From contig MFJV01000001.1 of NCBI GenBank assembly GCA_001780985.1, positions 364,049-428,048 of the forward strand: DNA of 64,000 nt, given 5' to 3'. How positions within the stretch are numbered: position 1 is the stretch's first letter; the number at the start of each line of letters is the position of its first letter. The translations under genes were made by a program, and so were the position numbers. Shown here in pieces: positions 1-64,000 of this stretch. The notes below the pieces were generated by a model. It did no database searches. It saw nothing but the letters and a program-made list of their open reading frames with translations, and had not been told where the DNA came from. Origin of the DNA: Candidatus Gottesmanbacteria bacterium RIFCSPLOWO2_01_FULL_43_11b (lineage in GTDB: Bacteria; Patescibacteriota; Microgenomatia; UBA10105; UBA927).

Positions 1-3000
1 CGATCGTAGCCAGTCGGGTGACGTCTACACGCGGATTACCAGATACGATTTCAACTCTGTCAATTTGGAATATATTAAGGTCATATGAATCTGGGCTAAA
101 AGACGCTGCAATCATGCCCGGCTGCACTGGTATACCACCGGTATCTACAACTACACCGTTTAGTACAATTAATCTTGAAGGATTAGTAGTTGCCACCGGC
201 GCGGGAGCGACTGCGGGTGGTTGCGGAGGCGGAGGAGCGGGTGGTGGAGCTGACGGGAGATTTTTTTTGGCTTCCGCAACAATTACCCGAGCCGCCATTT
301 CCACAATCTTTTTCATTTGATTTGGAGCTATATCTCCTCGTGCTTTTTCAAGCGACGGTTCAAACTGTATGGATTGATTGATTGCGTCGATGATGCTTCC
401 TGTTACAACCGCCTCGCTATCTCCACGAGTGAGCTCTGTCGTTGCTTGGGCAACAAGCTGTGTTTTTAATCCCGCTAAGTATGATTCAACCAGTAACTCT
501 GGCGCTGATTTCTGTTGCTGCTCACCAAAGTTTTTCATTTCTACCCAAAAGAATTTGTTTGTTTCTTTCCCGCTTGTATCCAAAAGCATTGCCGCAGCAA
601 TGTCTTTCGGCCAAATGAAGCCTGAAAAAGCGCCGACATTCCAAGCGGAGGGAACCGTGTAGATTCTAACTTTCGTCTCAACCCCGTCTATCAATGCCGT
701 TCCTTCAACTTTCTCCTTTGACAAAGCGACGGTAATATCATGACGAACCTGCGTATCTCTATTTTGTGCTAGTTTGGTTCGCATTGCCGCTTGGAAAAGC
801 TGTCTTCCTTTAGTCCCAAATCCGAGAATCGATAGTGTTTTATCCGAGCTTGTTATCGTCTGCAACCGATCAGGTGTAGCTGTCGGCGCAGAGGGTTGAG
901 CTGGCGCGGGTTGAACGGCTAGTTCCGGTGTTTTGGCCGCTGGTGCAGCATGCGATTGTAATAGATTAACAATGGCTACATATTCTGCAGATATCTGATC
1001 CGGTGTTTTATTTGTCGCGTCGATACGTAAATCGTATCCTAAATTAGTCACCGTAGCGCCGTGCTGAAGCAAAATCTGCTTATTTTCCTCCGAAAGAGTC
1101 TTTCCGTCGAAACCTATATCCGTTACGGGCCAACTTTTTCCACTGGCATCCGAATACACAGTTGTAATGTTTTTATTGCGCAATACATTCCCAGCTTGCA
1201 CCAAGGGAGCCTCAAAAATTGCCTCAACAGGTCCTAAGGTATAGGTAATTTTTGCCCGCGCAAAATCATCTTGAATAGCTTTTTCCGTTAAATCTTTGAA
1301 TATCGGATCAGTCCGTAAATACTCTTCATACAGTTTCAAACGTGCATCGGCATCTGATTGTGTATTAATTACGCCCATTGCTGCTTCAACCGGCGCAATC
1401 GTACTCCATGCCACAGGGATAAATTTACTTCCCGCTCCCGGGTACGGATTTGTGACAAATCCAGCCGGCGGCTCATAGGGTTTAATTTGTGTAACTAATT
1501 CAGCAGTTTTTGTACGCGACCATTGCGCAAAGAGCGCAGAGTCAACATCATCATGTTTGATCACTTCTAATTCACTTTGTATAGCATTTGATATAGCGTC
1601 TGTCGTTGTAAAATTGAGAGCTGAAACCCGACTGACTATTTCTGACTGGATTTCTTTGGTAAGGAGGCTATTAAGAATAGTAAATGCATTCGTTCGCTTT
1701 TGTTGAACCGCACGGCCCTCTTTGACAATTTTTGCAACCTCCGATCCCGGATTAAGCCGCTCAACCATAGAGAGGAGCACTTGCGGCCAGCCCGGTGCAG
1801 CAGGTAATACGCGCTCCCCAACCGGCGCTTCTACTGTGCCGATCGCAATCAAAGCGTCGCGACGAGCGCGTGCCAACGGGTACGCGGATTGGCGAAGGCT
1901 AATGGAGAGATTAAGCGCTTCTTGTGCAACTGCCTGCTCTGTCCGAACAGTTGCAATTGCTCCCGTGAGGGTAGCTGGGTACATCTGCATGAATACACGA
2001 TAATCAATGCTTACAAACACATCCCTGTAATCTTCAAATTTCTTGATGCGCGTGTTATTTGCTTCGATAAGCAGTCCTAGTCGGTAATGTTCTACCTCCA
2101 GAGGCGTATCTATCACATTGTCAATAACTCCTGAATCCTCATACTGTTTCCGCTGCGCTTCAAACCGGGCGTTCTCCTCGCGCATTGCAATAATTTCCTC
2201 CAGCCAGTATGTCCGCATCGCCTCGATAAGAGCAGCATTCTTCGGCGTACTTTCAAACTTGTCGAGATCCTTCTGCCATTTGTCAGCTATGTCTCTGGTT
2301 GTATCGCGCCACGCTTTATTTTGCTCATAACCCCATACAGCAATCCCGTAGCCGTCATCAGCAGTCGAGGAAAGATCGCTGTAAAGGTTTTTCCGCGCAG
2401 TGTAATACTCTTGGAGCGCTGCATCTGTAACTGCGCCTGCGTAGTAGCCGATAAGTTGGCTTGCCCAACCGGCAACCTTATCCTGGAACTTTCGTCCTAC
2501 CCCGAAGAACGACGCGAAACGCTGGAGAACTTCCGCGGTATCCGGCTCTGCAGAGAGAGCAGCAAGCTTTGTCTTCTTCTCATTTATTTGATTCGTTACA
2601 GCCGACAGTTTTTGTTGCAGATCAGGAATTTCACCGATGCGTATATCCGGATCCTTAAGTTTTTCGAATTTATCGATTCGAGATTGAAGATTCCCCTGTT
2701 CTCCTTTAACTTCTCCAAGGCTTGCCGCGAGTCGATCATGACGGCGCTTGCTCTGTTGTTTTTGTGCGTCGGCGATGAGTGTCTCCTGCCCTTTCACCTG
2801 CAGTTGCCAGACCGCGATATCAAGTTCGTTCGTTCCAGTCGCAAAATCAACACCGCGAGTAATTAACTGTTGCAGCCGAGCAATTTCTGCAGTCGCACCG
2901 TCGATACGTGCTTGCTCTATCTTGAATGTCGCATCGAGCGGTGTATATTCAGTCTGAAGCTTCCCGACTCTCTCTGTAATATCAGCCAGTCGTTGAGAAA

Positions 3001-6000
3001 GCCGATTGCGTTCTTTTTGTTTTTGAGCAATTATCTTCTCAGTGCTTTTTCTTTCCCGCTCTAACGAAGCCAATTCCCGTTCAAGAGCTCGCCTCCCATA
3101 TAAATCTGGGTCGACAATTGCAGCCCAGACTGCGTCGAGCCCACCGTAAAAGCCTGGCCGATCCGTCACGTCCCACGCTTTGAGACGGTCCTCGAGGAGT
3201 TGTTGTTTTGCCGTAAGTCTCACCTCTGCCTTTTCCTGATTAGCTCGGGCTGTTTCATCGAGCTCGATTCCGTTGAGTTCCAATCGCAGCGCACCGTCTC
3301 GCACAAATTCGGCGAGTGCATTCACTCTCTGGGGAATTCTTCCAATAATGGTCAAAACTCGTGAAATAAATGGCGTCCCGACCTTCTCCTTCGTTTGCTT
3401 CTCAAGATCTGAAATTTGATTGTCGAGAACCTGTACTGCCCGCTGGGCTAACCCAGTCTTGGTCAGCGTTCCGTCAGCGTTAAATAGCGGACCAGCAATA
3501 ACGTCTTTTTGAGCACTCCTCCGGGCGGATTTGAGCTGATCGAGTTTTTTCGAAAGCTGCCCAAGTTCAGCTTTGTTGGTTGCCCGAGAGAGCCACCGCG
3601 TCCAAATGCTGGAACGGAAGGAAGCAACGAAATCTATATAGGCGTGTGACTGTCGCTCACTCCATTTGGTAAGCGTATCGGACATATCGGGAACCAAATC
3701 CCGGGCAAGTTGAGCATTTTGCCTGGTTAAGAATCCGAAAGAAACCGTTGCTGCGCGTGGTGCCCATAAGAGTTGTTTGGTTGTCCATGTTCCTGTTCGC
3801 GAAATCCAAGTTCCGACAACTCGTCCCCCGGCCACAAACCACTCGGCCCCACGCGGATCAAGAGTCTTCCAAAATCCTTTCCAAAGCTCACTGACAAGAT
3901 TGATTTTCTCCGGGGCTGCATCATTGACAACCGGCTCAACAACGGCAATCTCTTTTCTTCTAAATAGATCTCTCAATCGGTCAAAGAGACTCTTTCTTGC
4001 AGGTGTCGCTGCAGTGACTGTTGTCGCAATACTTCGAGATGCAACTGCTTGCGCAATGATTGCCCCGGAAACCTGAGGTGAGTCGAGAATATCGACTGCG
4101 GCATCAAACGTTATTCCTGTCTTAACCACAATTTCGTTGATTGCGCTGTTATAGGGATCAAGGAGCTGGGCTACTATTTCTTGATACGTTCCACCGCTTG
4201 TCAACGCAACTTCAACGGCTTTTGTTTCAAAGTTAGAAACTGCAATAACCATCGCTTCATCAGGAGAAACTAAGGCACCCGGTAGTGCAGTAGAAAGACG
4301 CCTGGAAACATCAGCTCGGTGAACAACATCAAAATTAATCGCATCGACGCTTACTATATCAGACTCTTCTGGTGCAAGCGTTCCTGTAGAAAGAATTCTC
4401 TGGGCAGAAACAATGCCTGAAATAATCTCTACTCGTTGGGAATCAGTCAATAAGATGAGATTTGCACTTCCGTCTGCTGCTTTAGGTAATCCTGCAAGCA
4501 TCGTCCTGGTAGAAGTTATCACCTGATTCAGTCTAACCGGACTAGTGAAATCAACTGCTGGACGAACGACAGCAACAGGTGCAACTCCACCTGGTAGAGG
4601 AAGATCTTCTGTAGAGACAATTGGTTGACGTACGCGAAGCTCTTCGAATACTCTGCTCCACTGGGCTCGAGCTATTTGGTCCTCTGCTCGTGCTCCTCCA
4701 AAGTAGCGCTCGGAAAAATCGCTTGCCGCGTAGCGGTCTGCGAGTAATTCAAGATATTGGTTGTGGCTGGTCGGTTCGGTAACAGGCGTCCCTCCTCGAG
4801 CACCAGCGAGAAGTTCAATAAATTCGTTGTAACTTCGCAAACGAGAAATGCCCAGTTCCCGTTGAAGTTCTGCTATGGGTATGCCGGACTTCTCGCTTGC
4901 CTGACTGAGAATTTTTTCAATACGAATCTGCCCATCCACGACGGTATCGTAGACTGCGCGAAGTCCATCAACAGGTGTTTCGTTAATTCGGGATAATTGA
5001 ATTTGCGCTGTGCGCTCAGACTCAATTCTGGCAGCCTCCATAAGCGCCGTCACTTCGGTACGTGCAGTTCCCGTCACGCGCTTGGTAAGCAGATCAGCAA
5101 GTCTGCTTGTGATATTCTTTGTTACCGCCGTTGCTCCACGAATCGCTCCTCTGGTAATCTCTTCACGGACAAACTCTGTTTGATACTCTCGGAACACCCG
5201 GTCGACGACATTGCTTGCATTGACGCCAGATAGTTGCCTTGGATCATTGACGCGCAACCACTGTTCGTATGATTTTGTTTCTAAAAGTTTGTCAACTTCT
5301 GCATTCGTGTAGCCTTTATCGAGAAGTTCACGTTTTATTGTTGCGCTATCGACGGTGCGGGCCCACACACGATTTCTCGCGGTTTGCTGGATGCTCGTTT
5401 CCAAAAGTGTCCGTTGCCCATTCACATTTACCCAATGAGTATCAAAGAGCGGCGTCATATCAACTTGCTCCACTCTCCCCTTAAAGACGACCATGACCTC
5501 TTCCGGGGTAAGTCTGGTCCCTTTGTATTGATACCCTACGAGAATTTCAGGTCTATTCGGATCAAATTGGATAAATTCCTTCTGCCATAAAGAAATATCT
5601 TTAACTAGTTCTCCCGGGGTAATTTCACCATTCGGCCCAACTTCGACGATTCTGAATCCATCCGCCTCAATGATTCCAAGAACTTTCAGTCTTTTCCCGC
5701 TCGCAGTAAGACTTGTAGCGCGTGATCGAACCACTTCACGAGCGTACAAATCATATGAAATCACATCATCAGCAATAGTAACAACGAGTGCTTTATCTTT
5801 CGGAACCGTTCCCATTCCATTATTGATGAGTGTTGTAGCGCTATCTTCAATAACGAGCTTTGTCGGAGTAGAAATCGGCGGAGACGTATCGCCGAAACGT
5901 GAAAGGCCATTGAGACTCGCAGCAACTTGAGCTGTTGCCGTTGTATGAACCCCTTGCCGGGCAAGAAGTTCAAAGCTGGTAATTTCAATGGACCTCCCTG

Positions 6001-9000
6001 ATATTTCAAGATCCCCCGCTTGTAAGAAACCACGCCGTTCAACGGGAATGCCGGCAGCTTCGAGCATATTTGCCCCTTCTGTTTGAAGAACAATCCTGCC
6101 AACTGCGTCTTGGTACATTTCTCCCGTTTCACCACCGCGATGCGCAAGGGCAATGGTTACCCCGTCGGCACCAATTTTTATACTGTTACCAGGCACCGTG
6201 GAATTATAAATTTGCCAAAATCTTCGCAACCCCTCATAACGAACCGTGAGTGATGCGGCGCTATCTGCAAGCACCGTATCGCTATACCCAGTAGAACGAA
6301 ATGTATCAAAATCAGCAATTACTGTATCAGGGCTACCTGTAAACTTTTGTTTGACAAGATTGAGAGCATCTCGTGCGACTCGATTTTCCGGAATATCAAC
6401 AAGCTTCCCTAACTCAGAATCAACAAGCGCTTCGTAGGAACGGCGAACGAGCGTTGTATCGATAGGTTGAGCAACTTTACCGTTTTCTTTAAAAAGAACC
6501 TGCGTATCCCGACCTTGACTGACGCGCTCGTTATATGCTCTGGCAAACTCTCTGACTGGCTCGAGGCCGAGTACTTCACCGACGATATCAACAACGCGGG
6601 CACCAACAGTCTGACCGAATTTAGACTGCAAACCTGCAAACATTGCAGGATCATTAAGCCGGCTGATTGCAACAGGCGGATCAACAGAGACACTCCATGT
6701 TTTACCGACAAAGGTTTGAATTTCATCGGTGAGCCATTTGTTAAACTCGGGTGCGCCGTTAAAAATCTCGGCAAAGACTTCTGCATGTGGATTATTTGCA
6801 GCAAGCCGTTCTCCGAGAATCTTACCCCACGCGGTGCTATTTATATCCGTGACGACTACAAATCCGCGACCGCCATTTTTGGCGGTGTTGATATACCGTC
6901 GTACTTGAGAAGGATCGACTTTTTCGTTTGTACGTATATCAAACCATCCATTTTGTGAATCAAATCGTAACACTTTCGTCTTGTTAAAAAGCCCGCCGCT
7001 TTTATCTTTAATGAGATTGGCAAACTCTTGAGGAGCATTACCTCCAGGAAAGCTATCAAGCGTAATTCTTCCAAGCTCTGCGTTCCACAAGTCAATGAGT
7101 CGGTGTACAACTGATGTTTTTCCAGCACCGGCGAGTTTTTCGAGCGTGGTCGGGTTATTGGTTGATAAGCCCTCCAAAACAAGTTTGACTTGATCTGGAG
7201 TGAGTGTGACGGGTTTGTCGAACGCCTCGTTTGCAAAAAGGTCAATAAATTTGTTGGCTCTCTCTATAGAACGCGCAGTATACCCATCAATGCCTGATTT
7301 TGCGCCCAAATACCTTCCTTTTTCCCCGATTATTTCTATTGGACCAACACCTTCAACTACCTGCTTTGCGTAGGTATCGACGAGTTTTCCGTAATCTCCG
7401 GTGATGCGGTTGATAATTTGCTGCGGCCCGCGACGTACCGCCGCACCAACTCGATCTAAGAAGTCTCTTATACGGGGCTCTGCCCGTGTTTCTGCTGCTA
7501 CGTGAGGTGCCACTGCTGCAGCAACAGGTTCACCACCAACCTGATGACTTGCCCACGCTGCAATTGTCTCCGGTGTTGAGTAAAATCCGAGTCGCTCGGT
7601 AAGATTGCCGCGAAGATTAAGAGCTTGTGCAACTCTCCCCCTGATCGAGTTTGTGTAGGAAAATTCTAGTTGGAATGCCTGAACACTTTTTTCAATATTT
7701 GTGTATGTTGCTCTCTCCCTGGCAACATCAGTTAACACCCTGGTTACACTTCGGGGGGTAACTCTTTGGAGTTGTTCCATATTGGAAAGTCTCTCTTGAG
7801 CCAAAGTAAGTCTTTTATTTGCTGCCTCAAGCGCCGATGGCTCCCTCCCCGCTCCCCTTAGCTCTTGGGCAACGAGTCGCAATCGTTCAACTTCTCCACT
7901 TAACCGGGTAATTTGCGCATCAAACTGTTCACGCGGGTGTGTAATAAGATAAAGTTCGTCTTCAATAAATTGACGTTCGTTTCCGGATTTAGCTAACTCA
8001 TCGAGTGAGAGTTTTAGCTGTGAGTGTATGCCGCGTTGAATTGCAGTCTGAGTTTTGATTGCAACTTGTTCTTTGACTGCCGTTATCTCTTCCAGTTTTG
8101 CATTGTAGCGACCTTCATATTGAAGTTTCTGCCCTTCGGTAAATCCACCAACATTTTCTTTCGTCAAACGCTCGAATTCTGTTTGAAGTTCTTTCAGTTT
8201 TGCCGATTCTGCTGCCGCTTTACTCGCATCACTTCGTGAAACAGACTGGAGTGCTACTCTTTCTGAAGAAATTTTTGCTTGAACCTCAAGAATTTTACTC
8301 GTTGCCAAGTCAAGACCTCTCGGGAGTATATCGGCTCTTCCTTTTAGTGCTTTATATTCTTTAAGTGCGGCACTCAATTCTTTTTGCGCATTGGTCCATG
8401 ATTCAGGCCTACCCGAGAGCCGTATGCCGTTCGCGTTTCCTTCGACAAAACCTACCTGAAACATTGCTTCTCGAAGCCTTGTGGCAATTTCTTGACGCAG
8501 AGACAGATCGATGGGTTTTTCAACACCGTCTATTTTTACAAGTTTGCCGTTTTCATTTACCCGCAGTTCTTTTGCTAACAGTTCCACCTCCGCAAGTCTC
8601 TCACGCGGCCCTTCACTTACAGTCGGTCTGGTTTCTGCCTGGGCATGGCCTTTGAGAGATAATCCAGCAAATGAAAGCGCCATGAGACAATTTTGATCCG
8701 GCGCTTTTCCTTGAAGTACCGGCGCGCATGCGCTTGCGGCAAATGCGCTGTTAACGGTTTTGTCGGCTCCCGCAATGACATTGGCTTGTGGTCCATAGAT
8801 AAAATTAGAGGGCGCAAATAATCGGTATCCACCCAAAACCGCCATTGTGCTACTTATTGCGCAGTTGACACCATCACCTTTCGAACAAGCTTCGTATGCT
8901 GGTACCCCGAAGGCAACGACCTGCGCTCCACCGAGAACGCGATTGGCAACCGGAGATTGCGTGAGACGAATCAAAGGATTAAACACTGCTCGAAAACCCT

Positions 9001-12000
9001 CTTGAGTCGTAGGTGCTACCTGCCTTCCAATTGCAGCAATTGCTTTTTCTTGCGCGTCTTTGGTAATTGCATCCGTTACTCCCTGTTTAACTGAATTTGC
9101 CGAAACTTTTCCTACTGTTACTACAACTCCAGGTTCAGCTCCAACGAGAGCAAGCGATGTTGCACCCTGAATAAGCGCACTTCCCGCCACAAAAGTCATC
9201 GCACTGCTTCCGGCACAGGAGGCTCCTTGCTCAAACGAACGAATCCCGTAACAAACCTCGGCTGTTTGAGCAAAGCTATCTCCGGTCATCTTTGCAGACA
9301 ACATTGTCGAGACAACTTGAGGACCGACTTTCCAGGTCATAACCGCAGATCCCAACCGCGCCATAGAACCAATCCCCAGCCCCAACGTTGCGGTCTCACC
9401 GACAATTTGGCCAGTCTGCATGAGGCGGCCACTCGTTCCCTCCCACCACGTTGCGAGACTGTGGTCGCCAGCTTGCCACTTTTTATCCGCTTCCCCCGTG
9501 CGAAGCACTCCTCGGATTGAAGACCCATTCGTATGCTGGTTGAGCCACAATCCTGCTTGAACGAGTTGATTATCCCAGTCGATAGATTCTTTTAAGCCGG
9601 AATAGTCAAAACCCAAAAGCACCTGATCAACATGACTAGCTTGGTCACTGACATTGGAGCTTGCTAGAAGGTAATCTATATCATCTTTAACAGTGAGATA
9701 ATCTTGAAATTGACCAACCCGACACTCATCAATATCCGAAATCCCTTGCGATTTGCATTTTTGCATAACCGAAGATTTCTCAAACGATGCGTCATAGTAT
9801 GATTTTGTTTGTGGCGGTAACGAAGATATATATGCATCATAGAAAAGTTTTTGTGTCTCTTTCGTGAGCTCCTTCTGTTCATTCAAACACGTCTCTCTAT
9901 CTGAAATGCCTGTAAATCGAGTGCAACCGCTCGCGCTCGGCTGCGTAACTATTCCTTTCAGAGTTTGTGCGACTGTTGTTGAATCTATCTTTCCGCTTGA
10001 TATACCACGGGAGAGCCAGTTTGGATCATCAGCAAAAAGCGCAGTGATACTCTTCTCAACCGGACTCTGGAATGTTTTCCGAATAAAATCTCCGCTCCAC
10101 CATGGTCCGTCAAGAACAATATCATTTTGTAAATCATACGCAGCAGCACGTTGGATGTTTTGAAAATCTTCAATCGTAACATTTGGGTTTGACTCTCGGT
10201 ACGTTAAGAATGCTTGAGCCACTTCCGGGGCAAAGTTGCTCTTGACATACGAGGTGACGTTCTTGTTGTAGAGTTCGTAAAAATTCTCTTTATCTTCTCT
10301 GCCTTTCTCTCCGCTATCCCAGATCGTTCGGATTTCATACGTGTCTCCCTCTGTCTTAACCGCTTCACGCCTGACATAAAGACCGGTCACTGCGTCCTGC
10401 TCAATATATGATTTACCGGCAATTGCAACGCGTTCAATGCCCGTCGCCGGATCAATAACGCGAGTTCCCTCAACACAATCTCCTTTGCTACAGATTCCTG
10501 AATCACAAGTTTTGTTTATCGTCGCCGTCCCGTGGAGGTTTTTGATGACCGTAGCAACCCCTCCGCCGTCGGGAGTACACTGCGCAATTTTTTCTGGAGC
10601 AAGTTGGATAAACCCAAGCCATTGCTTTGCCGGTGTCACCTTTTGTTCAAATCCGCCGACCGGGGCGGGAATATAATCCGGAAGGAACTCTTCGGGGAGA
10701 ACACCGATGAGAATTTTTTGTGCCGCTGCCGCATCGTCACACTCCCTGCTCTCCCGTCTTTCGGCAAAATTACGAGAAACCGCATCGCGGCAATTTTCGA
10801 TAACGACACTTGCATTGCCGGACTGAAGTGCTTCGAGAATGGGGAGGTACTTTTGCTCTATCTTTTTCCTCGACTCTTCTGCCGCAGCCAGAAGTTTCGG
10901 TATCGCGGCGTCTGCTTCGCTACGTAGATTTTCCGGAAGTTTTGCTCTGTATTTGGCTGCTTCACTTTCATTTCCGGCAATCTTCGCGTTAATGTAGTTT
11001 TCGTAGTTTGTATAGTTGGTTGTGACAGCAACTGCAACTTTCGGATTCCAACTCTTGAGATCACTAAGTACCTGATTTGGATTAACGCATGCTACACCGG
11101 GAGTTTGCTTACATTTCTCCCACTCAAATTTTGCGTTTGCATATTCAACAAAATATTTATTTTGAACATGGTCGGTAAAATTTTCATCTAACGCTTTTTT
11201 ATCTCCGTAGAGTCCCCCTGTTTCAATAAATGCCTTGTTCATTGCCAGTTGATATCCACTGCACCCTATCGACCCAAAGCTTGCCCCGCTTCCGACCTTA
11301 CACTGTTCATATAATTCTTTTTTTTCAAAATATTCCCCAATGGCAAGTTGAGCTTTCAATGGCTGACTTAATTTGGCTTTTTGAACAGAGTTGAGTATTC
11401 CAAGATTACTCAGCGCTTGATCTTGGCACGATGTACTGTTCGCATTTGGCTGCCCCATGCACGTCTCAAATTTTTTCTGAGACTCTGCCAGTGCGTTTTG
11501 TTTTTTTGCATACAAATCAGCCAAACGCTCATTAGTGATTACATAGTACCTGCCTCCCAAAACGAAATATTCACCTCGTTCAAGTTTATTTGCTTCTGTT
11601 CTTGATATTTCCTGACGTGCGTACTCAGGAATAGCATTGGTATCCGGCACACAATATGCTTGGCCAGTACAATCTATCCATTGGAGAAATCCTCCGGAGC
11701 CTTTTCCACAGGCATAGTAATGATCCACGCCTCCCACAACATTACCGATAACAATCGATCCCTCACTGCGTCCGCCGCAATTTCCTCCCGCCGAAGTGTC
11801 TGCCCCTGCTGCCAACAGTTCTTTTTTCTGCTGCTCTTCAAACGGTACACTCTGTACAGCCTCCTGCGTTTTTGATCCTTCATACCAACTCGGTTTATAT
11901 TTTTCCGTAAGATTTTCTTCGGTGACTCCTACATCGAGTGCTGTCAAATCAATATATTCCCCTGTTCCGCCATCACACCCGTAAATGTGATGTGCCTCTC

Positions 12001-12573
12001 CGATGACAATTGCTCCTGCGTCAATTCCACCACAACCCTTATTTCCCCGTTTCAAATCCGGTAGCGTTGGGGTTTGCGGAGGTTGCGGGGTTTCAACCGG
12101 AACTGGGGTTTCAGGTGTCATTTTTTCAGATTCTTTCGGAGTTGTACTAGGAATAACAGGCTCAAGAATCTCTTCTTTCCGGCACATACGTAAATCCGCT
12201 CCGGTAAAACCAGCGCAAGGGTCTATTGGGGTTGTTGGCTGTTGGGGCTCTTCAGCCGGTTCCGGCTTTTCTGGTTTCTCCGGCTTGGGTTCTCGTTTCT
12301 CATCGCCTTTATACGATCCGCCCGTTGATTCTTTTGGAACCCACGCTAAACTTCGAATATCAAACGTCTGATTCCGCACACTTTGTACTACAAAAACCAT
12401 GCTGGTGGAAAATACGACAAGTAGTAAAAGAGGGAGAAGGTGAATGATGCCACGTTGACTATTGCTTTCTATAAAGAAATGTATCAATCGTGAGGATTTT
12501 TGGAATGAAATGTGAAATTTCCTAATGTTAATAAATACTGCAACCCGGGCAAGAATAATTTGCATGCGCAAAA
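1..12573 (-). CDS. Giant secreted/surface-type multidomain protein of unknown function, partial. It continues past window position 1, so more than 4,190 aa lie inside the window. Start is ambiguous among ATG 12573, ATG 12555, TTG 12467 and ATG 12400.
   Basis: By-eye reverse-complement translation gives one continuous frame. ATG at 12400 and the in-frame Met at 316 share the same frame (both coordinates are 1 mod 3). The ORF track reports no minus-strand ORF in that frame anywhere in 320..12400, so the frame has no internal stop in the window; other frames show only short shadow ORFs. N-terminus: ...RGIIHLLPLLLLVVFSTSMVFVVQ (hydrophobic anchor), then EKREPKPEKPEKPEPAEEPQQPTTP, then two Cys modules (GCGGIDAGAIVIGEAHHIYGCDGG and NCGGRSEGSIVIGNVVGGVDHYYACGKGSGG). 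Later regions are Gly/Ala-rich hydrophobic and coiled-coil-like. AGGGAAG lies 7 nt upstream of ATG 12573. Confidence 0.75.
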
Positions 12574-12651
12574 AACTCGACATTATCGAGCTTCCCTATT
12601 ATTACTATGGATAACAAATGTAATCATGTCAAGAACGTGAAAACTGGGGGT

Positions 12652-12682
12652 TGACAAATTTAAAAGTTCTTATCAAACTGTG
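12652..12682 (+). promoter_or_regulatory. Sigma70-like promoter candidate (TTGACA -35, AT-rich -10 region) upstream of the 70-aa membrane-protein gene
   Basis: gggggTTGACAaatttaaaagttcttatcaaact, located 9 to 35 nt upstream of ATG 12691. Confidence 0.3.
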
Positions 12683-12690
12683 AATAGAGT

Positions 12691-12903
12691 ATGAAAAAGA
12701 AACGCAGTCGACGCACACACCACCGCGCTAGAGTTGTCCGAACCAAACCATCAGAGAATTATCTTGTTGTTGTACGAAGCTGGATGCTCGTGGTTCTTTT
12801 TGCCATTATGCTTGGCGTTGGAGCGGTGGTGGGAACCTTCCTCAATACTCAGCTCAACGTTTCCTCTCCTCAAGTTGCAGGTGTTGAAGTAGAACTTAAG
12901 TAA
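12691..12903 (+). CDS. Small basic membrane protein (70 aa, one TM helix), hypothetical
   Basis: ORF MKKKRSRRTHHRARVVRTKP... followed by hydrophobic helix LVVLFAIMLGVGAVVGTFL; promoter-like element upstream. Confidence 0.5.
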   Translation: MKKKRSRRTHHRARVVRTKPSENYLVVVRSWMLVVLFAIMLGVGAVVGTFLNTQLNVSSPQVAGVEVELK

Positions 12904-12943
12904 CGCATAACCCTCTTTGTTTTGATATAATTCCCATAGTTAC

Positions 12944-13016
12944 GGGCCTGTAGCTTAGTTGGTAGAGCGCCGCATTCGCATTGCGGAGATCACCGGTTCG
13001 ACTCCGGTCAGGTCCA
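12944..13016 (+). tRNA. tRNA-Ala (anticodon CGC)
   Basis: Cloverleaf readable: acceptor GGGCCTG/CAGGTCC with G3:U70 Ala identity pair; anticodon stem CCGCA/TGCGG with loop TTCGCAT; T-arm GGTTCGACTCC. Confidence 0.85.
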
Positions 13017-13021
13017 CAAAA

Positions 13022-13092
13022 GGGCCCGTCGTATACCGGTAGTATGACTCCATGGCATGGAGTAGAAAGGGGTTCGATTCCCCTCGGGTCCA
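13022..13092 (+). tRNA. tRNA-Ala (anticodon GGC)
   Basis: Acceptor GGGCCCG/CGGGTCC with G3:U70; anticodon stem ACTCC/GGAGT with loop ATGGCAT; T-arm GGTTCGATTCC; D-arm needs G-U pairs. Confidence 0.75.
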
Positions 13093-13093
13093 C

Positions 13094-14170
13094 TTATTTG
13101 AGAAACGGACGGGGATCGACGGAAACACCGTTTTTGCGTACTTCAAAATGAAGATGCGGACCACTTGATCGACCAGAGGAACCCAGCTTCCCAATAATTT
13201 GTCCTCGCGCGACCCTATCTCCCGGAGCAACATAAATTGCACTCAAATGAGCATAAAGAGTTGAAAGTCCATTCCCATGATCGACAATTATATGCTCTCC
13301 ATACCCATACCGGAGATATTGCACAACGCTCACAACCCCTGCATCTCCCGCAGCCACACCAGGAAGTCCAGGATTTGCGATATCAAGCGCCATATGATAC
13401 CAAACCGGATACTGTGTGATCATTCCTCCTACCGGCCAAACAAACTGGCCAGTACCACCTGCGGCAATTGGAGGTAATGCTCGTATAATTGCAGGAGCCT
13501 GGGGTTGAACTCCATCGGGCACAACGAGTGTTTGCCCTACGTTAAGTGCAAAGGTATCAAGATCAGAAAAATCATTAAACGGAAAGTTGACGATTTTCTG
13601 GGCTTCAGTTTTATATTTTTTTGCAATGCTATAGATAGTTTCCCCTTCACGAACCTTGTGCACAATTCCGGTAACAGGAGGAATTTTTAATTCCTGACCC
13701 ACACTCAAACTATCTCTTTTTAGATCATTCGCCCATTTTATTGTATCAATTGATACTGCAAATTTTTCTGCTATTTTAGCAAGCGTATCTCCTCCTTCAA
13801 CGGTATAGGTAATTACTTGATCGCGCGGTTTTTCAGAAATCTGCGTTTGCACGCCGTATTCCGTCAAATCAAACGACGAGAGTGCTGCTGAAGGAGGTGT
13901 AAACTCAGCAAGTGCCGCAGGGAGTCCTCCTGGATAGGTACGAGCCAATATTGGACCTCCCATAACACCAACAGCAAAGAGAATGCTTAACGAAAAATAG
14001 AGAAATGGTCGCTGGTATGTTCCACGACGAGCCATGAGGATTTCCACGAGACTATCTTTATTCGTTTCAAACCAATGGCCAAATCGCGAAAGTTTCCGTT
14101 CGAGGTATACTCCCCACCCTCGTAACCACAAAACAACATCGTCTTTAAAACCGACAAAATATTTTTTCAT
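13094..14170 (-). CDS. LysM-domain M23 (LytM-type) peptidoglycan peptidase with N-terminal membrane anchor
   Basis: Two LysM-like segments (DTLAKIAEKFAVSIDTIKWANDL...; TIYSIAKKYKTEAQKIV...) and C-terminal M23 motifs (HMALDI..., GQIIGKLGSSGRSSGPHLHFEV). Confidence 0.85.
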   Translation of the reverse strand: MKKYFVGFKDDVVLWLRGWGVYLERKLSRFGHWFETNKDSLVEILMARRGTYQRPFLYFSLSILFAVGVMGGPILARTYPGGLPAALAEFTPPSAALSSFDLTEYGVQTQISEKPRDQVITYTVEGGDTLAKIAEKFAVSIDTIKWANDLKRDSLSVGQELKIPPVTGIVHKVREGETIYSIAKKYKTEAQKIVNFPFNDFSDLDTFALNVGQTLVVPDGVQPQAPAIIRALPPIAAGGTGQFVWPVGGMITQYPVWYHMALDIANPGLPGVAAGDAGVVSVVQYLRYGYGEHIIVDHGNGLSTLYAHLSAIYVAPGDRVARGQIIGKLGSSGRSSGPHLHFEVRKNGVSVDPRPFLK

Positions 14171-14198
14171 TGGGATAAGTCGGAGGGTAACACAAACT

Positions 14199-15557
14199 TT
14201 ACCCCTTTGCGAGGCTTTCGAGGAATTCTTCGTTGCTTTTACTTTTAGAGAGTCGCTCGATAAGCATCAGGGTACGTTCTTCGTCGGATAGAAGCGAGAG
14301 CATATGTCGAAGTGTCGTTACTTTTTTCATCACTTCTTCCCCTAAGAGAAGTTCGTCGTGGCGTGTACCGGACTTGCCTACATCTATTGCCGGAAAAACA
14401 CGACGTTCCTGCAAAACGCGTGAAAGAGTGAGCTCCATGTTTCCTGTTCCTTTAAATTCTTCATAAATAAGGTCATCCATGCGACTCCCCGTATCAATAA
14501 GTGCTGTTCCGATAACCGTCATCGACCCCCCGCCTTCAACACACCGAGCTGCTCCTAAGAATCTTTTTGCAGGATAAAGAGCGGCTGGATCAAACCCTCC
14601 GGATAACGTTCGGCCGCTTGGATTAACAACAAGGTTGTATGCCCTGGCAAGTCGTGTTATTGAATCGAGAAGAATCACTACATCTTTACCCATTTCAACA
14701 AGTCGTTTCGCCCGATCCAAAGAAACCTCTGCAATACGCGTTTGTTCAGCTGGTGATTCATCGAAGTTGCTGGCAAACACTTCACCTTCAACCGATCGAC
14801 TGATATCAGTAACCTCCTCCGGTCGCTCCCCGATTAACGCCGCCATGAGGTGTACTTCTGGGTAATTCTTTGAAATTCCTGCAGCAATTTCTTTCAGTAT
14901 TGTTGTTTTCCCGGCTTTTGGAGGGCTGACGATTAAACCCCGCTGACCAAATCCAATCGGTGCAACCAGATCAATCATGCGCGTCGAAAGCGGTGCCTGA
15001 CCTGTTTCAAGTTTGAGGTGTTTATTGGGGTATATGGGGGTAAGATCCTCAAATTTTGCCCGTGTCTCCATCTTATCAGCTGAGACTTCATTGACTTTTT
15101 CTACTTTGAGAAGCCCCCAATATCGCTCGTTATCCTTTGGAGGCCGGGCTTGTCCTTCGACCATATCACCATTACGAAGTAAAAATCTGCGGATTTGCGA
15201 CATGGAAATGTAAATATCCTTTTCACTGGGGGTGTATTTAGGGCGGAGAAATCCATGCCCTTCCGGCATTGTATCTAAAACACCACGGACTGTTTCGGTG
15301 GGAACGTCAATATCCGGCGTATGATTACCGTTTGGAAAATTTCCTCCGCCAAAATTTCTTTGTGGCCTTCGGAAGCCAAAATTTCTCGGACGCGGCACAT
15401 ACCCTGGCCTTGCTTGTGTTTCTTGCGTTGCTGGTGTTGCTACTTTCGGACCACCGACAAAATCCTCGACACTCGCTTCGGATGCGTCGCTTTTAGTATC
15501 CTCAACTATTGGAGGTGGACTTTGTACAGATGATTTTTTCGTGGCTCGAAAAGCCAT
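14199..15557 (-). CDS. rho: Transcription termination factor Rho
   Basis: P-loop [12 protein letters not shown], Rho signature regions ([43 protein letters not shown]), extended N-terminal domain. Confidence 0.95.
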
Positions 15558-15672
15558 AGATGTGGAAATGGAATTATATGGAAATCAAAAAACTTCGAGA
15601 GGGATAAACTTCTCTGGTTGCTCTGCATTAAACCACGTTCACCGTTTCTTGTCAATACCCTTCGACTTTCGC

Positions 15673-17703
15673 TCAGGGCAAGACATCAACCTGATAGATA
15701 ACCGTCTCACCAGACCGAAATGCTTCGTATCCGAGAATTGAAAATTTCTCTTCGTTAAGATTTTGATACTTTTCCCGTTCGAGGGTGCCGACAACAACAT
15801 AGAGAACGTTAAATTTACCGAGTAGTTCTCGCGTAAGATCAGTATTATCCGCTTCGTAAATCAAGCGCACAATCTCGCGCCTCGGCGAGACTACATCGTA
15901 ACTTCCTCGCCACAGCCATTCATGAACAGCCCACCCAATAACCGTCGGACTACCGGTAAAGGCAGAAAAACGGGCGTAATCCGTATAACTATCCCCATCT
16001 GCCTCAACAAGTATTATTTGGTCACTGGGTTCTGTGTTCTGAGTTCTTAGCCACTGTATGGCAGCATAATCATCAGGATATTCCCGTTCCAACCAGCTCA
16101 GTCCGTAAATTCCTTCATAATTTTTCAGGCTGTTAAAGTAGCTCCGGACGCTAAATATTGGATATATGGAAACTAACAAAAGTTGGGGGATAAGAAATAC
16201 GAAAAAAAGTTTTTTCCGAATCTTCACAATTACATATGCAGCAATAATTGAAAATATAATAAATGCCTGATAGCCGAGTTTAAACATTGTGTTACTTCGA
16301 AAATGCGCCGGATATATATCTTTGAAATAAAAAAATTCAGGGAAAATAATCAGTGCCAAAGAGAATATAAAGAACACTTTTAGTATTCTCTCGTTTAGAT
16401 TACTCTTTTGCTTTATATGTGAGGTTTCAGAAAAAAATAACCAATACCCGCAGTAAAGAAAAAATCCCCATAGGAGCATCATCATCCACAGCGGTGACCG
16501 CTGACATTTTTCAATCGTTTCAAAAATAATAGGACCGATTTTCGTATTTTGTAAAAACGCCGGCGGACAGTTCACTGCAAGACCATTAACGAAAGAGTCA
16601 AAATGAAAAAGGAATGGTAAACTTGTGACTATTGCGGCAATTAACACAGTGACTATAGCGCTCCCCTTCTCATACAACCGACCGATAGAGCGTATGATGG
16701 TGACGATCGCAAACAAACCAAAGTAAATTGGGCCGTCTAAGGCGTTGGTCATAAGGAGAATTCCGCACAAAAATCCATAAAAAATAGCATTTCCCTTTTG
16801 AATAAGAAGGGCTATAGCCAGAAGCGTAAACGGAATGGAGAGTACATGGCCATGGACGTCTGATACGACAAAGGAGTAACTGGGAAATTCATGAATTGTG
16901 AACGGAATAAAACGGGTTGCATTTGCATACCAATACGTATTTAATCCCTCTATTGTCCAACCAATATTCCAAAACGGTGCGACATTGTCTCCTAAATACC
17001 CCTTAGTAAAGGCATAGATTGTCTGCATGTTCCCTGCAAAAGTTACGAGAAATGCAGTTAATAACCCACCCCAAATTTTTCCGGTCAACTGCTTCCCTAT
17101 TGAAAAACTCATGGTGAAACAGAAGGCAAAAATCGTAGCGAGCATGAGATTAAATGTATACGCAAGGCTCTGACCGGACAATTTCGTTAACACCGCAGTA
17201 ACAAGATGCCCAAAATAATAGTAATTAACAGGATCTCCCGCATACCACATATCCGGAGGGGGGAAAACCTGCCTGCCGGCAGGCAGGTATCCGGAGTTGA
17301 GAATTGATTGCATGAAGCCAAAATCCATGAATTTCTCGAGTCCCCGGATAGACGGCTCATGCGCTTTAACCCAGGTCCAAAAAAGTAGTGCAAAAAAGAA
17401 AAAAAATTCTTCAAAAAGAATTAAACGGTTCTTTTTTGAAGCTTTTCCATGGAATCGAAAACTCAAAAGAAATAGAGCACCTAAAGAAATGAGAGTCGTT
17501 ACATTAGTAAATGGGGCAATCTTCAGAGTTCCCAACACATAGACAACCCAAGATACAAGTGCGATCCCCACTGCTTTACCAAACAAATACCCTTCATCAA
17601 ACCAGGATGAAAAAAGTCTTCGTGTCAGAGGGTATGCAGCTGCACCAAAAAGCAGCAGTGTCCCCCACCACCGTACAACAATCCAAAAATCCGACAGAGG
17701 CAT
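15673..17703 (-). CDS. DUF2298 / Chlor_Arch_YYY-family polytopic membrane protein (putative glycosylation-related)
   Basis: 676-aa multi-TM protein containing the NYYYFGH motif typical of the YYY domain family. Confidence 0.6.
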   Translation of the reverse strand: MPLSDFWIVVRWWGTLLLFGAAAYPLTRRLFSSWFDEGYLFGKAVGIALVSWVVYVLGTLKIAPFTNVTTLISLGALFLLSFRFHGKASKKNRLILFEEFFFFFALLFWTWVKAHEPSIRGLEKFMDFGFMQSILNSGYLPAGRQVFPPPDMWYAGDPVNYYYFGHLVTAVLTKLSGQSLAYTFNLMLATIFAFCFTMSFSIGKQLTGKIWGGLLTAFLVTFAGNMQTIYAFTKGYLGDNVAPFWNIGWTIEGLNTYWYANATRFIPFTIHEFPSYSFVVSDVHGHVLSIPFTLLAIALLIQKGNAIFYGFLCGILLMTNALDGPIYFGLFAIVTIIRSIGRLYEKGSAIVTVLIAAIVTSLPFLFHFDSFVNGLAVNCPPAFLQNTKIGPIIFETIEKCQRSPLWMMMLLWGFFLYCGYWLFFSETSHIKQKSNLNERILKVFFIFSLALIIFPEFFYFKDIYPAHFRSNTMFKLGYQAFIIFSIIAAYVIVKIRKKLFFVFLIPQLLLVSIYPIFSVRSYFNSLKNYEGIYGLSWLEREYPDDYAAIQWLRTQNTEPSDQIILVEADGDSYTDYARFSAFTGSPTVIGWAVHEWLWRGSYDVVSPRREIVRLIYEADNTDLTRELLGKFNVLYVVVGTLEREKYQNLNEEKFSILGYEAFRSGETVIYQVDVLP

Positions 17704-17748
17704 ATGGAGAGATTATACCTCGTGTTACAATAATGCACATGGCAAAAA

Positions 17749-19334
17749 GAACAGAGTGGTTGATCTTGGCTTCTATACTTGTTATTGGAGCTTTATTCCG
17801 TTTTTACAATCTCAATTGGGATCAAGGACACTATTTTCACCCTGACGAACGAAATATAGCAGTTGCAGTAGGCAAAATTCGCTTTTTTTCCCAAATGAAT
17901 CCGGATTTTTTCGCGTACGGTAGTGTTCCTGTTTACCTTTACCGATCAGCCGCGGATATCGTCGTAAAAATAACCGGTGATGTTGATTGGACGAGAGACT
18001 GGGGAAAAATAAATCTTATTGGGCGGCATTTCTCCGCGCTCTTTTCAACAATAACAGTTCTTCTTGTATACCTCTTGACCCGAAAAATTCTCATACCCAC
18101 CGCAGCACTTGTTGCCGCATGGGTTACTGCAACAACACCGATACTTATTCAACAAGCGCATTTTAGTGTTACTGAAAGCATGCTCGCATTCTGGGTAGTA
18201 CTCCTCACCTATCTCACTGTTCAAAGAAAAAATCCTATTATTTTAGGTTGCATGTTTGGGCTTAGTGTGGCAACAAAAATGTCTGCCTTAAGCTTCGGAA
18301 TCATACCAATTGCCATGTTCATTTGGAAAAAACAAACCAAACGAATATTCATTTTTCTCCTGACTGCATCGCTTATCTATGGAATACTCTCTCCCTACAC
18401 ATTTTTGCGCTGGGATAAATTCATGGAATCGATGAACTATGAAGGCGGCATTATCACGGGGAAACTCCTGGTTGTTTACGTGTACCAATTCCTGCAGACA
18501 CAACCATACCTCTACCAGCTCTCTCAACTTCCCTATACCCAGGGGTATGTTCTCGCAGGATTAAGCATTGCCGGATGTATTTTGCTTATCATAAACACTA
18601 CAAAACACAAAAAATGGCCTATTGTAATGGTCTTTCTCTGGCCTTTACTCTATTTTCTCTACGTCGGGAGCTGGTTTACAAAATTCGTCCGCTACTTTGT
18701 ACCTCTCTATCCCTTTTTATCTATTGCGGCGGCGTATTTTATTGCGAATCTTAATAAAAACATTAAGTGGGTATTCCTCGCAGTCCTTGTGATTAGTCCG
18801 TTTCTTCGAAGTATTGCATTTATGCATATCTATGCTTCCCCACAAACGCGAATTGCCGCATCCGACTGGATTTATGAAAACGTTGCGAAAAAATCCACGA
18901 TACTCACGGAACATTGGGATGATGGATTGCCTCTCTCATTTTCTCCACAAAAAGATCCCGGAATTTACCAAACCCGACAGCTGACCATTTACGAGCCGGA
19001 TAATTTAGAAAAAATTGACTACTATGCTGAAAATCTAAGTCAGGCAGACTTTCTGTTTATAAATAGTCGCAGGCTCTACGGAACGCTCATGCATCTATCC
19101 AATCGCTATCCTATTACAAGCAAGTACTACAAATTATTATTTAATGGATCTCTCGGATACAAAAAGGTGGCAGAATTTACCGTTTACCCCACCCTAAAAC
19201 TTGGCTCTTGGGTATTTGAGTTTAATGATGACAATAGTGAAGAAAGTTTTCAGGTGTATGATCATCCTAAGGTATTCATTTTCGAAAATGTTGCTCACCT
19301 CTCAAAAGAACAATTGAAGACACAATTCTTATGA
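17749..19334 (+). CDS. GT-C family membrane glycosyltransferase, PMT/ArnT (GT39)-like
   Basis: Multi-TM protein with first-loop HYFHPDER (DE-type motif). Start chosen at MAKRTEW (17749) because the longer track ORF (17511) overlaps the divergent DUF2298 gene. Confidence 0.6.
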
Positions 19335-20590
19335 AAATCGCAATTATCGGCGGCGGATTTACGGGGTTATCTGCAGCATACGAGCTCACCAAACGCGGAC
19401 ATAACGTTTCCGTTTTTGAAAAAGAAAAAACGCTCGGAGGTCTTGCGTACGGATTCCGACAACCTAACTGGGATTGGCATCTCGAGGGCGGATATCATCA
19501 TTGGTTCACAAATGATCATGCAATGCGTAAGCTCATTAAAGAGTTAGGCCTTTATGAAAAACTCATTATAAAGCGGCCAATTACGGCAAATTACTATAAA
19601 GGAAAAGTCTTTCAATTTGACTCTCCAGTACATTTATTTACCTATCCATATCTTTCACCGGTCGACAAACTTCGTACCGCTCTACTCCTCGCCCTATGTA
19701 AAGTAAATCCGTTCTGGAAACTGCTTGAGAACATAACGGCGAAAGATTTTTTTGTAACTATCGGCGGAAAACCAGCATGGGACGTGCTGTGGGAGCCTCT
19801 TATGTACGGCAAATTCGGCGAGTATGCCGATACCATTGCAGCAAGTTGGCTCTGGGCAAGAATTAAAAAAAGGACACAGCGTCTTATGTACATTGCGGGT
19901 GGATTTCACACGGTTGTTGAGGCATTAGTACAAGCGATCAAAAAAAACGGCGGAAAAATTATAGCCGGAAAAACACTCACCTCGATTCCTAAGGGGTTCG
20001 ATCACACACTCCTGACTGTTCCAACGACGATTGCAGCAAAGCTAACGCCCGATCTTCCGATCCCGACCATACCTCATTTACATGCACAAACCCTTATTTT
20101 GGAAACCGATAAGCCAATACTCAAAGATGTCTATTGGCTCAATGTCGCCGACCGATCATTCCCCTTTTTAGCTGTTGTTGCTCACACGAACTTTATGCAT
20201 TCTAAATATTATGGAAATCACCACATCACCTATTTCGGAAATTACCTGCCCCAAGGTCACCCATATCTTTCTATGACCAAAGAACAGTTGCTTAAAGAAT
20301 TCATGCCATACATTAATAAAATTTCATCCGTCCAGCTGGCGGATCAAATTTCAAATTTTTATATGTTCGTCGGCCCGTTTGCTCAACCGGTTCACCAACT
20401 TCACTATTCACGTCGTGCACCTAAGTTAACAACGTCGGATAAAAAAATATTTTTAACTAACCTCGATAGTATCTATCCGTGGGATCGGGGAACAAATTAC
20501 GCGGTGGAATTGGGAATCAAAGCCGCACTCTCCATGGGAGGTAGTTCGCCTGCCCAACAAACTACCCCCCATGCAAAGTACGCCGTATAA
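19331..20590 (+). CDS. FAD/NAD(P)-binding oxidoreductase (amine-oxidase / phytoene-desaturase superfamily)
   Basis: N-terminal dinucleotide-binding motif KIAIIGGGFTGLSAAYEL...FEKEKTLGG; ATGA overlap with the upstream GT gene suggests translational coupling. Confidence 0.8.
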   Translation: MKIAIIGGGFTGLSAAYELTKRGHNVSVFEKEKTLGGLAYGFRQPNWDWHLEGGYHHWFTNDHAMRKLIKELGLYEKLIIKRPITANYYKGKVFQFDSPVHLFTYPYLSPVDKLRTALLLALCKVNPFWKLLENITAKDFFVTIGGKPAWDVLWEPLMYGKFGEYADTIAASWLWARIKKRTQRLMYIAGGFHTVVEALVQAIKKNGGKIIAGKTLTSIPKGFDHTLLTVPTTIAAKLTPDLPIPTIPHLHAQTLILETDKPILKDVYWLNVADRSFPFLAVVAHTNFMHSKYYGNHHITYFGNYLPQGHPYLSMTKEQLLKEFMPYINKISSVQLADQISNFYMFVGPFAQPVHQLHYSRRAPKLTTSDKKIFLTNLDSIYPWDRGTNYAVELGIKAALSMGGSSPAQQTTPHAKYAV

Positions 20591-20631
20591 TTTTTCTACT
20601 CAATACTGTTCAAGAAGATTGTCGTTGATGG

Positions 20632-20660
20632 ATTGTAGCGCGGTAAAAATTGCTTGTCAA
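20632..20660 (-). promoter_or_regulatory. Near-consensus sigma70-like promoter on minus strand (TTGACA-N17-TACAAT), copy 2
   Basis: Plus-strand attgta (20632-37) and tgtcaa (20655-60). Would fire antisense toward the 3-prime end of the FAD-oxidoreductase gene. Confidence 0.3.
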
Positions 20661-20817
20661 ATATTTCAAAATTAAACGTGAAAAAGGAGCTATCTAATAG
20701 TCTAAATATACTATACTAGATTCAGAATTTTATTTGACAAGGAATGAAGCGGTTGTTAACTTTGTGGAATAGGTATCACTCCCTTTTGCCCAAACGGGAC
20801 GATACCAAATATAAAAA

Positions 20818-20870
20818 GCATTACTACACGTAGCTCATCCCAATCGTGCTAGCGGTAGTGATGCTTTTTT
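20818..20870. terminator. Intrinsic terminator (likely bidirectional): 11-bp stem AGCATTACTAC/GTAGTGATGCT followed by T6 on plus and a T-run on minus
   Basis: Perfect inverted repeat enclosing the 15-mer CCCAATCGTGCTAGC; T-run 20865-20870; A-run on the 5-prime side. Confidence 0.5.
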
Positions 20871-21032
20871 AAAGCGTAAATACCGGCAAGTTGATGCCCT
20901 TTTGCTTGAGTTTGAGGAGTTGGTCGCGCACCTCTTTCTCAAATTTTTTTTGCTCTTCTATACGAGGCGACACGCGCTTGTCGCCCTGCCCCCCCAATCG
21001 TGCTAGCAGTTTTAGAATGTTCACTTTTAACT

Positions 21033-21062
21033 ATTGTAAGCAGGTTCTCAAATGCTTGTCAA
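21033..21062 (-). promoter_or_regulatory. Near-consensus sigma70-like promoter on minus strand (TTGACA-N18-TACAAT), copy 1
   Basis: Plus-strand attgta (21033-38) and tgtcaa (21057-62); shares the extended motif aatgcttgtcaa / aattgcttgtcaa with copy 2. Confidence 0.3.
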
Positions 21063-21187
21063 GTCCCATAGGAAATTATTGTAGGAAAAACTATAGTCCT
21101 GTAGTTATTTTATCGTTATTTACATTGCTAGTATGCACTAAAAACTTTGATGAGAATTTGTGTGGATAACTTGTGGGAAACAAATTT

Positions 21188-21982
21188 TTACTTGAGACGT
21201 GAAAAAAACAGTTGTCCTGCCGGAGTCTGGAGAACTTTCGTAACAACGATAGCAACATCGAGTCCAACTTTATCTTTTGCATTATCAACCACAACCATAG
21301 TGCCATCGGCTAAATACCCTACTCCCTGCGATCGCTCTCTTCCTTCGTGGGTGATTTTCATTGTTAATTCTTCACCGGGAACAAGAGCAATCTTCATTGC
21401 TTGCGCCAAATCATTTACGTTTAATACTTTCAATCCCTGAGCACGGCTAATCTGCGCAAGATTAAAATCAACAGTAATAATCGCACTATCCCAGCGTTTA
21501 GCAAGCGCCATGAGCTTGTGGTCTACTTCTTTTGCGTCCGGGATATCGTCACCGACTATTTTAACCTTCAAAAATGCGTTGGTCTTCTGCCCTCGTAGCC
21601 TTCCAACAATCTCAATCCCGCGTCTTCCTTTGGCTCGGCGGAGGGAGTCGGCGCTATCGGCAATATGCTGAACTTCTCCTAAAATAAATTGCGGAATAAT
21701 GAGTGTTCCGATAATAAAACCGCTGTTGACAATAGGGAGAATCCTGCCGTCTATAAGAACGCTTGTGTCGACAAGAAGATATGGGCGGGAACCAAAATTC
21801 GGTTGTTTTTTGGCAACATTAGTCCGTCGGAACGGCCTCGTTGTTAATTGACCCAAGCTCGTAAGGTTTTTAGCAATTTCCCGAGCCAGTGTTTGCGTAA
21901 ATGCTGCAGTTGGCTTTGTGAAAAGTTCCAATGCTTGTTTGCCTGAAGGGAGTTTTCTTCTGTGATTATTTCTCTTTTTCAC
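21188..21982 (-). CDS. PIN + TRAM domain protein (YacL-like)
   Basis: PIN-like LLVDTSVLIDGRI region and C-terminal TRAM-like beta-rich region; located immediately downstream of radA, as yacL is in Firmicutes. Confidence 0.75.
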   Translation of the reverse strand: MKKRNNHRRKLPSGKQALELFTKPTAAFTQTLAREIAKNLTSLGQLTTRPFRRTNVAKKQPNFGSRPYLLVDTSVLIDGRILPIVNSGFIIGTLIIPQFILGEVQHIADSADSLRRAKGRRGIEIVGRLRGQKTNAFLKVKIVGDDIPDAKEVDHKLMALAKRWDSAIITVDFNLAQISRAQGLKVLNVNDLAQAMKIALVPGEELTMKITHEGRERSQGVGYLADGTMVVVDNAKDKVGLDVAIVVTKVLQTPAGQLFFSRLK

Positions 21983-21986
21983 GCAC

Positions 21987-23282
21987 TCATTGTAGCATAA
22001 TCATAGCCTGTTTGAGGTTGCGAACAGACTTGGGTGAAACGACTGTAGTAAAACCTAAACGCTTCGCTTCTTTCGATCGCTGATCTCCTGCTATGGCGCC
22101 CCGTACTTCTCCTAAAAGCCCTAACTCCCCAAAAGCAACGACTTTCGGGTTGAGGGGTAGATTTTTGAATGATGAAAGAATGGCTATAGCTACCGCTAAA
22201 TCTGCAGCCGGTTCACTAATGTGCAACCCGCCGCTTACGTTAACAAATACGTCAAATGTTCCCAGCGGAATATTGAGGCGCTTTTGCAAAATAGCAACAA
22301 GAAGCTGTAAGCGATTATAATCAACGCCATTTCCTATCCGACGAGGGACTGCTAACTGACTTGGAACAACTAATGCCTGAATCTCTACTAGCATTGGCCT
22401 TGTCCCTTCCATAAGAACCGTGACAACGGATCCAGGAACATTTTTTACTCGATCTTGCAAAAATAGCGCACTGGGGTTGGTTACTTCCTTGAGTCCTTGT
22501 TCTATCATCTCAAAAATGCCAACTTCTTCGATGGGGCCGAAGCGATTTTTAAGAGTTCGGAGAATTCTGGCGTTGGCATACCGTTCTCCCTCGAGATAAA
22601 GTACAGTGTCTACCATGTGCTCAAGTACTTTAGGACCCGCAATTGCACCTTCTTTTGTCACGTGGCCGATGATAATAATAGGAATCCCTTGGGATTTTCC
22701 AAACGATATGAGAATCTCTGTACTATGGCGGATTTGCCCGACAGAACCAGACAAACCTTCAAGATCGCTCGAGGATAACGTTTGAATGGAGTCTATGATA
22801 ACCAATTTTTCGACTATACTGCCAACAATAGATTCTACATTCGTTTCAGAGAGCACCACAATATTTTTTCCTTCAATTCCTAATCGCTTTGCCCGGAGCT
22901 TAATCTGTTCTGCTGATTCTTCTCCTGAAACATAAAGTCCGCCGATTTTTGCTAAAACATGAAGGAGAAGCGTTGATTTCCCAATTCCGGGGTCACCAGC
23001 AAGAAGGGTAACCGAGCCCTGCACAATCCCCCCACCCATCACCCGATCAAATTCGTCAAATCCACTCTTCAACCTATTTTTCTCAATATGTTTGACTTCT
23101 GATAATTTTTGCAGCTTAAAGTTTTGCTTGCCCGCCGAAGCTTTAGCGAAGGAGGGAGTTCTTGGTTCTTCTTTTACTGTCTCAACGAGTGAATTCCACT
23201 CTCCGCAATTTGGGCACTTCCCATACCACTGCGGCGTTTCATAGCCACATTGCTGACATACATATGAAGACCGAAGTTTCAT
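21987..23282 (-). CDS. radA: DNA repair protein RadA/Sms
   Basis: N-terminal C4 zinc finger (CQQCGYETPQWYGKCPNCGEW), RecA-like Walker A GDPGIGKST, C-terminal Lon-like domain. Confidence 0.95.
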   Translation of the reverse strand: MKLRSSYVCQQCGYETPQWYGKCPNCGEWNSLVETVKEEPRTPSFAKASAGKQNFKLQKLSEVKHIEKNRLKSGFDEFDRVMGGGIVQGSVTLLAGDPGIGKSTLLLHVLAKIGGLYVSGEESAEQIKLRAKRLGIEGKNIVVLSETNVESIVGSIVEKLVIIDSIQTLSSSDLEGLSGSVGQIRHSTEILISFGKSQGIPIIIIGHVTKEGAIAGPKVLEHMVDTVLYLEGERYANARILRTLKNRFGPIEEVGIFEMIEQGLKEVTNPSALFLQDRVKNVPGSVVTVLMEGTRPMLVEIQALVVPSQLAVPRRIGNGVDYNRLQLLVAILQKRLNIPLGTFDVFVNVSGGLHISEPAADLAVAIAILSSFKNLPLNPKVVAFGELGLLGEVRGAIAGDQRSKEAKRLGFTTVVSPKSVRNLKQAMIMLQ

Positions 23283-23315
23283 TGGAGCTATTCTACACCA
23301 ACAAAGAAAAATGTG

Positions 23316-24440
23316 TTATCGGTAGCCGATTGGCTTTTCTTTAAGTGCCATAGAGAGGCTGATTTTACGCTCGACGGGTTTAATTTCCTCGACAATACAG
23401 TCTATAACTTTCCCTACTTTTGGCTCTTCGCCGGGAGCGACTTTCGAAATATGAATAAGCCCTTCAATGCCCGGGGAAAGTGTGACAAAAATCCCATACG
23501 GAGAAACCCGTGAGACTGTCCCTTTGACCTCACCATCCTTTTCAAACATATCGGTCACATGCTCCCACGGATCCGGCAAAAGTTGCTTTAGGGAAAGGGT
23601 GAGTTTTCCGCTCATTTCATCAACGCCAATGATTTTTACTTTGAGACTATCCCCTACTTTAAGATATTGCCCTGGGTCGTCTACTTTTTCCCATGCTATC
23701 TCAGAAATGTGAATGAGCCCCTCAACATCGTGTTTTTTATCATCTTTGGTTACAGTAAATTTAGCAAATGCACCAAATGGGACAACACCTGTAATCGTTG
23801 CTTCAACTGCTTCCCCGACTTTTATAAGATCGATGAGCTCCTTTTGCCTCGAAAGTGCGGCTTCCTCACTCATTGCCCGCTGTGAAAATACAAGCCTATT
23901 CGTCTCTTTTTCAACTTCGACGACTTTAACCTGTATTCGGCGGCCGCTTGTTTTATCGAGCTGTTTTGAAAATGCACCGTCAAGTTGAGATTGCGGAATA
24001 TATCCGCGCAGTCCGCCGTAGTCAACCAAAAGGCCTCCCCGAACGGGGTCTTTAACAATAACTTCAACCGGCACTCCGCTCTTTTGTTTCGCAACAAGAT
24101 CTTTCCAGGATTTTTCAAAAATACTTCGTCGAAGCGACAACACTGACTGTCCACGGTCGTTTTCTGCAACAATTACCTGTGCGGCAACATGGTCACCGAT
24201 TTTCAGTGCCATGAGGGTATCTTTGTAATTTTCGAGCTCCCGATCGATGACAACTCCCTCTGTTTTACCCCCGATATCGACGGTTATTTCCTTGGGAGAA
24301 ACGCGGGTAATAGTTCCTTCAACCAGATCCCCTTTCTTGACGCCTTTGAGGTTGTATCCAGTTGCGGCCAGGAGTTCGTCCATGGTTTGGACGTTTTTTA
24401 TTGTGGACTTAGGAGAAGATTTTGACTTTGCTTTCGCCAT
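23316..24440 (-). CDS. S1 RNA-binding domain protein (ribosomal protein S1-like, four S1 repeats)
   Basis: Repeated S1 OB-fold signatures (G..V.G.V..V...G.FV....G..GL.HISE). Confidence 0.8.
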   Translation of the reverse strand: MAKAKSKSSPKSTIKNVQTMDELLAATGYNLKGVKKGDLVEGTITRVSPKEITVDIGGKTEGVVIDRELENYKDTLMALKIGDHVAAQVIVAENDRGQSVLSLRRSIFEKSWKDLVAKQKSGVPVEVIVKDPVRGGLLVDYGGLRGYIPQSQLDGAFSKQLDKTSGRRIQVKVVEVEKETNRLVFSQRAMSEEAALSRQKELIDLIKVGEAVEATITGVVPFGAFAKFTVTKDDKKHDVEGLIHISEIAWEKVDDPGQYLKVGDSLKVKIIGVDEMSGKLTLSLKQLLPDPWEHVTDMFEKDGEVKGTVSRVSPYGIFVTLSPGIEGLIHISKVAPGEEPKVGKVIDCIVEEIKPVERKISLSMALKEKPIGYR

Positions 24441-24525
24441 TCATTATTACCGCCTTTCGTAAGAATGGTTTATTATATTCGATTTCTTGCTTTTGTTCAA
24501 CGAGCCGTAGTACCATAGCCCTGTT

Positions 24526-25344
24526 ATGGAACCGGATTTGAGGCTAGTTCCCCTTAATGCAATAGAAAGACAAGAAGAAGGAGATAAAGAGCGAATTGAA
24601 CGATTGGTCAAAGGAATGACTTCAACAGGCGTTATCCACGACCCCCCGATTGTAGCTGCGGGCTTAAACGGAAAAAAACTCATTCAACTCGATGGTGTCA
24701 CCCGACTTTCCTCTCTCCCTCGTTTGGGATGCAGTCACGTAGTCGTTCAATATGTCGACTACAATGATTCCTCGCAAGTGCTTATAAAAAGTTGGGTGCA
24801 TGTATCAAAAGTCAATCCTACGGAATTTGTCCGGCGCATCAAATCAATGAAAGGGGTTAAAACCGAAAATTTTCAGCTAGGGCTCGGGCTCACTCTCACC
24901 GGTCATCCGTTGGCCGCAGTAACAATAATTTTCCGAAATGGTAAGGGATTATCAGTTATCGGGAGTAGTAATCTTATCGCCAAGGTTCGTTTGATGAAAC
25001 GGGTGGTAGATCTTTATGCCACTCTCATTGCGCGTGACCGCGAGGTTTCAATCGAAGGCATGACAGAACTCAAACAATTTTTCCAAAAACATCCGGAAAA
25101 AAATGTTGCCCTCTTTTTCCCTTCATTTGCCAGTCACGAAATTTATGCACTTATGAAAAAAAGTATTACACTTCCTCAGGGAGTTACGCGGCATATAGTC
25201 AATGGCCGCGTTCTTAACATTGATTACCCTATTAAAATGCTCCATAAAGACACACCAAATACCGAAAAGAGAAAATACTTTGAGAATTTTTTAAAAAATC
25301 TTCAGCTTCGCTTCTACGAGGAGTCAACGTTCGTCGTGGAGTAA
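24526..25344 (+). CDS. Hypothetical protein with ParB/Srx-like N-terminal domain
   Basis: LVPLNAI...PPIVAAG...LDGVTRLSSL resembles the ParB-like nuclease fold; the remainder is unassigned. Confidence 0.45.
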   Translation: MEPDLRLVPLNAIERQEEGDKERIERLVKGMTSTGVIHDPPIVAAGLNGKKLIQLDGVTRLSSLPRLGCSHVVVQYVDYNDSSQVLIKSWVHVSKVNPTEFVRRIKSMKGVKTENFQLGLGLTLTGHPLAAVTIIFRNGKGLSVIGSSNLIAKVRLMKRVVDLYATLIARDREVSIEGMTELKQFFQKHPEKNVALFFPSFASHEIYALMKKSITLPQGVTRHIVNGRVLNIDYPIKMLHKDTPNTEKRKYFENFLKNLQLRFYEESTFVVE

Positions 25345-25701
25345 TGCTACTGCTTTTGTTTTATGAATAGTCCCGTCGGGATGGTGCGCCGGAGCATAAA
25401 TCGTGTAGAGTTTCAGCGGAAGTGTGCCTGAAGTATTGATTACATTGTGTTGGGTTCCGGCAGGAACGATTGCGACATCTCCATCTTTCACCATATGTTC
25501 CTCCCCGGCAATTATGACTTTCCCCACACCTTCCTCAAATCGGAAAAATTGATCATTGTCAGGGTGCACTTCCATCCCGATCTCTTCTCCAGGCTGCAAA
25601 GTCATAAGAACAAGCTGCATGTGGGAGGCGGTAAAAAGCACCTGGCGAAAATAGGTATTTTGTGTGGTCAACTCCTCAATATTCCCAACATATCCGGTCA
25701 T
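25324..25701 (-). CDS. Cupin-domain protein
   Basis: Cupin motifs G(X)5HXH...: LQPGEEIGMEVHPDNDQFF...GDVAIVPAGTQHNV. Confidence 0.8.
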   Translation of the reverse strand: MTGYVGNIEELTTQNTYFRQVLFTASHMQLVLMTLQPGEEIGMEVHPDNDQFFRFEEGVGKVIIAGEEHMVKDGDVAIVPAGTQHNVINTSGTLPLKLYTIYAPAHHPDGTIHKTKAVALLHDER

Positions 25702-25729
25702 ACATACTATTATAAACCTTTAAATCAAC

Positions 25730-26704
25730 TTGACTCAGTTAAACCCTAAGAGTACCATTCGGCTAATTATGTTTACAAAAATGCTTCTTCTTAATTTTGA
25801 AGAAGGCAATTTTAAACCCCAATATTGGCACCGAATTGATAAAATTACGAAGCAAAAAGTGCTTCTCAAAGCCGACTCCCCTGACGTTAAAAAACACCTC
25901 AAAGATACCGACTGTTTGCTCCTTAAACTTGGCATGGGTGCGGATAAATCGCTTATCGATAGTATGCCAAAACTCAAATATATCGGCATGTACGGAACTG
26001 GTTTTGGACGTATTGATATGGCGTATGCTAATAAGAAAAGAATTATAGTATGCAATATTGCAGGATACGCGACAGAGGGTGTTGCTGAATTCGTATTTGG
26101 AGCCCTCCTTGAATACCTTCGAGAAATTTCCCGAGCCAAAACGCAAGCGGCTGGCGGTAGTTACTCAGAAGCAAGCTATACTGGCACGGAAATTAGCGAA
26201 AAAACGTTCGGAGTAATCGGATTAGGGCGAATCGGAAGTCGTGTCGCCGAACTTGCTTCAAAAGGATTTGACGCCGATGTTGTGTATTGGTCACACACAA
26301 AGAAAAATGCAGGAATCAAGTATATGGATATAGAAAAACTTTTAAAAACAGCTGATATTATTTCACTGCACATGTCATTTAATCCCCAAACTCAGGGATT
26401 TCTCAACGCGAAACGAATTGCGATGATTAAACCCGGAGCAATTGTTATTAACACAGCGCCAATGGAATTAGTCGACATCATTGCGCTTGAAAAACGACTA
26501 AAGAAAAACGATCTGACTTTCATTTTAGATCACTCCGACGAACTGAATTCCGCAGATGTGAAGCGATTGGCTAAGTACAAAAACTGCATTATGTATCCGC
26601 CGATTGGCTACACAACAAAAGAAGCAACGGACAGAAAACAGGAAATTTTTGTCGCCAACCTTGAAAATTTCCTCAAAGGCAAATCTACAAATAAAGTGAA
26701 TTGA
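25730..26704 (+). CDS. D-isomer-specific 2-hydroxyacid dehydrogenase (glycerate/phosphoglycerate dehydrogenase family)
   Basis: NAD-binding GVIGLGRIGSRVAELAS, catalytic R/E/H-containing C-terminal region. Confidence 0.85.
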   Translation: MTQLNPKSTIRLIMFTKMLLLNFEEGNFKPQYWHRIDKITKQKVLLKADSPDVKKHLKDTDCLLLKLGMGADKSLIDSMPKLKYIGMYGTGFGRIDMAYANKKRIIVCNIAGYATEGVAEFVFGALLEYLREISRAKTQAAGGSYSEASYTGTEISEKTFGVIGLGRIGSRVAELASKGFDADVVYWSHTKKNAGIKYMDIEKLLKTADIISLHMSFNPQTQGFLNAKRIAMIKPGAIVINTAPMELVDIIALEKRLKKNDLTFILDHSDELNSADVKRLAKYKNCIMYPPIGYTTKEATDRKQEIFVANLENFLKGKSTNKVN

Positions 26705-26724
26705 TTTTCCCAACTCAGACGTCG

Positions 26725-27246
26725 TCACAGCGAAGGTTGTAGTGGATATGTAACTCCCTCATAGGTAAACTGGACGGGTTCCACCTTTTCAAAGTAGATA
26801 AATGGCACTTCATAAAAACGGATTTCTCCACCTATTTGCCTGCGGCGTGCTTCTTCCCGCATAAGACGATGTATTTTACTACCTCCATGTTGATTTTCGA
26901 GATATTCATCTGGCAAGTCATCAACACCTACTGTCAACGTAGTTGCGTATTCATCGCAATCAAAATATCGCGTTTTCCCAACACCTTGAATTAACGCTTC
27001 TGGTATTTGAAATGTGAGAACGAATAATGCCGGTGGACCGTCATGCAAGCTCCACTGCCCTCCTGCGCGACACCATTTTATAAAAGCTTCTGCCACATTC
27101 TTGTCTGGTGTTAAATTTGATCCACCACTGTATCCATCCGGTGGGTGAAGATGTTGCACGCCAAATAACCTACCCGTGGCCCGTGCCATTTCAAATCCAA
27201 TCTGATCTGTAGAGTGATAGAGCGTTATCAAGCCTTCTTTTCCCAT
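26725..27246 (-). CDS. Hypothetical protein (173 aa)
   Basis: Clean ORF with no recognised motif; sits just beyond the 5S terminators. Confidence 0.5.
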   Translation of the reverse strand: MGKEGLITLYHSTDQIGFEMARATGRLFGVQHLHPPDGYSGGSNLTPDKNVAEAFIKWCRAGGQWSLHDGPPALFVLTFQIPEALIQGVGKTRYFDCDEYATTLTVGVDDLPDEYLENQHGGSKIHRLMREEARRRQIGGEIRFYEVPFIYFEKVEPVQFTYEGVTYPLQPSL

Positions 27247-27271
27247 AAACAGCCGTATATTATACTACAGC

Positions 27272-27335
27272 AACAAAAAATCCCGCTTTTTAAGCGAGAT
27301 GATGAAAAATACTGGATTCCCGCCTTCGCGGGAAT
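27272..27335 (-). terminator. Two tandem intrinsic terminators downstream of 5S rRNA (minus strand)
   Basis: Hairpin ATTCCCGC-CTTC-GCGGGAAT (27316-27335) then U-run; hairpin ATCCCGC/GCGAGAT (27280-27300) then T6-7. Confidence 0.5.
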
Positions 27336-27367
27336 GACAAAAACGCTTTTATCCTTGAGTCCCCCGG

Positions 27368-27486
27368 CCTCGACCTATCTTCCCGGATCCTTGCGGAACA
27401 GGTATTGTTGGCGCTGACGTGTTTCACTTCCCAGTTCGGAATGGAATAGGGTGGTTCCACGTCGCTCAAGAGACCGAAAGGCTCAA
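27368..27486 (-). rRNA. 5S rRNA (boundaries approximate)
   Basis: Reverse complement matches conserved 5S core CCGAACUGGGAAGUGAAACACGUCAGCGCCAACAAUACCUG; helix I pairing not cleanly resolved. Confidence 0.7.
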
Positions 27487-27842
27487 AAATAAAATAGTAA
27501 ACGAGTAGTTGTGCACAAGGGAGAATCCAATAGAAATCCTTTTTCTGACTCTTTGTTCTCCGCAACTTTGACCGATTAGTACGAGTAAGCTAAATACCTT
27601 ACGGTACGTACACTCCTCGCCTATCAAACCAGTAATCTACTGGTGGTCTAAAAGATTCCTCATCTTGGGGTGGGCTTGGCGCTTGAGATGCTTTCAGCGC
27701 TTATCCCGACCGGATATAGCTACCCTGCGATGCTAGCCCAAGGGCTAACAACAGGCACACCAGGGATCCGTCCCTCCTGGTCCTCTCGTACTGAGGAGAG
27801 CTCCCCTCAAGAATCAAAACGCTCGCACTGGATAGAGACCGA

Positions 27843-28151
27843 CAATTTGTTACAAAGTTCTTGCTGGCTCCAATTCTTATTGGAACAGCTTAGAAATTTG
27901 GATACCCTTTATGGGTATAGTCTGCATGTCGCCATGCAGTTCGGACTATATCTTCCCCCTCTTTTTCCGTAAAAAGAGCGGGGTCTGACATATAGTCTCT
28001 GAGGGTTTCCGTCATTTGACGGATCTTCCCTGCTGATTATCTGCACCTAAAGATTATTACTTAAAAAGTACTTTAGGATACTCAGAGTTTCCAGCATATA
28101 GTCAGATTTATAGACAGCTCTTTATATAGTAATGTCAACTACTATAGGTCT
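27843..28151 (-). mobile_element. Group I intron in 23S domain V, inserted between GAGACAGU and UCGGUC (classic homing-site region around E. coli 2585-2593)
   Basis: Exon sequence resumes exactly across the insertion. The intron contains an S element (GAAGAUAUAGUCCGAAC) and an R element (CCUCAGAGACUAUA) able to form P7. Confidence 0.7.
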
Positions 28152-28251
28152 ACTGTCTTACGACGTTCTGAACCCAGCTCGCGTACCCTTTTAACCGGCG
28201 AACAGCCGGACCCTTGGGACCTTCTCCAGCCCCAGGATAGGATGAGCCGAC

Positions 28252-28502
28252 CATGTTTACCCACTGTTACCAGTGGCATAGACTATACCATCACCCCGAT
28301 TAAATCGGGGGCTCAGCAATATGATATCAATTGATATCTCATCCGTCAGATGACGGAATCAGTCGTTACGGGGTCACGAAGACTTCCCTCGGTATTGCCC
28401 TTTGACCGGGTTCAATGGTCAAGTCGGGTTTCACCGATATGAGCTGAATTATTCAATAAGAGATTACTCTCTTAGGCGACATTCCCGGTAAATACCGGGA
28501 TT
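28252..28502 (-). mobile_element. Group I intron in 23S peptidyl-transferase region, inserted between CUCGAU and GUCGGCUC (about E. coli U2504/G2505)
   Basis: Exon continuity GGCACCUCGAU | GUCGGCUCAUCC; intron carries GGUAUAGUC and ACGACUGA variants of the S/R elements. Confidence 0.65.
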
Positions 28503-28549
28503 ATCGAGGTGCCAAACCGCCTCGTCGATATGGACTCTCGGAAGCGATC

Positions 28550-28582
<33 letters not shown>

Positions 28583-28908
28583 AAGCCCGGTCCCTCCCAT
28601 GAGGGATCCGAGGATCACTAACACCCACTTTCGTGTCTGTTCGACTTGTAAGTCTCACAGTCAAGCTGGCTTATCGCGTTTGCACGACACGCCTCGATTT
28701 CCATCCGAGGTTAGCCAACCTTTGTACGCCTCCGTTACATTTTTGGAGGCAACCTCCCCAGTTAAACTGCCCACCAGACAGTGTTCTCCTCCGATATTTT
28801 TATGTCGGAGTAAGTAAGATTTCCCCATTTCGAAGAGTGGTATTCCATGTTTCGTCCGAAGACTCCCACCTATGCTCGACAGTCAAAATAAGGTCCTCAG
28901 TGCCAAGT

Positions 28909-28939
<31 letters not shown>

Positions 28940-29049
28940 AAGTGTGAGTAGGCCGCATCTTCACAGCCATTTCAATTTCGCCGGGTAGCAGTTCAAGACA
29001 GTCACTAAGTCATTCTACCTTTCGTGCGGGTCGGAACTTGCCCGACACA

Positions 29050-29314
29050 ATGTGTTACCCCTGATTGTGATCAGAGTGCCTTTCTAGTTCCAGTCAAGGC
29101 TCTCCGTATCGCTACGGAGTTCAGACTATATCATCATCCCAATACTATTGGGAGTTTGGCGTCTAGTCGTTGAGGGGTCCGTCAGCCGACGGACTTCCCT
29201 GCTGATTGACTCCACCGAACAGATTATTACGTTATCGTACTGTCGGATACTTAAGTTATTCCAGCATATAGCCAAATATTCAATCCACTTTACAGTGGAA
29301 GGTCCCCTGTCGCG
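29050..29314 (-). mobile_element. Group I intron in 23S domain IV, inserted between AAAUUCCU and UGUCGGG (about E. coli 1943/1944)
   Basis: Exon continuity GGUAGCGAAAUUCCU | UGUCGGGCAAGUUCCGACC; shares R/S elements and the motif AAUAUUUGGCUAUAUGCUGGAA with the neighbouring intron. Confidence 0.65.
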
Positions 29315-29340
29315 AGGAATTTCGCTACCATAGAACAGTT

Positions 29341-29768
29341 CACTTTGTTATACACCGATTGGTTACGGCTCTCATGGTCGCCCATGAGGTCGGACTATAT
29401 CATTCCGCCGGTTGGCGGATTTGGCGTATAGTCTCTGAGGATAAAACTATGAATTTATGTTAAATCTACTTGAGGCTCCGCTTCTACTTTTTCTTCAATT
29501 GGAGTTTCCCATGTTTTTTTAGGAAATAAACGTTGTTTTATTGCGTTTACAACATCTTTAAATCCAAATTGGCTTTTCGGCCATGAATCCGGATCTCCTA
29601 AATTTAATGGTTCGTCCTCAAGTCTAATGTTCATAGTAGTCTTTCCTGCTGATTTTCCGCAGTTGGCGCATTTTTACCACTTTTTGAGTGGTAGCGCAAC
29701 ATTCTATCCTTTTTCAGGACGGATCTTCCAGCATATAGCCAAATTTTACAACTACAAAACTGTATTTT
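29341..29768 (-). mobile_element. Group I intron in the 23S helix 69 loop (L1917-type site: GUAACUAU | AACUGUUC)
   Basis: Exon continuity across the H69 loop; S/R P7 elements present (GAUAUAGUCCGACC / CCUCAGAGACUAUACG); contains a 59-aa ORF. Confidence 0.7.
29455..29634 (-). CDS. Small intron-encoded ORF (59 aa, MNIRLEDEPLNLGDPDSWPKSQFGFKDVVNAIKQRLFPKK...), possibly a remnant homing-endonuclease/maturase gene
   Basis: Wholly inside the L1917 intron. Its ATG overlaps (ATGA) the stop of the track ORF 29631..29834, which runs into exon sequence. No known nuclease motif recognised. Confidence 0.25.
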   Translation of the reverse strand: MNIRLEDEPLNLGDPDSWPKSQFGFKDVVNAIKQRLFPKKTWETPIEEKVEAEPQVDLT

Positions 29769-31210
29769 ATAGTTACTGCTGCCGTTCACCGGAGCTTGCG
29801 TAGTTAGCTTTCTCATCTTTCGAAGAGTGACCAACCACGATTAACTTACCGGCACTGGGCAGGTGTCAGCCCCTATACGTTGCGTTTCCGCTTCGCAGAG
29901 ACCTGTGTTTTAGTTAAACAGTTGCTTAGTGTCGTTTACTGTGACCCCGCCAAAGGCGGGGTAGGGCATCTCCCAAAGGTTACGCCCAGTTTATGTTGCC
30001 GAGTTCCTTGAACTACTGTCGCCCGCTTGCCTTGGTATACTCTACCAGCGCACCTGTGTCGGTTTGCGGTACGGACATAAATGTATTCCTCAACGAGATT
30101 TTTCCTGAAAGCAGAACTATCTGTATTGCCCGCATCTTGCGACTTGGACTCTCATTCGCTTTTTAGTTAAACGTAATAACGGATTTACCAGTTATCACTA
30201 CGTCAAAGCTTAGAGGCCTCACGACCCACAGACACATCCTCCCCTGTCATCCCTTTGAGTCTTAATCAATACACTTACGGTAACGGAATATAAACCGTTT
30301 ATACATCGGGGTATAGCATACGCGTCCCCCTTAGATCCGACTTACCCGAAGTCGACGAACGTTGCTTCGGAAACCTTGCGCATTCGGCATGAAGGATTCT
30401 CACCTTCAAACGCTACTCATACCGGCATTCTCACTTCATATCGCTCCAGTTAGCCTTACGGCCTGACCTTCACCGCAATATGAACGCTCCCCTACCACGT
30501 GCCTTACGGCACATCTCTACCTTCGGCCCTCTGCTTGAGCCTCGATCATTTTCGGCGCCACGGCTTTCATCCAGTGAGCTGTTACGCTTTCTTTAAAAGA
30601 TGGCTGCTTCTAAGCCAACTTCCTGGGTGTCTAAAAACCATGACTTCCTTAACCACTGAGCAGAGAGTTAGAGGCCTTAGATAAGAGTCAGGACTGTTTT
30701 CCTTTCGACACACGAGCTTAGCCCCGCATGTCTGACTGCCCGAGTATGTTCATCTGTATTCGGAGTTTGATTGTGACATCTCGCTTACGCTTGATGCCGC
30801 ATTCAGTGCTCTACCACAGTAAACAATTTAACGGGCGCTATACCTAAATATATTTCGGGGAGAACCAGCTATCTCCAGGTTCGATAGGCATATTACCCCT
30901 ACCCACAAGTCATCTCACAGATTTGTAACTCTGACGAGTTCGGGCCTCCTCCCGATCTTCATCGGGGTTCACCCTGCTCATGGGTAGCTCACCTGGTTTC
31001 GGGTCTGTCCGAACGTACTAATCGCTTCTATAAAAGCTCGCTTTCACTACGCCTGCTCCGTTAGCTAACGGATTAAGCTTGCACGTCCGGGCAACTCACC
31101 GGTTCATTCTTCAATAGGCACGCGATTATGACAAAAATCTTACGATTTTCACCACTCTCGCTGTTTGTTAGCCGACAATTTCAGGTACTTTTCATTCCCC
31201 TTCCGGGGTG

Positions 31211-31249
<39 letters not shown>

Positions 31250-31455
31250 GCATTCGTGTATTTAGCCTTGGAGGATGGTTCCCCCAGATTCCCACAGGAC
31301 CTTGATGTCCCATGGTACTTAGGTATCCCGCAGAGGGGACTTGAATTTCGAATACGAGGCTTTCACTCTCTTTGGCTACCTATTCCAAGGTATTCTTCTA
31401 TTCTCATCCCATCCCTTATGCGGGACCCTACAACACCCTTGCGGGTTTAGGCTGC

Positions 31456-31486
<31 letters not shown>

Positions 31487-31935
31487 TCAATTGTATTTTT
31501 TTTCCTCACCCTACTGAGATGTTTCAGTTCAGGTGGTGCCCAGTAATATTGCTATTTCAACCTTGCGGCTGACTTTACAACATACTTTCCCTTGCGGGAT
31601 GGATTGCTCCATTCGGAAACCGTCGGATCGCGGGATTATGGCTCCTCCCCGACGACTATCGTGGTCATATACGTCCTTCCTCGGCACGAACGCCCAAGGC
31701 ATTCATTATCGGCTTTATAGCGTTGCGAGGAACAAAGAGTTCCCCAGCTATTTAATATAAATATTATTAAATATAAAAATATTAAGCTGCAAAAAGGATC
31801 CACATATGGATTCCCCCTTGCGGCACAACTACTCTATGTACAGTATTTTGGAATTTCACCTCACCTGTACAGTCGTTAACTTGTTAAAGTGCTAGCCTGC
31901 CCGCTAGCGCCTGAGCGCAAGCGATGGCCGGCGGG

Positions 31936-32008
31936 TGGACCTGACCGGATTCGAACCGGTGACCTCAGCATTGCAAATGCTGCGCTCTACCAGCTAAGCT
32001 ACAGGCCC
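31936..32008 (-). tRNA. tRNA-Ala (anticodon UGC), first gene of the tRNA-23S-5S operon
   Basis: Reverse complement GGGCCTGTAGCTTAGCTGGTAGAGCGCAGCATTTGCAATGCTGAGGTCACCGGTTCGAATCCGGTCAGGTCCA; G3:U70; anticodon loop TTTGCAA. Confidence 0.85.
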
Positions 32009-32065
32009 TTTAGCCCTGCCTAGCGTTCAACCAGTCCGCCGGCTGGCGGATTCGGGCCCTATCAT

Positions 32066-32090
32066 TAAAAAACCCCGCTTTTGTGCGGGG
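32066..32090 (-). terminator. Intrinsic terminator of the upstream hypothetical/pgk/gap transcription unit (minus strand)
   Basis: Hairpin CCCCGC-TTTTGT-GCGGGG followed by U6 on the minus strand. Confidence 0.5.
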
Positions 32091-32252
32091 CTAGTAGCCT
32101 CAGAAGGAACAAGTTACACACGCAAACGTCGCCGAATTGGTTTAGGTTGGTATGATTTATTGCTTCTCATGAAGTAAACGCCTCGCATCAAAGGCAAGAA
32201 TGTATTGTAATGGGGCTGACGCACAAAGTCAATACCTCTTTGAGGCTCATAA

Positions 32253-32792
32253 TCACTTTGAACTCCCTACCATTACCGCATTTGGTGGAAGTTCAAATTT
32301 GCTATCAAAAAATGTCTGTTTCGGTAAAACTTCTTCGCCTAACTTCTTTACCAGGAATTGGTATGTTTTCGGCATTTTGTCCTGTGTTATAAGGTCATTT
32401 TGAAATTTAGTTTTATCAAAAATTTTTAGTGAATCGGCCTGCCATACCTGAACATCTCCATGTCCACTCACTTTCTTTACGTTTCCTTGCATTTGTTGTG
32501 CCAACTGTTGCAAAGCTTCAATCGATTTATAATCACCAAGTAACCCCTTAATAAAGATAAATCCTGGTTCACCGAAACCAAATTTCCCCGCCTTTCCTTC
32601 ATAAGGAACGGATACAGCCACAACTCTTTGTAGCATTGCGGGCTCTTGGAAAAACCTTTTTAAAGCTGGTTCGGTTGAATCAATGCCGGGTGGAGGGGTA
32701 GGAATTTTCTTGAATCGCCTGTATGTTTTTAGTGAATCAAACCACGTTGGTTGATTCGATTTCGGAAACAGTTCTTGTGGAGCAAACAGCAT
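32253..32792 (-). CDS. Hypothetical protein (179 aa)
   Basis: Clean ORF between pgk and the rRNA operon; occupies the position where tpi is often found but is not TIM-like. Confidence 0.5.
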   Translation of the reverse strand: MLFAPQELFPKSNQPTWFDSLKTYRRFKKIPTPPPGIDSTEPALKRFFQEPAMLQRVVAVSVPYEGKAGKFGFGEPGFIFIKGLLGDYKSIEALQQLAQQMQGNVKKVSGHGDVQVWQADSLKIFDKTKFQNDLITQDKMPKTYQFLVKKLGEEVLPKQTFFDSKFELPPNAVMVGSSK

Positions 32793-32798
32793 ATGTGT

Positions 32799-34004
32799 TT
32801 ATTTTTTGTGGCCGTTTTTCAAAGCTTCGATACCGGGGAGGGTGCCTTTTTCCAGATACTCAAGCATGGCTCCTCCGCCGGTTGAAATATGGCTGATTTT
32901 CCCGACTAGTTCTTTCTCTTTAATCATAGAAATCGTATCACCGCCCCCAACGACTGATTCCGCGTGACCATTGGCTATTGCCCGAAGCGTTGCTTTGGTC
33001 CCTTCGATAAATCGCTCATCCTCGTACATACCCATCGGGCCATTCCAAATAATTGTTTTTGATCCTGTTATTAAACCCTGGAGCTCTTTTATCGATGCTG
33101 GTCCAATATCAAAAATCCCCAGACTTCCGGGGACTTGATTATACGGCAACACAAATGGTTTGGTTTGTTGATTGCTATTGCTTACAAGCACGTCGCTCGG
33201 AAGGATTAGCTGTGCATGAACCCGTGTCGCTTTCCATAAAACCGCTCTGGCCATTTCAATCATCTCGTGGTCTACCCTGCTTACTCCCACACTAATTCCC
33301 CATGTGGCAAAAAACGTATTCGCAATTGCACCCCCTAAATAAATTGTATCTGCAATTTCTAAAAGTCTGTCGATCACACTAATTTTTTCCGGTGTTTTTC
33401 CTCCACCGATAATAACGAGTAAAGGACGACGGGGTTTAGTGATGGCTTTTCCTATCATGTGGACTTCTTTTTCCATGAGAAGTCCGGCGTATGAAGGAAG
33501 GTAATTGGTCACCCCAACGGTTGATGCGTGAGCTCGGTGAGCTGTACCAAACGCATCATTGACATAAACTTCTGCTAAATCGGCAAGGGATTTTGCAAAT
33601 TTTGGATCATTATGTTCTTCGCCAATATGGTAGCGGACGTTTTCGCATAAAACGAGTGAGTTCTTTGGGAGTTTTTTCACGTAATCTGCAGCTTTTTTCT
33701 GCCAAAAATCAGGAAGGAGGTGTGCCTTGCGGGCTAAATAATGCTCCAATCGTTTCGCAACCGGAGCCATGCTATATTTGGGATCAACTTTGCCGTCAGG
33801 ACGGCCGAGATGCGAAACTAAAATAACTGTGGCTTTCCTTTTGAGAAGGAGGGCAATGGTCGGGAGTGTTTCGATAATTCTTGTGTCACTCACAACCTTA
33901 CCATCATTCATGGGGACGTTGAAGTCTACTCGAACGAGTACGCGTTTACCGGCAACCTTGGCATCTTTGACCGATGGAACTGTCATAATTTGGGCGTATT
34001 CCAA
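32799..34004 (-). CDS. pgk: Phosphoglycerate kinase
   Basis: N-terminal RVDFNVP, conserved hinge and C-terminal ATP-binding regions (GGGA...GG motif, TGGGAMLEYLEGK-like). Confidence 0.95.
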   Translation of the reverse strand: MEYAQIMTVPSVKDAKVAGKRVLVRVDFNVPMNDGKVVSDTRIIETLPTIALLLKRKATVILVSHLGRPDGKVDPKYSMAPVAKRLEHYLARKAHLLPDFWQKKAADYVKKLPKNSLVLCENVRYHIGEEHNDPKFAKSLADLAEVYVNDAFGTAHRAHASTVGVTNYLPSYAGLLMEKEVHMIGKAITKPRRPLLVIIGGGKTPEKISVIDRLLEIADTIYLGGAIANTFFATWGISVGVSRVDHEMIEMARAVLWKATRVHAQLILPSDVLVSNSNQQTKPFVLPYNQVPGSLGIFDIGPASIKELQGLITGSKTIIWNGPMGMYEDERFIEGTKATLRAIANGHAESVVGGGDTISMIKEKELVGKISHISTGGGAMLEYLEKGTLPGIEALKNGHKK

Positions 34005-34068
34005 AAAAATTTGTACATATTTTTATTTGTTGATACGCCACAAAGGGCTGTAATCCTAAATAACTGCG

Positions 34069-35106
34069 TTATTTATGAACAGTCCCTTTGAACTTTTTAC
34101 TAACCAAGGCAGCCAAGTCGATGAAGCGATTGCAATATCCCCACTCATTGTCGTACCAGGCAACAACGTGAACAAGATTTCCCTCAATAACCTCAGTTAA
34201 GTATGGGTCAAAGACCGAAGAATACGTTGAACCGATAAAGTCAGATGATACAAGCTCTTCTTCAGCGTACCCGACGACACCCTTCAATGATCCGTTTGCG
34301 GCTTTTAAAAACGCCTGATTTATGTTTTCAGGCGTTACTTTTTTCTTTATTTCAACAACGAGATCAATCAAAGACACGGTTGGTGTCGGAACGCGGACTG
34401 CCCGACACGGAAGCTTCCCTTTAAGTTTTGGAAACATCTTCGCAACGTCTTTTGCTGATCCTGACGTTGTTGGAATGAGGTTGACCATCGCACTCCGGCG
34501 AAGCCTTGCTCCTTTTTTGTGAGAGTTATCGAGGAGGTTTTGAGAGTCAGTGACCGCATGAACCGTGGTCATATTTCCCCGCTTGACGCCGAAATTGTCA
34601 TCGAGCACTTTGAGAATTGTTGTAACGCAGTTTGTGGTACAGGATGAATTTGAAATAATTGTTTGACCGGCATATGTTTTTTCATTCACCCCAATAACAA
34701 ACGTCGGTGTTTCGTCTTTAACCGGTGCTGAAATAACAACTGCCTTCACTCCTCCGTGGAGATGTGGTTTGGCATCATCTTTTGACTTAAATTTGCCGGT
34801 GCATTCCAAAACAAGATCAACTTTCGCATCACCCCACGGGACGGCAGCGGGGTCTTTTTCCGCAAAGCAAAAAACTTTTTGTCGATCAACAATCACTGCT
34901 CCTTCGATTGCTTTCACCGGAAGGTTTAATGTGCCGTAGACGGAGTCGTGTTTCAAAAGATACGCATGAGAAGAAGAATTTGCAGAGGAGTTAATGGCGG
35001 CAAGGGCAAACTCCGGTCGGCCCAAAATAATTCGGGCCGCATTTCTCCCTATTCGTCCAAATCCATTGATGCCAATGCGTGTTTGCATTGTATGTTTGGC
35101 AGCCAT
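34069..35106 (-). CDS. gap: Glyceraldehyde-3-phosphate dehydrogenase
   Basis: NGFGRIGR Rossmann motif; active-site SNSSCTTNC. Confidence 0.95.
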   Translation of the reverse strand: MAAKHTMQTRIGINGFGRIGRNAARIILGRPEFALAAINSSANSSSHAYLLKHDSVYGTLNLPVKAIEGAVIVDRQKVFCFAEKDPAAVPWGDAKVDLVLECTGKFKSKDDAKPHLHGGVKAVVISAPVKDETPTFVIGVNEKTYAGQTIISNSSCTTNCVTTILKVLDDNFGVKRGNMTTVHAVTDSQNLLDNSHKKGARLRRSAMVNLIPTTSGSAKDVAKMFPKLKGKLPCRAVRVPTPTVSLIDLVVEIKKKVTPENINQAFLKAANGSLKGVVGYAEEELVSSDFIGSTYSSVFDPYLTEVIEGNLVHVVAWYDNEWGYCNRFIDLAALVSKKFKGTVHK

Positions 35107-35117
35107 TTAATTCCCTA

Positions 35118-35147
35118 ATACTAATTAACTTCTCGCCCCCTTGTCAA
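35118..35147 (-). promoter_or_regulatory. Sigma70-like promoter for the gap-pgk operon (TTGACA-N18-TAGTAT) with AGGGAA ribosome-binding site
   Basis: Minus strand reads TTGACAagggggcgagaagttaatTAGTATtagggaattaaATG. Confidence 0.4.
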
Positions 35148-35235
35148 TCCATACGTTTACAGAAAATTGATCCTGAGCCTGTCGAAGGGTCAACTATGTA
35201 AGCTTTCTCACCAAACCCTCAACCTTGGCAAGTCA

Positions 35236-35859
35236 CTAGAAAGGCCGCCCACTAATACCAGCGCCTTCAGCTCTATCGTCTGCGGGTTCAAAAGGCCCAG
35301 GTTTATTATCAACGTGGTGCGGATGAAGGTATGCCTCCGCTATGGCATTTGTGATAAGATTTTGTTTCAACTGCCATTCATTCCCAAAACCAAAGAGACT
35401 TTTGTCTCCGACGCTTACGTCTATATATTCTCCTCCAGATGCCTCCTCATCTACATATACACTTGCTCGAATACAATCGTAATCTAATTGTCCGCCAAAA
35501 AATATTCCTCTTGTAGGAACAATTCTGTTATCCTTTATATCAAATATGCCCCAAGCAAGCGTAATATATGTATGCATACTGTGATCAGTGTGAATATCGG
35601 TCTCTATTACAACTGCATGTTTCTGGCCACCTAAAAGTGAAGTCTCTATTTCCTTGAACTGTTTAGGTATGCCGCTCTGAGATAATACCTGATTGGCTTT
35701 ATCTTTTAACCGACTTTCTTTTTTTTGTCTTTCTCTTTCATCATTCTCGTATTGAATTGTTCTTTTTCTTTCTTCCACAGTCACCATTTCAATACTGGCA
35801 GCTTCTTGCTTGGCTGCTTCGGCTCGCTTTTTTCCTATAAGCTCAACTATTGATGGCAT
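35236..35859 (-). CDS. Hypothetical protein (207 aa) with charged coiled-coil N-terminus
   Basis: ORF only; no recognised motif. Confidence 0.5.
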   Translation of the reverse strand: MPSIVELIGKKRAEAAKQEAASIEMVTVEERKRTIQYENDERERQKKESRLKDKANQVLSQSGIPKQFKEIETSLLGGQKHAVVIETDIHTDHSMHTYITLAWGIFDIKDNRIVPTRGIFFGGQLDYDCIRASVYVDEEASGGEYIDVSVGDKSLFGFGNEWQLKQNLITNAIAEAYLHPHHVDNKPGPFEPADDRAEGAGISGRPF

Positions 35860-35886
35860 ATTCGGGGGTTATTATACCAGTCCGGA

Positions 35887-36291
35887 TCAAATTTTCGAAA
35901 TCTTTTGCAAAAATTCGGACGGGCTAACTATTATTATTCCATGAAATTTTCTTACCTTAAGAATATGTTTGTCTCCAGACACAATATAGTCCGCTTTCCC
36001 CTCGACCGCGCATTCGAGAATCATATTATCTGAAGGATTCTCAATGATCCGTTTAAACCTTTTTTGGGGCTCTACTACCTCACAAAACGATATGAAAAAT
36101 TTCTCAAGAGATTCAATCCGAGAAACGTCGAAATGAAATTTAACTCGTAAAATGCCGCGAAGTTCTGCGATGATCTGTTTGGAAATCAGCAATTCAAAAA
36201 TTTCCTCATCAGCTGCAAGAAGGAGTTCCCGCGGAATACCCCCAAAATTGAGTGCGGAAATAAAGACATTCGTGTCAAATACTGCACGCAT
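35887..36291 (-). CDS. PIN-domain toxin (VapC family)
   Basis: N-terminal AVFDTNVFISAL and conserved acidic residues of the PIN fold; follows an RHH antitoxin gene. Confidence 0.85.
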   Translation of the reverse strand: MRAVFDTNVFISALNFGGIPRELLLAADEEIFELLISKQIIAELRGILRVKFHFDVSRIESLEKFFISFCEVVEPQKRFKRIIENPSDNMILECAVEGKADYIVSGDKHILKVRKFHGIIIVSPSEFLQKISKI

Positions 36292-36302
36292 TTATGTGAC
36301 TA

Positions 36303-36542
36303 TTACTTGCCGTGTCGATACTCAGCAACCAACCGGTCGATATCTTCTTCTTTCAAATTAAGTTTTTTGGCTTTCCGCTCTCCATAGACAAAAAGTTCAT
36401 CCCATGCGGCGCGTCGTAATAAATAAACTCTGATCGCCTCACGAAAAAGTTCACTTCGTGTTCTTGCCTCATTTTGAGCAACGCGGTCAGCCAGTTTTAA
36501 CAGTTTTGTAGGCAAAGAAAAATTAACCACTTGGGCATTCAT
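36303..36542 (-). CDS. Ribbon-helix-helix (CopG/Arc-type) antitoxin, VapB-like
   Basis: 79 aa with N-terminal beta-strand/helix motif (VNFSLPTKLLKLADRVA...RSELFREAI); 12 bp upstream of the PIN gene. Confidence 0.75.
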   Translation of the reverse strand: MNAQVVNFSLPTKLLKLADRVAQNEARTRSELFREAIRVYLLRRAAWDELFVYGERKAKKLNLKEEDIDRLVAEYRHGK

Positions 36543-36602
36543 ACTTAACCTCCTTTACGTAAAGTTTATATAAAGTTTATATAAAAGTCAAGGGGAGGAA
36601 AT

Positions 36603-37886
36603 TTACTTCATCGCCTTGAGGATGCGGTTGGTGGCGACAACGAAGGCGGAGGTGCGAAGGTCGGTTTTAAGTTTTTTTGAAGTTTCCCAGACAGCATTCG
36701 TTTCCTTTTGCATTTTTTCTTTGAGCTTCTTATTCACCTGGTCCTTGGTCCAATGCTGCCCTTTTAAATTCTGCTCCCACTCAAAACAAGAAACGGTGAC
36801 TCCCCCGCTATTTGCCAGAATATCAGGAATCACCGATATTCCCCTCTTATATAATATGGTATCTGCCTCGGGGGTTGTAGGGCCGTTTGCCATTTCTAAA
36901 ATCACTTTTGCTTTGATGCGGGTAGCATTTTCTTTCGTTATAACGCTCTCGAGTGCTGCCGGAACCAGAACATCAACATCAAGTTCAAGAAGCGCTTCAT
37001 TGGAAATTTGTTTACCTTTCGTCAGATCGCAGACTGATCCTGAACAGTAGCAACCGGCTAAATATCCGTTCTTTCTTTTACACTCAAGGGTAAGTTTTGG
37101 GTTAATTCCGCCGGGTACGAAAATTGCACCTTTTGAATCGGAAACAGCAATCACTTTAAAACCAACTTCGTCAAGAAATTTTGCAACATTAAATCCGACA
37201 TTCCCAAATCCCTGAACCGCTGCAGTAAGTTTGCCTTTCTTGCCGAGTTTCGTTAATACCGTCTGGAGGACAAAAAGACCACCTAAACCGGTGGCTTCTT
37301 CCCTACCTTCACTTCCCCCGTCCTTAATGAGTTTTCCGGTAAACGTTGAACTGAGTTTTTCTTTGTCCCGCTTGTTTTTTACTCCGCGAATTTTAATAAG
37401 TTCATCAACCATCCAACCCATTATTTGTCCCGTGGTATTTACATCCGGTGCCGGGACATCCTTATCCGGACCGATACAATCAGCGATTGCTCTTGCATAT
37501 CCTCGTGAAAGTCTCTCTAGTTCTCCTGCCGAAAGCTCCTTCGGATTAACTATGACCCCGCCTTTACCACCCCCAAGAGGGAGATCTGCAACTGCACATT
37601 TCATCGCCATCCAAAATGCCAAAGCTTTCACTTCATCCATTGATACTTGTGGGTGGAAGCGAATGCCGCCTTTATACGGGCCGCGGGCATCATTATGTTG
37701 AACGCGGTACCCTTGAAATATTCGCACTATTCCGTCGTCCATTTTAACGGGGATAGTAACATTAATAATCCGTTGAGGTTCTTTTAGTATCTCAAGCTTC
37801 TGCTTGAGTTCTTTAGTTTGAGGAAGGTAGGCAGCAGCTTTCTTTAGCTGGGCCATTGCATTATCGAATGGATTATTTCCGCTCAT
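36603..37886 (-). CDS. Glutamate dehydrogenase (Glu/Leu/Phe/Val dehydrogenase family)
   Basis: Signature KGGIRFHP plus a GFGNVG dinucleotide-binding motif. Confidence 0.95.
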
Positions 37887-37898
37887 ATTCTTCTCTTT

Positions 37899-38432
37899 TT
37901 AGTCTCTCTCCGGTTTCCAAAAATCAGAGCCCAGCGCGTCCCAAGCGATACGGTGTTCGTCGGGTTTTTCTTTGTTGAAGTGTTCTGTCACAAAATACAA
38001 AATAATGCCAAGTTTTTTAGAAAAATTAACTGCGCCATGGGCAACACCACGGGGAATATAGAGCATCTTATTGCTCCCCCCGCCAAGGGTAACTCGATTC
38101 GTCATTCCTTTTGTTTTAGAATCTTTCCGTATATCCCACAATCCAGCAAGAAGCTGAGAATGTTGCGGTACATACCAGATTTCGTCCTGATCAAGGTGCA
38201 TGTGCCAGGCTTTAATAGATCCCGGAAATTGTGTGCTGTAGTTTAGCTGTGCAATATGAAAACCGGAAAACGTCTCACTTTCCCCTTTGCCATCAAACCG
38301 CATGAGCTCTGAAAAATCCCCCTCTTCGCCGACAGCGCGTTTTAGTTGAATTACTTTGACGCCGTTAATGAGTTCTTTAGGAGAATAATCTTGTGTGTAG
38401 ATTTTGGGGTCTGCCATATATCGATTATTCAA
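37899..38432 (-). CDS. dTDP-4-dehydrorhamnose 3,5-epimerase-like cupin (RmlC family)
   Basis: Cupin with HMH...YIPRGVAHG pattern resembling RmlC. Confidence 0.65.
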   Translation of the reverse strand: MNNRYMADPKIYTQDYSPKELINGVKVIQLKRAVGEEGDFSELMRFDGKGESETFSGFHIAQLNYSTQFPGSIKAWHMHLDQDEIWYVPQHSQLLAGLWDIRKDSKTKGMTNRVTLGGGSNKMLYIPRGVAHGAVNFSKKLGIILYFVTEHFNKEKPDEHRIAWDALGSDFWKPERD

Positions 38433-38487
38433 TAAAATGCTTGGTAAGTCAAGCTAAATACAAATGTGTTCAAAAATTATAATTTAG

Positions 38488-39183
38488 CTAGTAAAAGAGC
38501 TCTGTTTTGATCTGTTCTTTTTGAACATTCTTCTCAAGCAATCGATTGGTGACATCATTAACCATCTCCCTACTTCCGCACAAGTAAAAATCAAAATTTG
38601 ATAGTTGTTCTTTTTGATCAAAGAGGTGATCGGTAACCCTTCCGTCCACCCCTTTCCAAGCAATAGTCGGTTTTGAAAGGGTCAGCGTGTAGTGAAAATG
38701 AGGATTTGAGGCAGTAAGGCCGCGAAATTCATCATCCCAAAATACATCGTCTTCAAATCTCAAACCCCAATACAGCCAAAATTGCTCATATTTACTTGAT
38801 CGAATCTCATCCAAGACTTGGGATCGAACCGGCCCAATCCCCGTGCCTGTTGCGATGAATATTTTCTTTCGAGGACTCTCGTGATCAACAATGAACTTTC
38901 CCAATGGCCCAATAAATTCAATCGTGTCGCCGGGTTTTGCACCAACAAGCCACGTTGATATAGGTCCCATGGGGGTAACATCGGCACAAATTTCAAATTC
39001 TTTCCCATTGGGAGGTGTGGCAAAAGAAAGATTGCGGCGCACAGTTGGCTCGAGAATAAACGATCCGTACTGACCGGCTGAATATGAAAAGTCATCATCC
39101 ACTCGGAAGCGGCATACATATACCTTACTACTTAATTCTTTGTTGAAAACAACGGTTGCTTTGTATCGTTTTGGGGGTATCAT
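38488..39183 (-). CDS. FAD/NAD(P)-binding oxidoreductase, ferredoxin-NADP reductase-like
   Basis: FAD-binding SAGQYGSF...R..S motif and NAD-binding IFIATGTGIGP; translationally coupled (overlap) with trxB. Confidence 0.7.
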   Translation of the reverse strand: MIPPKRYKATVVFNKELSSKVYVCRFRVDDDFSYSAGQYGSFILEPTVRRNLSFATPPNGKEFEICADVTPMGPISTWLVGAKPGDTIEFIGPLGKFIVDHESPRKKIFIATGTGIGPVRSQVLDEIRSSKYEQFWLYWGLRFEDDVFWDDEFRGLTASNPHFHYTLTLSKPTIAWKGVDGRVTDHLFDQKEQLSNFDFYLCGSREMVNDVTNRLLEKNVQKEQIKTELFY

Positions 39184-40118
39184 GACGGATCATTTTCGCT
39201 TAGCCACTTCTGTACATCAAGGGCGGCCATACAGCCGAACGCTGCAGCGGTTACTGCCTGTTTGTAGCGGTTATCGTGAATATCTCCGGCAGTAAAAATT
39301 CCCGGTATGTTGGTTTTTGTGAAGTACTTCATGACACCGGTCTCCTCTTTTTCTTCATATCTCTTAACATACCCGTGGCTATCAAGTTCAAGCCCGCTAA
39401 ATTTCTGCGTATTGGGGTCTAGCCCAATGGCAACAAAAACACCGTCTCTAGGCAATACCCAACGTTTACCCTCACTCTCAAGAACCAGTCCAGTTAACTT
39501 CTCCTCCCCTTGCATCTCAACAACCCGAGTATTGAAAAGGAATCGGATATTCTTCATTGCTTTCACTTTATCAACCATCGCTTTTTGAGCACGAAACCGA
39601 TCTCGACGATGAATAAGAACCACGTCAGGGCTGAATTTTGCAATCACCTGAGCTTCTTCCATCGCGCTATCTCCCCCACCGACAACGGCAACTGATTTTC
39701 CTTTAAAGAAAAATGCGTCGCAAGGAGCACAGCTTGATACTCCGTGACCGCGAAGTTTCTCTTCATTGGGAACACCAAGCCAACGAGTATCAGCCCCCGT
39801 TGCCGCAATAATAGTTTTTGTTTCGAGGGATTGATCTTCAGCGGTAACGGTAAAGGGGCGTTTGTTAACGTCCAACTTTGTAAAATCTTTATCAATAATC
39901 TCTACGCCAAGTCCTAAAACCTGATCGCGCATTTTTTGCATTAGTTCTGGTCCCATGATTTTGGCAAATCCGGGGTAATTTTCCACATCGGTTGTGAGCA
40001 TTAATTGCCCACCCCATTTTCTTCCGGCAATAACTGCGGTTTTATACCCAAATCGTTGGGCATATATTGCGGCGGTAAATCCCGCAGGTCCCGAACCGAG
40101 AATTATGACGTCGTACAT
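39180..40118 (-). CDS. trxB: Thioredoxin-disulfide reductase
   Basis: FAD motif VIILGSGPAG, redox CAPCD (CxxC), NADPH motif VVGGGDSA. Confidence 0.9.
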   Translation of the reverse strand: MYDVIILGSGPAGFTAAIYAQRFGYKTAVIAGRKWGGQLMLTTDVENYPGFAKIMGPELMQKMRDQVLGLGVEIIDKDFTKLDVNKRPFTVTAEDQSLETKTIIAATGADTRWLGVPNEEKLRGHGVSSCAPCDAFFFKGKSVAVVGGGDSAMEEAQVIAKFSPDVVLIHRRDRFRAQKAMVDKVKAMKNIRFLFNTRVVEMQGEEKLTGLVLESEGKRWVLPRDGVFVAIGLDPNTQKFSGLELDSHGYVKRYEEKEETGVMKYFTKTNIPGIFTAGDIHDNRYKQAVTAAAFGCMAALDVQKWLSENDPS

Positions 40119-40123
40119 GGAGA

Positions 40124-40447
40124 TTAATTTATGAGTTTGTTGAGCTCGCTTTTGATCGTTTCTTTGCTTTGCACACCAATAAATTGTTTGACAACCGTGC
40201 CGTTTTTGAAAATCATCAAGGTTGGAATCGACATGACGCCGAATTTTTGTGCAGTCATAGGATTTTCATCAACATTAAGTTTGCCAATTTTCACTTTTCC
40301 TTCCATCTCTTTTGCAATTTCAGAGACTATGGGATCCTGCATGCGGCACGGACCGCACCAAACCGCCCAGAAATCGACAAGCGTTGGGAGACCGGATTTC
40401 ATTACTTCGCTATCAAAATTTGCATCGGTTACCGTAATCTCTGCCAT
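40124..40447 (-). CDS. trxA: Thioredoxin
   Basis: WCGPC active site in a 107-aa thioredoxin fold. Confidence 0.95.
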   Translation of the reverse strand: MAEITVTDANFDSEVMKSGLPTLVDFWAVWCGPCRMQDPIVSEIAKEMEGKVKIGKLNVDENPMTAQKFGVMSIPTLMIFKNGTVVKQFIGVQSKETIKSELNKLIN

Positions 40448-40453
40448 AGGGTT

Positions 40454-40657
40454 TTACTCTATCACAGAATATCCCGCGCGGGCAATTGCATTTTTTATAT
40501 CATTATCATGAATTGATTTCTCATCATACTCAAGTGTAACAACCTGCTTAACCCAGTTGCAGGCGGCTTTTGCGCCAATATCCTCGAGCTCCCCTTCTAT
40601 GAGCATAGCGCAACTCGTGCAATGGAGGCCATTGAGTTTTAATGTCTTTTTTGTCAT
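40454..40657 (-). CDS. copZ: Heavy-metal-associated copper chaperone (CopZ-like)
   Basis: 67 aa with GLHCTSCA metal-binding motif. Confidence 0.85.
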   Translation of the reverse strand: MTKKTLKLNGLHCTSCAMLIEGELEDIGAKAACNWVKQVVTLEYDEKSIHDNDIKNAIARAGYSVIE

Positions 40658-41676
40658 GATCCTCCCCTATCAATTATAAACTTCCCGCCATACATACCCA
40701 TACTACATGAAAACGCAAGTTCAGAAGCATCTGTGGGTGAAATGAAGGTGATCGTTCTTGACTGCCCAAGCGGAACAATTTGTTGAATACCGAGCTTTGG
40801 AATAGTAAAGGCCTGCGTACAACCTTTGCCATCTTCATTTATGAGCTTAAGTGTTATTGGAACACCAGCGAGGATTACCGGGTTGTCGACAACGTATCCC
40901 TTCGTCTGAATGCGGATTGTAGTCTGTGTCGATGGACGAATTCCAGTAAAAGTCGAAGAATCGCAGAATGTGATGGTGCAATAGACATTTGAAAAAACAG
41001 ATCGCAGTGTTACCGGACTCCCCCAAAGAACAGCCGCACCGTTAATGTTCCAAACCGCCAGTGCAACAATTGTATATGCCGCAAAAGTAGCAAATCGTTG
41101 CCTAAGCGTATCTTTGAGCCATTCTATGGAATACCCGAGAAAGAAAAATATTGGAAACGTTCCGACGACAAACATACCGAGAGTCAGCATGCCACTCGTT
41201 GGGTTACTACTCGATACAGCCAGAGCCATCATTGCTTGGGTCGTGCCACATGGGATAAAAACAGTACTTGCCCCAAGGAGAGCCGGAGCAAATACATGAG
41301 CGCTCTTTGTTTGTGCCCGCACAACTTTCGTTAAAATTCGTGGCGGCTGAATAATAAAATAACGAAATATGGGATGAACGTTAAGAAATGAAAGCGCCGT
41401 TCCGACCATGAAAATAGCAACGAAGACGAGAAGTGTCGCTTGGAGGCTTAGAGTGAACTGAAAAAATGAACCCAGCCATCCTAAAAAGAATCCGAGAATT
41501 GAATATGCGATAAGTTTTGCAACGAGGAATGCGAGAATAGGAATAACGTTTGCGCGCTTCGGATCGTCGTTTTTCTGTTGCGCAATCGTTGTAGCAAGTA
41601 ATCCTCCCTGAACGGCGGCACACGTAAGCCCGCCCGCAATAAGCCCGGTCGTAAAGATAATCCAAAGGTTGGGCAT
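40654..41676 (-). CDS. Polytopic membrane protein (putative metal permease) with C-terminal cupredoxin-like domain
   Basis: Start chosen at MPNLWII because the longer track ORF extends across the csoR promoter. Multiple TM helices; conserved FIPCGTTQAMMALA; C-terminal beta-domain resembling the adjacent 120-aa cupredoxin-like protein. Confidence 0.55.
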   Translation of the reverse strand: MPNLWIIFTTGLIAGGLTCAAVQGGLLATTIAQQKNDDPKRANVIPILAFLVAKLIAYSILGFFLGWLGSFFQFTLSLQATLLVFVAIFMVGTALSFLNVHPIFRYFIIQPPRILTKVVRAQTKSAHVFAPALLGASTVFIPCGTTQAMMALAVSSSNPTSGMLTLGMFVVGTFPIFFFLGYSIEWLKDTLRQRFATFAAYTIVALAVWNINGAAVLWGSPVTLRSVFSNVYCTITFCDSSTFTGIRPSTQTTIRIQTKGYVVDNPVILAGVPITLKLINEDGKGCTQAFTIPKLGIQQIVPLGQSRTITFISPTDASELAFSCSMGMYGGKFIIDRGGS

Positions 41677-41702
41677 GGAACGTATTGTATTACATCTCGC
41701 TC

Positions 41703-41732
41703 TCTTGACAATCCCCCCAGGGGGGATTAAAA
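41703..41732 (+). promoter_or_regulatory. csoR promoter (TTGACA-N18-TAAAAT) with an embedded CsoR-type operator palindrome
   Basis: cTTGACAAtccccccaggggggatTAAAATatgc; the perfect inverted repeat AATCCCCCCAGGGGGGATT (41709-41727) fills the spacer. Confidence 0.5.
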
Positions 41733-41746
41733 TATGCTTTATTACT

Positions 41747-42034
41747 ATGCCAAAGGGAGTCCCGAGACACCAATCAGTGCAACAGACAGTACTCCACCGC
41801 CTCAAAATTACCCGAGGCCACCTCGATCGTGTCATTAATATGGTTGAAAAAGGGCATTACTGCATCGACGTAATCCATCAATCGCTCGCCGTCCAGGCAG
41901 CGCTCAAAGCTACCGACGAGGTCATTCTCAAAAACCATATGGAAACGTGTGTGGCTGCAGAAATTAAAAAAGGAAATGCAACTGAAGTCATTGACGAAGT
42001 AATGAAAGTGATGGGGAAAAGCAGCCATGGATAA
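41747..42034 (+). CDS. csoR: CsoR/RcnR-family metal-sensing transcriptional repressor
   Basis: About 95 aa; LHRLKITRGHLDRVINMVEKGHYCIDVIHQSLAVQAAL matches the CsoR fold with Cys/His ligands. Start taken at MPKGVPRHQ rather than the longer track ORF. Confidence 0.8.
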   Translation: MPKGVPRHQSVQQTVLHRLKITRGHLDRVINMVEKGHYCIDVIHQSLAVQAALKATDEVILKNHMETCVAAEIKKGNATEVIDEVMKVMGKSSHG

Positions 42035-42389
42035 AATAATAGTCACAATAGTCGGAATAGGAGTTATTTCGGCCATTTATTGGTTCTTTTTTGGTAAAAA
42101 GTCCGGCGAAGCCGGATCTGGCTCTGCCAGAGAGGATTGGGATATTACTGTCGACGGCGGCTACAAACCGGCGGTCATGAAAATTTTTAAGGATAAACCG
42201 GCGACTCTTACATTTACACGAAAAGACCCAAATCCGTGCCTTGAAGAAATAGTACTTCCTGATTATAAAATCAAAAAATTTTTGCCGATGAATGAACCGG
42301 TCACGATCACCCTTCCCCCGCCCCATCCGGGTAAATCCGGCATCCACTGCGGCATGAATATGTTCCATGGTCGAATTGAAGTCGTATGA
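42027..42389 (+). CDS. Membrane-anchored cupredoxin-like domain protein
   Basis: N-terminal TM helix then beta-rich domain ending ...[16 protein letters not shown] (Cys/His/Met ligand set); overlaps the copA start. Confidence 0.55.
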
Positions 42390-44479
42390 CTAAAACCTCT
42401 TTTCCCATTATCGGTATGCACTGTGCAAGTTGCGCGAAGCTTATTGAACGGCAACTCAAAAATACGCCGGGGGTGATGGCCGCGGCAGTCAATTACGGAA
42501 GTGAGCAGGCATCTGTAGAACATGATGCTACGGTCACACCCAAGGCTCTTGCAAGCGCGGTTGCAAGCGCCGGCTATACGGCGGTTGTCGAAAAACAAAA
42601 AAATAAAACTCCAGAAGAGATGAAAGAAGAGGCAAAACGCGCGGAACTATCTGACCTTGCGCGAAAAGTTTGGGTGTCAGCCGCCTTGAGTGTTTTTATT
42701 ACCATTGGCAGCTTTCCGGAGTGGTTTGGAAATTCGTTCTTCAACAATCTATACATTCTTCTTCTGTTAGCCACCCCTGTTCAATTTTGGGCTGGTTGGG
42801 GATTTTACCAAGCCACGTGGTCCGGGCTTCGTAACCGAACAGCTTCAATGGATACTCTCATTGCAATCGGCACCTCTGCCGCCTACGGGTACTCTTTATT
42901 TTCAACAGTTCGGTACTTCGACACCGCAGCAATCATAATTACTCTTATACTTTTAGGGCGCTATCTTGAGGCACGAGCAAAAGCCCATACCAGCGATGCG
43001 ATTAAAAAACTTCTTCATCTTCAAGCAAAAACCGCTCGGGTTATACGGGGCGGCAAAGAAATCGATGTTCCCGTTGAAGATGTTAAAGCAGGCGACATTA
43101 TCCGCGTCCGTCCCGGAGAAAAAATTCCTGTTGATGGAAAAATTACTGAGGGAGTAAGCTCTATCGATGAATCAATGGTCACGGGTGAATCTATTCCTGT
43201 TGACAAAAAAATCGGTGATCTGGTTATTGGCGCTACAATCAACAAAACCGGAACATTCCTCTTTCAGGCTACCAAAGTTGGAGATGAAACCGTGCTTAGT
43301 CAAATCGTCAAAATGGTTTCTGAAGCGCAAAGTTCCCGCGCACCAATCCAGCGTCTTGCTGATATCGTCTCGGGATATTTTGTTCCCATCGTGCTCATGC
43401 TAGCCGTTGCCACATTTGTTGTCTGGTACATTACCGGAATGCCAATACAGGGATTTGTCAATATGATTGCAGTTCTCATTATCGCGTGTCCGTGCGCCTT
43501 GGGACTGGCAACGCCCACCGCAATTATGGTCGGTACCGGCCGTGGTGCTGAAGGGGGCATCCTCATTAAAGACGCTGAGGCACTTGAAATTGCCCATAAA
43601 ATAAAGACTATTGTCTTCGACAAAACAGGAACGCTCACAAAAGGAAAACCAGTGGTTACCGATGTATCATCAGATAAAGTTCTCATCATCGCCGCATCTT
43701 TAGAACAAGGGAGCGAACATTCGCTGGCTGAAGCAATCTTAACCAAAACAAAAGAACAAAAACTTTTAAGCGTAACACATTTTGAAGCTATCCCAGGACA
43801 AGGCATATCCGGGGTAATCAATAACAAGAAATACTTTTTCGGGAAACCGAAAAAGTCATACGAAACATTGGAAAAACAGGGTAAAACAGTGATGGAGTTG
43901 ACCTCTGAAAAAACGACACTCGGCTACGTTGCTGTTTCAGATACACTAAAGCCCGAAGCAAAAGAAATGGTTTCTGCGCTGTCACGACTTAGTGTCTGGT
44001 TGATTACTGGAGATAATCAAAGAACGGCAGAGGCAATTGCAAAACAAGCAGGAATTGAAAATGTGCTCGCCGGAGTTTTACCTGATCAAAAAGCCAAAAA
44101 AATTAAAGAGCTTCAATCCCCCGTTGCTTTTGTCGGCGACGGCATTAACGATGCCCCCGCTTTAGCTGCAAGCGATGTCGGAATCGCTATGGGAACAGGA
44201 ACAGATGTGGCAATAGAATCAGCCGGAATTACGTTATTGAATAAAGATTTACGAAGCGTAGTTTCCGCAATAAAATTATCGCGCGCAACACTTTCCGTCA
44301 TCAAACAAAATCTTTTTTGGGCATTTGGATATAACGTTATTCTCATTCCCGTCGCTATGGGTATCCTCTACCCCGCAACCGGCTGGCTCCTTAACCCAGC
44401 GCTCGCCGCTTTTGCCATGGCTGCAAGTAGTATTTCTGTTGTCGGAAATTCTCTCCGACTGAAAGGAGTTCGTATATGA
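42386..44479 (+). CDS. copA: Copper-translocating P1B-type ATPase
   Basis: N-terminal [16 protein letters not shown] motif ([13 protein letters not shown]), DKTGTLT phosphorylation site, [10 protein letters not shown] hinge. Confidence 0.95.
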
Positions 44480-44973
44480 ACGCTGATACCAAAATCATCG
44501 TTGGAGCGGTTCTAGCAAGTGCCCTCATTATAGTTGGCGCAGTATTTGTACTTGGAAAAGATACGGCACCCAAGCGTGAACAACTTGGCGAAGCTTCAAT
44601 GTCAATTGATAAAAAAGAAGCAGATTTGGGAGATATGAAGGTTACTGACGAAGGTTCGGCAACGTTTACCGTCATGAACACAAGTGAATCAATATTGCGC
44701 ATCTGGGGGGTAGCGACATCGTGTGATTGTACGTTTGCAAATGTGACGATTGCGGGGGTAAAAACCGGCGAGTTTAACATGGCAATGCACATGAACTCAA
44801 CGCTCAAAAATTGGATGGGTGAGGTTCCAGCCGGCCAGGCGGCAACGCTTGAGGTTATTTACCGGCCAAAAGTTATGCCTGTAAGTGGCCCTGTATCACG
44901 CCAAGTCAACTTTTCAACCAATGATCCGAATAATTCTCAAGTTGAAGTGAGTGTAAAGGCAACCGTGCTATAA
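44476..44973 (+). CDS. DUF1573-like domain protein with N-terminal TM anchor
   Basis: [26 protein letters not shown] resembles the DUF1573 core (beta-sandwich with S/CGC motif). Confidence 0.55.
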
Positions 44974-44976
44974 CCT

Positions 44977-45813
44977 ATGAACTTTATTACTAGTATTTCT
45001 CTCATCACTGCATTTTTCGGCGGCATGGTCGCTTTGTTTGCTCCCTGCTGTATTACGTTTCTTTTGCCAAGCTACCTTGCCAATATTTTCCGCGAAAAGG
45101 GCCGGGTCGTCTGGATGACGTTAATCTTTGGTCTGGGAATCGCAACCGTTCTCGTTCCTGTGGCACTCGGGATTCGTGCCGTCGGGGAAATTTTTCAGCA
45201 ATACCACACCCAAACATATGTGATTGGCGGACTTTTTATGATCGCCTTGGGAGTTATGGAACTCACCGGAAGAAAAATTACCCTCCCCATGCTCAACCTT
45301 ACCATTGACCTTAATAAACGTCACGATCCCTGGTCCGTCTATCTCCTTGGAATTTTTTCCGGACTGACGACGTCTTGCTGCACTCCTGTCCTTGCCGGAG
45401 TATTAACACTCTCTTTTCTTTCACCTAATTTCGTTTGGGCGGGTCTCGCCGGATTAGCGTATGTTTTTGGCATGGTTACTCCCCTTGTTGTCATGGCGCT
45501 CCTCCTCGAAAAAGTAAATTGGGCGAAACTGCCTCAACTCCGCACAAAAACGCTCCGCATGGGATCAAAAACAATACTTTTATCTGACGCAGTTGCCGGA
45601 ATTCTCTACATTCTCGTCGGTATTACCTTTAGCGTACTTGCTCTCACCGGCCGCATCACCATGGGCATGGAGGAACCACTCGAGGAAAGTCTCGGTATCT
45701 TTTGGGGATTGGTACGATATCTGCGCACGATCCCTTACGGTGAATATGGCTTTGCCGCTATTCTTGGTATAGTAATGTATTGGATCATACAAAAAGGGAG
45801 GAAAAAAATATGA
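44977..45813 (+). CDS. CcdA/DsbD-family thiol-disulfide transporter membrane protein
   Basis: Six or more TM helices; Cys motifs LFAPCCITFLLP and SCCTPVLAG typical of the DsbD_2 family. Confidence 0.65.
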   Translation: MNFITSISLITAFFGGMVALFAPCCITFLLPSYLANIFREKGRVVWMTLIFGLGIATVLVPVALGIRAVGEIFQQYHTQTYVIGGLFMIALGVMELTGRKITLPMLNLTIDLNKRHDPWSVYLLGIFSGLTTSCCTPVLAGVLTLSFLSPNFVWAGLAGLAYVFGMVTPLVVMALLLEKVNWAKLPQLRTKTLRMGSKTILLSDAVAGILYILVGITFSVLALTGRITMGMEEPLEESLGIFWGLVRYLRTIPYGEYGFAAILGIVMYWIIQKGRKKI

Positions 45814-47000
45814 ACATCAAAAAGAAGTTTGCCATTAAAAAAATAAAGAGCTTTCTCGTGTTGTTTGTCTTGATCGTCGTCGGATTTCTCCTGGGCAGAC
45901 AGCAGAGCTTGCTTCCCTCAGGAAGCGAGGTGTCTCCGGGTAGCCTCAAGCGCATGCTCAGCAATAAAAATCCTGCCTCGCCGGCAGGCGGGTTCACATT
46001 CATCAATGTACATGCTCCCTATGAAGGCGAGATCGAAAAAACCGACGCTTTTATTGCCTACGACAAGATCATCGAAAACAGTAATCTCCTCCCGAAGGAT
46101 AAAAATGCACCGATTATCCTCTACTGTAAAACCGGCCGAATGAGTGCTGAAGCGCTCGAAACGGTAAAAAAGCTAGGCTACACCAATGTCAAACATCTTG
46201 CCGGCGGCATGGATAATTGGGAAAAAGCAGGAGGAAATCTTTCGGATCTGTCGAAGCTTGAAGAGATTGTTCTGCCGAAAGAAGGCATCGAGCTTTCGGT
46301 TTCCTGGGGCACACTGGGCAAGCAATTGGTTGATGCTGGCGTCATTAATTTACCGGAATTTCGAAAAGTAGTAAATATGACCCCTGAGCAAGAGAAAATT
46401 TTAACCATGGGTTCTGAAGAAAAAATTAAAATTGATGCAACCAATAGTCAATTTGTCGTCGACATTCTCTGGGCTCTAGGACTGGCTCAAAAAAGCATTG
46501 TCTATGATGAGGGGCCGCTTGGAAAAGAGTATAAAACTGAGCAGGGAAATTTTGCCTCGACCGGCGGATGGAATTTGGCTCGCGGCGATGCGACTGCTTA
46601 CCTCAATCGATTTGATCTTATTCCATTAACACCCGAGCAACAGCAAAAAGTCGGTGAAATTGCGAAAAATGTATTCCGTCCGTGCTGCGGCAACTCAACC
46701 TGGTTCCCGGATTGCAACCACGGCATGGCAGCGCTTGCCATTATCGAACTTTTGGTAAGCAACAATGTTGATGAGGTTACTATTTATAAAAAACTTCTCG
46801 GATTTAACAGTTTTTGGTTTCCGGATAGTTACATAACTGTCGCAACGTATTTTTCGCGGCAGGGAATAAGTTGGGACAAGGTGGATGCAAAAGAAGTGCT
46901 CGGGGACAAATTTTCAAGTGGAAAAGGAGCGGCTGAGACGGCAAAAAAAGTCGGTCCGCTCCCCTACCGCCCAACAGGTGGGGGAAGCTGTGGTGCGTAA
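45810..47000 (+). CDS. Rhodanese-domain protein with a Cys-rich C-terminal extension
   Basis: Start at MNIKKKF preceded by AAAGGGAGG. Rhodanese active-site loop YCKTGRMS; C-terminal FRPCCGNSTWFPDCNHG...GGGSCGA. Confidence 0.65.
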   Translation: MNIKKKFAIKKIKSFLVLFVLIVVGFLLGRQQSLLPSGSEVSPGSLKRMLSNKNPASPAGGFTFINVHAPYEGEIEKTDAFIAYDKIIENSNLLPKDKNAPIILYCKTGRMSAEALETVKKLGYTNVKHLAGGMDNWEKAGGNLSDLSKLEEIVLPKEGIELSVSWGTLGKQLVDAGVINLPEFRKVVNMTPEQEKILTMGSEEKIKIDATNSQFVVDILWALGLAQKSIVYDEGPLGKEYKTEQGNFASTGGWNLARGDATAYLNRFDLIPLTPEQQQKVGEIAKNVFRPCCGNSTWFPDCNHGMAALAIIELLVSNNVDEVTIYKKLLGFNSFWFPDSYITVATYFSRQGISWDKVDAKEVLGDKFSSGKGAAETAKKVGPLPYRPTGGGSCGA

Positions 47001-47382
47001 CGGTGTAATCGGCGCACTTGCGCTCCTTTCTCTTTTTGCTATCACCATGACGCTTTTGTCTGGATTTGATGCGGCGCTCGGACAATTTCTCGCTCTTTGG
47101 TATCTCATGATTCCCTTGGTATTGGGCTTTGGAATCCAGGTTAGCTTGTATACTATACTCAAACAGCGCGCGAAAGGACTCATGGCAACCAGTGGCACAT
47201 CCGCCAGTGCCGGCATGCTTGCCTGCTGCGCCCACCACGCAGCTGATGTTCTCCCCATCCTTGGCCTCTCGGCTGTGGCAACATTGATTGCTCAATACCA
47301 AGTTCCAATTCTTTCTTTCACCTTACTCATCAATATCCTTGGCATTGCTGTCATGTGGAATCATGTAAGAAAAATGGTATGA
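46994..47382 (+). CDS. Small 3-TM membrane protein with CCAHH motif
   Basis: Start is ambiguous (GTG 46994 overlapping the previous stop, or ATG 47047). The 5-prime part of track ORF 46885..47382 overlaps the rhodanese gene in another frame. Confidence 0.45.
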
Positions 47383-47813
47383 AACAAAGCACCAAATTAC
47401 TTCTTCTTCTCATCGTAGTTGGCACAGGAATAATTCTTGGACGACTGTCTGGTTCGAGCCCTGCGAATTCTCAAACACAATCTAAATATGAAACTAAGGA
47501 ACATGAGGGCGGAAACGTCACGGTTTCCGTCACTCCTTTAACCATTAAACCCGGTTTCCCTGCTTCGTTTGATGTTGCGTTTGAAACGCATTCCGTAGAT
47601 TTAGCATTTGATGTTGAACAGATTGCAACCCTGACTGATAGTGTCGGCACTGTGTATACTGCCTACTGGGAAGGTTCGCCACCGGGAGGGCATCATCGGA
47701 GCGGAACTCTTCGCTTTACTCCTGACATTGATACATTAACTTCTATTACTCTCACATTTTCTGATATTGCAAATATACCCACACGAACGTTCATTTGGGA
47801 GGAAAACAAGTGA
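47379..47813 (+). CDS. Secreted/anchored hypothetical protein (signal anchor plus beta-rich domain)
   Basis: MKQSTKLLLLLIVVGTGIILG signal-like N-terminus; start chosen at the internal Met of the track ORF. Confidence 0.5.
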   Translation: MKQSTKLLLLLIVVGTGIILGRLSGSSPANSQTQSKYETKEHEGGNVTVSVTPLTIKPGFPASFDVAFETHSVDLAFDVEQIATLTDSVGTVYTAYWEGSPPGGHHRSGTLRFTPDIDTLTSITLTFSDIANIPTRTFIWEENK

Positions 47814-47923
47814 TTGAAACCATTATTCCATTAGCACTTATCGTTGTCTGCTTCTTGTCACATCTCCTCTTTATGCAGCATGATGGTCATAGTGGCCATC
47901 GCCACACAAAAGGAGGTGAGTAA
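47810..47923 (+). CDS. His-rich small membrane peptide (37 aa, VIETIIPLALIVVCFLSHLLFMQHDGHSGHRHTKGGE), GTG start
   Basis: Below the track size cutoff; GTG overlaps the stop of the upstream gene; its 3-prime end carries the AAAGGAGGTGAG ribosome-binding site of the next peptide. Confidence 0.3.
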   Translation: MIETIIPLALIVVCFLSHLLFMQHDGHSGHRHTKGGE

Positions 47924-47926
47924 AAC

Positions 47927-48064
47927 ATGATGGGTTATGGATGGGGTGGAAATATGATGGGTTCATTTGGTGCATTTGGACTCCTTACGTGGTTAGCGCT
48001 CATAATTTTTCTTATTTTGGGATGTATGTACTTTTGGAAAGAAATTAACAAAAAGAAATAGAAA
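47927..48064 (+). CDS. Small membrane peptide (45 aa, MMGYGWGGNMMGSFGAFGLLTWLALIIFLILGCMYFWKEINKKK)
   Basis: Perfect ribosome-binding site AAAGGAGGTGAG 6 nt upstream; Gly-rich N-terminus plus one TM helix; below the track size cutoff. Confidence 0.5.
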
Positions 48065-48078
48065 GGGGGTGAAAATGT

Positions 48079-48345
48079 ATGAAGCATGATCCGAACGTAA
48101 CTACCAATGCGGTCGCGGCAACGACTGCAATTATCTATGTTGCCTGTAGACTGCTCGTTGGCTTGTTCCCGGATTTCATGTTTACGGTTGGTCAATCCTG
48201 GTTCCATGGCATAACGCTGACGCAAAAGGGGGCATGGAGCCTCACGACATCAGCATTCATCCTGGGACTCATTTCGACAACAGTATTTGGGTGGCTCGTG
48301 GGGTATCTCTTTGCGCGTCTCTATAATTCTTTTCTCAAGAAGTAG
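48079..48345 (+). CDS. Small membrane protein (88 aa, 2 TM)
   Basis: AAAGGGGGTGAAAA ribosome-binding site upstream; hydrophobic helices. Confidence 0.5.
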   Translation: MKHDPNVTTNAVAATTAIIYVACRLLVGLFPDFMFTVGQSWFHGITLTQKGAWSLTTSAFILGLISTTVFGWLVGYLFARLYNSFLKK

Positions 48346-48961
48346 AGAGAGGAGGCTCGTCAATGAACGTTTTCATACGGCTCTGTAACTCTTTTATGTT
48401 GGCATAATTAAAGGAAAAGAGCTTTTGAGTTTGATGCCTCCAAATAGAATCGACAGACTTGCTACTTAATGAATCTGAAAGATATACGCCATTCAAAAAA
48501 ATACTCCTCGCGGTGAGGATGACTTCGTTGTTAACGTGATCGTTTTTCTTTTGACTAACTTGACCAAGTAGTCCTTTAACCATATGTGTACTTAACCATC
48601 TTGCGTATCGGGCATTCTTATCGCTAGGCTCGAGATGTGTTCTGATTTCAACCTGCTCACTCACCCACTTAACCAAAACATCGTGAGCTTTCCCGTCTGA
48701 TTCCTGATGAGCTATTTCAGCCAAAGGTCCTCCTCCAGAAATATTATGGTAAACTATACCCTCCCCAAGGGCTTGCGTATAGGTGTCGATCTGAAGGGTA
48801 ATTCCTAGTTTATCGCTTGCCTCCATTGGATCATGCGTTTCTAAAAATTTGGTAGCGCGCATCAATGGACGACTAAGCATGTCATTAAACTTTCCAAAGC
48901 CTTCAAGTATCCTATCTTCGAGACCGGTTAAACCCTCTAAAAAACGCTTCATGAAGCCCAA
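48335..48961 (-). CDS. Hypothetical protein (208 aa)
   Basis: ORF only. Confidence 0.45.
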   Translation of the reverse strand: MGFMKRFLEGLTGLEDRILEGFGKFNDMLSRPLMRATKFLETHDPMEASDKLGITLQIDTYTQALGEGIVYHNISGGGPLAEIAHQESDGKAHDVLVKWVSEQVEIRTHLEPSDKNARYARWLSTHMVKGLLGQVSQKKNDHVNNEVILTARSIFLNGVYLSDSLSSKSVDSIWRHQTQKLFSFNYANIKELQSRMKTFIDEPPLSTS

Positions 48962-48985
48962 AGATAACAGTATTGGAGACTTGTG

Positions 48986-49366
48986 TCAAATCAATCGACG
49001 TAGGAGTTTCCGTGCATTAACACAGTCTCTTCGCATTTGAGACGAGAGCAGTTTGAGTGAGCTAAAATTCTTTGACTGCCTGATGAAACCGACTATTTCA
49101 ACCTCAATCGTTTTCCCGTAGATTTTTCTTGAGAAGTCAAAAAGGTAGACTTCGCACTGGGGTTTTGTTTCTCCGAAGATAATCCGCGGACCCCAGTGGA
49201 GAACGCCATTGTATTTTTTATCTTCAATACGTACGCGACACGCATAGACACCAAATGGAAGTGATAGCGGTGAAGTAAGTGCAATATTTGCCGTCGGAAA
49301 TCCAAGTTTTTTCCCTTCGCCATGACCGCGTATGACTTTGCCTGCAATACGTATATTTATACCCAT
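48986..49366 (-). CDS. Riboflavin kinase (monofunctional, RibF C-terminal domain type)
   Basis: GKVIRGHGEGKKLGFPTANI flavokinase motif. Confidence 0.85.
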   Translation of the reverse strand: MGINIRIAGKVIRGHGEGKKLGFPTANIALTSPLSLPFGVYACRVRIEDKKYNGVLHWGPRIIFGETKPQCEVYLFDFSRKIYGKTIEVEIVGFIRQSKNFSSLKLLSSQMRRDCVNARKLLRRLI

Positions 49367-49372
49367 CGGGGT

Positions 49373-50041
49373 TTAGTGTACGCCCGGAGAACGGTCTATT
49401 TCTTTCTCAAGAAGTTCCACATCAGTGATGATAAGCTGTCTGCCGCGCGTCTCAATAATGCCTTTCTTTTTGAGTGCTTCCATTTGAAGACTGGCTGTTT
49501 CCCGAGTGGTTCCAATCCAAGCCGCAATCTCACGATGGACAAGCGGTACGTGCAAAACAATGCCGCCATTTGCTCTTTCGCCAAAATTCTTCGAATAATA
49601 CAAAAGGAGGAGTGCGGTTTTGGTGTACGCATCATCAAGGATTACGTGACCTATGCGTGTCACTATACCGTGGAGTCCGGACAAAAGTCGTTGCAAAGTA
49701 TAGAAAAGAACGTCTGCATTTTCTTTAAGAAAGGCAACCACTTTGTCTTTGGGCGCTCTGTGCGCCTCGACATCAACGAGTGCTTCGAAGTAAAAGGTGT
49801 TGGGTATGTCATTGAGTGCCCACATGAGGGGGAAAAACGACCCTGGTTTAAAAACATGCACCATGAGTGTGTCTCCTGAGGGAGAAACCAGATATTGTCG
49901 TACCGATCCTTTTTTAAGAAAATAAACACCCGGCGGGGGGTCTTCCGCTCGAATGATCGTCTCCCCTTTTTTGTAGTTTAACGTGGTATACGGAGCAAAA
50001 AAACGTTCCGTTTTACGAAGAACGACGTCGTTTTGTACCAT
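49373..50041 (-). CDS. Crp/Fnr-family transcriptional regulator
   Basis: cNMP-binding beta-barrel region plus C-terminal HTH (RETASLQMEALKKKGIIE). Confidence 0.85.
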   Translation of the reverse strand: MVQNDVVLRKTERFFAPYTTLNYKKGETIIRAEDPPPGVYFLKKGSVRQYLVSPSGDTLMVHVFKPGSFFPLMWALNDIPNTFYFEALVDVEAHRAPKDKVVAFLKENADVLFYTLQRLLSGLHGIVTRIGHVILDDAYTKTALLLLYYSKNFGERANGGIVLHVPLVHREIAAWIGTTRETASLQMEALKKKGIIETRGRQLIITDVELLEKEIDRSPGVH

Positions 50042-50104
50042 AGATCACAGTGAGTATACACTACTTTCATACAAAATTCACCCTTCTGTGGTATACTTCT
50101 GACA

Positions 50105-50524
50105 ATGGTTCGCAATCCGGTACTCATCAATAGAACGCTCTTTCTCCTCTCACTACTTGGGTTTGCTATGGCAATCTACGTTCTTCAAAGCTTCCTCCGT
50201 CAATCATCAATCGTTTGCCTTACCAACGGATGCGAAATTGTGAGAAAGAGTCCGTATTCTTACCCCTTTGGTATTCCGGTTCCTGCGTTCGGTTTGGTCG
50301 GTTACTTCTTCCTTGCCCTTTTAGCGTTTCTTCGTACGACAAGTAAAAAACAGTGGATAAAAAAAGCTATGCTCGGTATATCAATATTTGGTATTTGCTT
50401 CGTCACATGGTTTACCTATATGGAACTTTTTGTTATTAAAGGTATCTGTACTTGGTGTGCAATTTCAGCCGTTAACATGTATATTATATTTATCCTGATT
50501 CTAAAAAGTTACAAAAACGCATGA
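50105..50524 (+). CDS. Vitamin K epoxide reductase (VKOR) family protein
   Basis: 4-TM protein with loop Cys pair (CLTNGC) and active-site CTWC. Confidence 0.8.
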   Translation: MVRNPVLINRTLFLLSLLGFAMAIYVLQSFLRQSSIVCLTNGCEIVRKSPYSYPFGIPVPAFGLVGYFFLALLAFLRTTSKKQWIKKAMLGISIFGICFVTWFTYMELFVIKGICTWCAISAVNMYIIFILILKSYKNA

Positions 50525-51117
50525 AATTTACATCTGAATCAAAATTTCTTTTAGGAATTCTCGCTGTTACTACTGTTGTTGTTGGTGCTGCTGTCTGGTT
50601 TTTCTCGCGACCCACCCCTACAGTGACTATTTCAAAAGAAACGCTCATAGCATCCGATTCACAGAACTTAGGAAACAAAGATGCGGCAAACTACTTAGTT
50701 GAATTTTCTGATTTCCAATGCCCTGCCTGCCGCGCGTATACACCGGCTGTTAACGAATTAGCAACAAAATACTCTGAAAAACTACTTATTGTCTACCGCC
50801 ACTTCCCCCTCCCCCAGCACGCATATGCAAAACAGGCTGCGTATATCGCAGAAGCTGCGGGTCTCCAGGGAAAATTTTGGGAAACAGCAAAAATACTTTT
50901 TGACAATCAGGATAAATTTTCCGACGAATTCTTTTCAACTCAATTTCCCCAATTGACCCCTAATGATGCTATCAAACAAAAAGTTGACCGCGATCTTAAC
51001 CTTGCCAGAATGCTTAAGGTTTCGAGTACGCCGACGTTTTTCCTCAATGGAGTAATTCTCAAAAACCTCTTTGGTCCGCAAGACCTCGTGACAGCGGTCG
51101 AAAAAGTATTACAATAA
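50521..51117 (+). CDS. DsbA-like thiol:disulfide oxidoreductase with N-terminal membrane anchor
   Basis: Thioredoxin-fold CPAC active site (FSDFQCPACRAY); ATGA coupling to the VKOR gene. Confidence 0.85.
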   Translation: MKFTSESKFLLGILAVTTVVVGAAVWFFSRPTPTVTISKETLIASDSQNLGNKDAANYLVEFSDFQCPACRAYTPAVNELATKYSEKLLIVYRHFPLPQHAYAKQAAYIAEAAGLQGKFWETAKILFDNQDKFSDEFFSTQFPQLTPNDAIKQKVDRDLNLARMLKVSSTPTFFLNGVILKNLFGPQDLVTAVEKVLQ

Positions 51118-51121
51118 AAGC

Positions 51122-51877
51122 ATGTTTGACCTGTCCGGAAAAGTAGCCCTCGTTACCGGCGCCAGTAGTGGTATTGGTCGGGGAATCGCCCTTACTCTTG
51201 CTCTCCAGGGCGCAAAGGTTGTTGTGACTGCACGCCGACTCGAAAAACTTCAGGCACTATCTGCAGAAATTAAAAACAGGGGGAAAGAATCGTTGGCAAT
51301 TCAGATGGATGTGACGAAGCGCAATGAAGTTGATGCTGCTATTTCCGAAACAATAAAAACCTTTGGCGGGCTTGATATTTTAGTAAACAATGCTGGCGTC
51401 CTTGATTATTCTCCGTTTTTGGAAATGAAGGAAGAAGCATGGGATAAAGTCATCGACACGAATCTCAAAGGGTATTTTTACTGTGCACAGGCAGCAGCCC
51501 GTGAGATGGTAAAAAATAAACAGGGAAGAATAATTAACATCGCCTCGATCGCCTCGGGTGGGGTGGGGATCGGTTACCCCATGATTACCCATTATGTCGC
51601 AAGCAAAGGCGGTATTGTTGGCTTTACGGAAGCACTTGCAGCTGAACTCGGTCCCATGGGTATTACCGTCAACGCAATTGGTCCTGGCGCTATTGAATCG
51701 GAAATGACGACATCAATTACAGAAGAACAGATGAAAGGAATGATTGCAAGACTCCCTATTAAACGAATCGGCAAACCGGAAGATATTGCGGCAGCTGTAA
51801 TCTACCTTGCCTCGGATGAAGCCTCTTACGCCACAGGCGTTACCCTCTACGTGGATGGCGGTTGGCTCACAACATAA
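51122..51877 (+). CDS. Short-chain dehydrogenase/reductase (FabG-like)
   Basis: TGASSGIG cofactor motif, NNAG, catalytic S...YxxxK. Confidence 0.9.
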   Translation: MFDLSGKVALVTGASSGIGRGIALTLALQGAKVVVTARRLEKLQALSAEIKNRGKESLAIQMDVTKRNEVDAAISETIKTFGGLDILVNNAGVLDYSPFLEMKEEAWDKVIDTNLKGYFYCAQAAAREMVKNKQGRIINIASIASGGVGIGYPMITHYVASKGGIVGFTEALAAELGPMGITVNAIGPGAIESEMTTSITEEQMKGMIARLPIKRIGKPEDIAAAVIYLASDEASYATGVTLYVDGGWLTT

Positions 51878-51963
51878 ATTGGGTGAAAAAGAGCGAGCTC
51901 AAATTTTCCGCACACAGCGATCTCGAAGAGGATGCGAGTACGGAAAATTTCGGGCGAGCGATT

Positions 51964-52617
51964 TTATAAATACAGCGCTACCGTCATATTCCAGAAGATG
52001 TGGACGAGGATGGGAGCAGCAAGAGATGCGGTCGTTGCAAATAGAAGGCTATTGGCAAGCCCCAAAATAATATCCGTCACAAAAAAGAGAATAAGTGTTA
52101 CTCCCTGAAGTTTGTGCATGGTCACTAAAATAGGCACATGGAGAAGAACAAAAAGAGCTGTAGAGACTAAGGATGCATACGGCAAATTCTTCGTTTTTTC
52201 GAATATACGGTTAAATACGAATCCACGACTCAATAGTTCCTCGGAGAAAGCAGTAGAGAGAGAAAGCAGCAAAAGTGCTATCATTCCGTATTGTTCGAAC
52301 GCGGCAATAGGTTGAATTTGAAGCTTGCCGTATTTAATCGCATTTGCCGCAAGTCCCTCGAGAGCAAAAACAAAACCAAATCCCAAACCGATATAAATAC
52401 TTGTAAATAAATTTTTTCCTGTAAGTCCAAGAGATGTCAGACTTCTTCGTTCTTTCCTGAGTACATACCAAATAACCGGGGCAACAAAAACGAGCGGTTT
52501 AAAAATAAACTCATCTGCCCATTCCGGAAAACGAAGAAAGTATCGGTAGAGGGCCCAAGCAAGCGCAATCCACCCCCACAACTGGTAGACAGGCTCGAGG
52601 GATAGGCGTTTCTTCAT
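51964..52617 (-). CDS. CPBP-family intramembrane metalloprotease (CAAX protease / Abi)
   Basis: Motifs EELLSRG, FxxxH (LLHVP) and HIFWN. Confidence 0.8.
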   Translation of the reverse strand: MKKRLSLEPVYQLWGWIALAWALYRYFLRFPEWADEFIFKPLVFVAPVIWYVLRKERRSLTSLGLTGKNLFTSIYIGLGFGFVFALEGLAANAIKYGKLQIQPIAAFEQYGMIALLLLSLSTAFSEELLSRGFVFNRIFEKTKNLPYASLVSTALFVLLHVPILVTMHKLQGVTLILFFVTDIILGLANSLLFATTASLAAPILVHIFWNMTVALYL

Positions 52618-52634
52618 ACTTTGAGGATATCGTG

Positions 52635-53117
52635 TTACTTTGAGGGGTGCAAGACCCGAACTGCTGCTTCCATTGCATCGACCGTGAGTGAAATTCGCTC
52701 AACTGCCTCGTCAAGGGTTAATGCACGAATGTTGTGAGGGAAATAATGGAAGACGAGATTTCTCCCTTGCTTCCATGCGATCCAGAGTTGTTGGGCGAGC
52801 TTTTCACCAAACCGGTCGCTTACCTGTTGGTAGGCACTTCGTTTTCCAAGTCGACGGGCCAAATTCGGACTTAAAACTTTTCCTAAACGGAAGTGGTCAC
52901 TTTGGTAATCCCGCTCTTCGATAATATGTAAATCCCGAAAAAGTTGTTTAAGGAATCCCTCATATAGTTTGGCAAACGGAAACACGAGGTATGAATAGTC
53001 ACTTAAATCTTGCGTCGGATGATTTTTACGGTCCTCGAAAAGCCACGTTCCGTCAGAAGCAAGCTTTTTCTGCTGCGGCGAAAGATAGTTCCAAAGCGCC
53101 GATCCGGGCGTAATCAT
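52635..53117 (-). CDS. Hypothetical protein
   Basis: Start taken at the internal Met (MITPG) so it abuts rather than overlaps the upstream membrane-protein gene. Confidence 0.4.
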   Translation of the reverse strand: MITPGSALWNYLSPQQKKLASDGTWLFEDRKNHPTQDLSDYSYLVFPFAKLYEGFLKQLFRDLHIIEERDYQSDHFRLGKVLSPNLARRLGKRSAYQQVSDRFGEKLAQQLWIAWKQGRNLVFHYFPHNIRALTLDEAVERISLTVDAMEAAVRVLHPSK

Positions 53118-53551
53118 CGTACGAAGAGAAATGTTTCTATAAAAAAGAATCCTATAAAACCCCAAAAAATATATCGCTGCATAGATACGGTCACTGGTGT
53201 TGAAACCATTTGATACCAACTATTAAGACTTCCTACAGCTTTCCACTCCCCTACCTGCCAAAGAAGCATTGTAAGGTATAGTGAAAGTACTAATCCTGCC
53301 GCAATTAAACTAGTAACACTCGTCACCACAAAAAAACTCACTATAGTAAATAGTCCCATAAAAACAACCGAACGGAATGGTGATGGTGTCAGTTTAAAAA
53401 ATGCTTCCGCCGCGTCAAGGAAGTAGATCCCTAAAGCGCCGCCGCCAAGAAACATGAGACCCTCAATAGGAGGCCGAAACCGCCACTTCAAAAGACCAAC
53501 GAGAACTATGTATGCAAGAGGGATGAGGATAAACAAAAGTGGTTTGCGCAT
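53114..53551 (-). CDS. Hypothetical 4-TM membrane protein
   Basis: Hydrophobic helices; ATGA overlap with the downstream gene. Confidence 0.5.
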   Translation of the reverse strand: MRKPLLFILIPLAYIVLVGLLKWRFRPPIEGLMFLGGGALGIYFLDAAEAFFKLTPSPFRSVVFMGLFTIVSFFVVTSVTSLIAAGLVLSLYLTMLLWQVGEWKAVGSLNSWYQMVSTPVTVSMQRYIFWGFIGFFFIETFLFVR

Positions 53552-53560
53552 ATCTCTACT

Positions 53561-53833
53561 TTAATACACAACGTCAAAACTAACAAATTCATTACTTGCT
53601 TCTTTCCAAGCAACATCAACTTTCTCTACCCAACTCACCTCTGGTCCGTGTTGACACCTCTTAATGAGCTCTTCAAGGCTTTGTCGCACTCCTTCAGCCA
53701 CGAGTTCTACTGCCCCATCCTCCCTATTTTTCACCCATCCCGTGAGGCTAAATTCCTTTGCCTGTCGCACAATCCACGCCCGAAACCCCACTCCCTGCAC
53801 ATCTCCGGAGATAATCAGGTGCGCTCGCTTCAT
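53561..53833 (-). CDS. acyP: Acylphosphatase
   Basis: 90 aa; VQGVGFR and GWVKNREDG acylphosphatase signatures. Confidence 0.9.
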   Translation of the reverse strand: MKRAHLIISGDVQGVGFRAWIVRQAKEFSLTGWVKNREDGAVELVAEGVRQSLEELIKRCQHGPEVSWVEKVDVAWKEASNEFVSFDVVY

Positions 53834-53841
53834 GAAGAAAC

Positions 53842-54252
53842 CTATTTAATTTCTCCTAATTCTATATTATGTGTTGCTGTAAGAGGTGCAACACAAATTG
53901 TTGCTCGAATCGATGTACCGGCATTATAGGAAGTCACCAGTCGTGGATCTACATGATCATGAGGTTCTCGGTTATCGACAAATAAAACGGCACCCGACAC
54001 CTCAAATTCTACTATCCCGCTACCATCGTGATTCCCGAGTTGAAACGAGGCGAACGCAGCTGACAGTCTTCCGAGAGGCGTTGAAGAATACTCAAACACA
54101 ATACCTTCTGGTTCCCTTCTCACAAGTTGAGGTTTCACCATTCGAAATCTCTCACTACTTGCTGTCGTAATTATTACTTCTGGAATTTTAACCATAGCAA
54201 CGAAAGGAGTGTACTCTATTCCTGCCCACTGCGCAACTTCTTGAGTTTCCAC
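53842..54252 (-). CDS. Hypothetical protein (136 aa)
   Basis: ORF only; contains a GNHD tetrad but is too short for a calcineurin-like phosphoesterase. Confidence 0.4.
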   Translation of the reverse strand: METQEVAQWAGIEYTPFVAMVKIPEVIITTASSERFRMVKPQLVRREPEGIVFEYSSTPLGRLSAAFASFQLGNHDGSGIVEFEVSGAVLFVDNREPHDHVDPRLVTSYNAGTSIRATICVAPLTATHNIELGEIK

Positions 54253-54476
54253 ATAAAAAGTCTGGCGCGGGATTTGGGACGGGCGTCTTTGACAAAAGAG
54301 AGTGCTTTTTCCAAAATTGCCCGAGGAATTGTCTTTGCAAGTCTGATATAGAGCGACCTATGTTTGTAATCACGAAGCTCTTCAGCTAAATAAATTCCGT
54401 ACGCCTGAAATTCCCGCGAGATGTATTTATCTTCCAAAGGATTAAATTTTTTTAGAACATCGCCGATTTTTTGCAT
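54216..54476 (-). CDS. Hypothetical small basic protein (86 aa)
   Basis: ORF overlapping the downstream gene by 37 nt; weak. Confidence 0.3.
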   Translation of the reverse strand: MQKIGDVLKKFNPLEDKYISREFQAYGIYLAEELRDYKHRSLYIRLAKTIPRAILEKALSFVKDARPKSRARLFMWKLKKLRSGQE

Positions 54477-54481
54477 GAGAA

Positions 54482-55072
54482 TTAATTAAAACGATTCATC
54501 GCTTTATCGAGGCCTTTGAGAAGTGCTATATGAAGAGCTTCTGTTCCACGTTTCACCATATGCTTAAGATCTCCTGCCTCACCACGACGAAACTTGGAAA
54601 GGACAAAATCAAGAACAAACTTACGATGAAAATTTCTGTTTGAGCTTTTCTTCGTCGCCTCCATTCCCCTTCCAATACCGAGACGAAACCGTGTAAATAC
54701 GTCAGTTTTAATTTCTCGCATGATAGACTCTACCCCATTGTGCCCAGCCGATCCCCCGCCCGTACGAATGCGGATTTTACCGATAGGCAAATCTAAATCA
54801 TCATGAATAACCCAAATATCCCCAGGCGAAATCTTATAATACGAAGCGACTGAAGAAACCGCCATACCGGAGGCGTTCATAAAGGTTGTGGGTTTCACAA
54901 GTATAATCTCTCCCCTCCGAGCAACAAGCGCATGGTGTTTCGTTTCTTCACTCCATGGTATTGCTGGGCCTCCAATTTCATTCGCTAGGTGTTCTACCAC
55001 CATAAAACCTATATTATGGCGCGTATCTCTATATTTATCTCCCGGATTACCTAAGCCTACAATAAGTTTCAT
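54482..55072 (-). CDS. pth: Peptidyl-tRNA hydrolase
   Basis: LIVGLGNPG...YRDTRHNIGF signature. Confidence 0.95.
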   Translation of the reverse strand: MKLIVGLGNPGDKYRDTRHNIGFMVVEHLANEIGGPAIPWSEETKHHALVARRGEIILVKPTTFMNASGMAVSSVASYYKISPGDIWVIHDDLDLPIGKIRIRTGGGSAGHNGVESIMREIKTDVFTRFRLGIGRGMEATKKSSNRNFHRKFVLDFVLSKFRRGEAGDLKHMVKRGTEALHIALLKGLDKAMNRFN

Positions 55073-55082
55073 CGCAATATTT

Positions 55083-55706
55083 TTACTGTCGTAACAATTT
55101 TACTACTTCTTCATCCTCAACCTGTGGAAACTCTTTATAAAACTGACCGACTGCTGAGAAATCATCGGGTGTTTCAATAACGACAAGCTCATGTACCTCT
55201 GGTTTTATTTTACTAACAACGGAAATGGGAGCAACGGGAACCGCAACCACAATCTTACCTGCTTTCTTTTTCCGTAGCCACAGTATCGCTACTTCAAGAG
55301 TTGCTCCTGTTGCAGCACCATCGTCAACGACGATAACTATTTTATTTTTTACATCGAGCGGCCTTCGCCCTTTTCGATAAAGGAGTATTTTTTTCTTTAT
55401 TTGATCATTGAGTTCTTGGTTCTTAATTCTCAGGTATGCCTCATCCGCCCCCACCCGGTGGGCTAACTTCCAACTAACGAAAGAAACATTATCCGGAGCA
55501 AGCGCACCAATGCCAAGCTCTGGTTCAAGAATGCTCGGTATCTTTTTAATTACCAATACATCCAGAGGCAATCCAAGTTTTTGAGAAACCACAGACGCAA
55601 CAACGACACCACCGCGGGGAAGTCCAAGGACAACAGCTGTCAACCCTTTGTAGCCAACGAGTTTTTTGGCAAGATTTGTTCCAGCGTCTGTTCTGGTCGT
55701 GAACAT
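55083..55706 (-). CDS. Phosphoribosyltransferase-domain protein
   Basis: PRPP-binding loop IVIVVDDGAATGATL. Confidence 0.8.
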   Translation of the reverse strand: MFTTRTDAGTNLAKKLVGYKGLTAVVLGLPRGGVVVASVVSQKLGLPLDVLVIKKIPSILEPELGIGALAPDNVSFVSWKLAHRVGADEAYLRIKNQELNDQIKKKILLYRKGRRPLDVKNKIVIVVDDGAATGATLEVAILWLRKKKAGKIVVAVPVAPISVVSKIKPEVHELVVIETPDDFSAVGQFYKEFPQVEDEEVVKLLRQ

Positions 55707-55711
55707 TATCT

Positions 55712-56071
55712 TTACTTAGCCATCTTAGCTAATTGCTTTTCTGCCATCCCGCCTACGTAGGGCACTTTATAGAGCTCTCCTTGAAACGCTTTCCACATGC
55801 AGACGATCCACAAAATAAAACCAGTGAATGTCAAAAGCAATCCGACGAGCCATCCTAAAAATGGGATAAAGCCCAAGGCTATATTGGCGATAAATATGCC
55901 GCCAAAGAGTATCGTTGATTGCATTGCATGAAAACGTACAAATTTACTCTGCTTTTCAATGAGGAGGAAAATAATGCCGGTTAAGAACCCCAAAAGGTAA
56001 CTCGCTGCTGCCATCAAATTTTCATTTCCTTGTGATTGCACCATATATTTCACCTCCCTTATTAATCTCAC
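55712..56071 (-). CDS. Small membrane protein, DUF4870-like
   Basis: FHAMQS motif and 3 TM helices. Confidence 0.5.
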   Translation of the reverse strand: MRLIREVKYMVQSQGNENLMAAASYLLGFLTGIIFLLIEKQSKFVRFHAMQSTILFGGIFIANIALGFIPFLGWLVGLLLTFTGFILWIVCMWKAFQGELYKVPYVGGMAEKQLAKMAK

Positions 56072-56085
56072 GATATCATGAACAT

Positions 56086-57384
56086 TTAAAACATTGCAAG
56101 CTGCTCTTTAGAGGCATCAAGGATTGGTTTTTCCTCCCCTTCTTTCCAAATTTTTACGACGCCGAATACCCCATCATATCCGGGATCAATGACAATATCA
56201 CCACTTCGTACTTTTTCGATTGCAGAAGCAATGCGTGATCCGGCGATTTTCTCAATGGCTTCCCTTGATGAATTTAAAAGTACCGTAAATTCTCCACCAA
56301 GAGCATCGGTAAGGGCTACATAAACCACTTGAACTTTTGGGCTTGTAACCGGCGAGCCGATTGATTCGCTTATTATTTCCTGAAGCGGAACGAGGCTCAC
56401 AAACGGCGGTCGATTTGGAAATGTTTTGCTTGCAATTCTTTTGTCGTTTGTTTTAACAAGCTTTAAATCTTCTTCGCTTCTTCCGGAGAGCTCTTCAACT
56501 CTTTGCATCACTCCTTGTGTTAAGGGTTTCCCACATACCGGACACGTAATCCCTTTCTTTTTTGATTCCTCCGGACTCCATCTGATGCCACAGGCTCGGT
56601 GGCCGGTATAATGATACTTTCCCTCTTCAGGATAAAACTCAATCGTGTAGGCAATATTTCTTTGTTTGCTAATTGCTTCGTAAATTGCTCCGTAGGTCAG
56701 TTTATCAACGTCAAAGACTGTCGCTTCTCTCCCCAATTTCGGTCCGGAATGCGCATCGGAAAATGAAACAATAGCTCGATTGTCCAGTTCTTTTATCCGC
56801 CAGTTCATGGCTGGATTGCTTGAGAGTCCCGTCTCAACTGCATAGATATATTTTGCATACGGTCCAAACGCCTCATCGATACTTTTAAATCCTCCTAATG
56901 AGCCATAGACGCTAAACCACGGCGTCCAAGCGTGCGCCGGAATAATCAGCGCTTTGGGCTCAATGGAAAGAACGAGCTCCGCAATTTGTATTGACGTAAG
57001 ACCCACAATGGGTCTACCGTCACTCATGAGGTTACAGCCGCGCTTTGTCATCTCTTGACTAATCTTTCTCGCGGATTCTAACGTTGGCACCCAAATAAGT
57101 GTATGGATACGTCGGACTTTTCCGCCCTGAGAATAAATACAAGAAACTTCTGTAGCAAGTAAAAAAAGCGGGGTTTTTTGAGATTTCAGCGCCAGAAGTC
57201 CGTTTCCTAATTCTTCAAGATCCCGCTCAATCTCCCGAAACCAAATTGGGTGGGTCCAATCGCCGGTTGCCACCAACCCAATCCCTTTCCGTTTTGCCCA
57301 CATGGCAATATTTGGAAGGGTCATTTGCGGCGAAACAGCACGAGAAAATCGTGAGTGAAGCTGAAGGTCGGCAATTACCTGCAT
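56086..57384 (-). CDS. PHP-domain protein with C4 zinc ribbon, endonuclease Q-like
   Basis: N-terminal ADLQLHSRFS PHP metal-binding motif; CPVCGKPLTQG zinc ribbon; overall length fits the EndoQ/TIGR00375 architecture. Confidence 0.55.
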   Translation of the reverse strand: MQVIADLQLHSRFSRAVSPQMTLPNIAMWAKRKGIGLVATGDWTHPIWFREIERDLEELGNGLLALKSQKTPLFLLATEVSCIYSQGGKVRRIHTLIWVPTLESARKISQEMTKRGCNLMSDGRPIVGLTSIQIAELVLSIEPKALIIPAHAWTPWFSVYGSLGGFKSIDEAFGPYAKYIYAVETGLSSNPAMNWRIKELDNRAIVSFSDAHSGPKLGREATVFDVDKLTYGAIYEAISKQRNIAYTIEFYPEEGKYHYTGHRACGIRWSPEESKKKGITCPVCGKPLTQGVMQRVEELSGRSEEDLKLVKTNDKRIASKTFPNRPPFVSLVPLQEIISESIGSPVTSPKVQVVYVALTDALGGEFTVLLNSSREAIEKIAGSRIASAIEKVRSGDIVIDPGYDGVFGVVKIWKEGEEKPILDASKEQLAMF

Positions 57385-57389
57385 AGGGG

Positions 57390-58202
57390 TTACTCAAAGA
57401 TCTCTTTCATGAGTTTTTTCAATTTTTTCTCGTATGTTTTGATGAGCGATTTTTTGATGGGTTTCTTTTCCCCATAGAGATGTCCGCCCATAAGATACCC
57501 GGGTAAATACTTAAGCGGTCTTTTGAAAAGCAAAATTGGAAGTGCTGAAACAACATACTGTTGAATAATTTTCATTTTGCCTTCCCGGCGAATTCTGCGC
57601 ATCGACCACACGTAGAGAGATTCGGGTAAAATAGTAAGCGTAATTCCCTTTTTAAACAATCGCAATCCTAAATCTATATCTTCATTGTATGCCTGATCTT
57701 CGTCGTATCCTCGGACAGAAAAAAATGTTTGACGATGAATGACAGATAGCGGACCGGGAGCCATAGGACGCTTTAAAAGTATTGATCCTTCAAGAACTAA
57801 ATTCGCAAGAAGTGTATACAGATGATCATTGAGATCGTCGGAGTCGGGTTGTGCCCATGTGGTAAACAGAGGCGGATTTTTTTTCTCAATAAATCGTACA
57901 ATTCGTTCAAAAAAATACGGCGTGAGAATACTATCTGCATCAACAAACACCAACCACCTCCCACGCGCCTCTTTTGCCCCCAAATTGCGCTGAAGCGGGA
58001 GATTGGCCTTTTTACTGACAATAATCTTAACGCCAGGAAATTTTTTGGCGAGAGTCACTGTTTTATCTTTGCTTGACCCATCCACAACAATAACCTCAAA
58101 ATCTTTTTTCGATTGATCTGCAAGCGATCTCAAAAGATTGGGTAAGAACTTTTCCTCGTTAAGAGTGGGGATAATAACAGAGAATGTGGGGGGTTGTGTC
58201 AT
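57390..58202 (-). CDS. Family 2 glycosyltransferase
   Basis: FSVIIPTLNEE ... VVDGSSKD ... FVDADS (DxD) motifs. Confidence 0.85.
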   Translation of the reverse strand: MTQPPTFSVIIPTLNEEKFLPNLLRSLADQSKKDFEVIVVDGSSKDKTVTLAKKFPGVKIIVSKKANLPLQRNLGAKEARGRWLVFVDADSILTPYFFERIVRFIEKKNPPLFTTWAQPDSDDLNDHLYTLLANLVLEGSILLKRPMAPGPLSVIHRQTFFSVRGYDEDQAYNEDIDLGLRLFKKGITLTILPESLYVWSMRRIRREGKMKIIQQYVVSALPILLFKRPLKYLPGYLMGGHLYGEKKPIKKSLIKTYEKKLKKLMKEIFE

Positions 58203-58213
58203 AGCGACCCTGA

Positions 58214-59161
58214 TTATACAGAGGAAAAAAGCTCAAAAGCAACAAATGCCGCGTATAATGCCAAAAGCCCAAATCCCTCTTTCCGTGTAATATCGCGTCG
58301 TGAGGAGAGTGCCCACACAAAATACGCTGATATAACGACAAGGAGTAGAAGCGAAAACAACAATCTGTTTTGGCCAATAATATGAAACGGAGCAAACACT
58401 CCCAACAACCCCAATATCAACGTATTTGCAGCTGCACTTCCCAAAAAATCGCCGAATGCAATGCTCTCGCGCCGTAGCACCGCCCCTTGGAAGGCTAGCG
58501 AAAATTCTGGGAGGTTCGTGCCGAAAGAAAGCAAAAGCAATCCAAATACAAAAGACTGAATATGCAGCGCTTCCGTGAGCACTTGCGCTGACTCTATCAT
58601 TACTTTCGAAGCAAGCGCCATACCAATAAACCCAATAACAAGCATTATGATAGTCTGGCTCACCGTACGCAGAGGTAGGTGGATGCTTTTTTTCTTTTTT
58701 CCGTCACCGTTTTTCATAAAAAATGCGTGAATGACATAGAGAGCCACAAGTGCAATTCCTTCCAGCCGCGTCAATCTTCCGTCAAATAACACCACAATCG
58801 GCGCAGCAACCACAGCGCTACTTGCCATAATTTCCCGACTGTCGAGCCCACGGTCGAGCTTTATACGACCTAAAATAATAGCTGATGCTCCTATAACCAA
58901 CGAGAGAAGGAGAATAGAACCACCAAGGAGATTTCCGACAGACAACTGTGGTACCCCGTCAATGACTGCCTGGCCTGCAACGAATAGTTCAGGTGTTGAT
59001 GTGATGAGCCCGAGCAATAAAAAACCGACGGCAAAGTTTGTAATTCTTGCCTTGTGCGCAAGTGATGATGCCGCTCTAATAACCAGTTCCGCAGATCCGG
59101 CAAGGACCAATCCAAACCCTAGGAGAAGTCCGGCATGGAGGGTAAATGATTCGGCAGGCAT
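58214..59161 (-). CDS. Ca2+/cation antiporter (CaCA family, YrbG-like)
   Basis: Two alpha-repeat motifs (GNLLGGSIL..., GTNLPEFSLAF) in a 10-TM protein. Confidence 0.8.
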   Translation of the reverse strand: MPAESFTLHAGLLLGFGLVLAGSAELVIRAASSLAHKARITNFAVGFLLLGLITSTPELFVAGQAVIDGVPQLSVGNLLGGSILLLSLVIGASAIILGRIKLDRGLDSREIMASSAVVAAPIVVLFDGRLTRLEGIALVALYVIHAFFMKNGDGKKKKSIHLPLRTVSQTIIMLVIGFIGMALASKVMIESAQVLTEALHIQSFVFGLLLLSFGTNLPEFSLAFQGAVLRRESIAFGDFLGSAAANTLILGLLGVFAPFHIIGQNRLLFSLLLLVVISAYFVWALSSRRDITRKEGFGLLALYAAFVAFELFSSV

Positions 59162-59165
59162 ATGT

Positions 59166-60857
59166 TTATTGTTGTTTAAATAATGTCTCTACCTCTTTTA
59201 CTGTTGTCACTTCATGTGGTGATTTGTCGGGACGTATGCGTACAAGTCTTGGAAAACGCACTGAATACCCGGCTCCGTGTTTTTTTGATTTTGTCAGATC
59301 ATCGCCGGCAATCTCAAGAACCAATTTTGGTGAAACCCAAACATCCGGGTAGTATACCTTATCCACGTCTTTGTATTCTTTAGGTTGCTCTTTCATTCGA
59401 AGCTTCTTGAGAGACTGAAATAATCCACCCAACTCTTTTTCTGTAGCTCCTGATCCGAGTTTTGTGACCGTCACAAAATCATCTCCCCGTCGCACTCCCA
59501 AAAGAACCTGTCCTATACCAAATGCAGTCCGCTTCCCTTCGCCGCTTGTATATCCCATCACAACCGCATCAATTGTATCTGTAAGTTTGCCTGTTTTCCC
59601 TTCTTCTTCTTTAAATTTTACCCAGGTATACCCGCGTCTGCCCGGTTCATACGGGCTATCCCATTTTTTTACCACCGCTCCCTCTAATCCTTTTTTTAAT
59701 TGTTTATCGTGGTACACACGGAGTGCTGCTGCCGAGTCTGTAATGATCTGTTCGGAAACGACTAAAGAATTTCCTGCTCGTATCGTTTCTTCAAGGATTC
59801 TTCGACGCTTTGAAAAAGGAACGGATAATAAGCTTTCTCCGTTTTTGTAGAGAATGTCAAAAACAAAAAACTTCAACGGAACTTTGAGGAGTGTTTCCGC
59901 AATGTCGTGTTTTCTTTTTCGCGTCGTTGTTTCTTGAAATGAAATAAGTTTGCCTGTTTTTGGATCGAGGCCAATTGCTTCACTATCAAGGATAACCTCA
60001 CGGGCGTTTAATTGTTTTCCAATGTTTTGCAGTTCAGGAAACATATCCGTTGTATTTTCCAAATTTCGCGAGAACGTTTTTGTTGTTTGTTGATAGTGAA
60101 TTTGAACTCTGACCCCATCGTATTTTGGTTCCACTGCAACCCTCCCCATTTTTTTAATCATTTCATCTGCGTTTGGAAGCCGTTGACAAAGACAGGCTAA
60201 GATTGGTGCGCCTACTTTGACACCGACGTGGGAAAGCCCTTTCATCCCGTGTTCTTTAATCGTTTTTGCAAGGTAACCAATATCCGGGCGCACGTTATAC
60301 GCCTCTTCAAGTTTCACTCTCGCAGATTTATTTCCGTTTAACATCCATGAAAGCGCATCGAGAATTGTCATATCCGAAAATCCAAGACGGAGCTTATCAA
60401 GTGGAATTCGAGTAAGATAGCGGGAAGAAAGCCGGCCGACACTTGAAAGAAGTTCTGCTAATAGTCTTATTTTTTTCTCCCGCGATCCAATTCCGCTGGT
60501 TTGGGTTATTGTAAAGAGTAAATCGTACACTTTCTCAATCGAAAGGTGGTCATCGTGACCTCGGTAAAGTGATTCTGCAGCTGTACCCACATCTCCTGCT
60601 TTTTTAAATGCTTTGGTTACTGAATCTATGGAGTTGTTGTAGGCTTGGGCAATTGCTCTTACTATAAACTTATCGGCAATGCCAAACTCTATTGCCTCGT
60701 AAAGTGGCGCCACACGGCCGAGGAGGAGGTAACAAATTTTGCCTATTTCATTCTTCCCTGATTCTTTAAAGAGCTCTGCGAGAATCTCCGTCATCGCATT
60801 GCGTGAGGCGGTACTCTCTAGTTTTTGGAAATATTCCGAAAGCCTTGAAAATGTCAT
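59166..60857 (-). CDS. ATP-dependent DNA ligase
   Basis: Adenylation motif I EPKYDGVR; OB-fold C-terminal region. Confidence 0.9.
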   Translation of the reverse strand: MTFSRLSEYFQKLESTASRNAMTEILAELFKESGKNEIGKICYLLLGRVAPLYEAIEFGIADKFIVRAIAQAYNNSIDSVTKAFKKAGDVGTAAESLYRGHDDHLSIEKVYDLLFTITQTSGIGSREKKIRLLAELLSSVGRLSSRYLTRIPLDKLRLGFSDMTILDALSWMLNGNKSARVKLEEAYNVRPDIGYLAKTIKEHGMKGLSHVGVKVGAPILACLCQRLPNADEMIKKMGRVAVEPKYDGVRVQIHYQQTTKTFSRNLENTTDMFPELQNIGKQLNAREVILDSEAIGLDPKTGKLISFQETTTRKRKHDIAETLLKVPLKFFVFDILYKNGESLLSVPFSKRRRILEETIRAGNSLVVSEQIITDSAAALRVYHDKQLKKGLEGAVVKKWDSPYEPGRRGYTWVKFKEEEGKTGKLTDTIDAVVMGYTSGEGKRTAFGIGQVLLGVRRGDDFVTVTKLGSGATEKELGGLFQSLKKLRMKEQPKEYKDVDKVYYPDVWVSPKLVLEIAGDDLTKSKKHGAGYSVRFPRLVRIRPDKSPHEVTTVKEVETLFKQQ

Positions 60858-60863
60858 AGGGCT

Positions 60864-61049
60864 TTATCGAATAAAGAGAACGTAGGCAGCAGCAACGAGG
60901 CCCAGACATATAATGCCAAATCCCAGAGCAACTTTGCCGTCCGGCTCACGACGAGATATTTTCGCAAATCCCTGTCCGACGACGGCCAAGGCAAAGAGTG
61001 TCGGGATAACTAAAAATATGTACGTGAGGCCCGGGCCAGTCAGGTTCAT
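60864..61049 (-). CDS. Small 2-TM membrane protein
   Basis: 61-aa hydrophobic ORF; ATGA overlap with the Fic gene stop. Confidence 0.4.
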   Translation of the reverse strand: MNLTGPGLTYIFLVIPTLFALAVVGQGFAKISRREPDGKVALGFGIICLGLVAAAYVLFIR

Positions 61050-62092
61050 TGCGACCGAAGGACGTATCGAACTCCTTTCGTCGTCCCTTCTTTCTTCACT
61101 ATACCCTTTCCGATGAGGTCTTTCAATTCTCGAAGTACGGTATCTTCTGAGATCATGGGGAATAGTTCAAAAAATACTTTGTTTTGAAGGAATCCATTTT
61201 CCTGTATAAATTCTACAATCTTAATCTGCCTCTCTGAGAGCGCTAATGGTTTACCCCCGAGAGATTTTTTGAGTTTCAAGTCAGTCGAGAGCGACTTTAC
61301 TTTATCCTTGATGCGGGTGAGTTCAATGGCGAGCCCTTCTGTAAAATACTCCAACCATCCCGTCACGTTTCCGTTTGATTTTCCGACACTTTGAAGTGCT
61401 TCGTAGTAGCGCAGCGGTTCCCGATCGTAGTGTTCTTCCAGGGAAAAAAACCGCTTGACGTCGTACCCTTCTTTGAAAAGGACAAGTGTGGCAAGAGCCC
61501 GGGCAACCCTCCCATTTCCGTCAAGGAAGGGGTGAATCCGTACGATTTCATATTGACTAATACCGGCCCGGATGGTTGTATGTGTTTCTTCCGCAGTTGT
61601 TGTATTGAGCCACTCCAAGAAATCTTTTATGAGAAACTGTATTTCAATAGCTGCTGGCGGACGGAACGTTACCTCCCCTGTTTGACTATTTTTAACCACA
61701 ACTTGCGTTTTTCTGTATGTCCCAATTGTTTCCTCAGGTAAAATTCTGTGCGTTGTTAATTCATGAATATGTTTCAATGATTCTTCTGTAATCTCGGATT
61801 TGTCGTAATTTTCGATGAATTTCAAAACGTTCCTGAAGTTGAGTACCTCTTGGATATCACGCTCGCGGCCGACGATTTTAGCACCAGCAAGGACTTTTTC
61901 TGCCTCAGTGAAATTAAGTTCATTCCCTTCAATGTGCGTTCCGTGATGGACGGTTCGCACCATAGCATCTTCCCGAAACTTTGCTTCCCACGCAGGCACA
62001 AGCGGAGAGTTTTCAATAACTTCCCGCGCCGCCTCAATCGTTCCTATATACTTGAGAATTTTATTGGATATGGAAAACGTTGGACTGTACAT
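61046..62092 (-). CDS. Fic/Doc-family protein (putative AMPylator) with C-terminal winged-helix
   Basis: Canonical Fic motif HPFLDGNGRVARAL. Confidence 0.9.
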   Translation of the reverse strand: MYSPTFSISNKILKYIGTIEAAREVIENSPLVPAWEAKFREDAMVRTVHHGTHIEGNELNFTEAEKVLAGAKIVGRERDIQEVLNFRNVLKFIENYDKSEITEESLKHIHELTTHRILPEETIGTYRKTQVVVKNSQTGEVTFRPPAAIEIQFLIKDFLEWLNTTTAEETHTTIRAGISQYEIVRIHPFLDGNGRVARALATLVLFKEGYDVKRFFSLEEHYDREPLRYYEALQSVGKSNGNVTGWLEYFTEGLAIELTRIKDKVKSLSTDLKLKKSLGGKPLALSERQIKIVEFIQENGFLQNKVFFELFPMISEDTVLRELKDLIGKGIVKKEGTTKGVRYVLRSQ

Positions 62093-62482
62093 TTCTAATC
62101 CCGTATAATAAACGCATTATGCCCGAAAAGCAATCATGAAACAAAAAACTTCACCGCGAAATCCTCAAACAGATGCTCACCCTTGGGAAAAGTCGTGGAA
62201 AAACTTGAAGCTACAAAGAAAGAAGATTCTTCATCGTCTTAGGAATCTGAGAGACACCCCATTACGGCTTCTACCACATCCTTTCCACGTTTAAATTTTT
62301 AAAGTAAATAAGGAAAAACTGATATACTTGATATATGACTATACTAAGCATCAAATTTTATAAATGGGCGCAAAGAGCGGGTGGCGCCGGATGGAATAAA
62401 CATGTCAGTCCTTGGCTTCGTAGAAAAGCCAATAAAAGATTGAGGCGGTTACTGAATAAGATGGATCAATGAAGATGATCTG

Positions 62483-62767
62483 TCACGAAGCAAAATCCTG
62501 CTTTACCCCCTGCTCGATGTACTGCTTCATGAGAGTCTGATAGGGCATATCTTTTTTATTCGCAATCATTTTCACCCGCGCTAGCAAACTCGTTGTTACC
62601 CGAAGCGATATCGGTTTTTTTGTAAGTTGCAGATTGGGAAAAATGACATGCCGCGCCTTACTCCAATCAATATAATCTGTCGAGTCATGGGTTGCCCAAA
62701 ACTCCCTTTCTTCGTCCTCGTTCTTAAATGTTGGGATTTTCTTAAGCTTCTTTAATTTCTTTTTCAT
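62483..62767 (-). CDS. BrnA-like (CopG-domain) antitoxin-family protein, apparently solitary
   Basis: EEREFWATHDSTDYIDWSKA matches the BrnA N-terminal signature and a C-terminal RHH-like region; no DUF497/BrnT partner found nearby. Confidence 0.6.
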   Translation of the reverse strand: MKKKLKKLKKIPTFKNEDEEREFWATHDSTDYIDWSKARHVIFPNLQLTKKPISLRVTTSLLARVKMIANKKDMPYQTLMKQYIEQGVKQDFAS

Positions 62768-63558
62768 ATCAACATCTCCTTCATTGTTTTAGGAATTTGG
62801 GCAGCTAAGTCTGAGGCATTGAAGAATGGGCCGACAGATTTATAGAGTTCATCTCCTGCCTTTTTATTAATAAAACTTCCGGCAATCGTTGCGAGAAACG
62901 GCTCATTTTTGCATGCTAATGCAGCAATTAAACCTGCCAGCACATCCCCTGTTCCCCCCTTTGTCATCCCCTCATTGCCTCCTTCAATTTTCCGGACTTC
63001 CGTTGGACTTGCCGCAATATCAAACTCACTTTTAAGAAGTATGATGCAGTTATATTTTTTTGCGACATCAGAAACTTCCGCATTCCCAAATACTCTCGAA
63101 AATTCACCGTGGTGAGGGGTAAGAATTGCATTTTTAGGAATGAGATTAACATCCATCATCTGCAAAGAGCCCGCATCAATCACCCACTGTTTCTGCGGAT
63201 ATTTTTTGAGGAGAGTGTTCGTAAGTGTTTCTGTTTCGCTATCACGCGTCATGCCGGGACCTATCAGAATGCAGTCATCTTCTTTGATATATGCTTCGAC
63301 ATCGCTCCTGGGTACCACTATGCCGTTTCGAAATTCTTTTTTAACCAACGCATTATTTTCCGGCACGGAACTGTAGTGTACGAGGTCAACAATGCGCGAG
63401 GCTACTTCAAGTGCCCAAAGACTTGCTGCATGGAATAGATGACTGCCTCCAATAATAAGAAGCCTGCCGTTCTGGCCTTTATGAGAGCCTGATTTAGGAA
63501 GTATTAAGCCTTTCAAATCATCGACAGTCACTGTTTTCATAGGGAAATTTTCTGCCAC
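62764..63558 (-). CDS. nnrD: ADP-dependent NAD(P)H-hydrate dehydratase (YjeF C-terminal domain family)
   Basis: LIIGGS...GPG and C-terminal GTGDVLAG motifs. Confidence 0.9.
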   Translation of the reverse strand: MAENFPMKTVTVDDLKGLILPKSGSHKGQNGRLLIIGGSHLFHAASLWALEVASRIVDLVHYSSVPENNALVKKEFRNGIVVPRSDVEAYIKEDDCILIGPGMTRDSETETLTNTLLKKYPQKQWVIDAGSLQMMDVNLIPKNAILTPHHGEFSRVFGNAEVSDVAKKYNCIILLKSEFDIAASPTEVRKIEGGNEGMTKGGTGDVLAGLIAALACKNEPFLATIAGSFINKKAGDELYKSVGPFFNASDLAAQIPKTMKEMLI

Positions 63559-64000
63559 GACTTCATCTCTTTTTCAATTATACCGGGATCTGCACTCGTT
63601 AATATAGTCTGCTGCTCACTTATAATAGACAGAACAATCTGGCGGTGTTTTCTATCAAGTTCCGAAAGAATATCGTCAAGGAGAAGGATTGGTCGCTCAC
63701 CCGTCTCTTTTTCGATGTATGAACTTTCTGCAAGTTTGAGCCAAAGTACTGCGAGTCGTTGCTCTCCGCGACTGCCAAATTTTGACAAATTTTTGCCGGC
63801 ATACATGATGGAAAAGTCGTCGCGGTGCGGACCCACAAGTGTGGCTTTGGCAGCAATTTCCTCGTCTTTATACTGTTCGAGTCTGGTTTCTGAAATTACA
63901 CTTTTGTCATATTCGATATTGTAATCGGGGCGAAAATTATTTATGTATTCAATATACGCTCCTCGGACTTCGGTTATATAACCCCCGGATTTAATCAATA
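63537..64000 (-). CDS. recF: DNA replication/repair protein RecF, C-terminal part (gene continues beyond the window end)
   Basis: GPHRDDF, GSRGEQR and LLLDDILSELD (Walker B/D-loop) signatures; N-terminus lies outside the window. Confidence 0.9.
   Translation of the reverse strand, partial: LIKSGGYITEVRGAYIEYINNFRPDYNIEYDKSVISETRLEQYKDEEIAAKATLVGPHRDDFSIMYAGKNLSKFGSRGEQRLAVLWLKLAESSYIEKETGERPILLLDDILSELDRKHRQIVLSIISEQQTILTSADPGIIEKEMKSWQKISL

Follow-up and report, generated by a model that had tools for sequence, protein, structure and literature searches.

A minus-strand gene of at least 4,194 codons encodes a predicted envelope protein built around a candidate helicase-like P-loop NTPase module

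The window, by which we mean the whole stretch of 64,000 nucleotides that was analyzed, contains on its minus strand a frame that is free of stop codons from position 12595 to position 2 (4,198 codons, first codon bases at 1 mod 3) and that continues beyond the left edge. The second-longest open frame anywhere in the window has 699 codons. The original prediction had proposed, in this frame, one minus-strand gene without interruption and over 4,190 codons long, and we found exactly this: the 4,198-codon frame was recovered when open reading frames were recomputed allowing them to run over the window edge, and no in-frame stop occurs between 1 and 12400, the frame being open throughout. The gene had also been correctly described as absent from the supplied ORF track, which lists nothing longer than 181 aa in 1-12573, because the ORF lister omits edge-running frames by design. 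Given the base composition, the probability of 4,198 stop-free codons arising by chance is about 1e-110. The GC3 of the gene (0.396) is equal to that of 14 neighboring genes, the codon-usage log-likelihood is best in the giant frame (-3.99 versus -4.29 to -4.50), and the coding signal is even throughout the ORF. Two independent assemblies are 100% identical to the window, L001 over 11773-14488, which includes the 5' end of the giant gene, and L005 over 13242-15669. The homologue encoded on L011 is collinear with the giant protein in three aligned blocks, and collinear homologues with equally long and intact ORFs are present in at least five other metagenomes. We conclude that the giant ORF is a genuine, native and uninterrupted gene. 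The chance level, the uniform coding signal, the identical 5' end in an independent assembly and the intact collinear homologues effectively refute the notions that the frame is open by chance, results from misassembly or belongs to a pseudogene, to which we assign a negligible probability.

Five candidate start codons were considered: ATG 12583, TTG 12571, ATG 12565, TTG 12487 and ATG 12400. The gene likely starts at ATG 12583, the start chosen by the gene caller on the independent contig L001, with a Shine-Dalgarno-like AGGGAAG (12597-12591) located 8 nt upstream; together with a promoter-like TTGACA-17-CATAGT (12632-12604) this element forms a putative expression signal at 12591..12632 on the minus strand, both parts being consensus matches only. 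The start originally predicted, ATG 12400, was rejected in favor of ATG 12583, as translation from there would begin in the middle of the N-terminal hydrophobic helix. The gene thus spans 2..12583 on the minus strand with at least 4,194 codons, and its C-terminus lies beyond the window edge. Residue numbers given below are counted from the codon at 12595, the initiator methionine being residue 5.

Beyond the 5' end of the gene lie two tRNA genes, tRNA-Ala(CGC) and tRNA-Ala(GGC), a LysM-M23 peptidase gene and the gene for Rho (12944..15557), a chromosomal neighborhood whose order is conserved. The same locus was found in L011 and L009/L010, in the order Rho (86% identity), M23 peptidase (64-66%), two tRNA-Ala genes and giant gene. 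The giant proteins encoded at the orthologous locus are only 22-31% identical, far below their neighbors; the gene is probably vertically inherited but very fast-evolving. A 23S rRNA with two group I introns and neighboring genes with exact matches in groundwater assemblies suggest a genome of the CPR type; identical Rho and M23 proteins are encoded on contigs of 0.2-1 Mb.

At its N-terminus, the protein carries a hydrophobic anchor (residues 50-70; 12386..12448, minus strand, as for all features of the protein) preceded by a K/R-rich segment. With a Wimley-White dG of about -11.8, this anchor is the sole robust transmembrane (TM) helix in the portion of the protein within the window. It is followed by a juxtamembrane FDIRSLA (residues 78-84; 12344..12364), which is conserved in P0005, L011, L010 and P0002, as read directly from their sequences, and is carried by none of the other window ORFs. 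Next come Pro-rich linkers (residues 102-123 and 160-176; 12068..12292) and a region with 24 cysteines in 12 local pairs (residues 127-958; 9722..12217), presumably extracytoplasmic, of which residues 177-512 are shared with P0005 (24% identity) and the part from residue 575 onwards with L011/L007 (31%). A conserved G/A/S/T-rich helical zone (residues 1064-1318; 8642..9406) comprises seven short helices of marginal hydrophobicity, with dG values of -2.3 to +6, two of them too short to cross a bilayer. Three loops of this zone, the alternate loops 2, 4 and 6, carry cysteine pairs at conserved positions, and the long loop 3 is mildly K/R-rich. A seven-TM arrangement may be possible: it would fit the alternate-loop cysteine pattern, although the polarity or shortness of the helices speaks against it. 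Further along the chain, composition and heptad periodicity suggest a charged, Pro/Gly-poor coiled-coil-like stretch (residues ~1340-1660; 7616..8578), which precedes a helicase-like P-loop NTPase module (residues 1740-2620; 4736..7378), the family-defining part of the protein.

The remainder consists of an orphan region that has no counterpart in the family (residues 2621-3698; 1502..4735) and includes a second coiled-coil-like stretch at ~3000-3500, a conserved island (residues 3699-3885; 941..1501) that is 61% identical to L011 as against 24-31% outside the island, a segment shared with P0006 at 38% identity (residues ~3878-3978; 662..964) and finally a Pro-rich linker (residues 4114-4133) followed by the start of a further domain that is cut by the window edge (2..256). 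Self-BLAST yielded the identity match only, hence no internal repeats were detected. Searches of Pfam, NCBIfam, PHROG, PADLOC and PDB gave no match to the giant protein, none of the Pfam or NCBIfam models reaching its cutoff over the 4,198 aa.

An exhaustive search of 1.84 billion representatives returned six matches, five of which are giants of 2,968-7,435 aa that align with the window protein over the ~850-aa module (residues ~1740-2600; E = 1e-12 to 4e-27). The giant protein appears to be part of an undescribed and rare family, of which only about eight further giant proteins are known, all from metagenomes; as defined here, the family comprises P0002-P0006, L010 and L011. Its members have an N-terminal anchor, a Cys-paired N-terminal part and a Cys-depleted remainder, and the NTPase module is the only part common to all of them. 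Accessory domains vary among the relatives and include FHA domains (in three relatives; that of L011 lies ~415 aa past the conserved island), PP2C, VanY, methyltransferase, M48, phosphoesterase and Pretoxin-HINT (PT-HINT), the latter at residues 108-256 of L010, directly past the anchor. When GTDB genomes were scanned for protein patterns from the C-terminal 1,199 aa, no match emerged, and DNA anchors from the window had no exact counterpart in GTDB representative genomes or JGI metagenomes.

The motifs shared by the family modules read AGGGKT, DE(I/V)G, GGTTGE, GYDATP, YEGRxRAVD and KRNRV. The window copy is the most divergent (GGETGE, HTTATA, FKGRVEQVD, ARNRV) and retains Walker A and Walker B. 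Its Walker A, LAGAGKTS (residues 1821-1828; 7112..7135), conforms to a pattern AG.GK[TS] whose A, G, G and K do not vary among the nine sequences. The Walker-B-like WLTDEIQ (residues 1954-1960; 6716..6736) corresponds to the family form hhhhDE(I/V)G, its DE(I/V) core being present in 8/8 full-length modules (P0001, a fragment ending before Walker B, was excluded from this count). Candidate Q-, III-, V- and VI-like motifs are conserved in the order of SF2 helicases, III, V and VI having been assigned by eye; in the window protein, the motif-III-like HTTATA lies at 5930-5947 and the motif-VI-like QQTARNRV (family form Q..KRNRV) at residues 2403-2410 (5366..5389). The presence of the module in every member and its unchanging Walker A residues indicate that it is under purifying selection. 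The original prediction that no motif of a known family could be assigned was thus right as far as every HMM library is concerned, but overlooked this helicase-like set of Walker A and Walker B motifs.

Attempts to place the module in a described family were made at several levels. None of the Pfam SF2 models (DEAD, ResIII, Helicase_C, SNF2) matched any of the nine modules even at E ≤ 10. A weak match to AAA_30 (E = 0.007) covers 46 residues. DUF3638 (PF12340) matched five of the nine modules weakly from the Q-motif to Walker A; membership was not supported, the scores being 11-16 bits against a gathering cutoff of 31 and confined to profile positions 15-64 of 225. A published deubiquitinase paper examined in this connection does not describe such an ATPase. 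SecA membership, prompted by a resemblance noted by eye, was unsupported in three tests: a profile search against PDB returned nothing, hhalign against a validated E. coli SecA aligned Walker A only (E = 0.2), and a local HMM placed GYDATPDTAA on the SecA sequence GMTGTADTEA at -1.6 bits (p ~0.2). AlphaFold2 gave a pLDDT of 52.9 for the module from seven input sequences, with values of 30-40 over the P-loop lobe, and of 42.1 for the conserved island from two input sequences. Foldseek found nothing significant with the low-confidence module model (best E = 0.04, TM < 0.13). Judging from its motifs, the module could be an uncatalogued helicase-like P-loop ATPase and is a candidate for a new domain family.

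The distribution of cysteines divides the protein sharply. All 30 cysteines lie within ~1,250 residues of the N-terminal third, before residue 1303, and form 15 local pairs (permutation P = 2e-5), whereas the remaining 2,895 residues are cysteine-free (P = 8e-9). The relatives follow a similar pattern, with 52 cysteines before the module and none after it in P0002, and counts of 57/0/3 in L011 and 42/0/4 in P0005. In the latter, the module is followed by PP2C, a strong TM helix and VanY, and cysteine pairs return only past the TM helix; several relatives, P0005 and L010 among them, have strong TM helices past the module. From this pattern, the Cys-paired N-terminal part is probably extracytoplasmic. 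In the producer, the NTPase module would be placed in the cytoplasm because in the relatives it is joined to domains whose ligands are cytoplasmic: three FHA domains, PP2C, a SAM methyltransferase and a metallophosphoesterase. It is to be noted that the complete lack of cysteines over 2,895 residues and their near-absence from the enzyme domains of the relatives are unusual for cytoplasmic proteins and count against this placement. Strong depletion of cysteine typifies proteins translocated in an unfolded state, among them colicins, RTX toxins and T3SS effectors.

The reading that we favor, with a probability of roughly one half, is that of a giant mosaic envelope protein acting as a fast-evolving, ATP-powered, envelope-spanning machine. 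The anchor would export the disulfide-stapled N-terminal third to the cell surface, and the helical zone would sit in the membrane and bring the chain back to the cytoplasm, where the NTPase would hydrolyze ATP. The cysteine-pair loops 2, 4 and 6 and the K/R-rich loop 3 of the zone speak for this course, and the marginal hydrophobicity of its helices speaks against a return to the cytoplasm. By way of the coiled-coil stalks and the membrane zone, the NTPase might then drive conformational work on the surface part or move a polymer at the membrane, for the purpose of host-cell contact or cell-wall remodeling, with lineage-specific accessory modules tuning the machine. A link to host interaction, already part of the original prediction, is plausible from lifestyle, rapid divergence and surface exposure, the only grounds on which it is based. 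We also envisage a more daring and clearly unlikely version, in which ultra-small episymbiotic bacteria would possess, in a single polypeptide, a previously unknown machine that uses ATP for translocation or injection across the envelope. A helicase/SecA-like motor would sit below a polar, disulfide-stapled helical channel, and the polymer that it feeds through the giant surface part, whether into the host cell or out of it, would be nucleic acid or the cysteine-free C-terminal effector array of the protein itself.

The same features can be arranged differently. If everything past the anchor were exported, the protein could be a delivered giant effector resembling polymorphic toxins or MARTX, whose hairpin zone would insert into the host membrane and whose ~2,900 cysteine-free C-terminal residues, comprising the ATPase and variable enzymes, would enter the host cytoplasm unfolded and find ATP there. 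The cysteine depletion of the module and of all enzyme-like tails throughout the family, where only local pairs are tolerated, speaks for such a fate, as do the presence of only one robust TM helix, the marginal helices stapled into three hairpins like insertion hairpins, the Pretoxin-HINT autoprotease directly past the anchor in L010, the differing enzyme modules at the orthologous locus and the Pro-rich linkers. We nevertheless hold delivery to be rather doubtful. The universally conserved core is an ATPase and not an apparatus recognizable as serving delivery, although it is the payload that normally varies; FHA and PP2C usually belong to endogenous signaling; the strong TM helices past the module in P0005 and L010 fit a resident polytopic protein; the window protein has no toxin, RHS, RTX or LCT-translocon domain; and no immunity-like gene was seen within the window, which ends before the region downstream of the giant gene.

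A passive surface fibril or adhesin, in which length and stickiness serve attachment and the P-loop motifs are remnants or coincidences, would account for the N-terminal anchor, the disulfide-rich exposed region, the Pro-rich linkers and the long coiled-coil-like stretches, and giant membrane proteins have been implicated in attachment in another CPR bacterium (PMC8080830). An adhesin in the usual sense, named in the original prediction, is nevertheless not supported, given the absence of internal repeats and of Ig, cadherin, RTX, lectin or other adhesin domains, and a most conserved part that is an ATPase in need of the cytoplasm. This module is the sole part common to all members, with an invariant Walker A, and the relatives bear enzyme and signaling domains, not adhesion modules; a fibril therefore seems quite improbable. 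Finally, the flanking tRNA-Ala genes, the adjoining M23 peptidase, the mosaic domain content and a weak PHROG tape-measure match in a coiled-coil stretch (E = 8e-4) could recall a protein of mobile-element or phage origin, tape-measure-like or of the "polyvalent" conjugative/phage type, integrated beside tRNA genes. Such an origin is very hard to reconcile with GC3 and codon usage identical to those of the housekeeping neighbors, with a chromosomal synteny with Rho that is conserved across lineages, with a Pfam scan of the 30 larger ORFs of the window, which showed no phage or conjugation genes and in which the neighbors proved to be housekeeping genes, and with the lack of relatives in IMG/VR contigs, 50,697 phage genomes and 72,556 plasmids.

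To our knowledge, apart from type IV pili, little has been explained of the physical means by which CPR/Patescibacteria make contact with their hosts and exploit them. The locus offers a concrete, conserved and testable candidate for such engagement, in which a disulfide-rich surface part would be coupled to a conserved NTPase that is recognized by no domain, family or structure library searched. The cysteine partition might in addition serve as a simple sequence rule for predicting topology in such giants. Its practical value is limited, since the organisms have not been cultivated and the function is an inferred one; nor are giant orphan proteins rare among such lineages.

Several known systems share some of these traits. 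With SF2 helicases and translocases, the module would have in common the order of its candidate motifs: Q-like, Walker A (xxGxGKT), DExx, (S/T)AT-like, GR..D-like and Q..R.R-like. Like SecA, here a topological analogue, it has a large insertion of ~260 aa between motifs II and III. Unlike these enzymes, the window protein is matched by no Pfam helicase or SecA model, and its module is fused into a membrane protein of more than 4,000 aa, which distinguishes it from any described SF2 enzyme. Polymorphic toxins, MARTX and large clostridial toxins resemble the family in their giant size, N-terminal export signal, hydrophobic hairpin region, variable enzyme modules among relatives, strong cysteine depletion and, in one orthologue, PT-HINT. 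In contrast to them, the window protein has no RHS, filamentous-hemagglutinin or RTX repeats, no CPD, no LCT pore domain and no known toxin domain. A pretoxin module preceding a C-terminal toxin is absent from the 4,198 aa, the PT-HINT of L010 being N-terminal and not pre-toxin, and the conserved core is an ATPase, unlike in toxin systems.

EssC of the T7SS is an FHA-bearing membrane ATPase of ~1,500 aa with FtsK/SpoIIIE-type ATPase domains. By analogy, three relatives would likewise combine membrane segments with a cytoplasmic P-loop ATPase and FHA, but the FtsK-type signature is missing and the window portion of the protein has no FHA. Repeat-built adhesins (Bap, RTX, SiiE, Ig- or cadherin-repeat proteins) differ from it in their tandem repeats and adhesin, Ig-like or RTX domains, none of which it has, and phage tape measure proteins are set apart by its housekeeping neighbors and by the absence of homologues from the viral and phage collections. 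The giant membrane proteins of CPR/Patescibacteria are comparable in size class, predicted membrane or surface location, ultra-small episymbiotic-type genome and presumed surface role. The ten longest proteins of Vampirococcus lugosii measure 1,392-4,163 aa and carry WD40, PKD, integrin, fibronectin and DUF11 domains (PMC8080830); unlike them, the window protein has no recognizable interaction domains, is non-repetitive and is built around an NTPase module.

The minus strand of the window carries a frame of 4,198 codons without a stop, from 12595 to 2, which runs past the left edge and bears out the original prediction of a single uninterrupted giant ORF. The runner-up open frame in the whole window has 699 codons, and the probability of 4,198 stop-free codons at the given base composition is ~1e-110. 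The frame is indeed missing from the ORF track, as had been claimed (the longest ORF listed within 1-12573 is at most 181 aa), because the listing leaves out edge-running ORFs by design. GC3 is 0.396 both in the giant frame and in 14 neighbouring genes, and with the codon table of the neighbours the giant frame scores best (-3.99 versus -4.29 to -4.50 in the other five frames). The giant frame has a native coding signal along its whole length. Two independent assemblies are 100% identical to the window, L001 over 11773-14488, covering the first ~270 codons of the giant gene, and L005 over 13242-15669; the chance that the frame is an artefact is very small. Candidate starts read from the sequence on the minus strand are ATG 12583, TTG 12571, ATG 12565, TTG 12487 and ATG 12400. 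The last of these, initially proposed as a start alongside upstream ones, would split the N-terminal hydrophobic helix, and ATG 12583 is better placed, with an SD-like AGGGAAG upstream, a promoter-like TTGACA-17-CATAGT lying 5' of it and the start annotated on L001. Residues are numbered here from the codon at 12595, the initiator Met being residue 5. Divergent from the promoter region, a 70-aa ORF (12641-12853, plus strand), which has one hydrophobic helix and is basic at its N-terminus, is also called as a gene on L001.

No family of Pfam, PHROGs, NCBIfam or PADLOC matched the giant protein above threshold, and no sequence match was found in the PDB. The original view that it holds no motif of a known family thus stands as far as family thresholds go, but a conserved Walker A/DE(I/V) module is present at residues 1740-2620. 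Four Walker A residues (A, G, G and K) never vary in the 7- and 9-sequence alignments (LAGAGKTS in the giant protein, residues 1821-1828), and neither does a Gln ~20 residues upstream that resembles a Q-motif. A DE(I/V) motif preceded by a hydrophobic strand occurs in 8/8 full-length modules (WLTDEIQ, 1954-1960), a count that leaves out P0001, a 192-aa fragment ending ahead of the motif. Further conserved blocks, which by eye follow SF2-helicase order, start about 260 residues past motif II: GGTTGE (GGETGE in the giant protein), TEG..LEAAG, GYDATP (HTTATA), YEGRxRAVD (FKGRVEQVD) and Q..KRNRV (QQTARNRV). Judged by these motifs, we consider the module to be a real, conserved P-loop NTPase with a helicase-like motif order. 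By eye it recalls SecA, which has a motif II-III insertion and GMTGTADTEA. Membership of SecA is unsupported: the family profile found nothing among PDB sequences, hhalign against the validated E. coli SecA sequence aligned Walker A alone (E = 0.2), and a local HMM set GYDATPDTAA on GMTGTADTEA at -1.6 bits (p ~0.2). A permissive Pfam scan of nine modules returned DUF3638 as the sole recurrent family (5/9), at 11-16 bits versus a cutoff of 31 and confined to the stretch from Q-motif to Walker A, and matched the giant protein's module to AAA_30 (E = 0.007). The AlphaFold2 model of the module (7-sequence MSA) had a pLDDT of 52.9, with 30-40 in the P-loop lobe, and Foldseek found nothing significant with it.

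With residues 1701-2900 as the query, an exhaustive HMMER search of 1.84 billion representatives gave six matches, all singleton clusters and each of a different source. One is the 192-aa fragment (45% identity) and five are giants of 2,968-7,435 aa sharing a common ~790-residue stretch at 25-29% identity. Loci L007-L011 came from a pattern scan of JGI metagenomes; the frame is open over >4,797 aa in L011 and >6,268 aa in L010. Pattern searches found no relative in 185,579 GTDB representative genomes, and IMG/VR contigs, phage genomes and plasmids likewise yielded none. The closest relative is L011, with 31% identity across residues 575-1661 (E = 1e-129), 24% across the module and 61% across an island at residues 3699-3885. 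This island spans 187 residues (window 941-1501, L011 aa 3268-3464), the rest of the two proteins being 24-31% identical, and in L011 two strong hydrophobic helices lie ahead of it. The island has no family or fold assignment, and AlphaFold of the island with a P0006-shared segment gave a pLDDT of 42.1.

The amino-acid composition of the giant protein is ordinary, and its sole robust TM helix is at residues 50-70 (Wimley-White dG -11.8), preceded by a K/R-rich stretch that places the chain beyond the helix outside the cell. All 30 Cys fall within residues 127-1303 as 15 nearest-neighbour pairs spaced 5-24 residues apart (permutation P = 2e-5), and the other 2,895 residues hold none (P = 8e-9 at this genome's Cys frequency, 0.64%). 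These pairs probably form local disulfides of an extracytoplasmic N-terminal third. There follow a G/A/S/T-rich helical zone (1064-1318), a charged, Pro/Gly-poor, coiled-coil-like stretch (~1340-1660), the module, an orphan region with a second coiled-coil-like stretch (~3000-3500), the island, and finally Pro-rich linkers and the first part of another domain, which the window edge truncates. The part of the giant protein within the window has no recognised accessory domain; judged by its distance from the island in L011, a comparable FHA domain would sit just past the edge.

Only the module is universal to the family. P0005, L011, L010 and P0002 share with the giant protein its N-terminal anchor and, next to it, a juxtamembrane motif. 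This motif, which directly follows the anchor (12344-12364, residues 78-84), is conserved although its flanks are not, reading FDIRSLA in the giant protein, FDIRKLA in P0005, GEIRSLA in L011, EELRSQA in L010 and QDLRGRA in P0002; it is absent from every other ORF of the window and might serve as a signal for sorting or processing. The helical zone is common to L011, L010 and P0006, with Cys-pair loops at conserved positions. The Cys partition is family-wide: P0002 has 52 ahead of the module and 0 after, L011 has 57 before, 0 within and 3 after, P0005 has 42, 0 and 4, the final ones as two CxxxxxC pairs, and the 10 Cys in the 7,435 aa of P0003 are all in local pairs. Accessory domains vary from member to member, namely a SAM methyltransferase (P0002), FHA (P0006 and L011), FHA, M48 peptidase and a near-threshold GNAT (P0003/L006), a metallophosphoesterase (P0004), PP2C and VanY (P0005) and a Pretoxin-HINT immediately after the anchor (L010). 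An extra conserved domain (SNSDGGWRS.PGY, GIYSKG) lies near FHA in several relatives (P0003 ~2330-2500, P0004 ~2990-3150, P0006 ~2370-2520) and does not occur in what the window encodes of the giant protein. The tail of P0006 (~2925-2968, with RKSTRLNSSH and CCTCC) resembles a known assembly or translation artefact, and its true C-terminus is therefore uncertain.

The window is bacterial chromosome. Besides two tRNA-Ala, the vicinity of the giant gene encodes a LysM-M23 peptidase, Rho, a DUF2298 membrane protein, a PMT-type glycosyltransferase, RadA and ribosomal protein S1, and more distant genes encode PGK, GAPDH and GDH as well as an ATP-dependent DNA ligase (59166-60857, minus strand), which is of archaeal/eukaryotic type with all three Pfam domains despite the bacterial genome. 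Identical neighbour proteins are present in the groundwater assemblies AMFJ01, ANAN16 and PRJNA292723, which we take to be Rifle aquifer data sets. Together with the intron-bearing 23S rRNA described below, these features suggest a CPR-type genome. In L011, Rho (86% identity), M23 peptidase (64%) and two tRNA-Ala precede the giant gene, and in L009/L010 M23 (66%) and two tRNA-Ala do so; this shared order indicates an orthologous chromosomal locus, at which the giant gene diverges far faster than its neighbours. A tRNA-Ala(CGC)/tRNA-Ala(GGC) pair lies between the M23 and giant genes in three lineages, in varying order and orientation (window 12944-13093, L010 947-1233, L011 2728-2889), and in L008 a tRNA-Ala(CGC) (13855-13926) overlaps the giant ORF over its final ~30 codons. 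tRNA genes flanking both ends might be the sign of a recombination-prone, hypervariable locus. The listed 5' ends of the DUF2298 (15673-17703, minus strand) and PMT (17511-19334, plus strand) ORFs overlap by ~190 nt, so the true start of one is probably downstream of the listed codon. In the rRNA region (27362-32008), with tRNA-Ala(UGC) before 23S and 5S after, the 23S rRNA (27557-31729, minus strand) measures 4,173 nt versus a 2,925-nt model and is interrupted by two group I introns, one at 27922-28180 and the other at 29102-29361; no 16S occurs in the 32 kb upstream within the window, and the operon therefore appears unlinked.

ATP, SAM and phospho-threonine ligands are confined to cytoplasm, and the module and its companion domains must therefore act in one. 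We favour, at a probability of roughly one half, the producer's own cytoplasm: the giant protein would be a resident ATP-powered machine of the envelope, its helical zone embedding in the membrane and bringing the chain back inside, and its NTPase either doing conformational work or moving a polymer across the envelope. This is suggested by the order module, PP2C, strong TM helix, VanY in P0005, whose Cys pairs return only past the TM helix following PP2C, by strong TM helices after the module in several relatives, and by the Cys loops of the zone, which are the alternate loops 2, 4 and 6, loop 3 being mildly K/R-rich. However, the zone helices are marginally hydrophobic, two are too short, and extreme Cys depletion is odd in cytoplasmic domains.

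That depletion would rather suit a delivered effector, in which everything beyond the anchor is exported, stapled hairpins enter the host membrane and the Cys-free tail crosses into the host. The presence of just one robust TM helix, the PT-HINT of L010 and the polymorphic enzyme modules point the same way. Against this, an ATPase forms the conserved core, FHA and PP2C are domains typically seen in endogenous signalling, and the relatives are polytopic; we hold delivery to be possible, if doubtful. As to an adhesin, one of the roles first envisaged, comparison of the giant protein with itself revealed no internal repeats, which rules out a repeat-built type, and a passive adhesin is improbable. 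A mobile-element origin of the giant gene is very improbable. Giant membrane proteins as such have precedents, both among CPR bacteria (PMC8080830) and among predatory bacteria (bioRxiv 10.1101/2023.11.21.568195). In the literature we found no family described that centres on this NTPase module; what is new with respect to these known giants is a candidate domain family together with a striking Cys-based topology signature.

Follow-up and report, generated by a model that had tools for sequence, protein, structure and literature searches.

A pair of related cysteine-containing modules in the N-terminal part of a giant Gottesmanbacteria protein

The giant gene, its start codon and its N-terminal leader

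The DNA analysed (the window, 64,000 nucleotides) derives from an uncultured groundwater Gottesmanbacteria (CPR/Patescibacteria) bacterium. Its minus strand contains a giant ORF that is open without a stop from the ATG at 12583 to window base 2, that is, for at least 4,194 codons; this length is a lower bound, and the ORF passes beyond the window start. The features of the region are listed in Table 1. The giant gene is adjoined by DUF2298-Rho-LysM/M23 genes, as is its syntenic orthologue (P0003). Homologues were rare, with 19 matches among 1.84 billion representatives, and all of those with a named source were Gottesmanbacteria/Patescibacteria. The anchor, the juxtamembrane motif and the module pair were conserved among them.

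Table 1. Coordinates of the giant gene's N-terminal features and of two genes outside it
Feature	Position	Strand	Basis or remark
Promoter-like TTGACA-17 nt-CATAGT	12604..12632	-	Consensus scan, 10/12 matches; function putative
Shine-Dalgarno-like AGGGAAG	12591..12597	-	7 nt ahead of ATG; overlaps TAG 12598-12596, the closest in-frame stop upstream of ATG 12583
Start codon ATG of giant ORF	12581..12583	-	Sequence; recorded gene call on an independent assembly (L004) agrees
N-region, aa 1-45	12449..12583	-	Net positive
Hydrophobic segment IIHLLPLLLLVVFSTSMVFVV, aa 46-66	12386..12448	-	Candidate signal anchor or signal-peptide core
Juxtamembrane motif QSVRNQTFDIRSLA, aa 67-80	12344..12385	-	Conserved; homologue alignment
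Pro/Glu/Lys-rich linker 1, aa 95-122	12218..12301	-	Translation
Small Cys loop CAGFTGADLRMC, aa 123-134 (C123-x10-C134)	12182..12217	-	Between the linkers
Pro/Thr-rich linker 2, aa 141-177	12053..12163	-	Translation
Module 1 CGGIDAGAIVIGEAHHIYGCDGGTGEYIDL, aa 184-213	11945..12034	-	Two Cys; related to module 2; conserved in homologues
Inter-module segment, aa 214-268	11780..11944	-	Invariant G, V, L, T, P, W, T (alignment A1); predicted helix
Module 2 CGGRSEGSIVIGNVVGGVDHYYACGKGSGGFLQWIDCTGQAYC, aa 269-311	11651..11779	-	Four Cys; related to module 1
Rest of Cys-paired N-terminal region, aa 312-1299	8687..11650	-	Cys positions and spacings
Cys-free remainder, aa 1300-4194	2..8686	-	Coiled-coil rich; cut by the window edge
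VKOR (CTWC)	50105-50524	+	Pfam VKOR 4.2e-24; supporting context outside the giant gene
DsbA-like thioredoxin (CPAC, N-terminal hydrophobic segment)	50521-51117	+	Thioredoxin_4 2.7e-21, DSBA 1e-11

The preliminary description of this DNA had extended the frame from an ATG at 12400 to one at 12573, preceded by AGGGAAG. No in-frame stop was found between 12400 and the upstream ATG, and the peptide strings quoted were all exact in the minus-strand frame, but the upstream ATG is located at 12583–12581 and none exists at 12573; AGGGAAG does precede it. Among the in-frame start candidates, ATG 12583 had the strongest anti-SD duplex (-4.8 kcal/mol). The promoter-like site ends 21 nt ahead of it and is one of 3 sites that the consensus scan returned for the region against 1.9 expected. 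ATG 12400 corresponds to Met62, within the hydrophobic stretch. That stretch and the 14 residues that follow it were conserved in seven sequences from other genomes (P0001, P0002, P0003, P0013, P0014, P0015 and L003). Because both are kept as protein across genomes, translation begins upstream of Met62, which supports the longer N-terminus as the real one. The N-terminal 43-residue extension showed no significant similarity to that of P0003 (score 18; shuffle mean 16.5); therefore, the start could be an internal codon ahead of the hydrophobic segment, and the exact length of the N-region is uncertain.

As had been claimed, the upstream start adds a positively charged N-region and a hydrophobic stretch. 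The 21 residues of aa 46-66 are uncharged, with a Kyte-Doolittle 19-residue mean of 1.73, and contain the only window above 1.6 in all 4,194 aa. Charged residues number 7 K/R versus 1 D/E before this segment and 3 versus 2 in the next 24 residues. The segment followed the pattern [FI][IV][HQ].LPL.LL..F[AS][AST][ST].F[VF]V in P0001, P0002 (L001 upstream reading) and P0003, and looser forms were present in P0013, P0014 and P0015. Homologues carried Q..(D/T)(I/V/T)R(S/G/N)(R/L)A, summarised as Q..D[IT]RS[RL]A, at an equal spacing from the segment, with ELRQFA at this position in P0013 and L003; the motif did not occur in the other ORFs of the window.

A membrane anchor needs about 20 hydrophobic residues and a cleaved signal 7–15. 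The leader might instead be a cleavable Sec signal peptide, cut after the small-x-small triplet S59-T60-S61 (AAS/ASS in homologues) or after R-S-L-A80, in which case the ectodomain would be set free or be kept only by a later hydrophobic region. The positive N-region, the 13-residue core IIHLLPLLLLVVF and the S-T-S that follows it suit this alternative, as do the corresponding A-A-S, A-S-S and A-A-T triplets in P0001, P0002, P0003 and P0013 and the conserved x-[SGN]-x-A in which the juxtamembrane motif terminates; judged by eye, both the S-T-S within the core and the S-L-A80 downstream of it conform to the -3/-1 rule. However, the residues past the triplet (MVFVV, IFVVV, TFFVI) are conserved and strongly hydrophobic, so that the stretch is continuous over 21 residues, the length of a helix, and A80 is located 14 residues past the hydrophobic core, which is far for signal peptidase I. 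We consider cleavage possible but rather unlikely, and favor a signal anchor.

The Pro/Glu-rich linker that had been placed after the hydrophobic stretch was located at aa 95-122. Homologues had Pro/Thr-rich linkers of very variable length at this position, and the DNA of linker 1 contained no tandem repeat. The second linker (aa 141-177), the small Cys loop and the conserved inter-module segment had been overlooked. Both cysteines of the loop align to Cys 460 and 472 of P0003.

The module pair and its predicted fold

Modules 1 and 2 (M1 and M2) gave a local BLOSUM62 score of 72, whereas shuffled sequences scored 28.6 ± 5.4 and none of 5,000 reached 72; the modules were 40% identical in the family alignment. 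The relatedness proposed in the preliminary description thus held, with corrections to its details. The spacing in the pattern C-G-G-x5-6-[IV]-V-I-G-x6-7-Y-x-C-x-G-G was slightly off, the distance from V-I-G to Y being 5 residues in M1 and 9 in M2, and M2 has C-G-K-G in place of the terminal C-x-G-G. Furthermore, M2 runs about 40 nt lower than the limit of 11690 that had been set, and its fourth cysteine (C311) lies past C305, where the module had been ended.

Module 1 was 42–65% identical to its counterparts in P0002, P0003, P0015 and L003. The mean identity was 54% among M1 copies and 38% among M2 copies, but 27% between M1 and M2, indicating that the duplication is old and that the pair is the unit. 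The ordered pair recurred in other CPR proteins, among them giants of 7,292 and 3,178 aa, and in P0015 (677 aa) the leader and the module pair precede a papain-like Peptidase_C70/C39_2-like domain. In the 12 module copies, the first two cysteines (C1 and C2) and two glycines were invariant, and these C, G, C, G columns were the only invariant ones; the aromatic residue after strand 2 varied (Y/F/V/R). Every M2 copy had both the third and the fourth cysteine (C3 and C4), and every M1 copy lacked both.

An AlphaFold run with 4 sequences predicted three beta strands for module 1 (pLDDT 70–83) and gave low confidence for the inter-module segment; a run on module 2 with the 12-row module alignment also predicted three strands (pLDDT 76.9, pTM 0.58). 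The confidence of both runs, based on 4 and 12 sequences, was only moderate. No significant match to the module was found in Pfam, NCBIfam, PDB sequences, or by Foldseek against PDB and BFVD, in agreement with the earlier remark that it was not recognised as a known domain. The module is a candidate for a genuine, previously undescribed small domain and a new domain family. Its top Foldseek PDB match was fibronectin type I (PDB 3EJH; E=0.95, TM 0.45, not significant). Like the modules as we read them, fibronectin type I domains are small all-beta units (about 45 residues) stabilised by disulfides, and extracellular proteins use them in tandem. Unlike the modules, they are eukaryotic, are built of two strands plus three strands and have 1-3/2-4 disulfides; module 1 has a single Cys pair, and there is no sequence similarity. 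Identity with this domain was rejected on the Foldseek values and the two cysteines of M1.

CBM5/12 domains are three-stranded modules of about 45 residues, and the modules might be divergent CBM5/12/73-type hairpins (chitin-binding domain type 3) whose ligand would be a GlcNAc-containing polymer, for instance peptidoglycan or a surface glycan of the host. Their size and three-stranded sheet resemble 1ED7 and the C-terminal part of CbpD (7SQX), as does the hairpin pattern G-x-x-V-...-G-...-Y-x-[AC]. The sole PDB sequence match of the module profile was the C-terminal chitin-binding part of CbpD (7sqx_A 317-340), with which it has G-T-V-V-x-G-...-Y-x-C in common, and the pair is joined to a papain-like peptidase in one family member. 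Nevertheless, the CbpD match was not significant (E=0.15), and none of the 12 copies had a Pfam CBM match even at E up to 10. The profile-profile comparison that had been suggested gave nothing significant: hhalign against a bona fide CBM5/12 alignment (1ED7, 4ILV, 9JT0) returned a probability of 0.3% over 8 columns. Foldseek of the module model against PDB returned no CBM, the surface Trp/Tyr conserved in CBM5/12 (invariant W, Y, Y, W in A5) were not kept in the modules, and the Cys/Gly signature differed. A carbohydrate-binding module is thus improbable.

Paired cysteines and the Cys-free remainder

All 30 cysteines of the protein lie within aa 123-1299 (chance ~5e-16), where they form 15 near-neighbour pairs. 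The partners were 8–24 residues apart in 13 pairs and 5–6 in the other 2, with gaps of 13–184 residues between pairs. Eleven further pairs follow the modules in aa 312-1299, mostly as helix / C-x(4-24)-C loop / helix, and the Cys-paired region ends in a Gly/Ala-rich, moderately hydrophobic part (~aa 1060-1310). When aligned to P0001-P0004, the cysteines of the window protein were all conserved except for two small register shifts. Each of the four events of Cys gain or loss affected both partners: pairs 329/339 and 720/726 are missing in the window protein, P0002 has an extra pair, and C3 and C4 occur in M2 only. The window also encodes a VKOR and a DsbA-like thioredoxin, machinery for disulfide formation in exported proteins, and two DsbD/CcdA-like genes. 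Because the cysteines are paired, are gained and lost jointly, and VKOR/DsbA are encoded in the window, we read the modules as disulfide-stapled extracellular units, probably in the membrane-proximal part of a giant envelope protein that is anchored by its N-terminus.

The preliminary description had left open whether disulfides or a metal stabilise the repeat; the paired conservation and VKOR/DsbA favor the former. If the cysteines and the His-His of module 1 bound zinc or another metal, the modules would be zinc-knuckle or zinc-ribbon-like. Module 2 does have four cysteines, the last two of which form CxxC in several homologues (CPGC, CSDC, CSYC), and it gave a sub-threshold match to the GRF zinc finger PF06839 (E=0.021; 15.3 bits vs cutoff 25.9). 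Module 1, however, has only two cysteines, and its His is missing in P0015 and in M2 of P0003, P0015, P0001, P0019 and P0013. The region is located downstream of a secretion-type hydrophobic segment and within the run of 15 Cys pairs, the genome encodes VKOR/DsbA, and the joint presence of C3 and C4 does not depend on that of C1 and C2, as expected of two separate disulfides. Metal binding is very improbable. A zinc ribbon or GRF finger was rejected, since M1 lacks four ligands, the His is not conserved and PF06839 was below the cutoff.

That the likeness of the modules reflects chance or a mis-called ORF is already refuted by the shuffles, by the conservation of both modules in the same order in independent metagenomic proteins, by the frame open over 12.58 kb, and by the syntenic orthologue adjoining the same genes.

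After aa 1299 the window protein has no cysteine for 2,895 aa, and this remainder matched nothing in Pfam, NCBIfam or PDB. BLAST/tblastn similarity reached only aa 818 (L002), 541 (P0002) and 1722 (P0004); the closest homologue was similar to aa 1722 and the syntenic orthologue to about aa 820. Beyond aa 1722 no similarity to any homologue was detected, and profile tests of the downstream parts were negative. The rest of the Cys-paired region (aa 312-1299) is the part of the giant protein that homologues have in common most widely. The Cys-free C-terminal part of P0002 comprises about 5,500 aa. Such parts of homologues carry cytoplasm-type domains (FHA, methyltransferase), which makes the overall topology assignment of these proteins tentative.

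Proposed arrangement, related systems and meaning

We assign a probability of roughly 0.6 to the reading that the region encodes the N-terminal part of a Gottesmanbacteria envelope protein of giant size (4,194 aa or more), which is anchored and bears a disulfide-stapled module pair. Translation would begin at ATG 12583 and the positive N-region would remain cytoplasmic. The segment aa 46-66 would enter the membrane by the Sec route, with the chain C-terminal to it on the outer side; it would function as a signal anchor, a cleaved signal peptide being the less likely alternative. The two Pro-rich linkers may act as extended spacers across the cell envelope; we infer both this topology and the wall-spanning role. 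They would present a conserved unit of about 150 residues, in which a short connector that contains a helix joins module 1 to module 2 and each module would be a three-stranded antiparallel beta mini-domain. A disulfide between the Cys directly ahead of strand 1 and the one where strand 2 ends (C184/C203, C269/C292) would staple each module, with an additional short-range disulfide C305-C311 in module 2; this connectivity we infer from sequence adjacency and co-occurrence only. Oxidation would fall to the organism's VKOR/DsbA pair, and the module pair would head a long series of elements closed by disulfides (15 pairs, aa 123-1299) in an exported, membrane-proximal part. Our guess as to function is speculative: the pair may serve in binding or docking, as a rigid element that resists proteases and engages a component of the envelope or of a partner-cell surface, a role proposed because a secreted papain-like peptidase carries the same cassette of leader and pair.

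Exported proteins of bacteria whose oxidative folding relies on VKOR/DsbA, reportedly treated by Dutton and co-workers in 2008, are comparable in their even Cys number, in sequence-adjacent pairs in the exported part, and in the presence of VKOR and DsbA-like genes. That pattern is a general property of a proteome and does not define a domain family, whereas here it is extreme, with 30 Cys in 1,300 aa and then 0 in 2,895.

Giant membrane-associated proteins of ultra-small bacteria have been described (West-Roberts et al. 2023, bioRxiv 10.1101/2023.11.21.568195). Most of them come from Omnitrophota, and most have a divergent SecA_DEAD domain; lengths above 30,000 aa are frequent among them, and their transmembrane regions are numerous. 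The window protein resembles them as a very long ORF of an ultra-small, probably host-dependent bacterium, with a hydrophobic segment, a domainless N-terminal region, mostly unannotatable sequence and a predicted cell-surface role. Unlike in them, no SecA_DEAD or other Pfam domain was detected in it; its Kyte-Doolittle profile shows one strong peak, besides the moderately hydrophobic Gly/Ala-rich part at aa 1060-1310. What sets it apart is its conserved leader, its module pair and the strict partition of its cysteines; the word "cysteine" does not occur in that report. Searches at E up to 10 found SecA_DEAD neither in the window protein nor in the GxGKT regions of P0002 and P0003, and a PDB profile search returned only noise. 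The LAGAGKTS at aa 1816-1823 of the window protein departs from the canonical GxxxxGK[ST], and at this length and composition chance would yield about 0.16 occurrences of a bare GxGK[ST], as estimated from residue frequencies.

Polymorphic-toxin-like proteins (CdiA, Rhs, LXG) combine a conserved N-terminal targeting region with a variable C-terminus. Similarly, the leader, module pair and Cys-paired region are common here, and the sequence past ~aa 820/1722 is unrelated between members. However, no toxin or immunity domain or known secretion-system marker was found (the 3' end of the gene is outside the window), and the variable parts span thousands of residues rather than a few hundred. In the most far-reaching reading, which we regard as decidedly improbable, the leader, module pair and Cys-paired region would be a portable export and docking cassette of CPR-specific polymorphic giants, whose Cys-free C-termini would be threaded through the oxidising envelope into or to a host cell. 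If so, the hypervariable C-termini would be kept Cys-free because of the threading, and episymbiotic bacteria would possess an undescribed effector-delivery system.

On present evidence we claim no new mechanism; the proteins are a little-known giant family, and the arrangement of leader and module pair recurs in no more than a few related giants and in the peptidase-bearing relative. The lifestyle assumed for CPR/Patescibacteria is one of attachment to other cells, and the largest of their genes have almost no annotation. For this giant gene, the analysis provides a corrected start and a likely topology for the first 1,300 residues. It also defines a conserved two-module unit suited to expression and testing. 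The family-wide rule that paired cysteines are confined to the N-terminal part, with none after it, aids in finding relatives and in splitting exported from non-exported parts. Because the leader-plus-module cassette is portable, occurring also on the papain-like peptidase, it offers a concrete handle on the display and targeting of surface proteins.

Start site and leader of the giant gene

The giant gene lies on the minus strand, where its frame is open throughout from ATG 12583-12581 to window base 2 (4,194 codons); this length is a lower bound, as the window edge truncates the gene and its 3' end lies beyond it. The closest in-frame stop upstream of the start is TAG 12598-12596. The preliminary description had placed the upstream start at ATG 12573, which is a slip of 10 nt. 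AGGGAAG is present at 12597-12591, 7 nt 5' of ATG 12583, all of the quoted peptides are exact in the minus-strand translation, and the frame is open upstream of ATG 12400, which is Met62 and lies within the hydrophobic stretch of the open ORF. Among the in-frame ATG, GTG and TTG codons between 12583 and 12379, ATG 12583 was the sole candidate with reasonable Shine-Dalgarno pairing (-4.8 kcal/mol, versus -2.7 or weaker at the rest). A promoter-like site (TTGACA-17-CATAGT) upstream of the gene ends at 12604, and the recorded gene call on an independent assembly (L004) has the identical start base. The start context of the window gene (AGGGAAGCTCGATA-ATG) differs from the one common to two metagenomic contigs carrying relatives, L001 (474-490) and L002 (7226-7242), which is AAACCAAC-GTG-CC. 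The gene call on L001 is probably too short, as its ORF continues without a stop 5' of the TTG chosen as start.

What speaks most strongly against translation beginning at Met62 is that the hydrophobic stretch and the juxtamembrane motif following it are conserved as protein in relatives. Together they read IIHLLPLLLLVVFSTSMVFVVQSVRNQTFDIRSLA in the window protein, FIHLLPLVLLAVFAASIFVVVGQVGRSEQIADTRSLA in the 7,292-aa homologue P0002 (with the upstream reading of L001), FVQVLPLVLLAIFASSIFVVVGQVAREQQDVRSRA in P0003, the giant protein on L002, and FVQFLPLILLALFAAATFVIVRQVQVQQEDIRSRA in the homologue P0001; a resembling arrangement was observed in P0013, P0014, P0015 and locus L003, and the motif was absent from all other ORFs of the window. 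The 43 residues ahead of the hydrophobic stretch showed no significant similarity to the extension of P0003, which leaves the precise start less secure than the existence of the anchor. No other strong hydropathy peak occurs across the 4,194 residues, and the net charge of +6 ahead of the stretch predicts N-in/C-out insertion. A small-x-small triplet (STS, AAS, ASS) conserved inside the stretch would suit a cleaved signal peptide in place of an anchor, which we regard as unlikely.

Upstream of the giant gene are two tRNA-Ala genes (of three in the window), a LysM/M23 peptidase, Rho and a DUF2298 membrane protein. The two tRNA-Ala genes, with CGC and GGC anticodons, are in tandem with 4 nt between them and are divergent from the giant gene. 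L002 preserves the protein-coding order (DUF2298, Rho, LysM/M23, giant gene), indicating that P0003 is the positional orthologue. Neighbour proteins are identical to Candidatus Gottesmanbacteria records OGG23964/65/70/71 (locus tags A3A79_; also ACD_36) and belong to a contig of 1.02 Mb. The DUF2298 ORF and a PMT_2 glycosyltransferase-like ORF are divergent, and their 5' ends share about 190 nt; for one or both of these mechanical ORFs the listed start probably lies too far upstream. Elsewhere in the window, the 23S rRNA spans 4.17 kb with two group I introns, preceded by tRNA-Ala(TGC) and followed by 5S rRNA, with no 16S rRNA adjacent to it. Between the glycolysis genes (GAPDH, PGK) and glutamate dehydrogenase, a PIN-domain protein (PIN_3, E=1e-19) adjoins an unannotated 207-aa ORF, and the two are possibly a toxin-antitoxin pair.

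Features of the giant protein and of the remainder of the window (window coordinates)
Feature	Residues	Coordinates	Strand
N-region	1-45	12583-12449	-
Hydrophobic stretch	46-66	12448-12386	-
Juxtamembrane motif	67-80	12385-12344	-
Pro/Glu linker	95-122	12301-12218	-
Cys loop	123-134	12217-12182	-
Pro/Thr linker	141-177	12163-12053	-
Module 1	184-213	12034-11945	-
Connector between modules	214-268	11944-11780	-
Module 2	269-311	11779-11651	-
Three ~55-residue elements	~345-500	11100-11560	-
Gly/Ala/Ser-rich region	~1060-1310	8687-9400	-
Cysteine-free part	1300-4194	2-8686	-
tRNA-Ala pair		12944-13093	+
DUF2298 ORF		15673-17703	-
PMT_2 glycosyltransferase-like ORF		17511-19334	+
23S rRNA and flanks		27362-32008	-
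Group I introns in 23S rRNA		27922-28180; 29102-29361
PIN-domain protein		35887-36291	-
Envelope redox/metal gene cluster		50105-51117; 40654-41835; 42386-44479; 44977-45813	+; -; +; +

The module pair

The two modules (M1 and M2) proved to be related, as had been proposed from their shared pattern, with an alignment score of 72 versus 28.6 ± 5.4 for shuffles; 0 of 5,000 shuffles reached 72, and similarity by chance or artefact can be dismissed. No DNA-level tandem repeat was found under the linker or the modules. A module HMM detected exactly two copies in the window protein, and a third module considered at aa 669-703 went undetected by it. The proposed check for recurrence of the module in other CPR giant proteins found an ordered M1-connector-M2 pair in P0002 and P0003 (3,178 aa). 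The pair was also found in P0015/P0020 (677 aa), and the arrangement in L003, whose contig stops after M1; P0001, P0013 and P0019 each carry a lone M2-type copy, and P0008 a divergent one. Across the 12 aligned copies, four columns were invariant: the first cysteine (C1), the Gly after strand 1, the second cysteine (C2) and the Gly of the next turn. Mean identity was higher within a type (54% for M1 copies, 38% for M2 copies) than between M1 and M2 (27%), indicating that the duplication predates the family and that the pair behaves as a unit. AlphaFold2 with shallow alignments predicted three beta strands per module in both runs (whole unit, four sequences: pLDDT 56 overall and 70-83 across M1; M2, 12-row module alignment: pLDDT 76.9, pTM 0.58).

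The preliminary description did not recognise the domain, and a search of the whole window protein against Pfam, NCBIfam and PDB sequences likewise gave nothing significant. Domain searches with sub-regions and all module copies were negative or sub-threshold at E up to 10. Foldseek against the PDB gave best E-values of 1.6 for a 175-aa model and 0.95 for the module model; the latter hit was to a fibronectin type I pair and amounts to no more than an analogy. The lowest E of any fold search (0.19) was obtained against BFVD. Among PDB sequences the module profile matched only CbpD, in its chitin-binding C-terminus (E=0.15). Homology to CBM5/12 was rejected, with an hhalign probability of 0.3% against verified PDB CBM5/12 sequences; that the modules are CBM-like glycan binders is improbable, though such a function would be compatible with the main reading of an anchored, disulfide-stapled pair.

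Cysteine partition and pairing

All 30 cysteines of the window protein lie within aa 123-1299 (chance probability about 5e-16), and the 2,895 residues from aa 1300 to 4194 contain none. The cysteines form 15 near-neighbour pairs, 13 spaced 8-24 residues and two spaced 5-6, and successive pairs are separated by 13-184 residues. Every one is matched by a cysteine in the P0001-P0004 alignments, bar two small register shifts. Differences among P0001-P0004 and the modules invariably involved both partners of a pair: homologues alone have the pairs that correspond to window positions 329/339 and 720/726, P0002 has one additional pair, and every M2 copy, but no M1 copy, has the third and fourth module cysteines (C3 and C4). 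Disulfide or metal stabilisation had been proposed as alternatives. The paired cysteines and the VKOR and DsbA-like genes of the window favour the former, whereas metal binding is very doubtful, M1 having two cysteines only and the His-His not being conserved.

The window encodes a VKOR (CTWC), directly followed by a DsbA-like thioredoxin (CPAC) with an N-terminal hydrophobic segment, as well as two DsbD/CcdA-like membrane proteins, indicating that the organism is able to oxidise exported cysteines. The VKOR and thioredoxin genes of this redox/metal cluster overlap. One of its DsbD/CcdA-like proteins carries a cupredoxin-like domain as a fusion, and the cluster also includes a P-type ATPase for heavy metals that has an HMA domain.

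Beyond the modules, three successive elements centred on C375/C386, C428/C441 and C491/C499 have a common pattern (aromatic-x-x-K...[FYW]-E-x-C, a 7-12-residue loop, C, helix), and their likeness was below significance in self-comparison. The moderately hydrophobic Gly/Ala/Ser-rich region, the most widely conserved part of the protein (P0001, P0004, P0006, P0011, P0012, P0013, P0016, P0019), has three C-x(7-12)-C loops, each ahead of a hydrophobic helix-like segment, and may be membrane-embedded.

A rare family of giant proteins

An exhaustive HMMER scan with a single query (aa 110-1300) against 1.84 billion representative proteins (E <= 1e-3) found only 19 relatives. The sources of 10 of them were looked up; every source named was Candidatus Gottesmanbacteria or 'Patescibacteria group', and each entry is annotated as 'hypothetical protein'. 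Word-prefiltered searches with aa 1-720, the module-pair alignment and aa 1721-2480 gave no matches; because the exhaustive scan found homologues, these negatives reflect the prefilter and not true absence. GTDB species-representative contigs contained no relative, and a search of metagenome contigs added one partial locus, L003. P0003 matched window aa 10-80, 121-510 and 685-818, P0002 matched aa 156-541, and P0004 reached furthest, to aa 1722, past which the window protein had no similarity to any relative and downstream profile tests were negative. Judged from sequence, only the N-terminal part is common to the family.

In most long relatives checked (P0002, P0003, P0009, P0017, P0018, P0019) the cysteines run out soon after the central hydrophobic region; in P0002, for instance, they are missing beyond residue 1795 of 7,292 (about 5,497 residues, FHA domains included). 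The exceptions, P0013 and P0014, retain a few later on. The cysteine-free part carries FHA domains in P0002 and a methyltransferase in P0009. In P0015, the leader and module pair precede Pro/Thr linkers, further Cys elements and a papain-fold domain of Peptidase_C70/C39_2-like type; its gene lies among housekeeping genes. On L001 (region 519-32397), a second giant gene of at least 6,923 aa lies on the same strand, 18 nt after the 7,292-aa homologue.

The giant proteins that have been described from ultra-small bacteria have numerous transmembrane regions as well as divergent SecA_DEAD domains (West-Roberts et al., 10.1101/2023.11.21.568195), whereas no SecA_DEAD signal was detectable in the proteins of this family that were searched. 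A by-eye GxGKT/DE.. likeness to a SecA-like ATPase, noted in the window protein as well as in P0002 and P0003, was unsupported by Pfam, PDB profile search and hhalign, and the GxGKT-type motif of the window protein does not fit the canonical Walker A. Literature searches turned up no account of the family or of the module. In kind, it is akin to two things already known: extracellular mini-domains rich in disulfides, and the giant envelope proteins of ultra-small bacteria.

The best explanation is that an N-in/C-out signal anchor would be followed by proline-rich spacers that span the envelope and bear the conserved two-module unit. Each three-stranded module would be stapled by a C1-C2 disulfide, with an additional C305-C311 disulfide in M2, and the unit would form the base of an exported region of about 1,200 residues rich in disulfide-closed loops. 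That the giants are a polymorphic effector-delivery family seems a long shot. The module is a real, conserved and very rare small domain without detectable relatives, and it belongs to a CPR-restricted family of giant proteins with a conserved leader and a strict cysteine partition. As the leader-module cassette is portable, occurring on a peptidase as well, it is plausible that the module pair serves in docking or binding.
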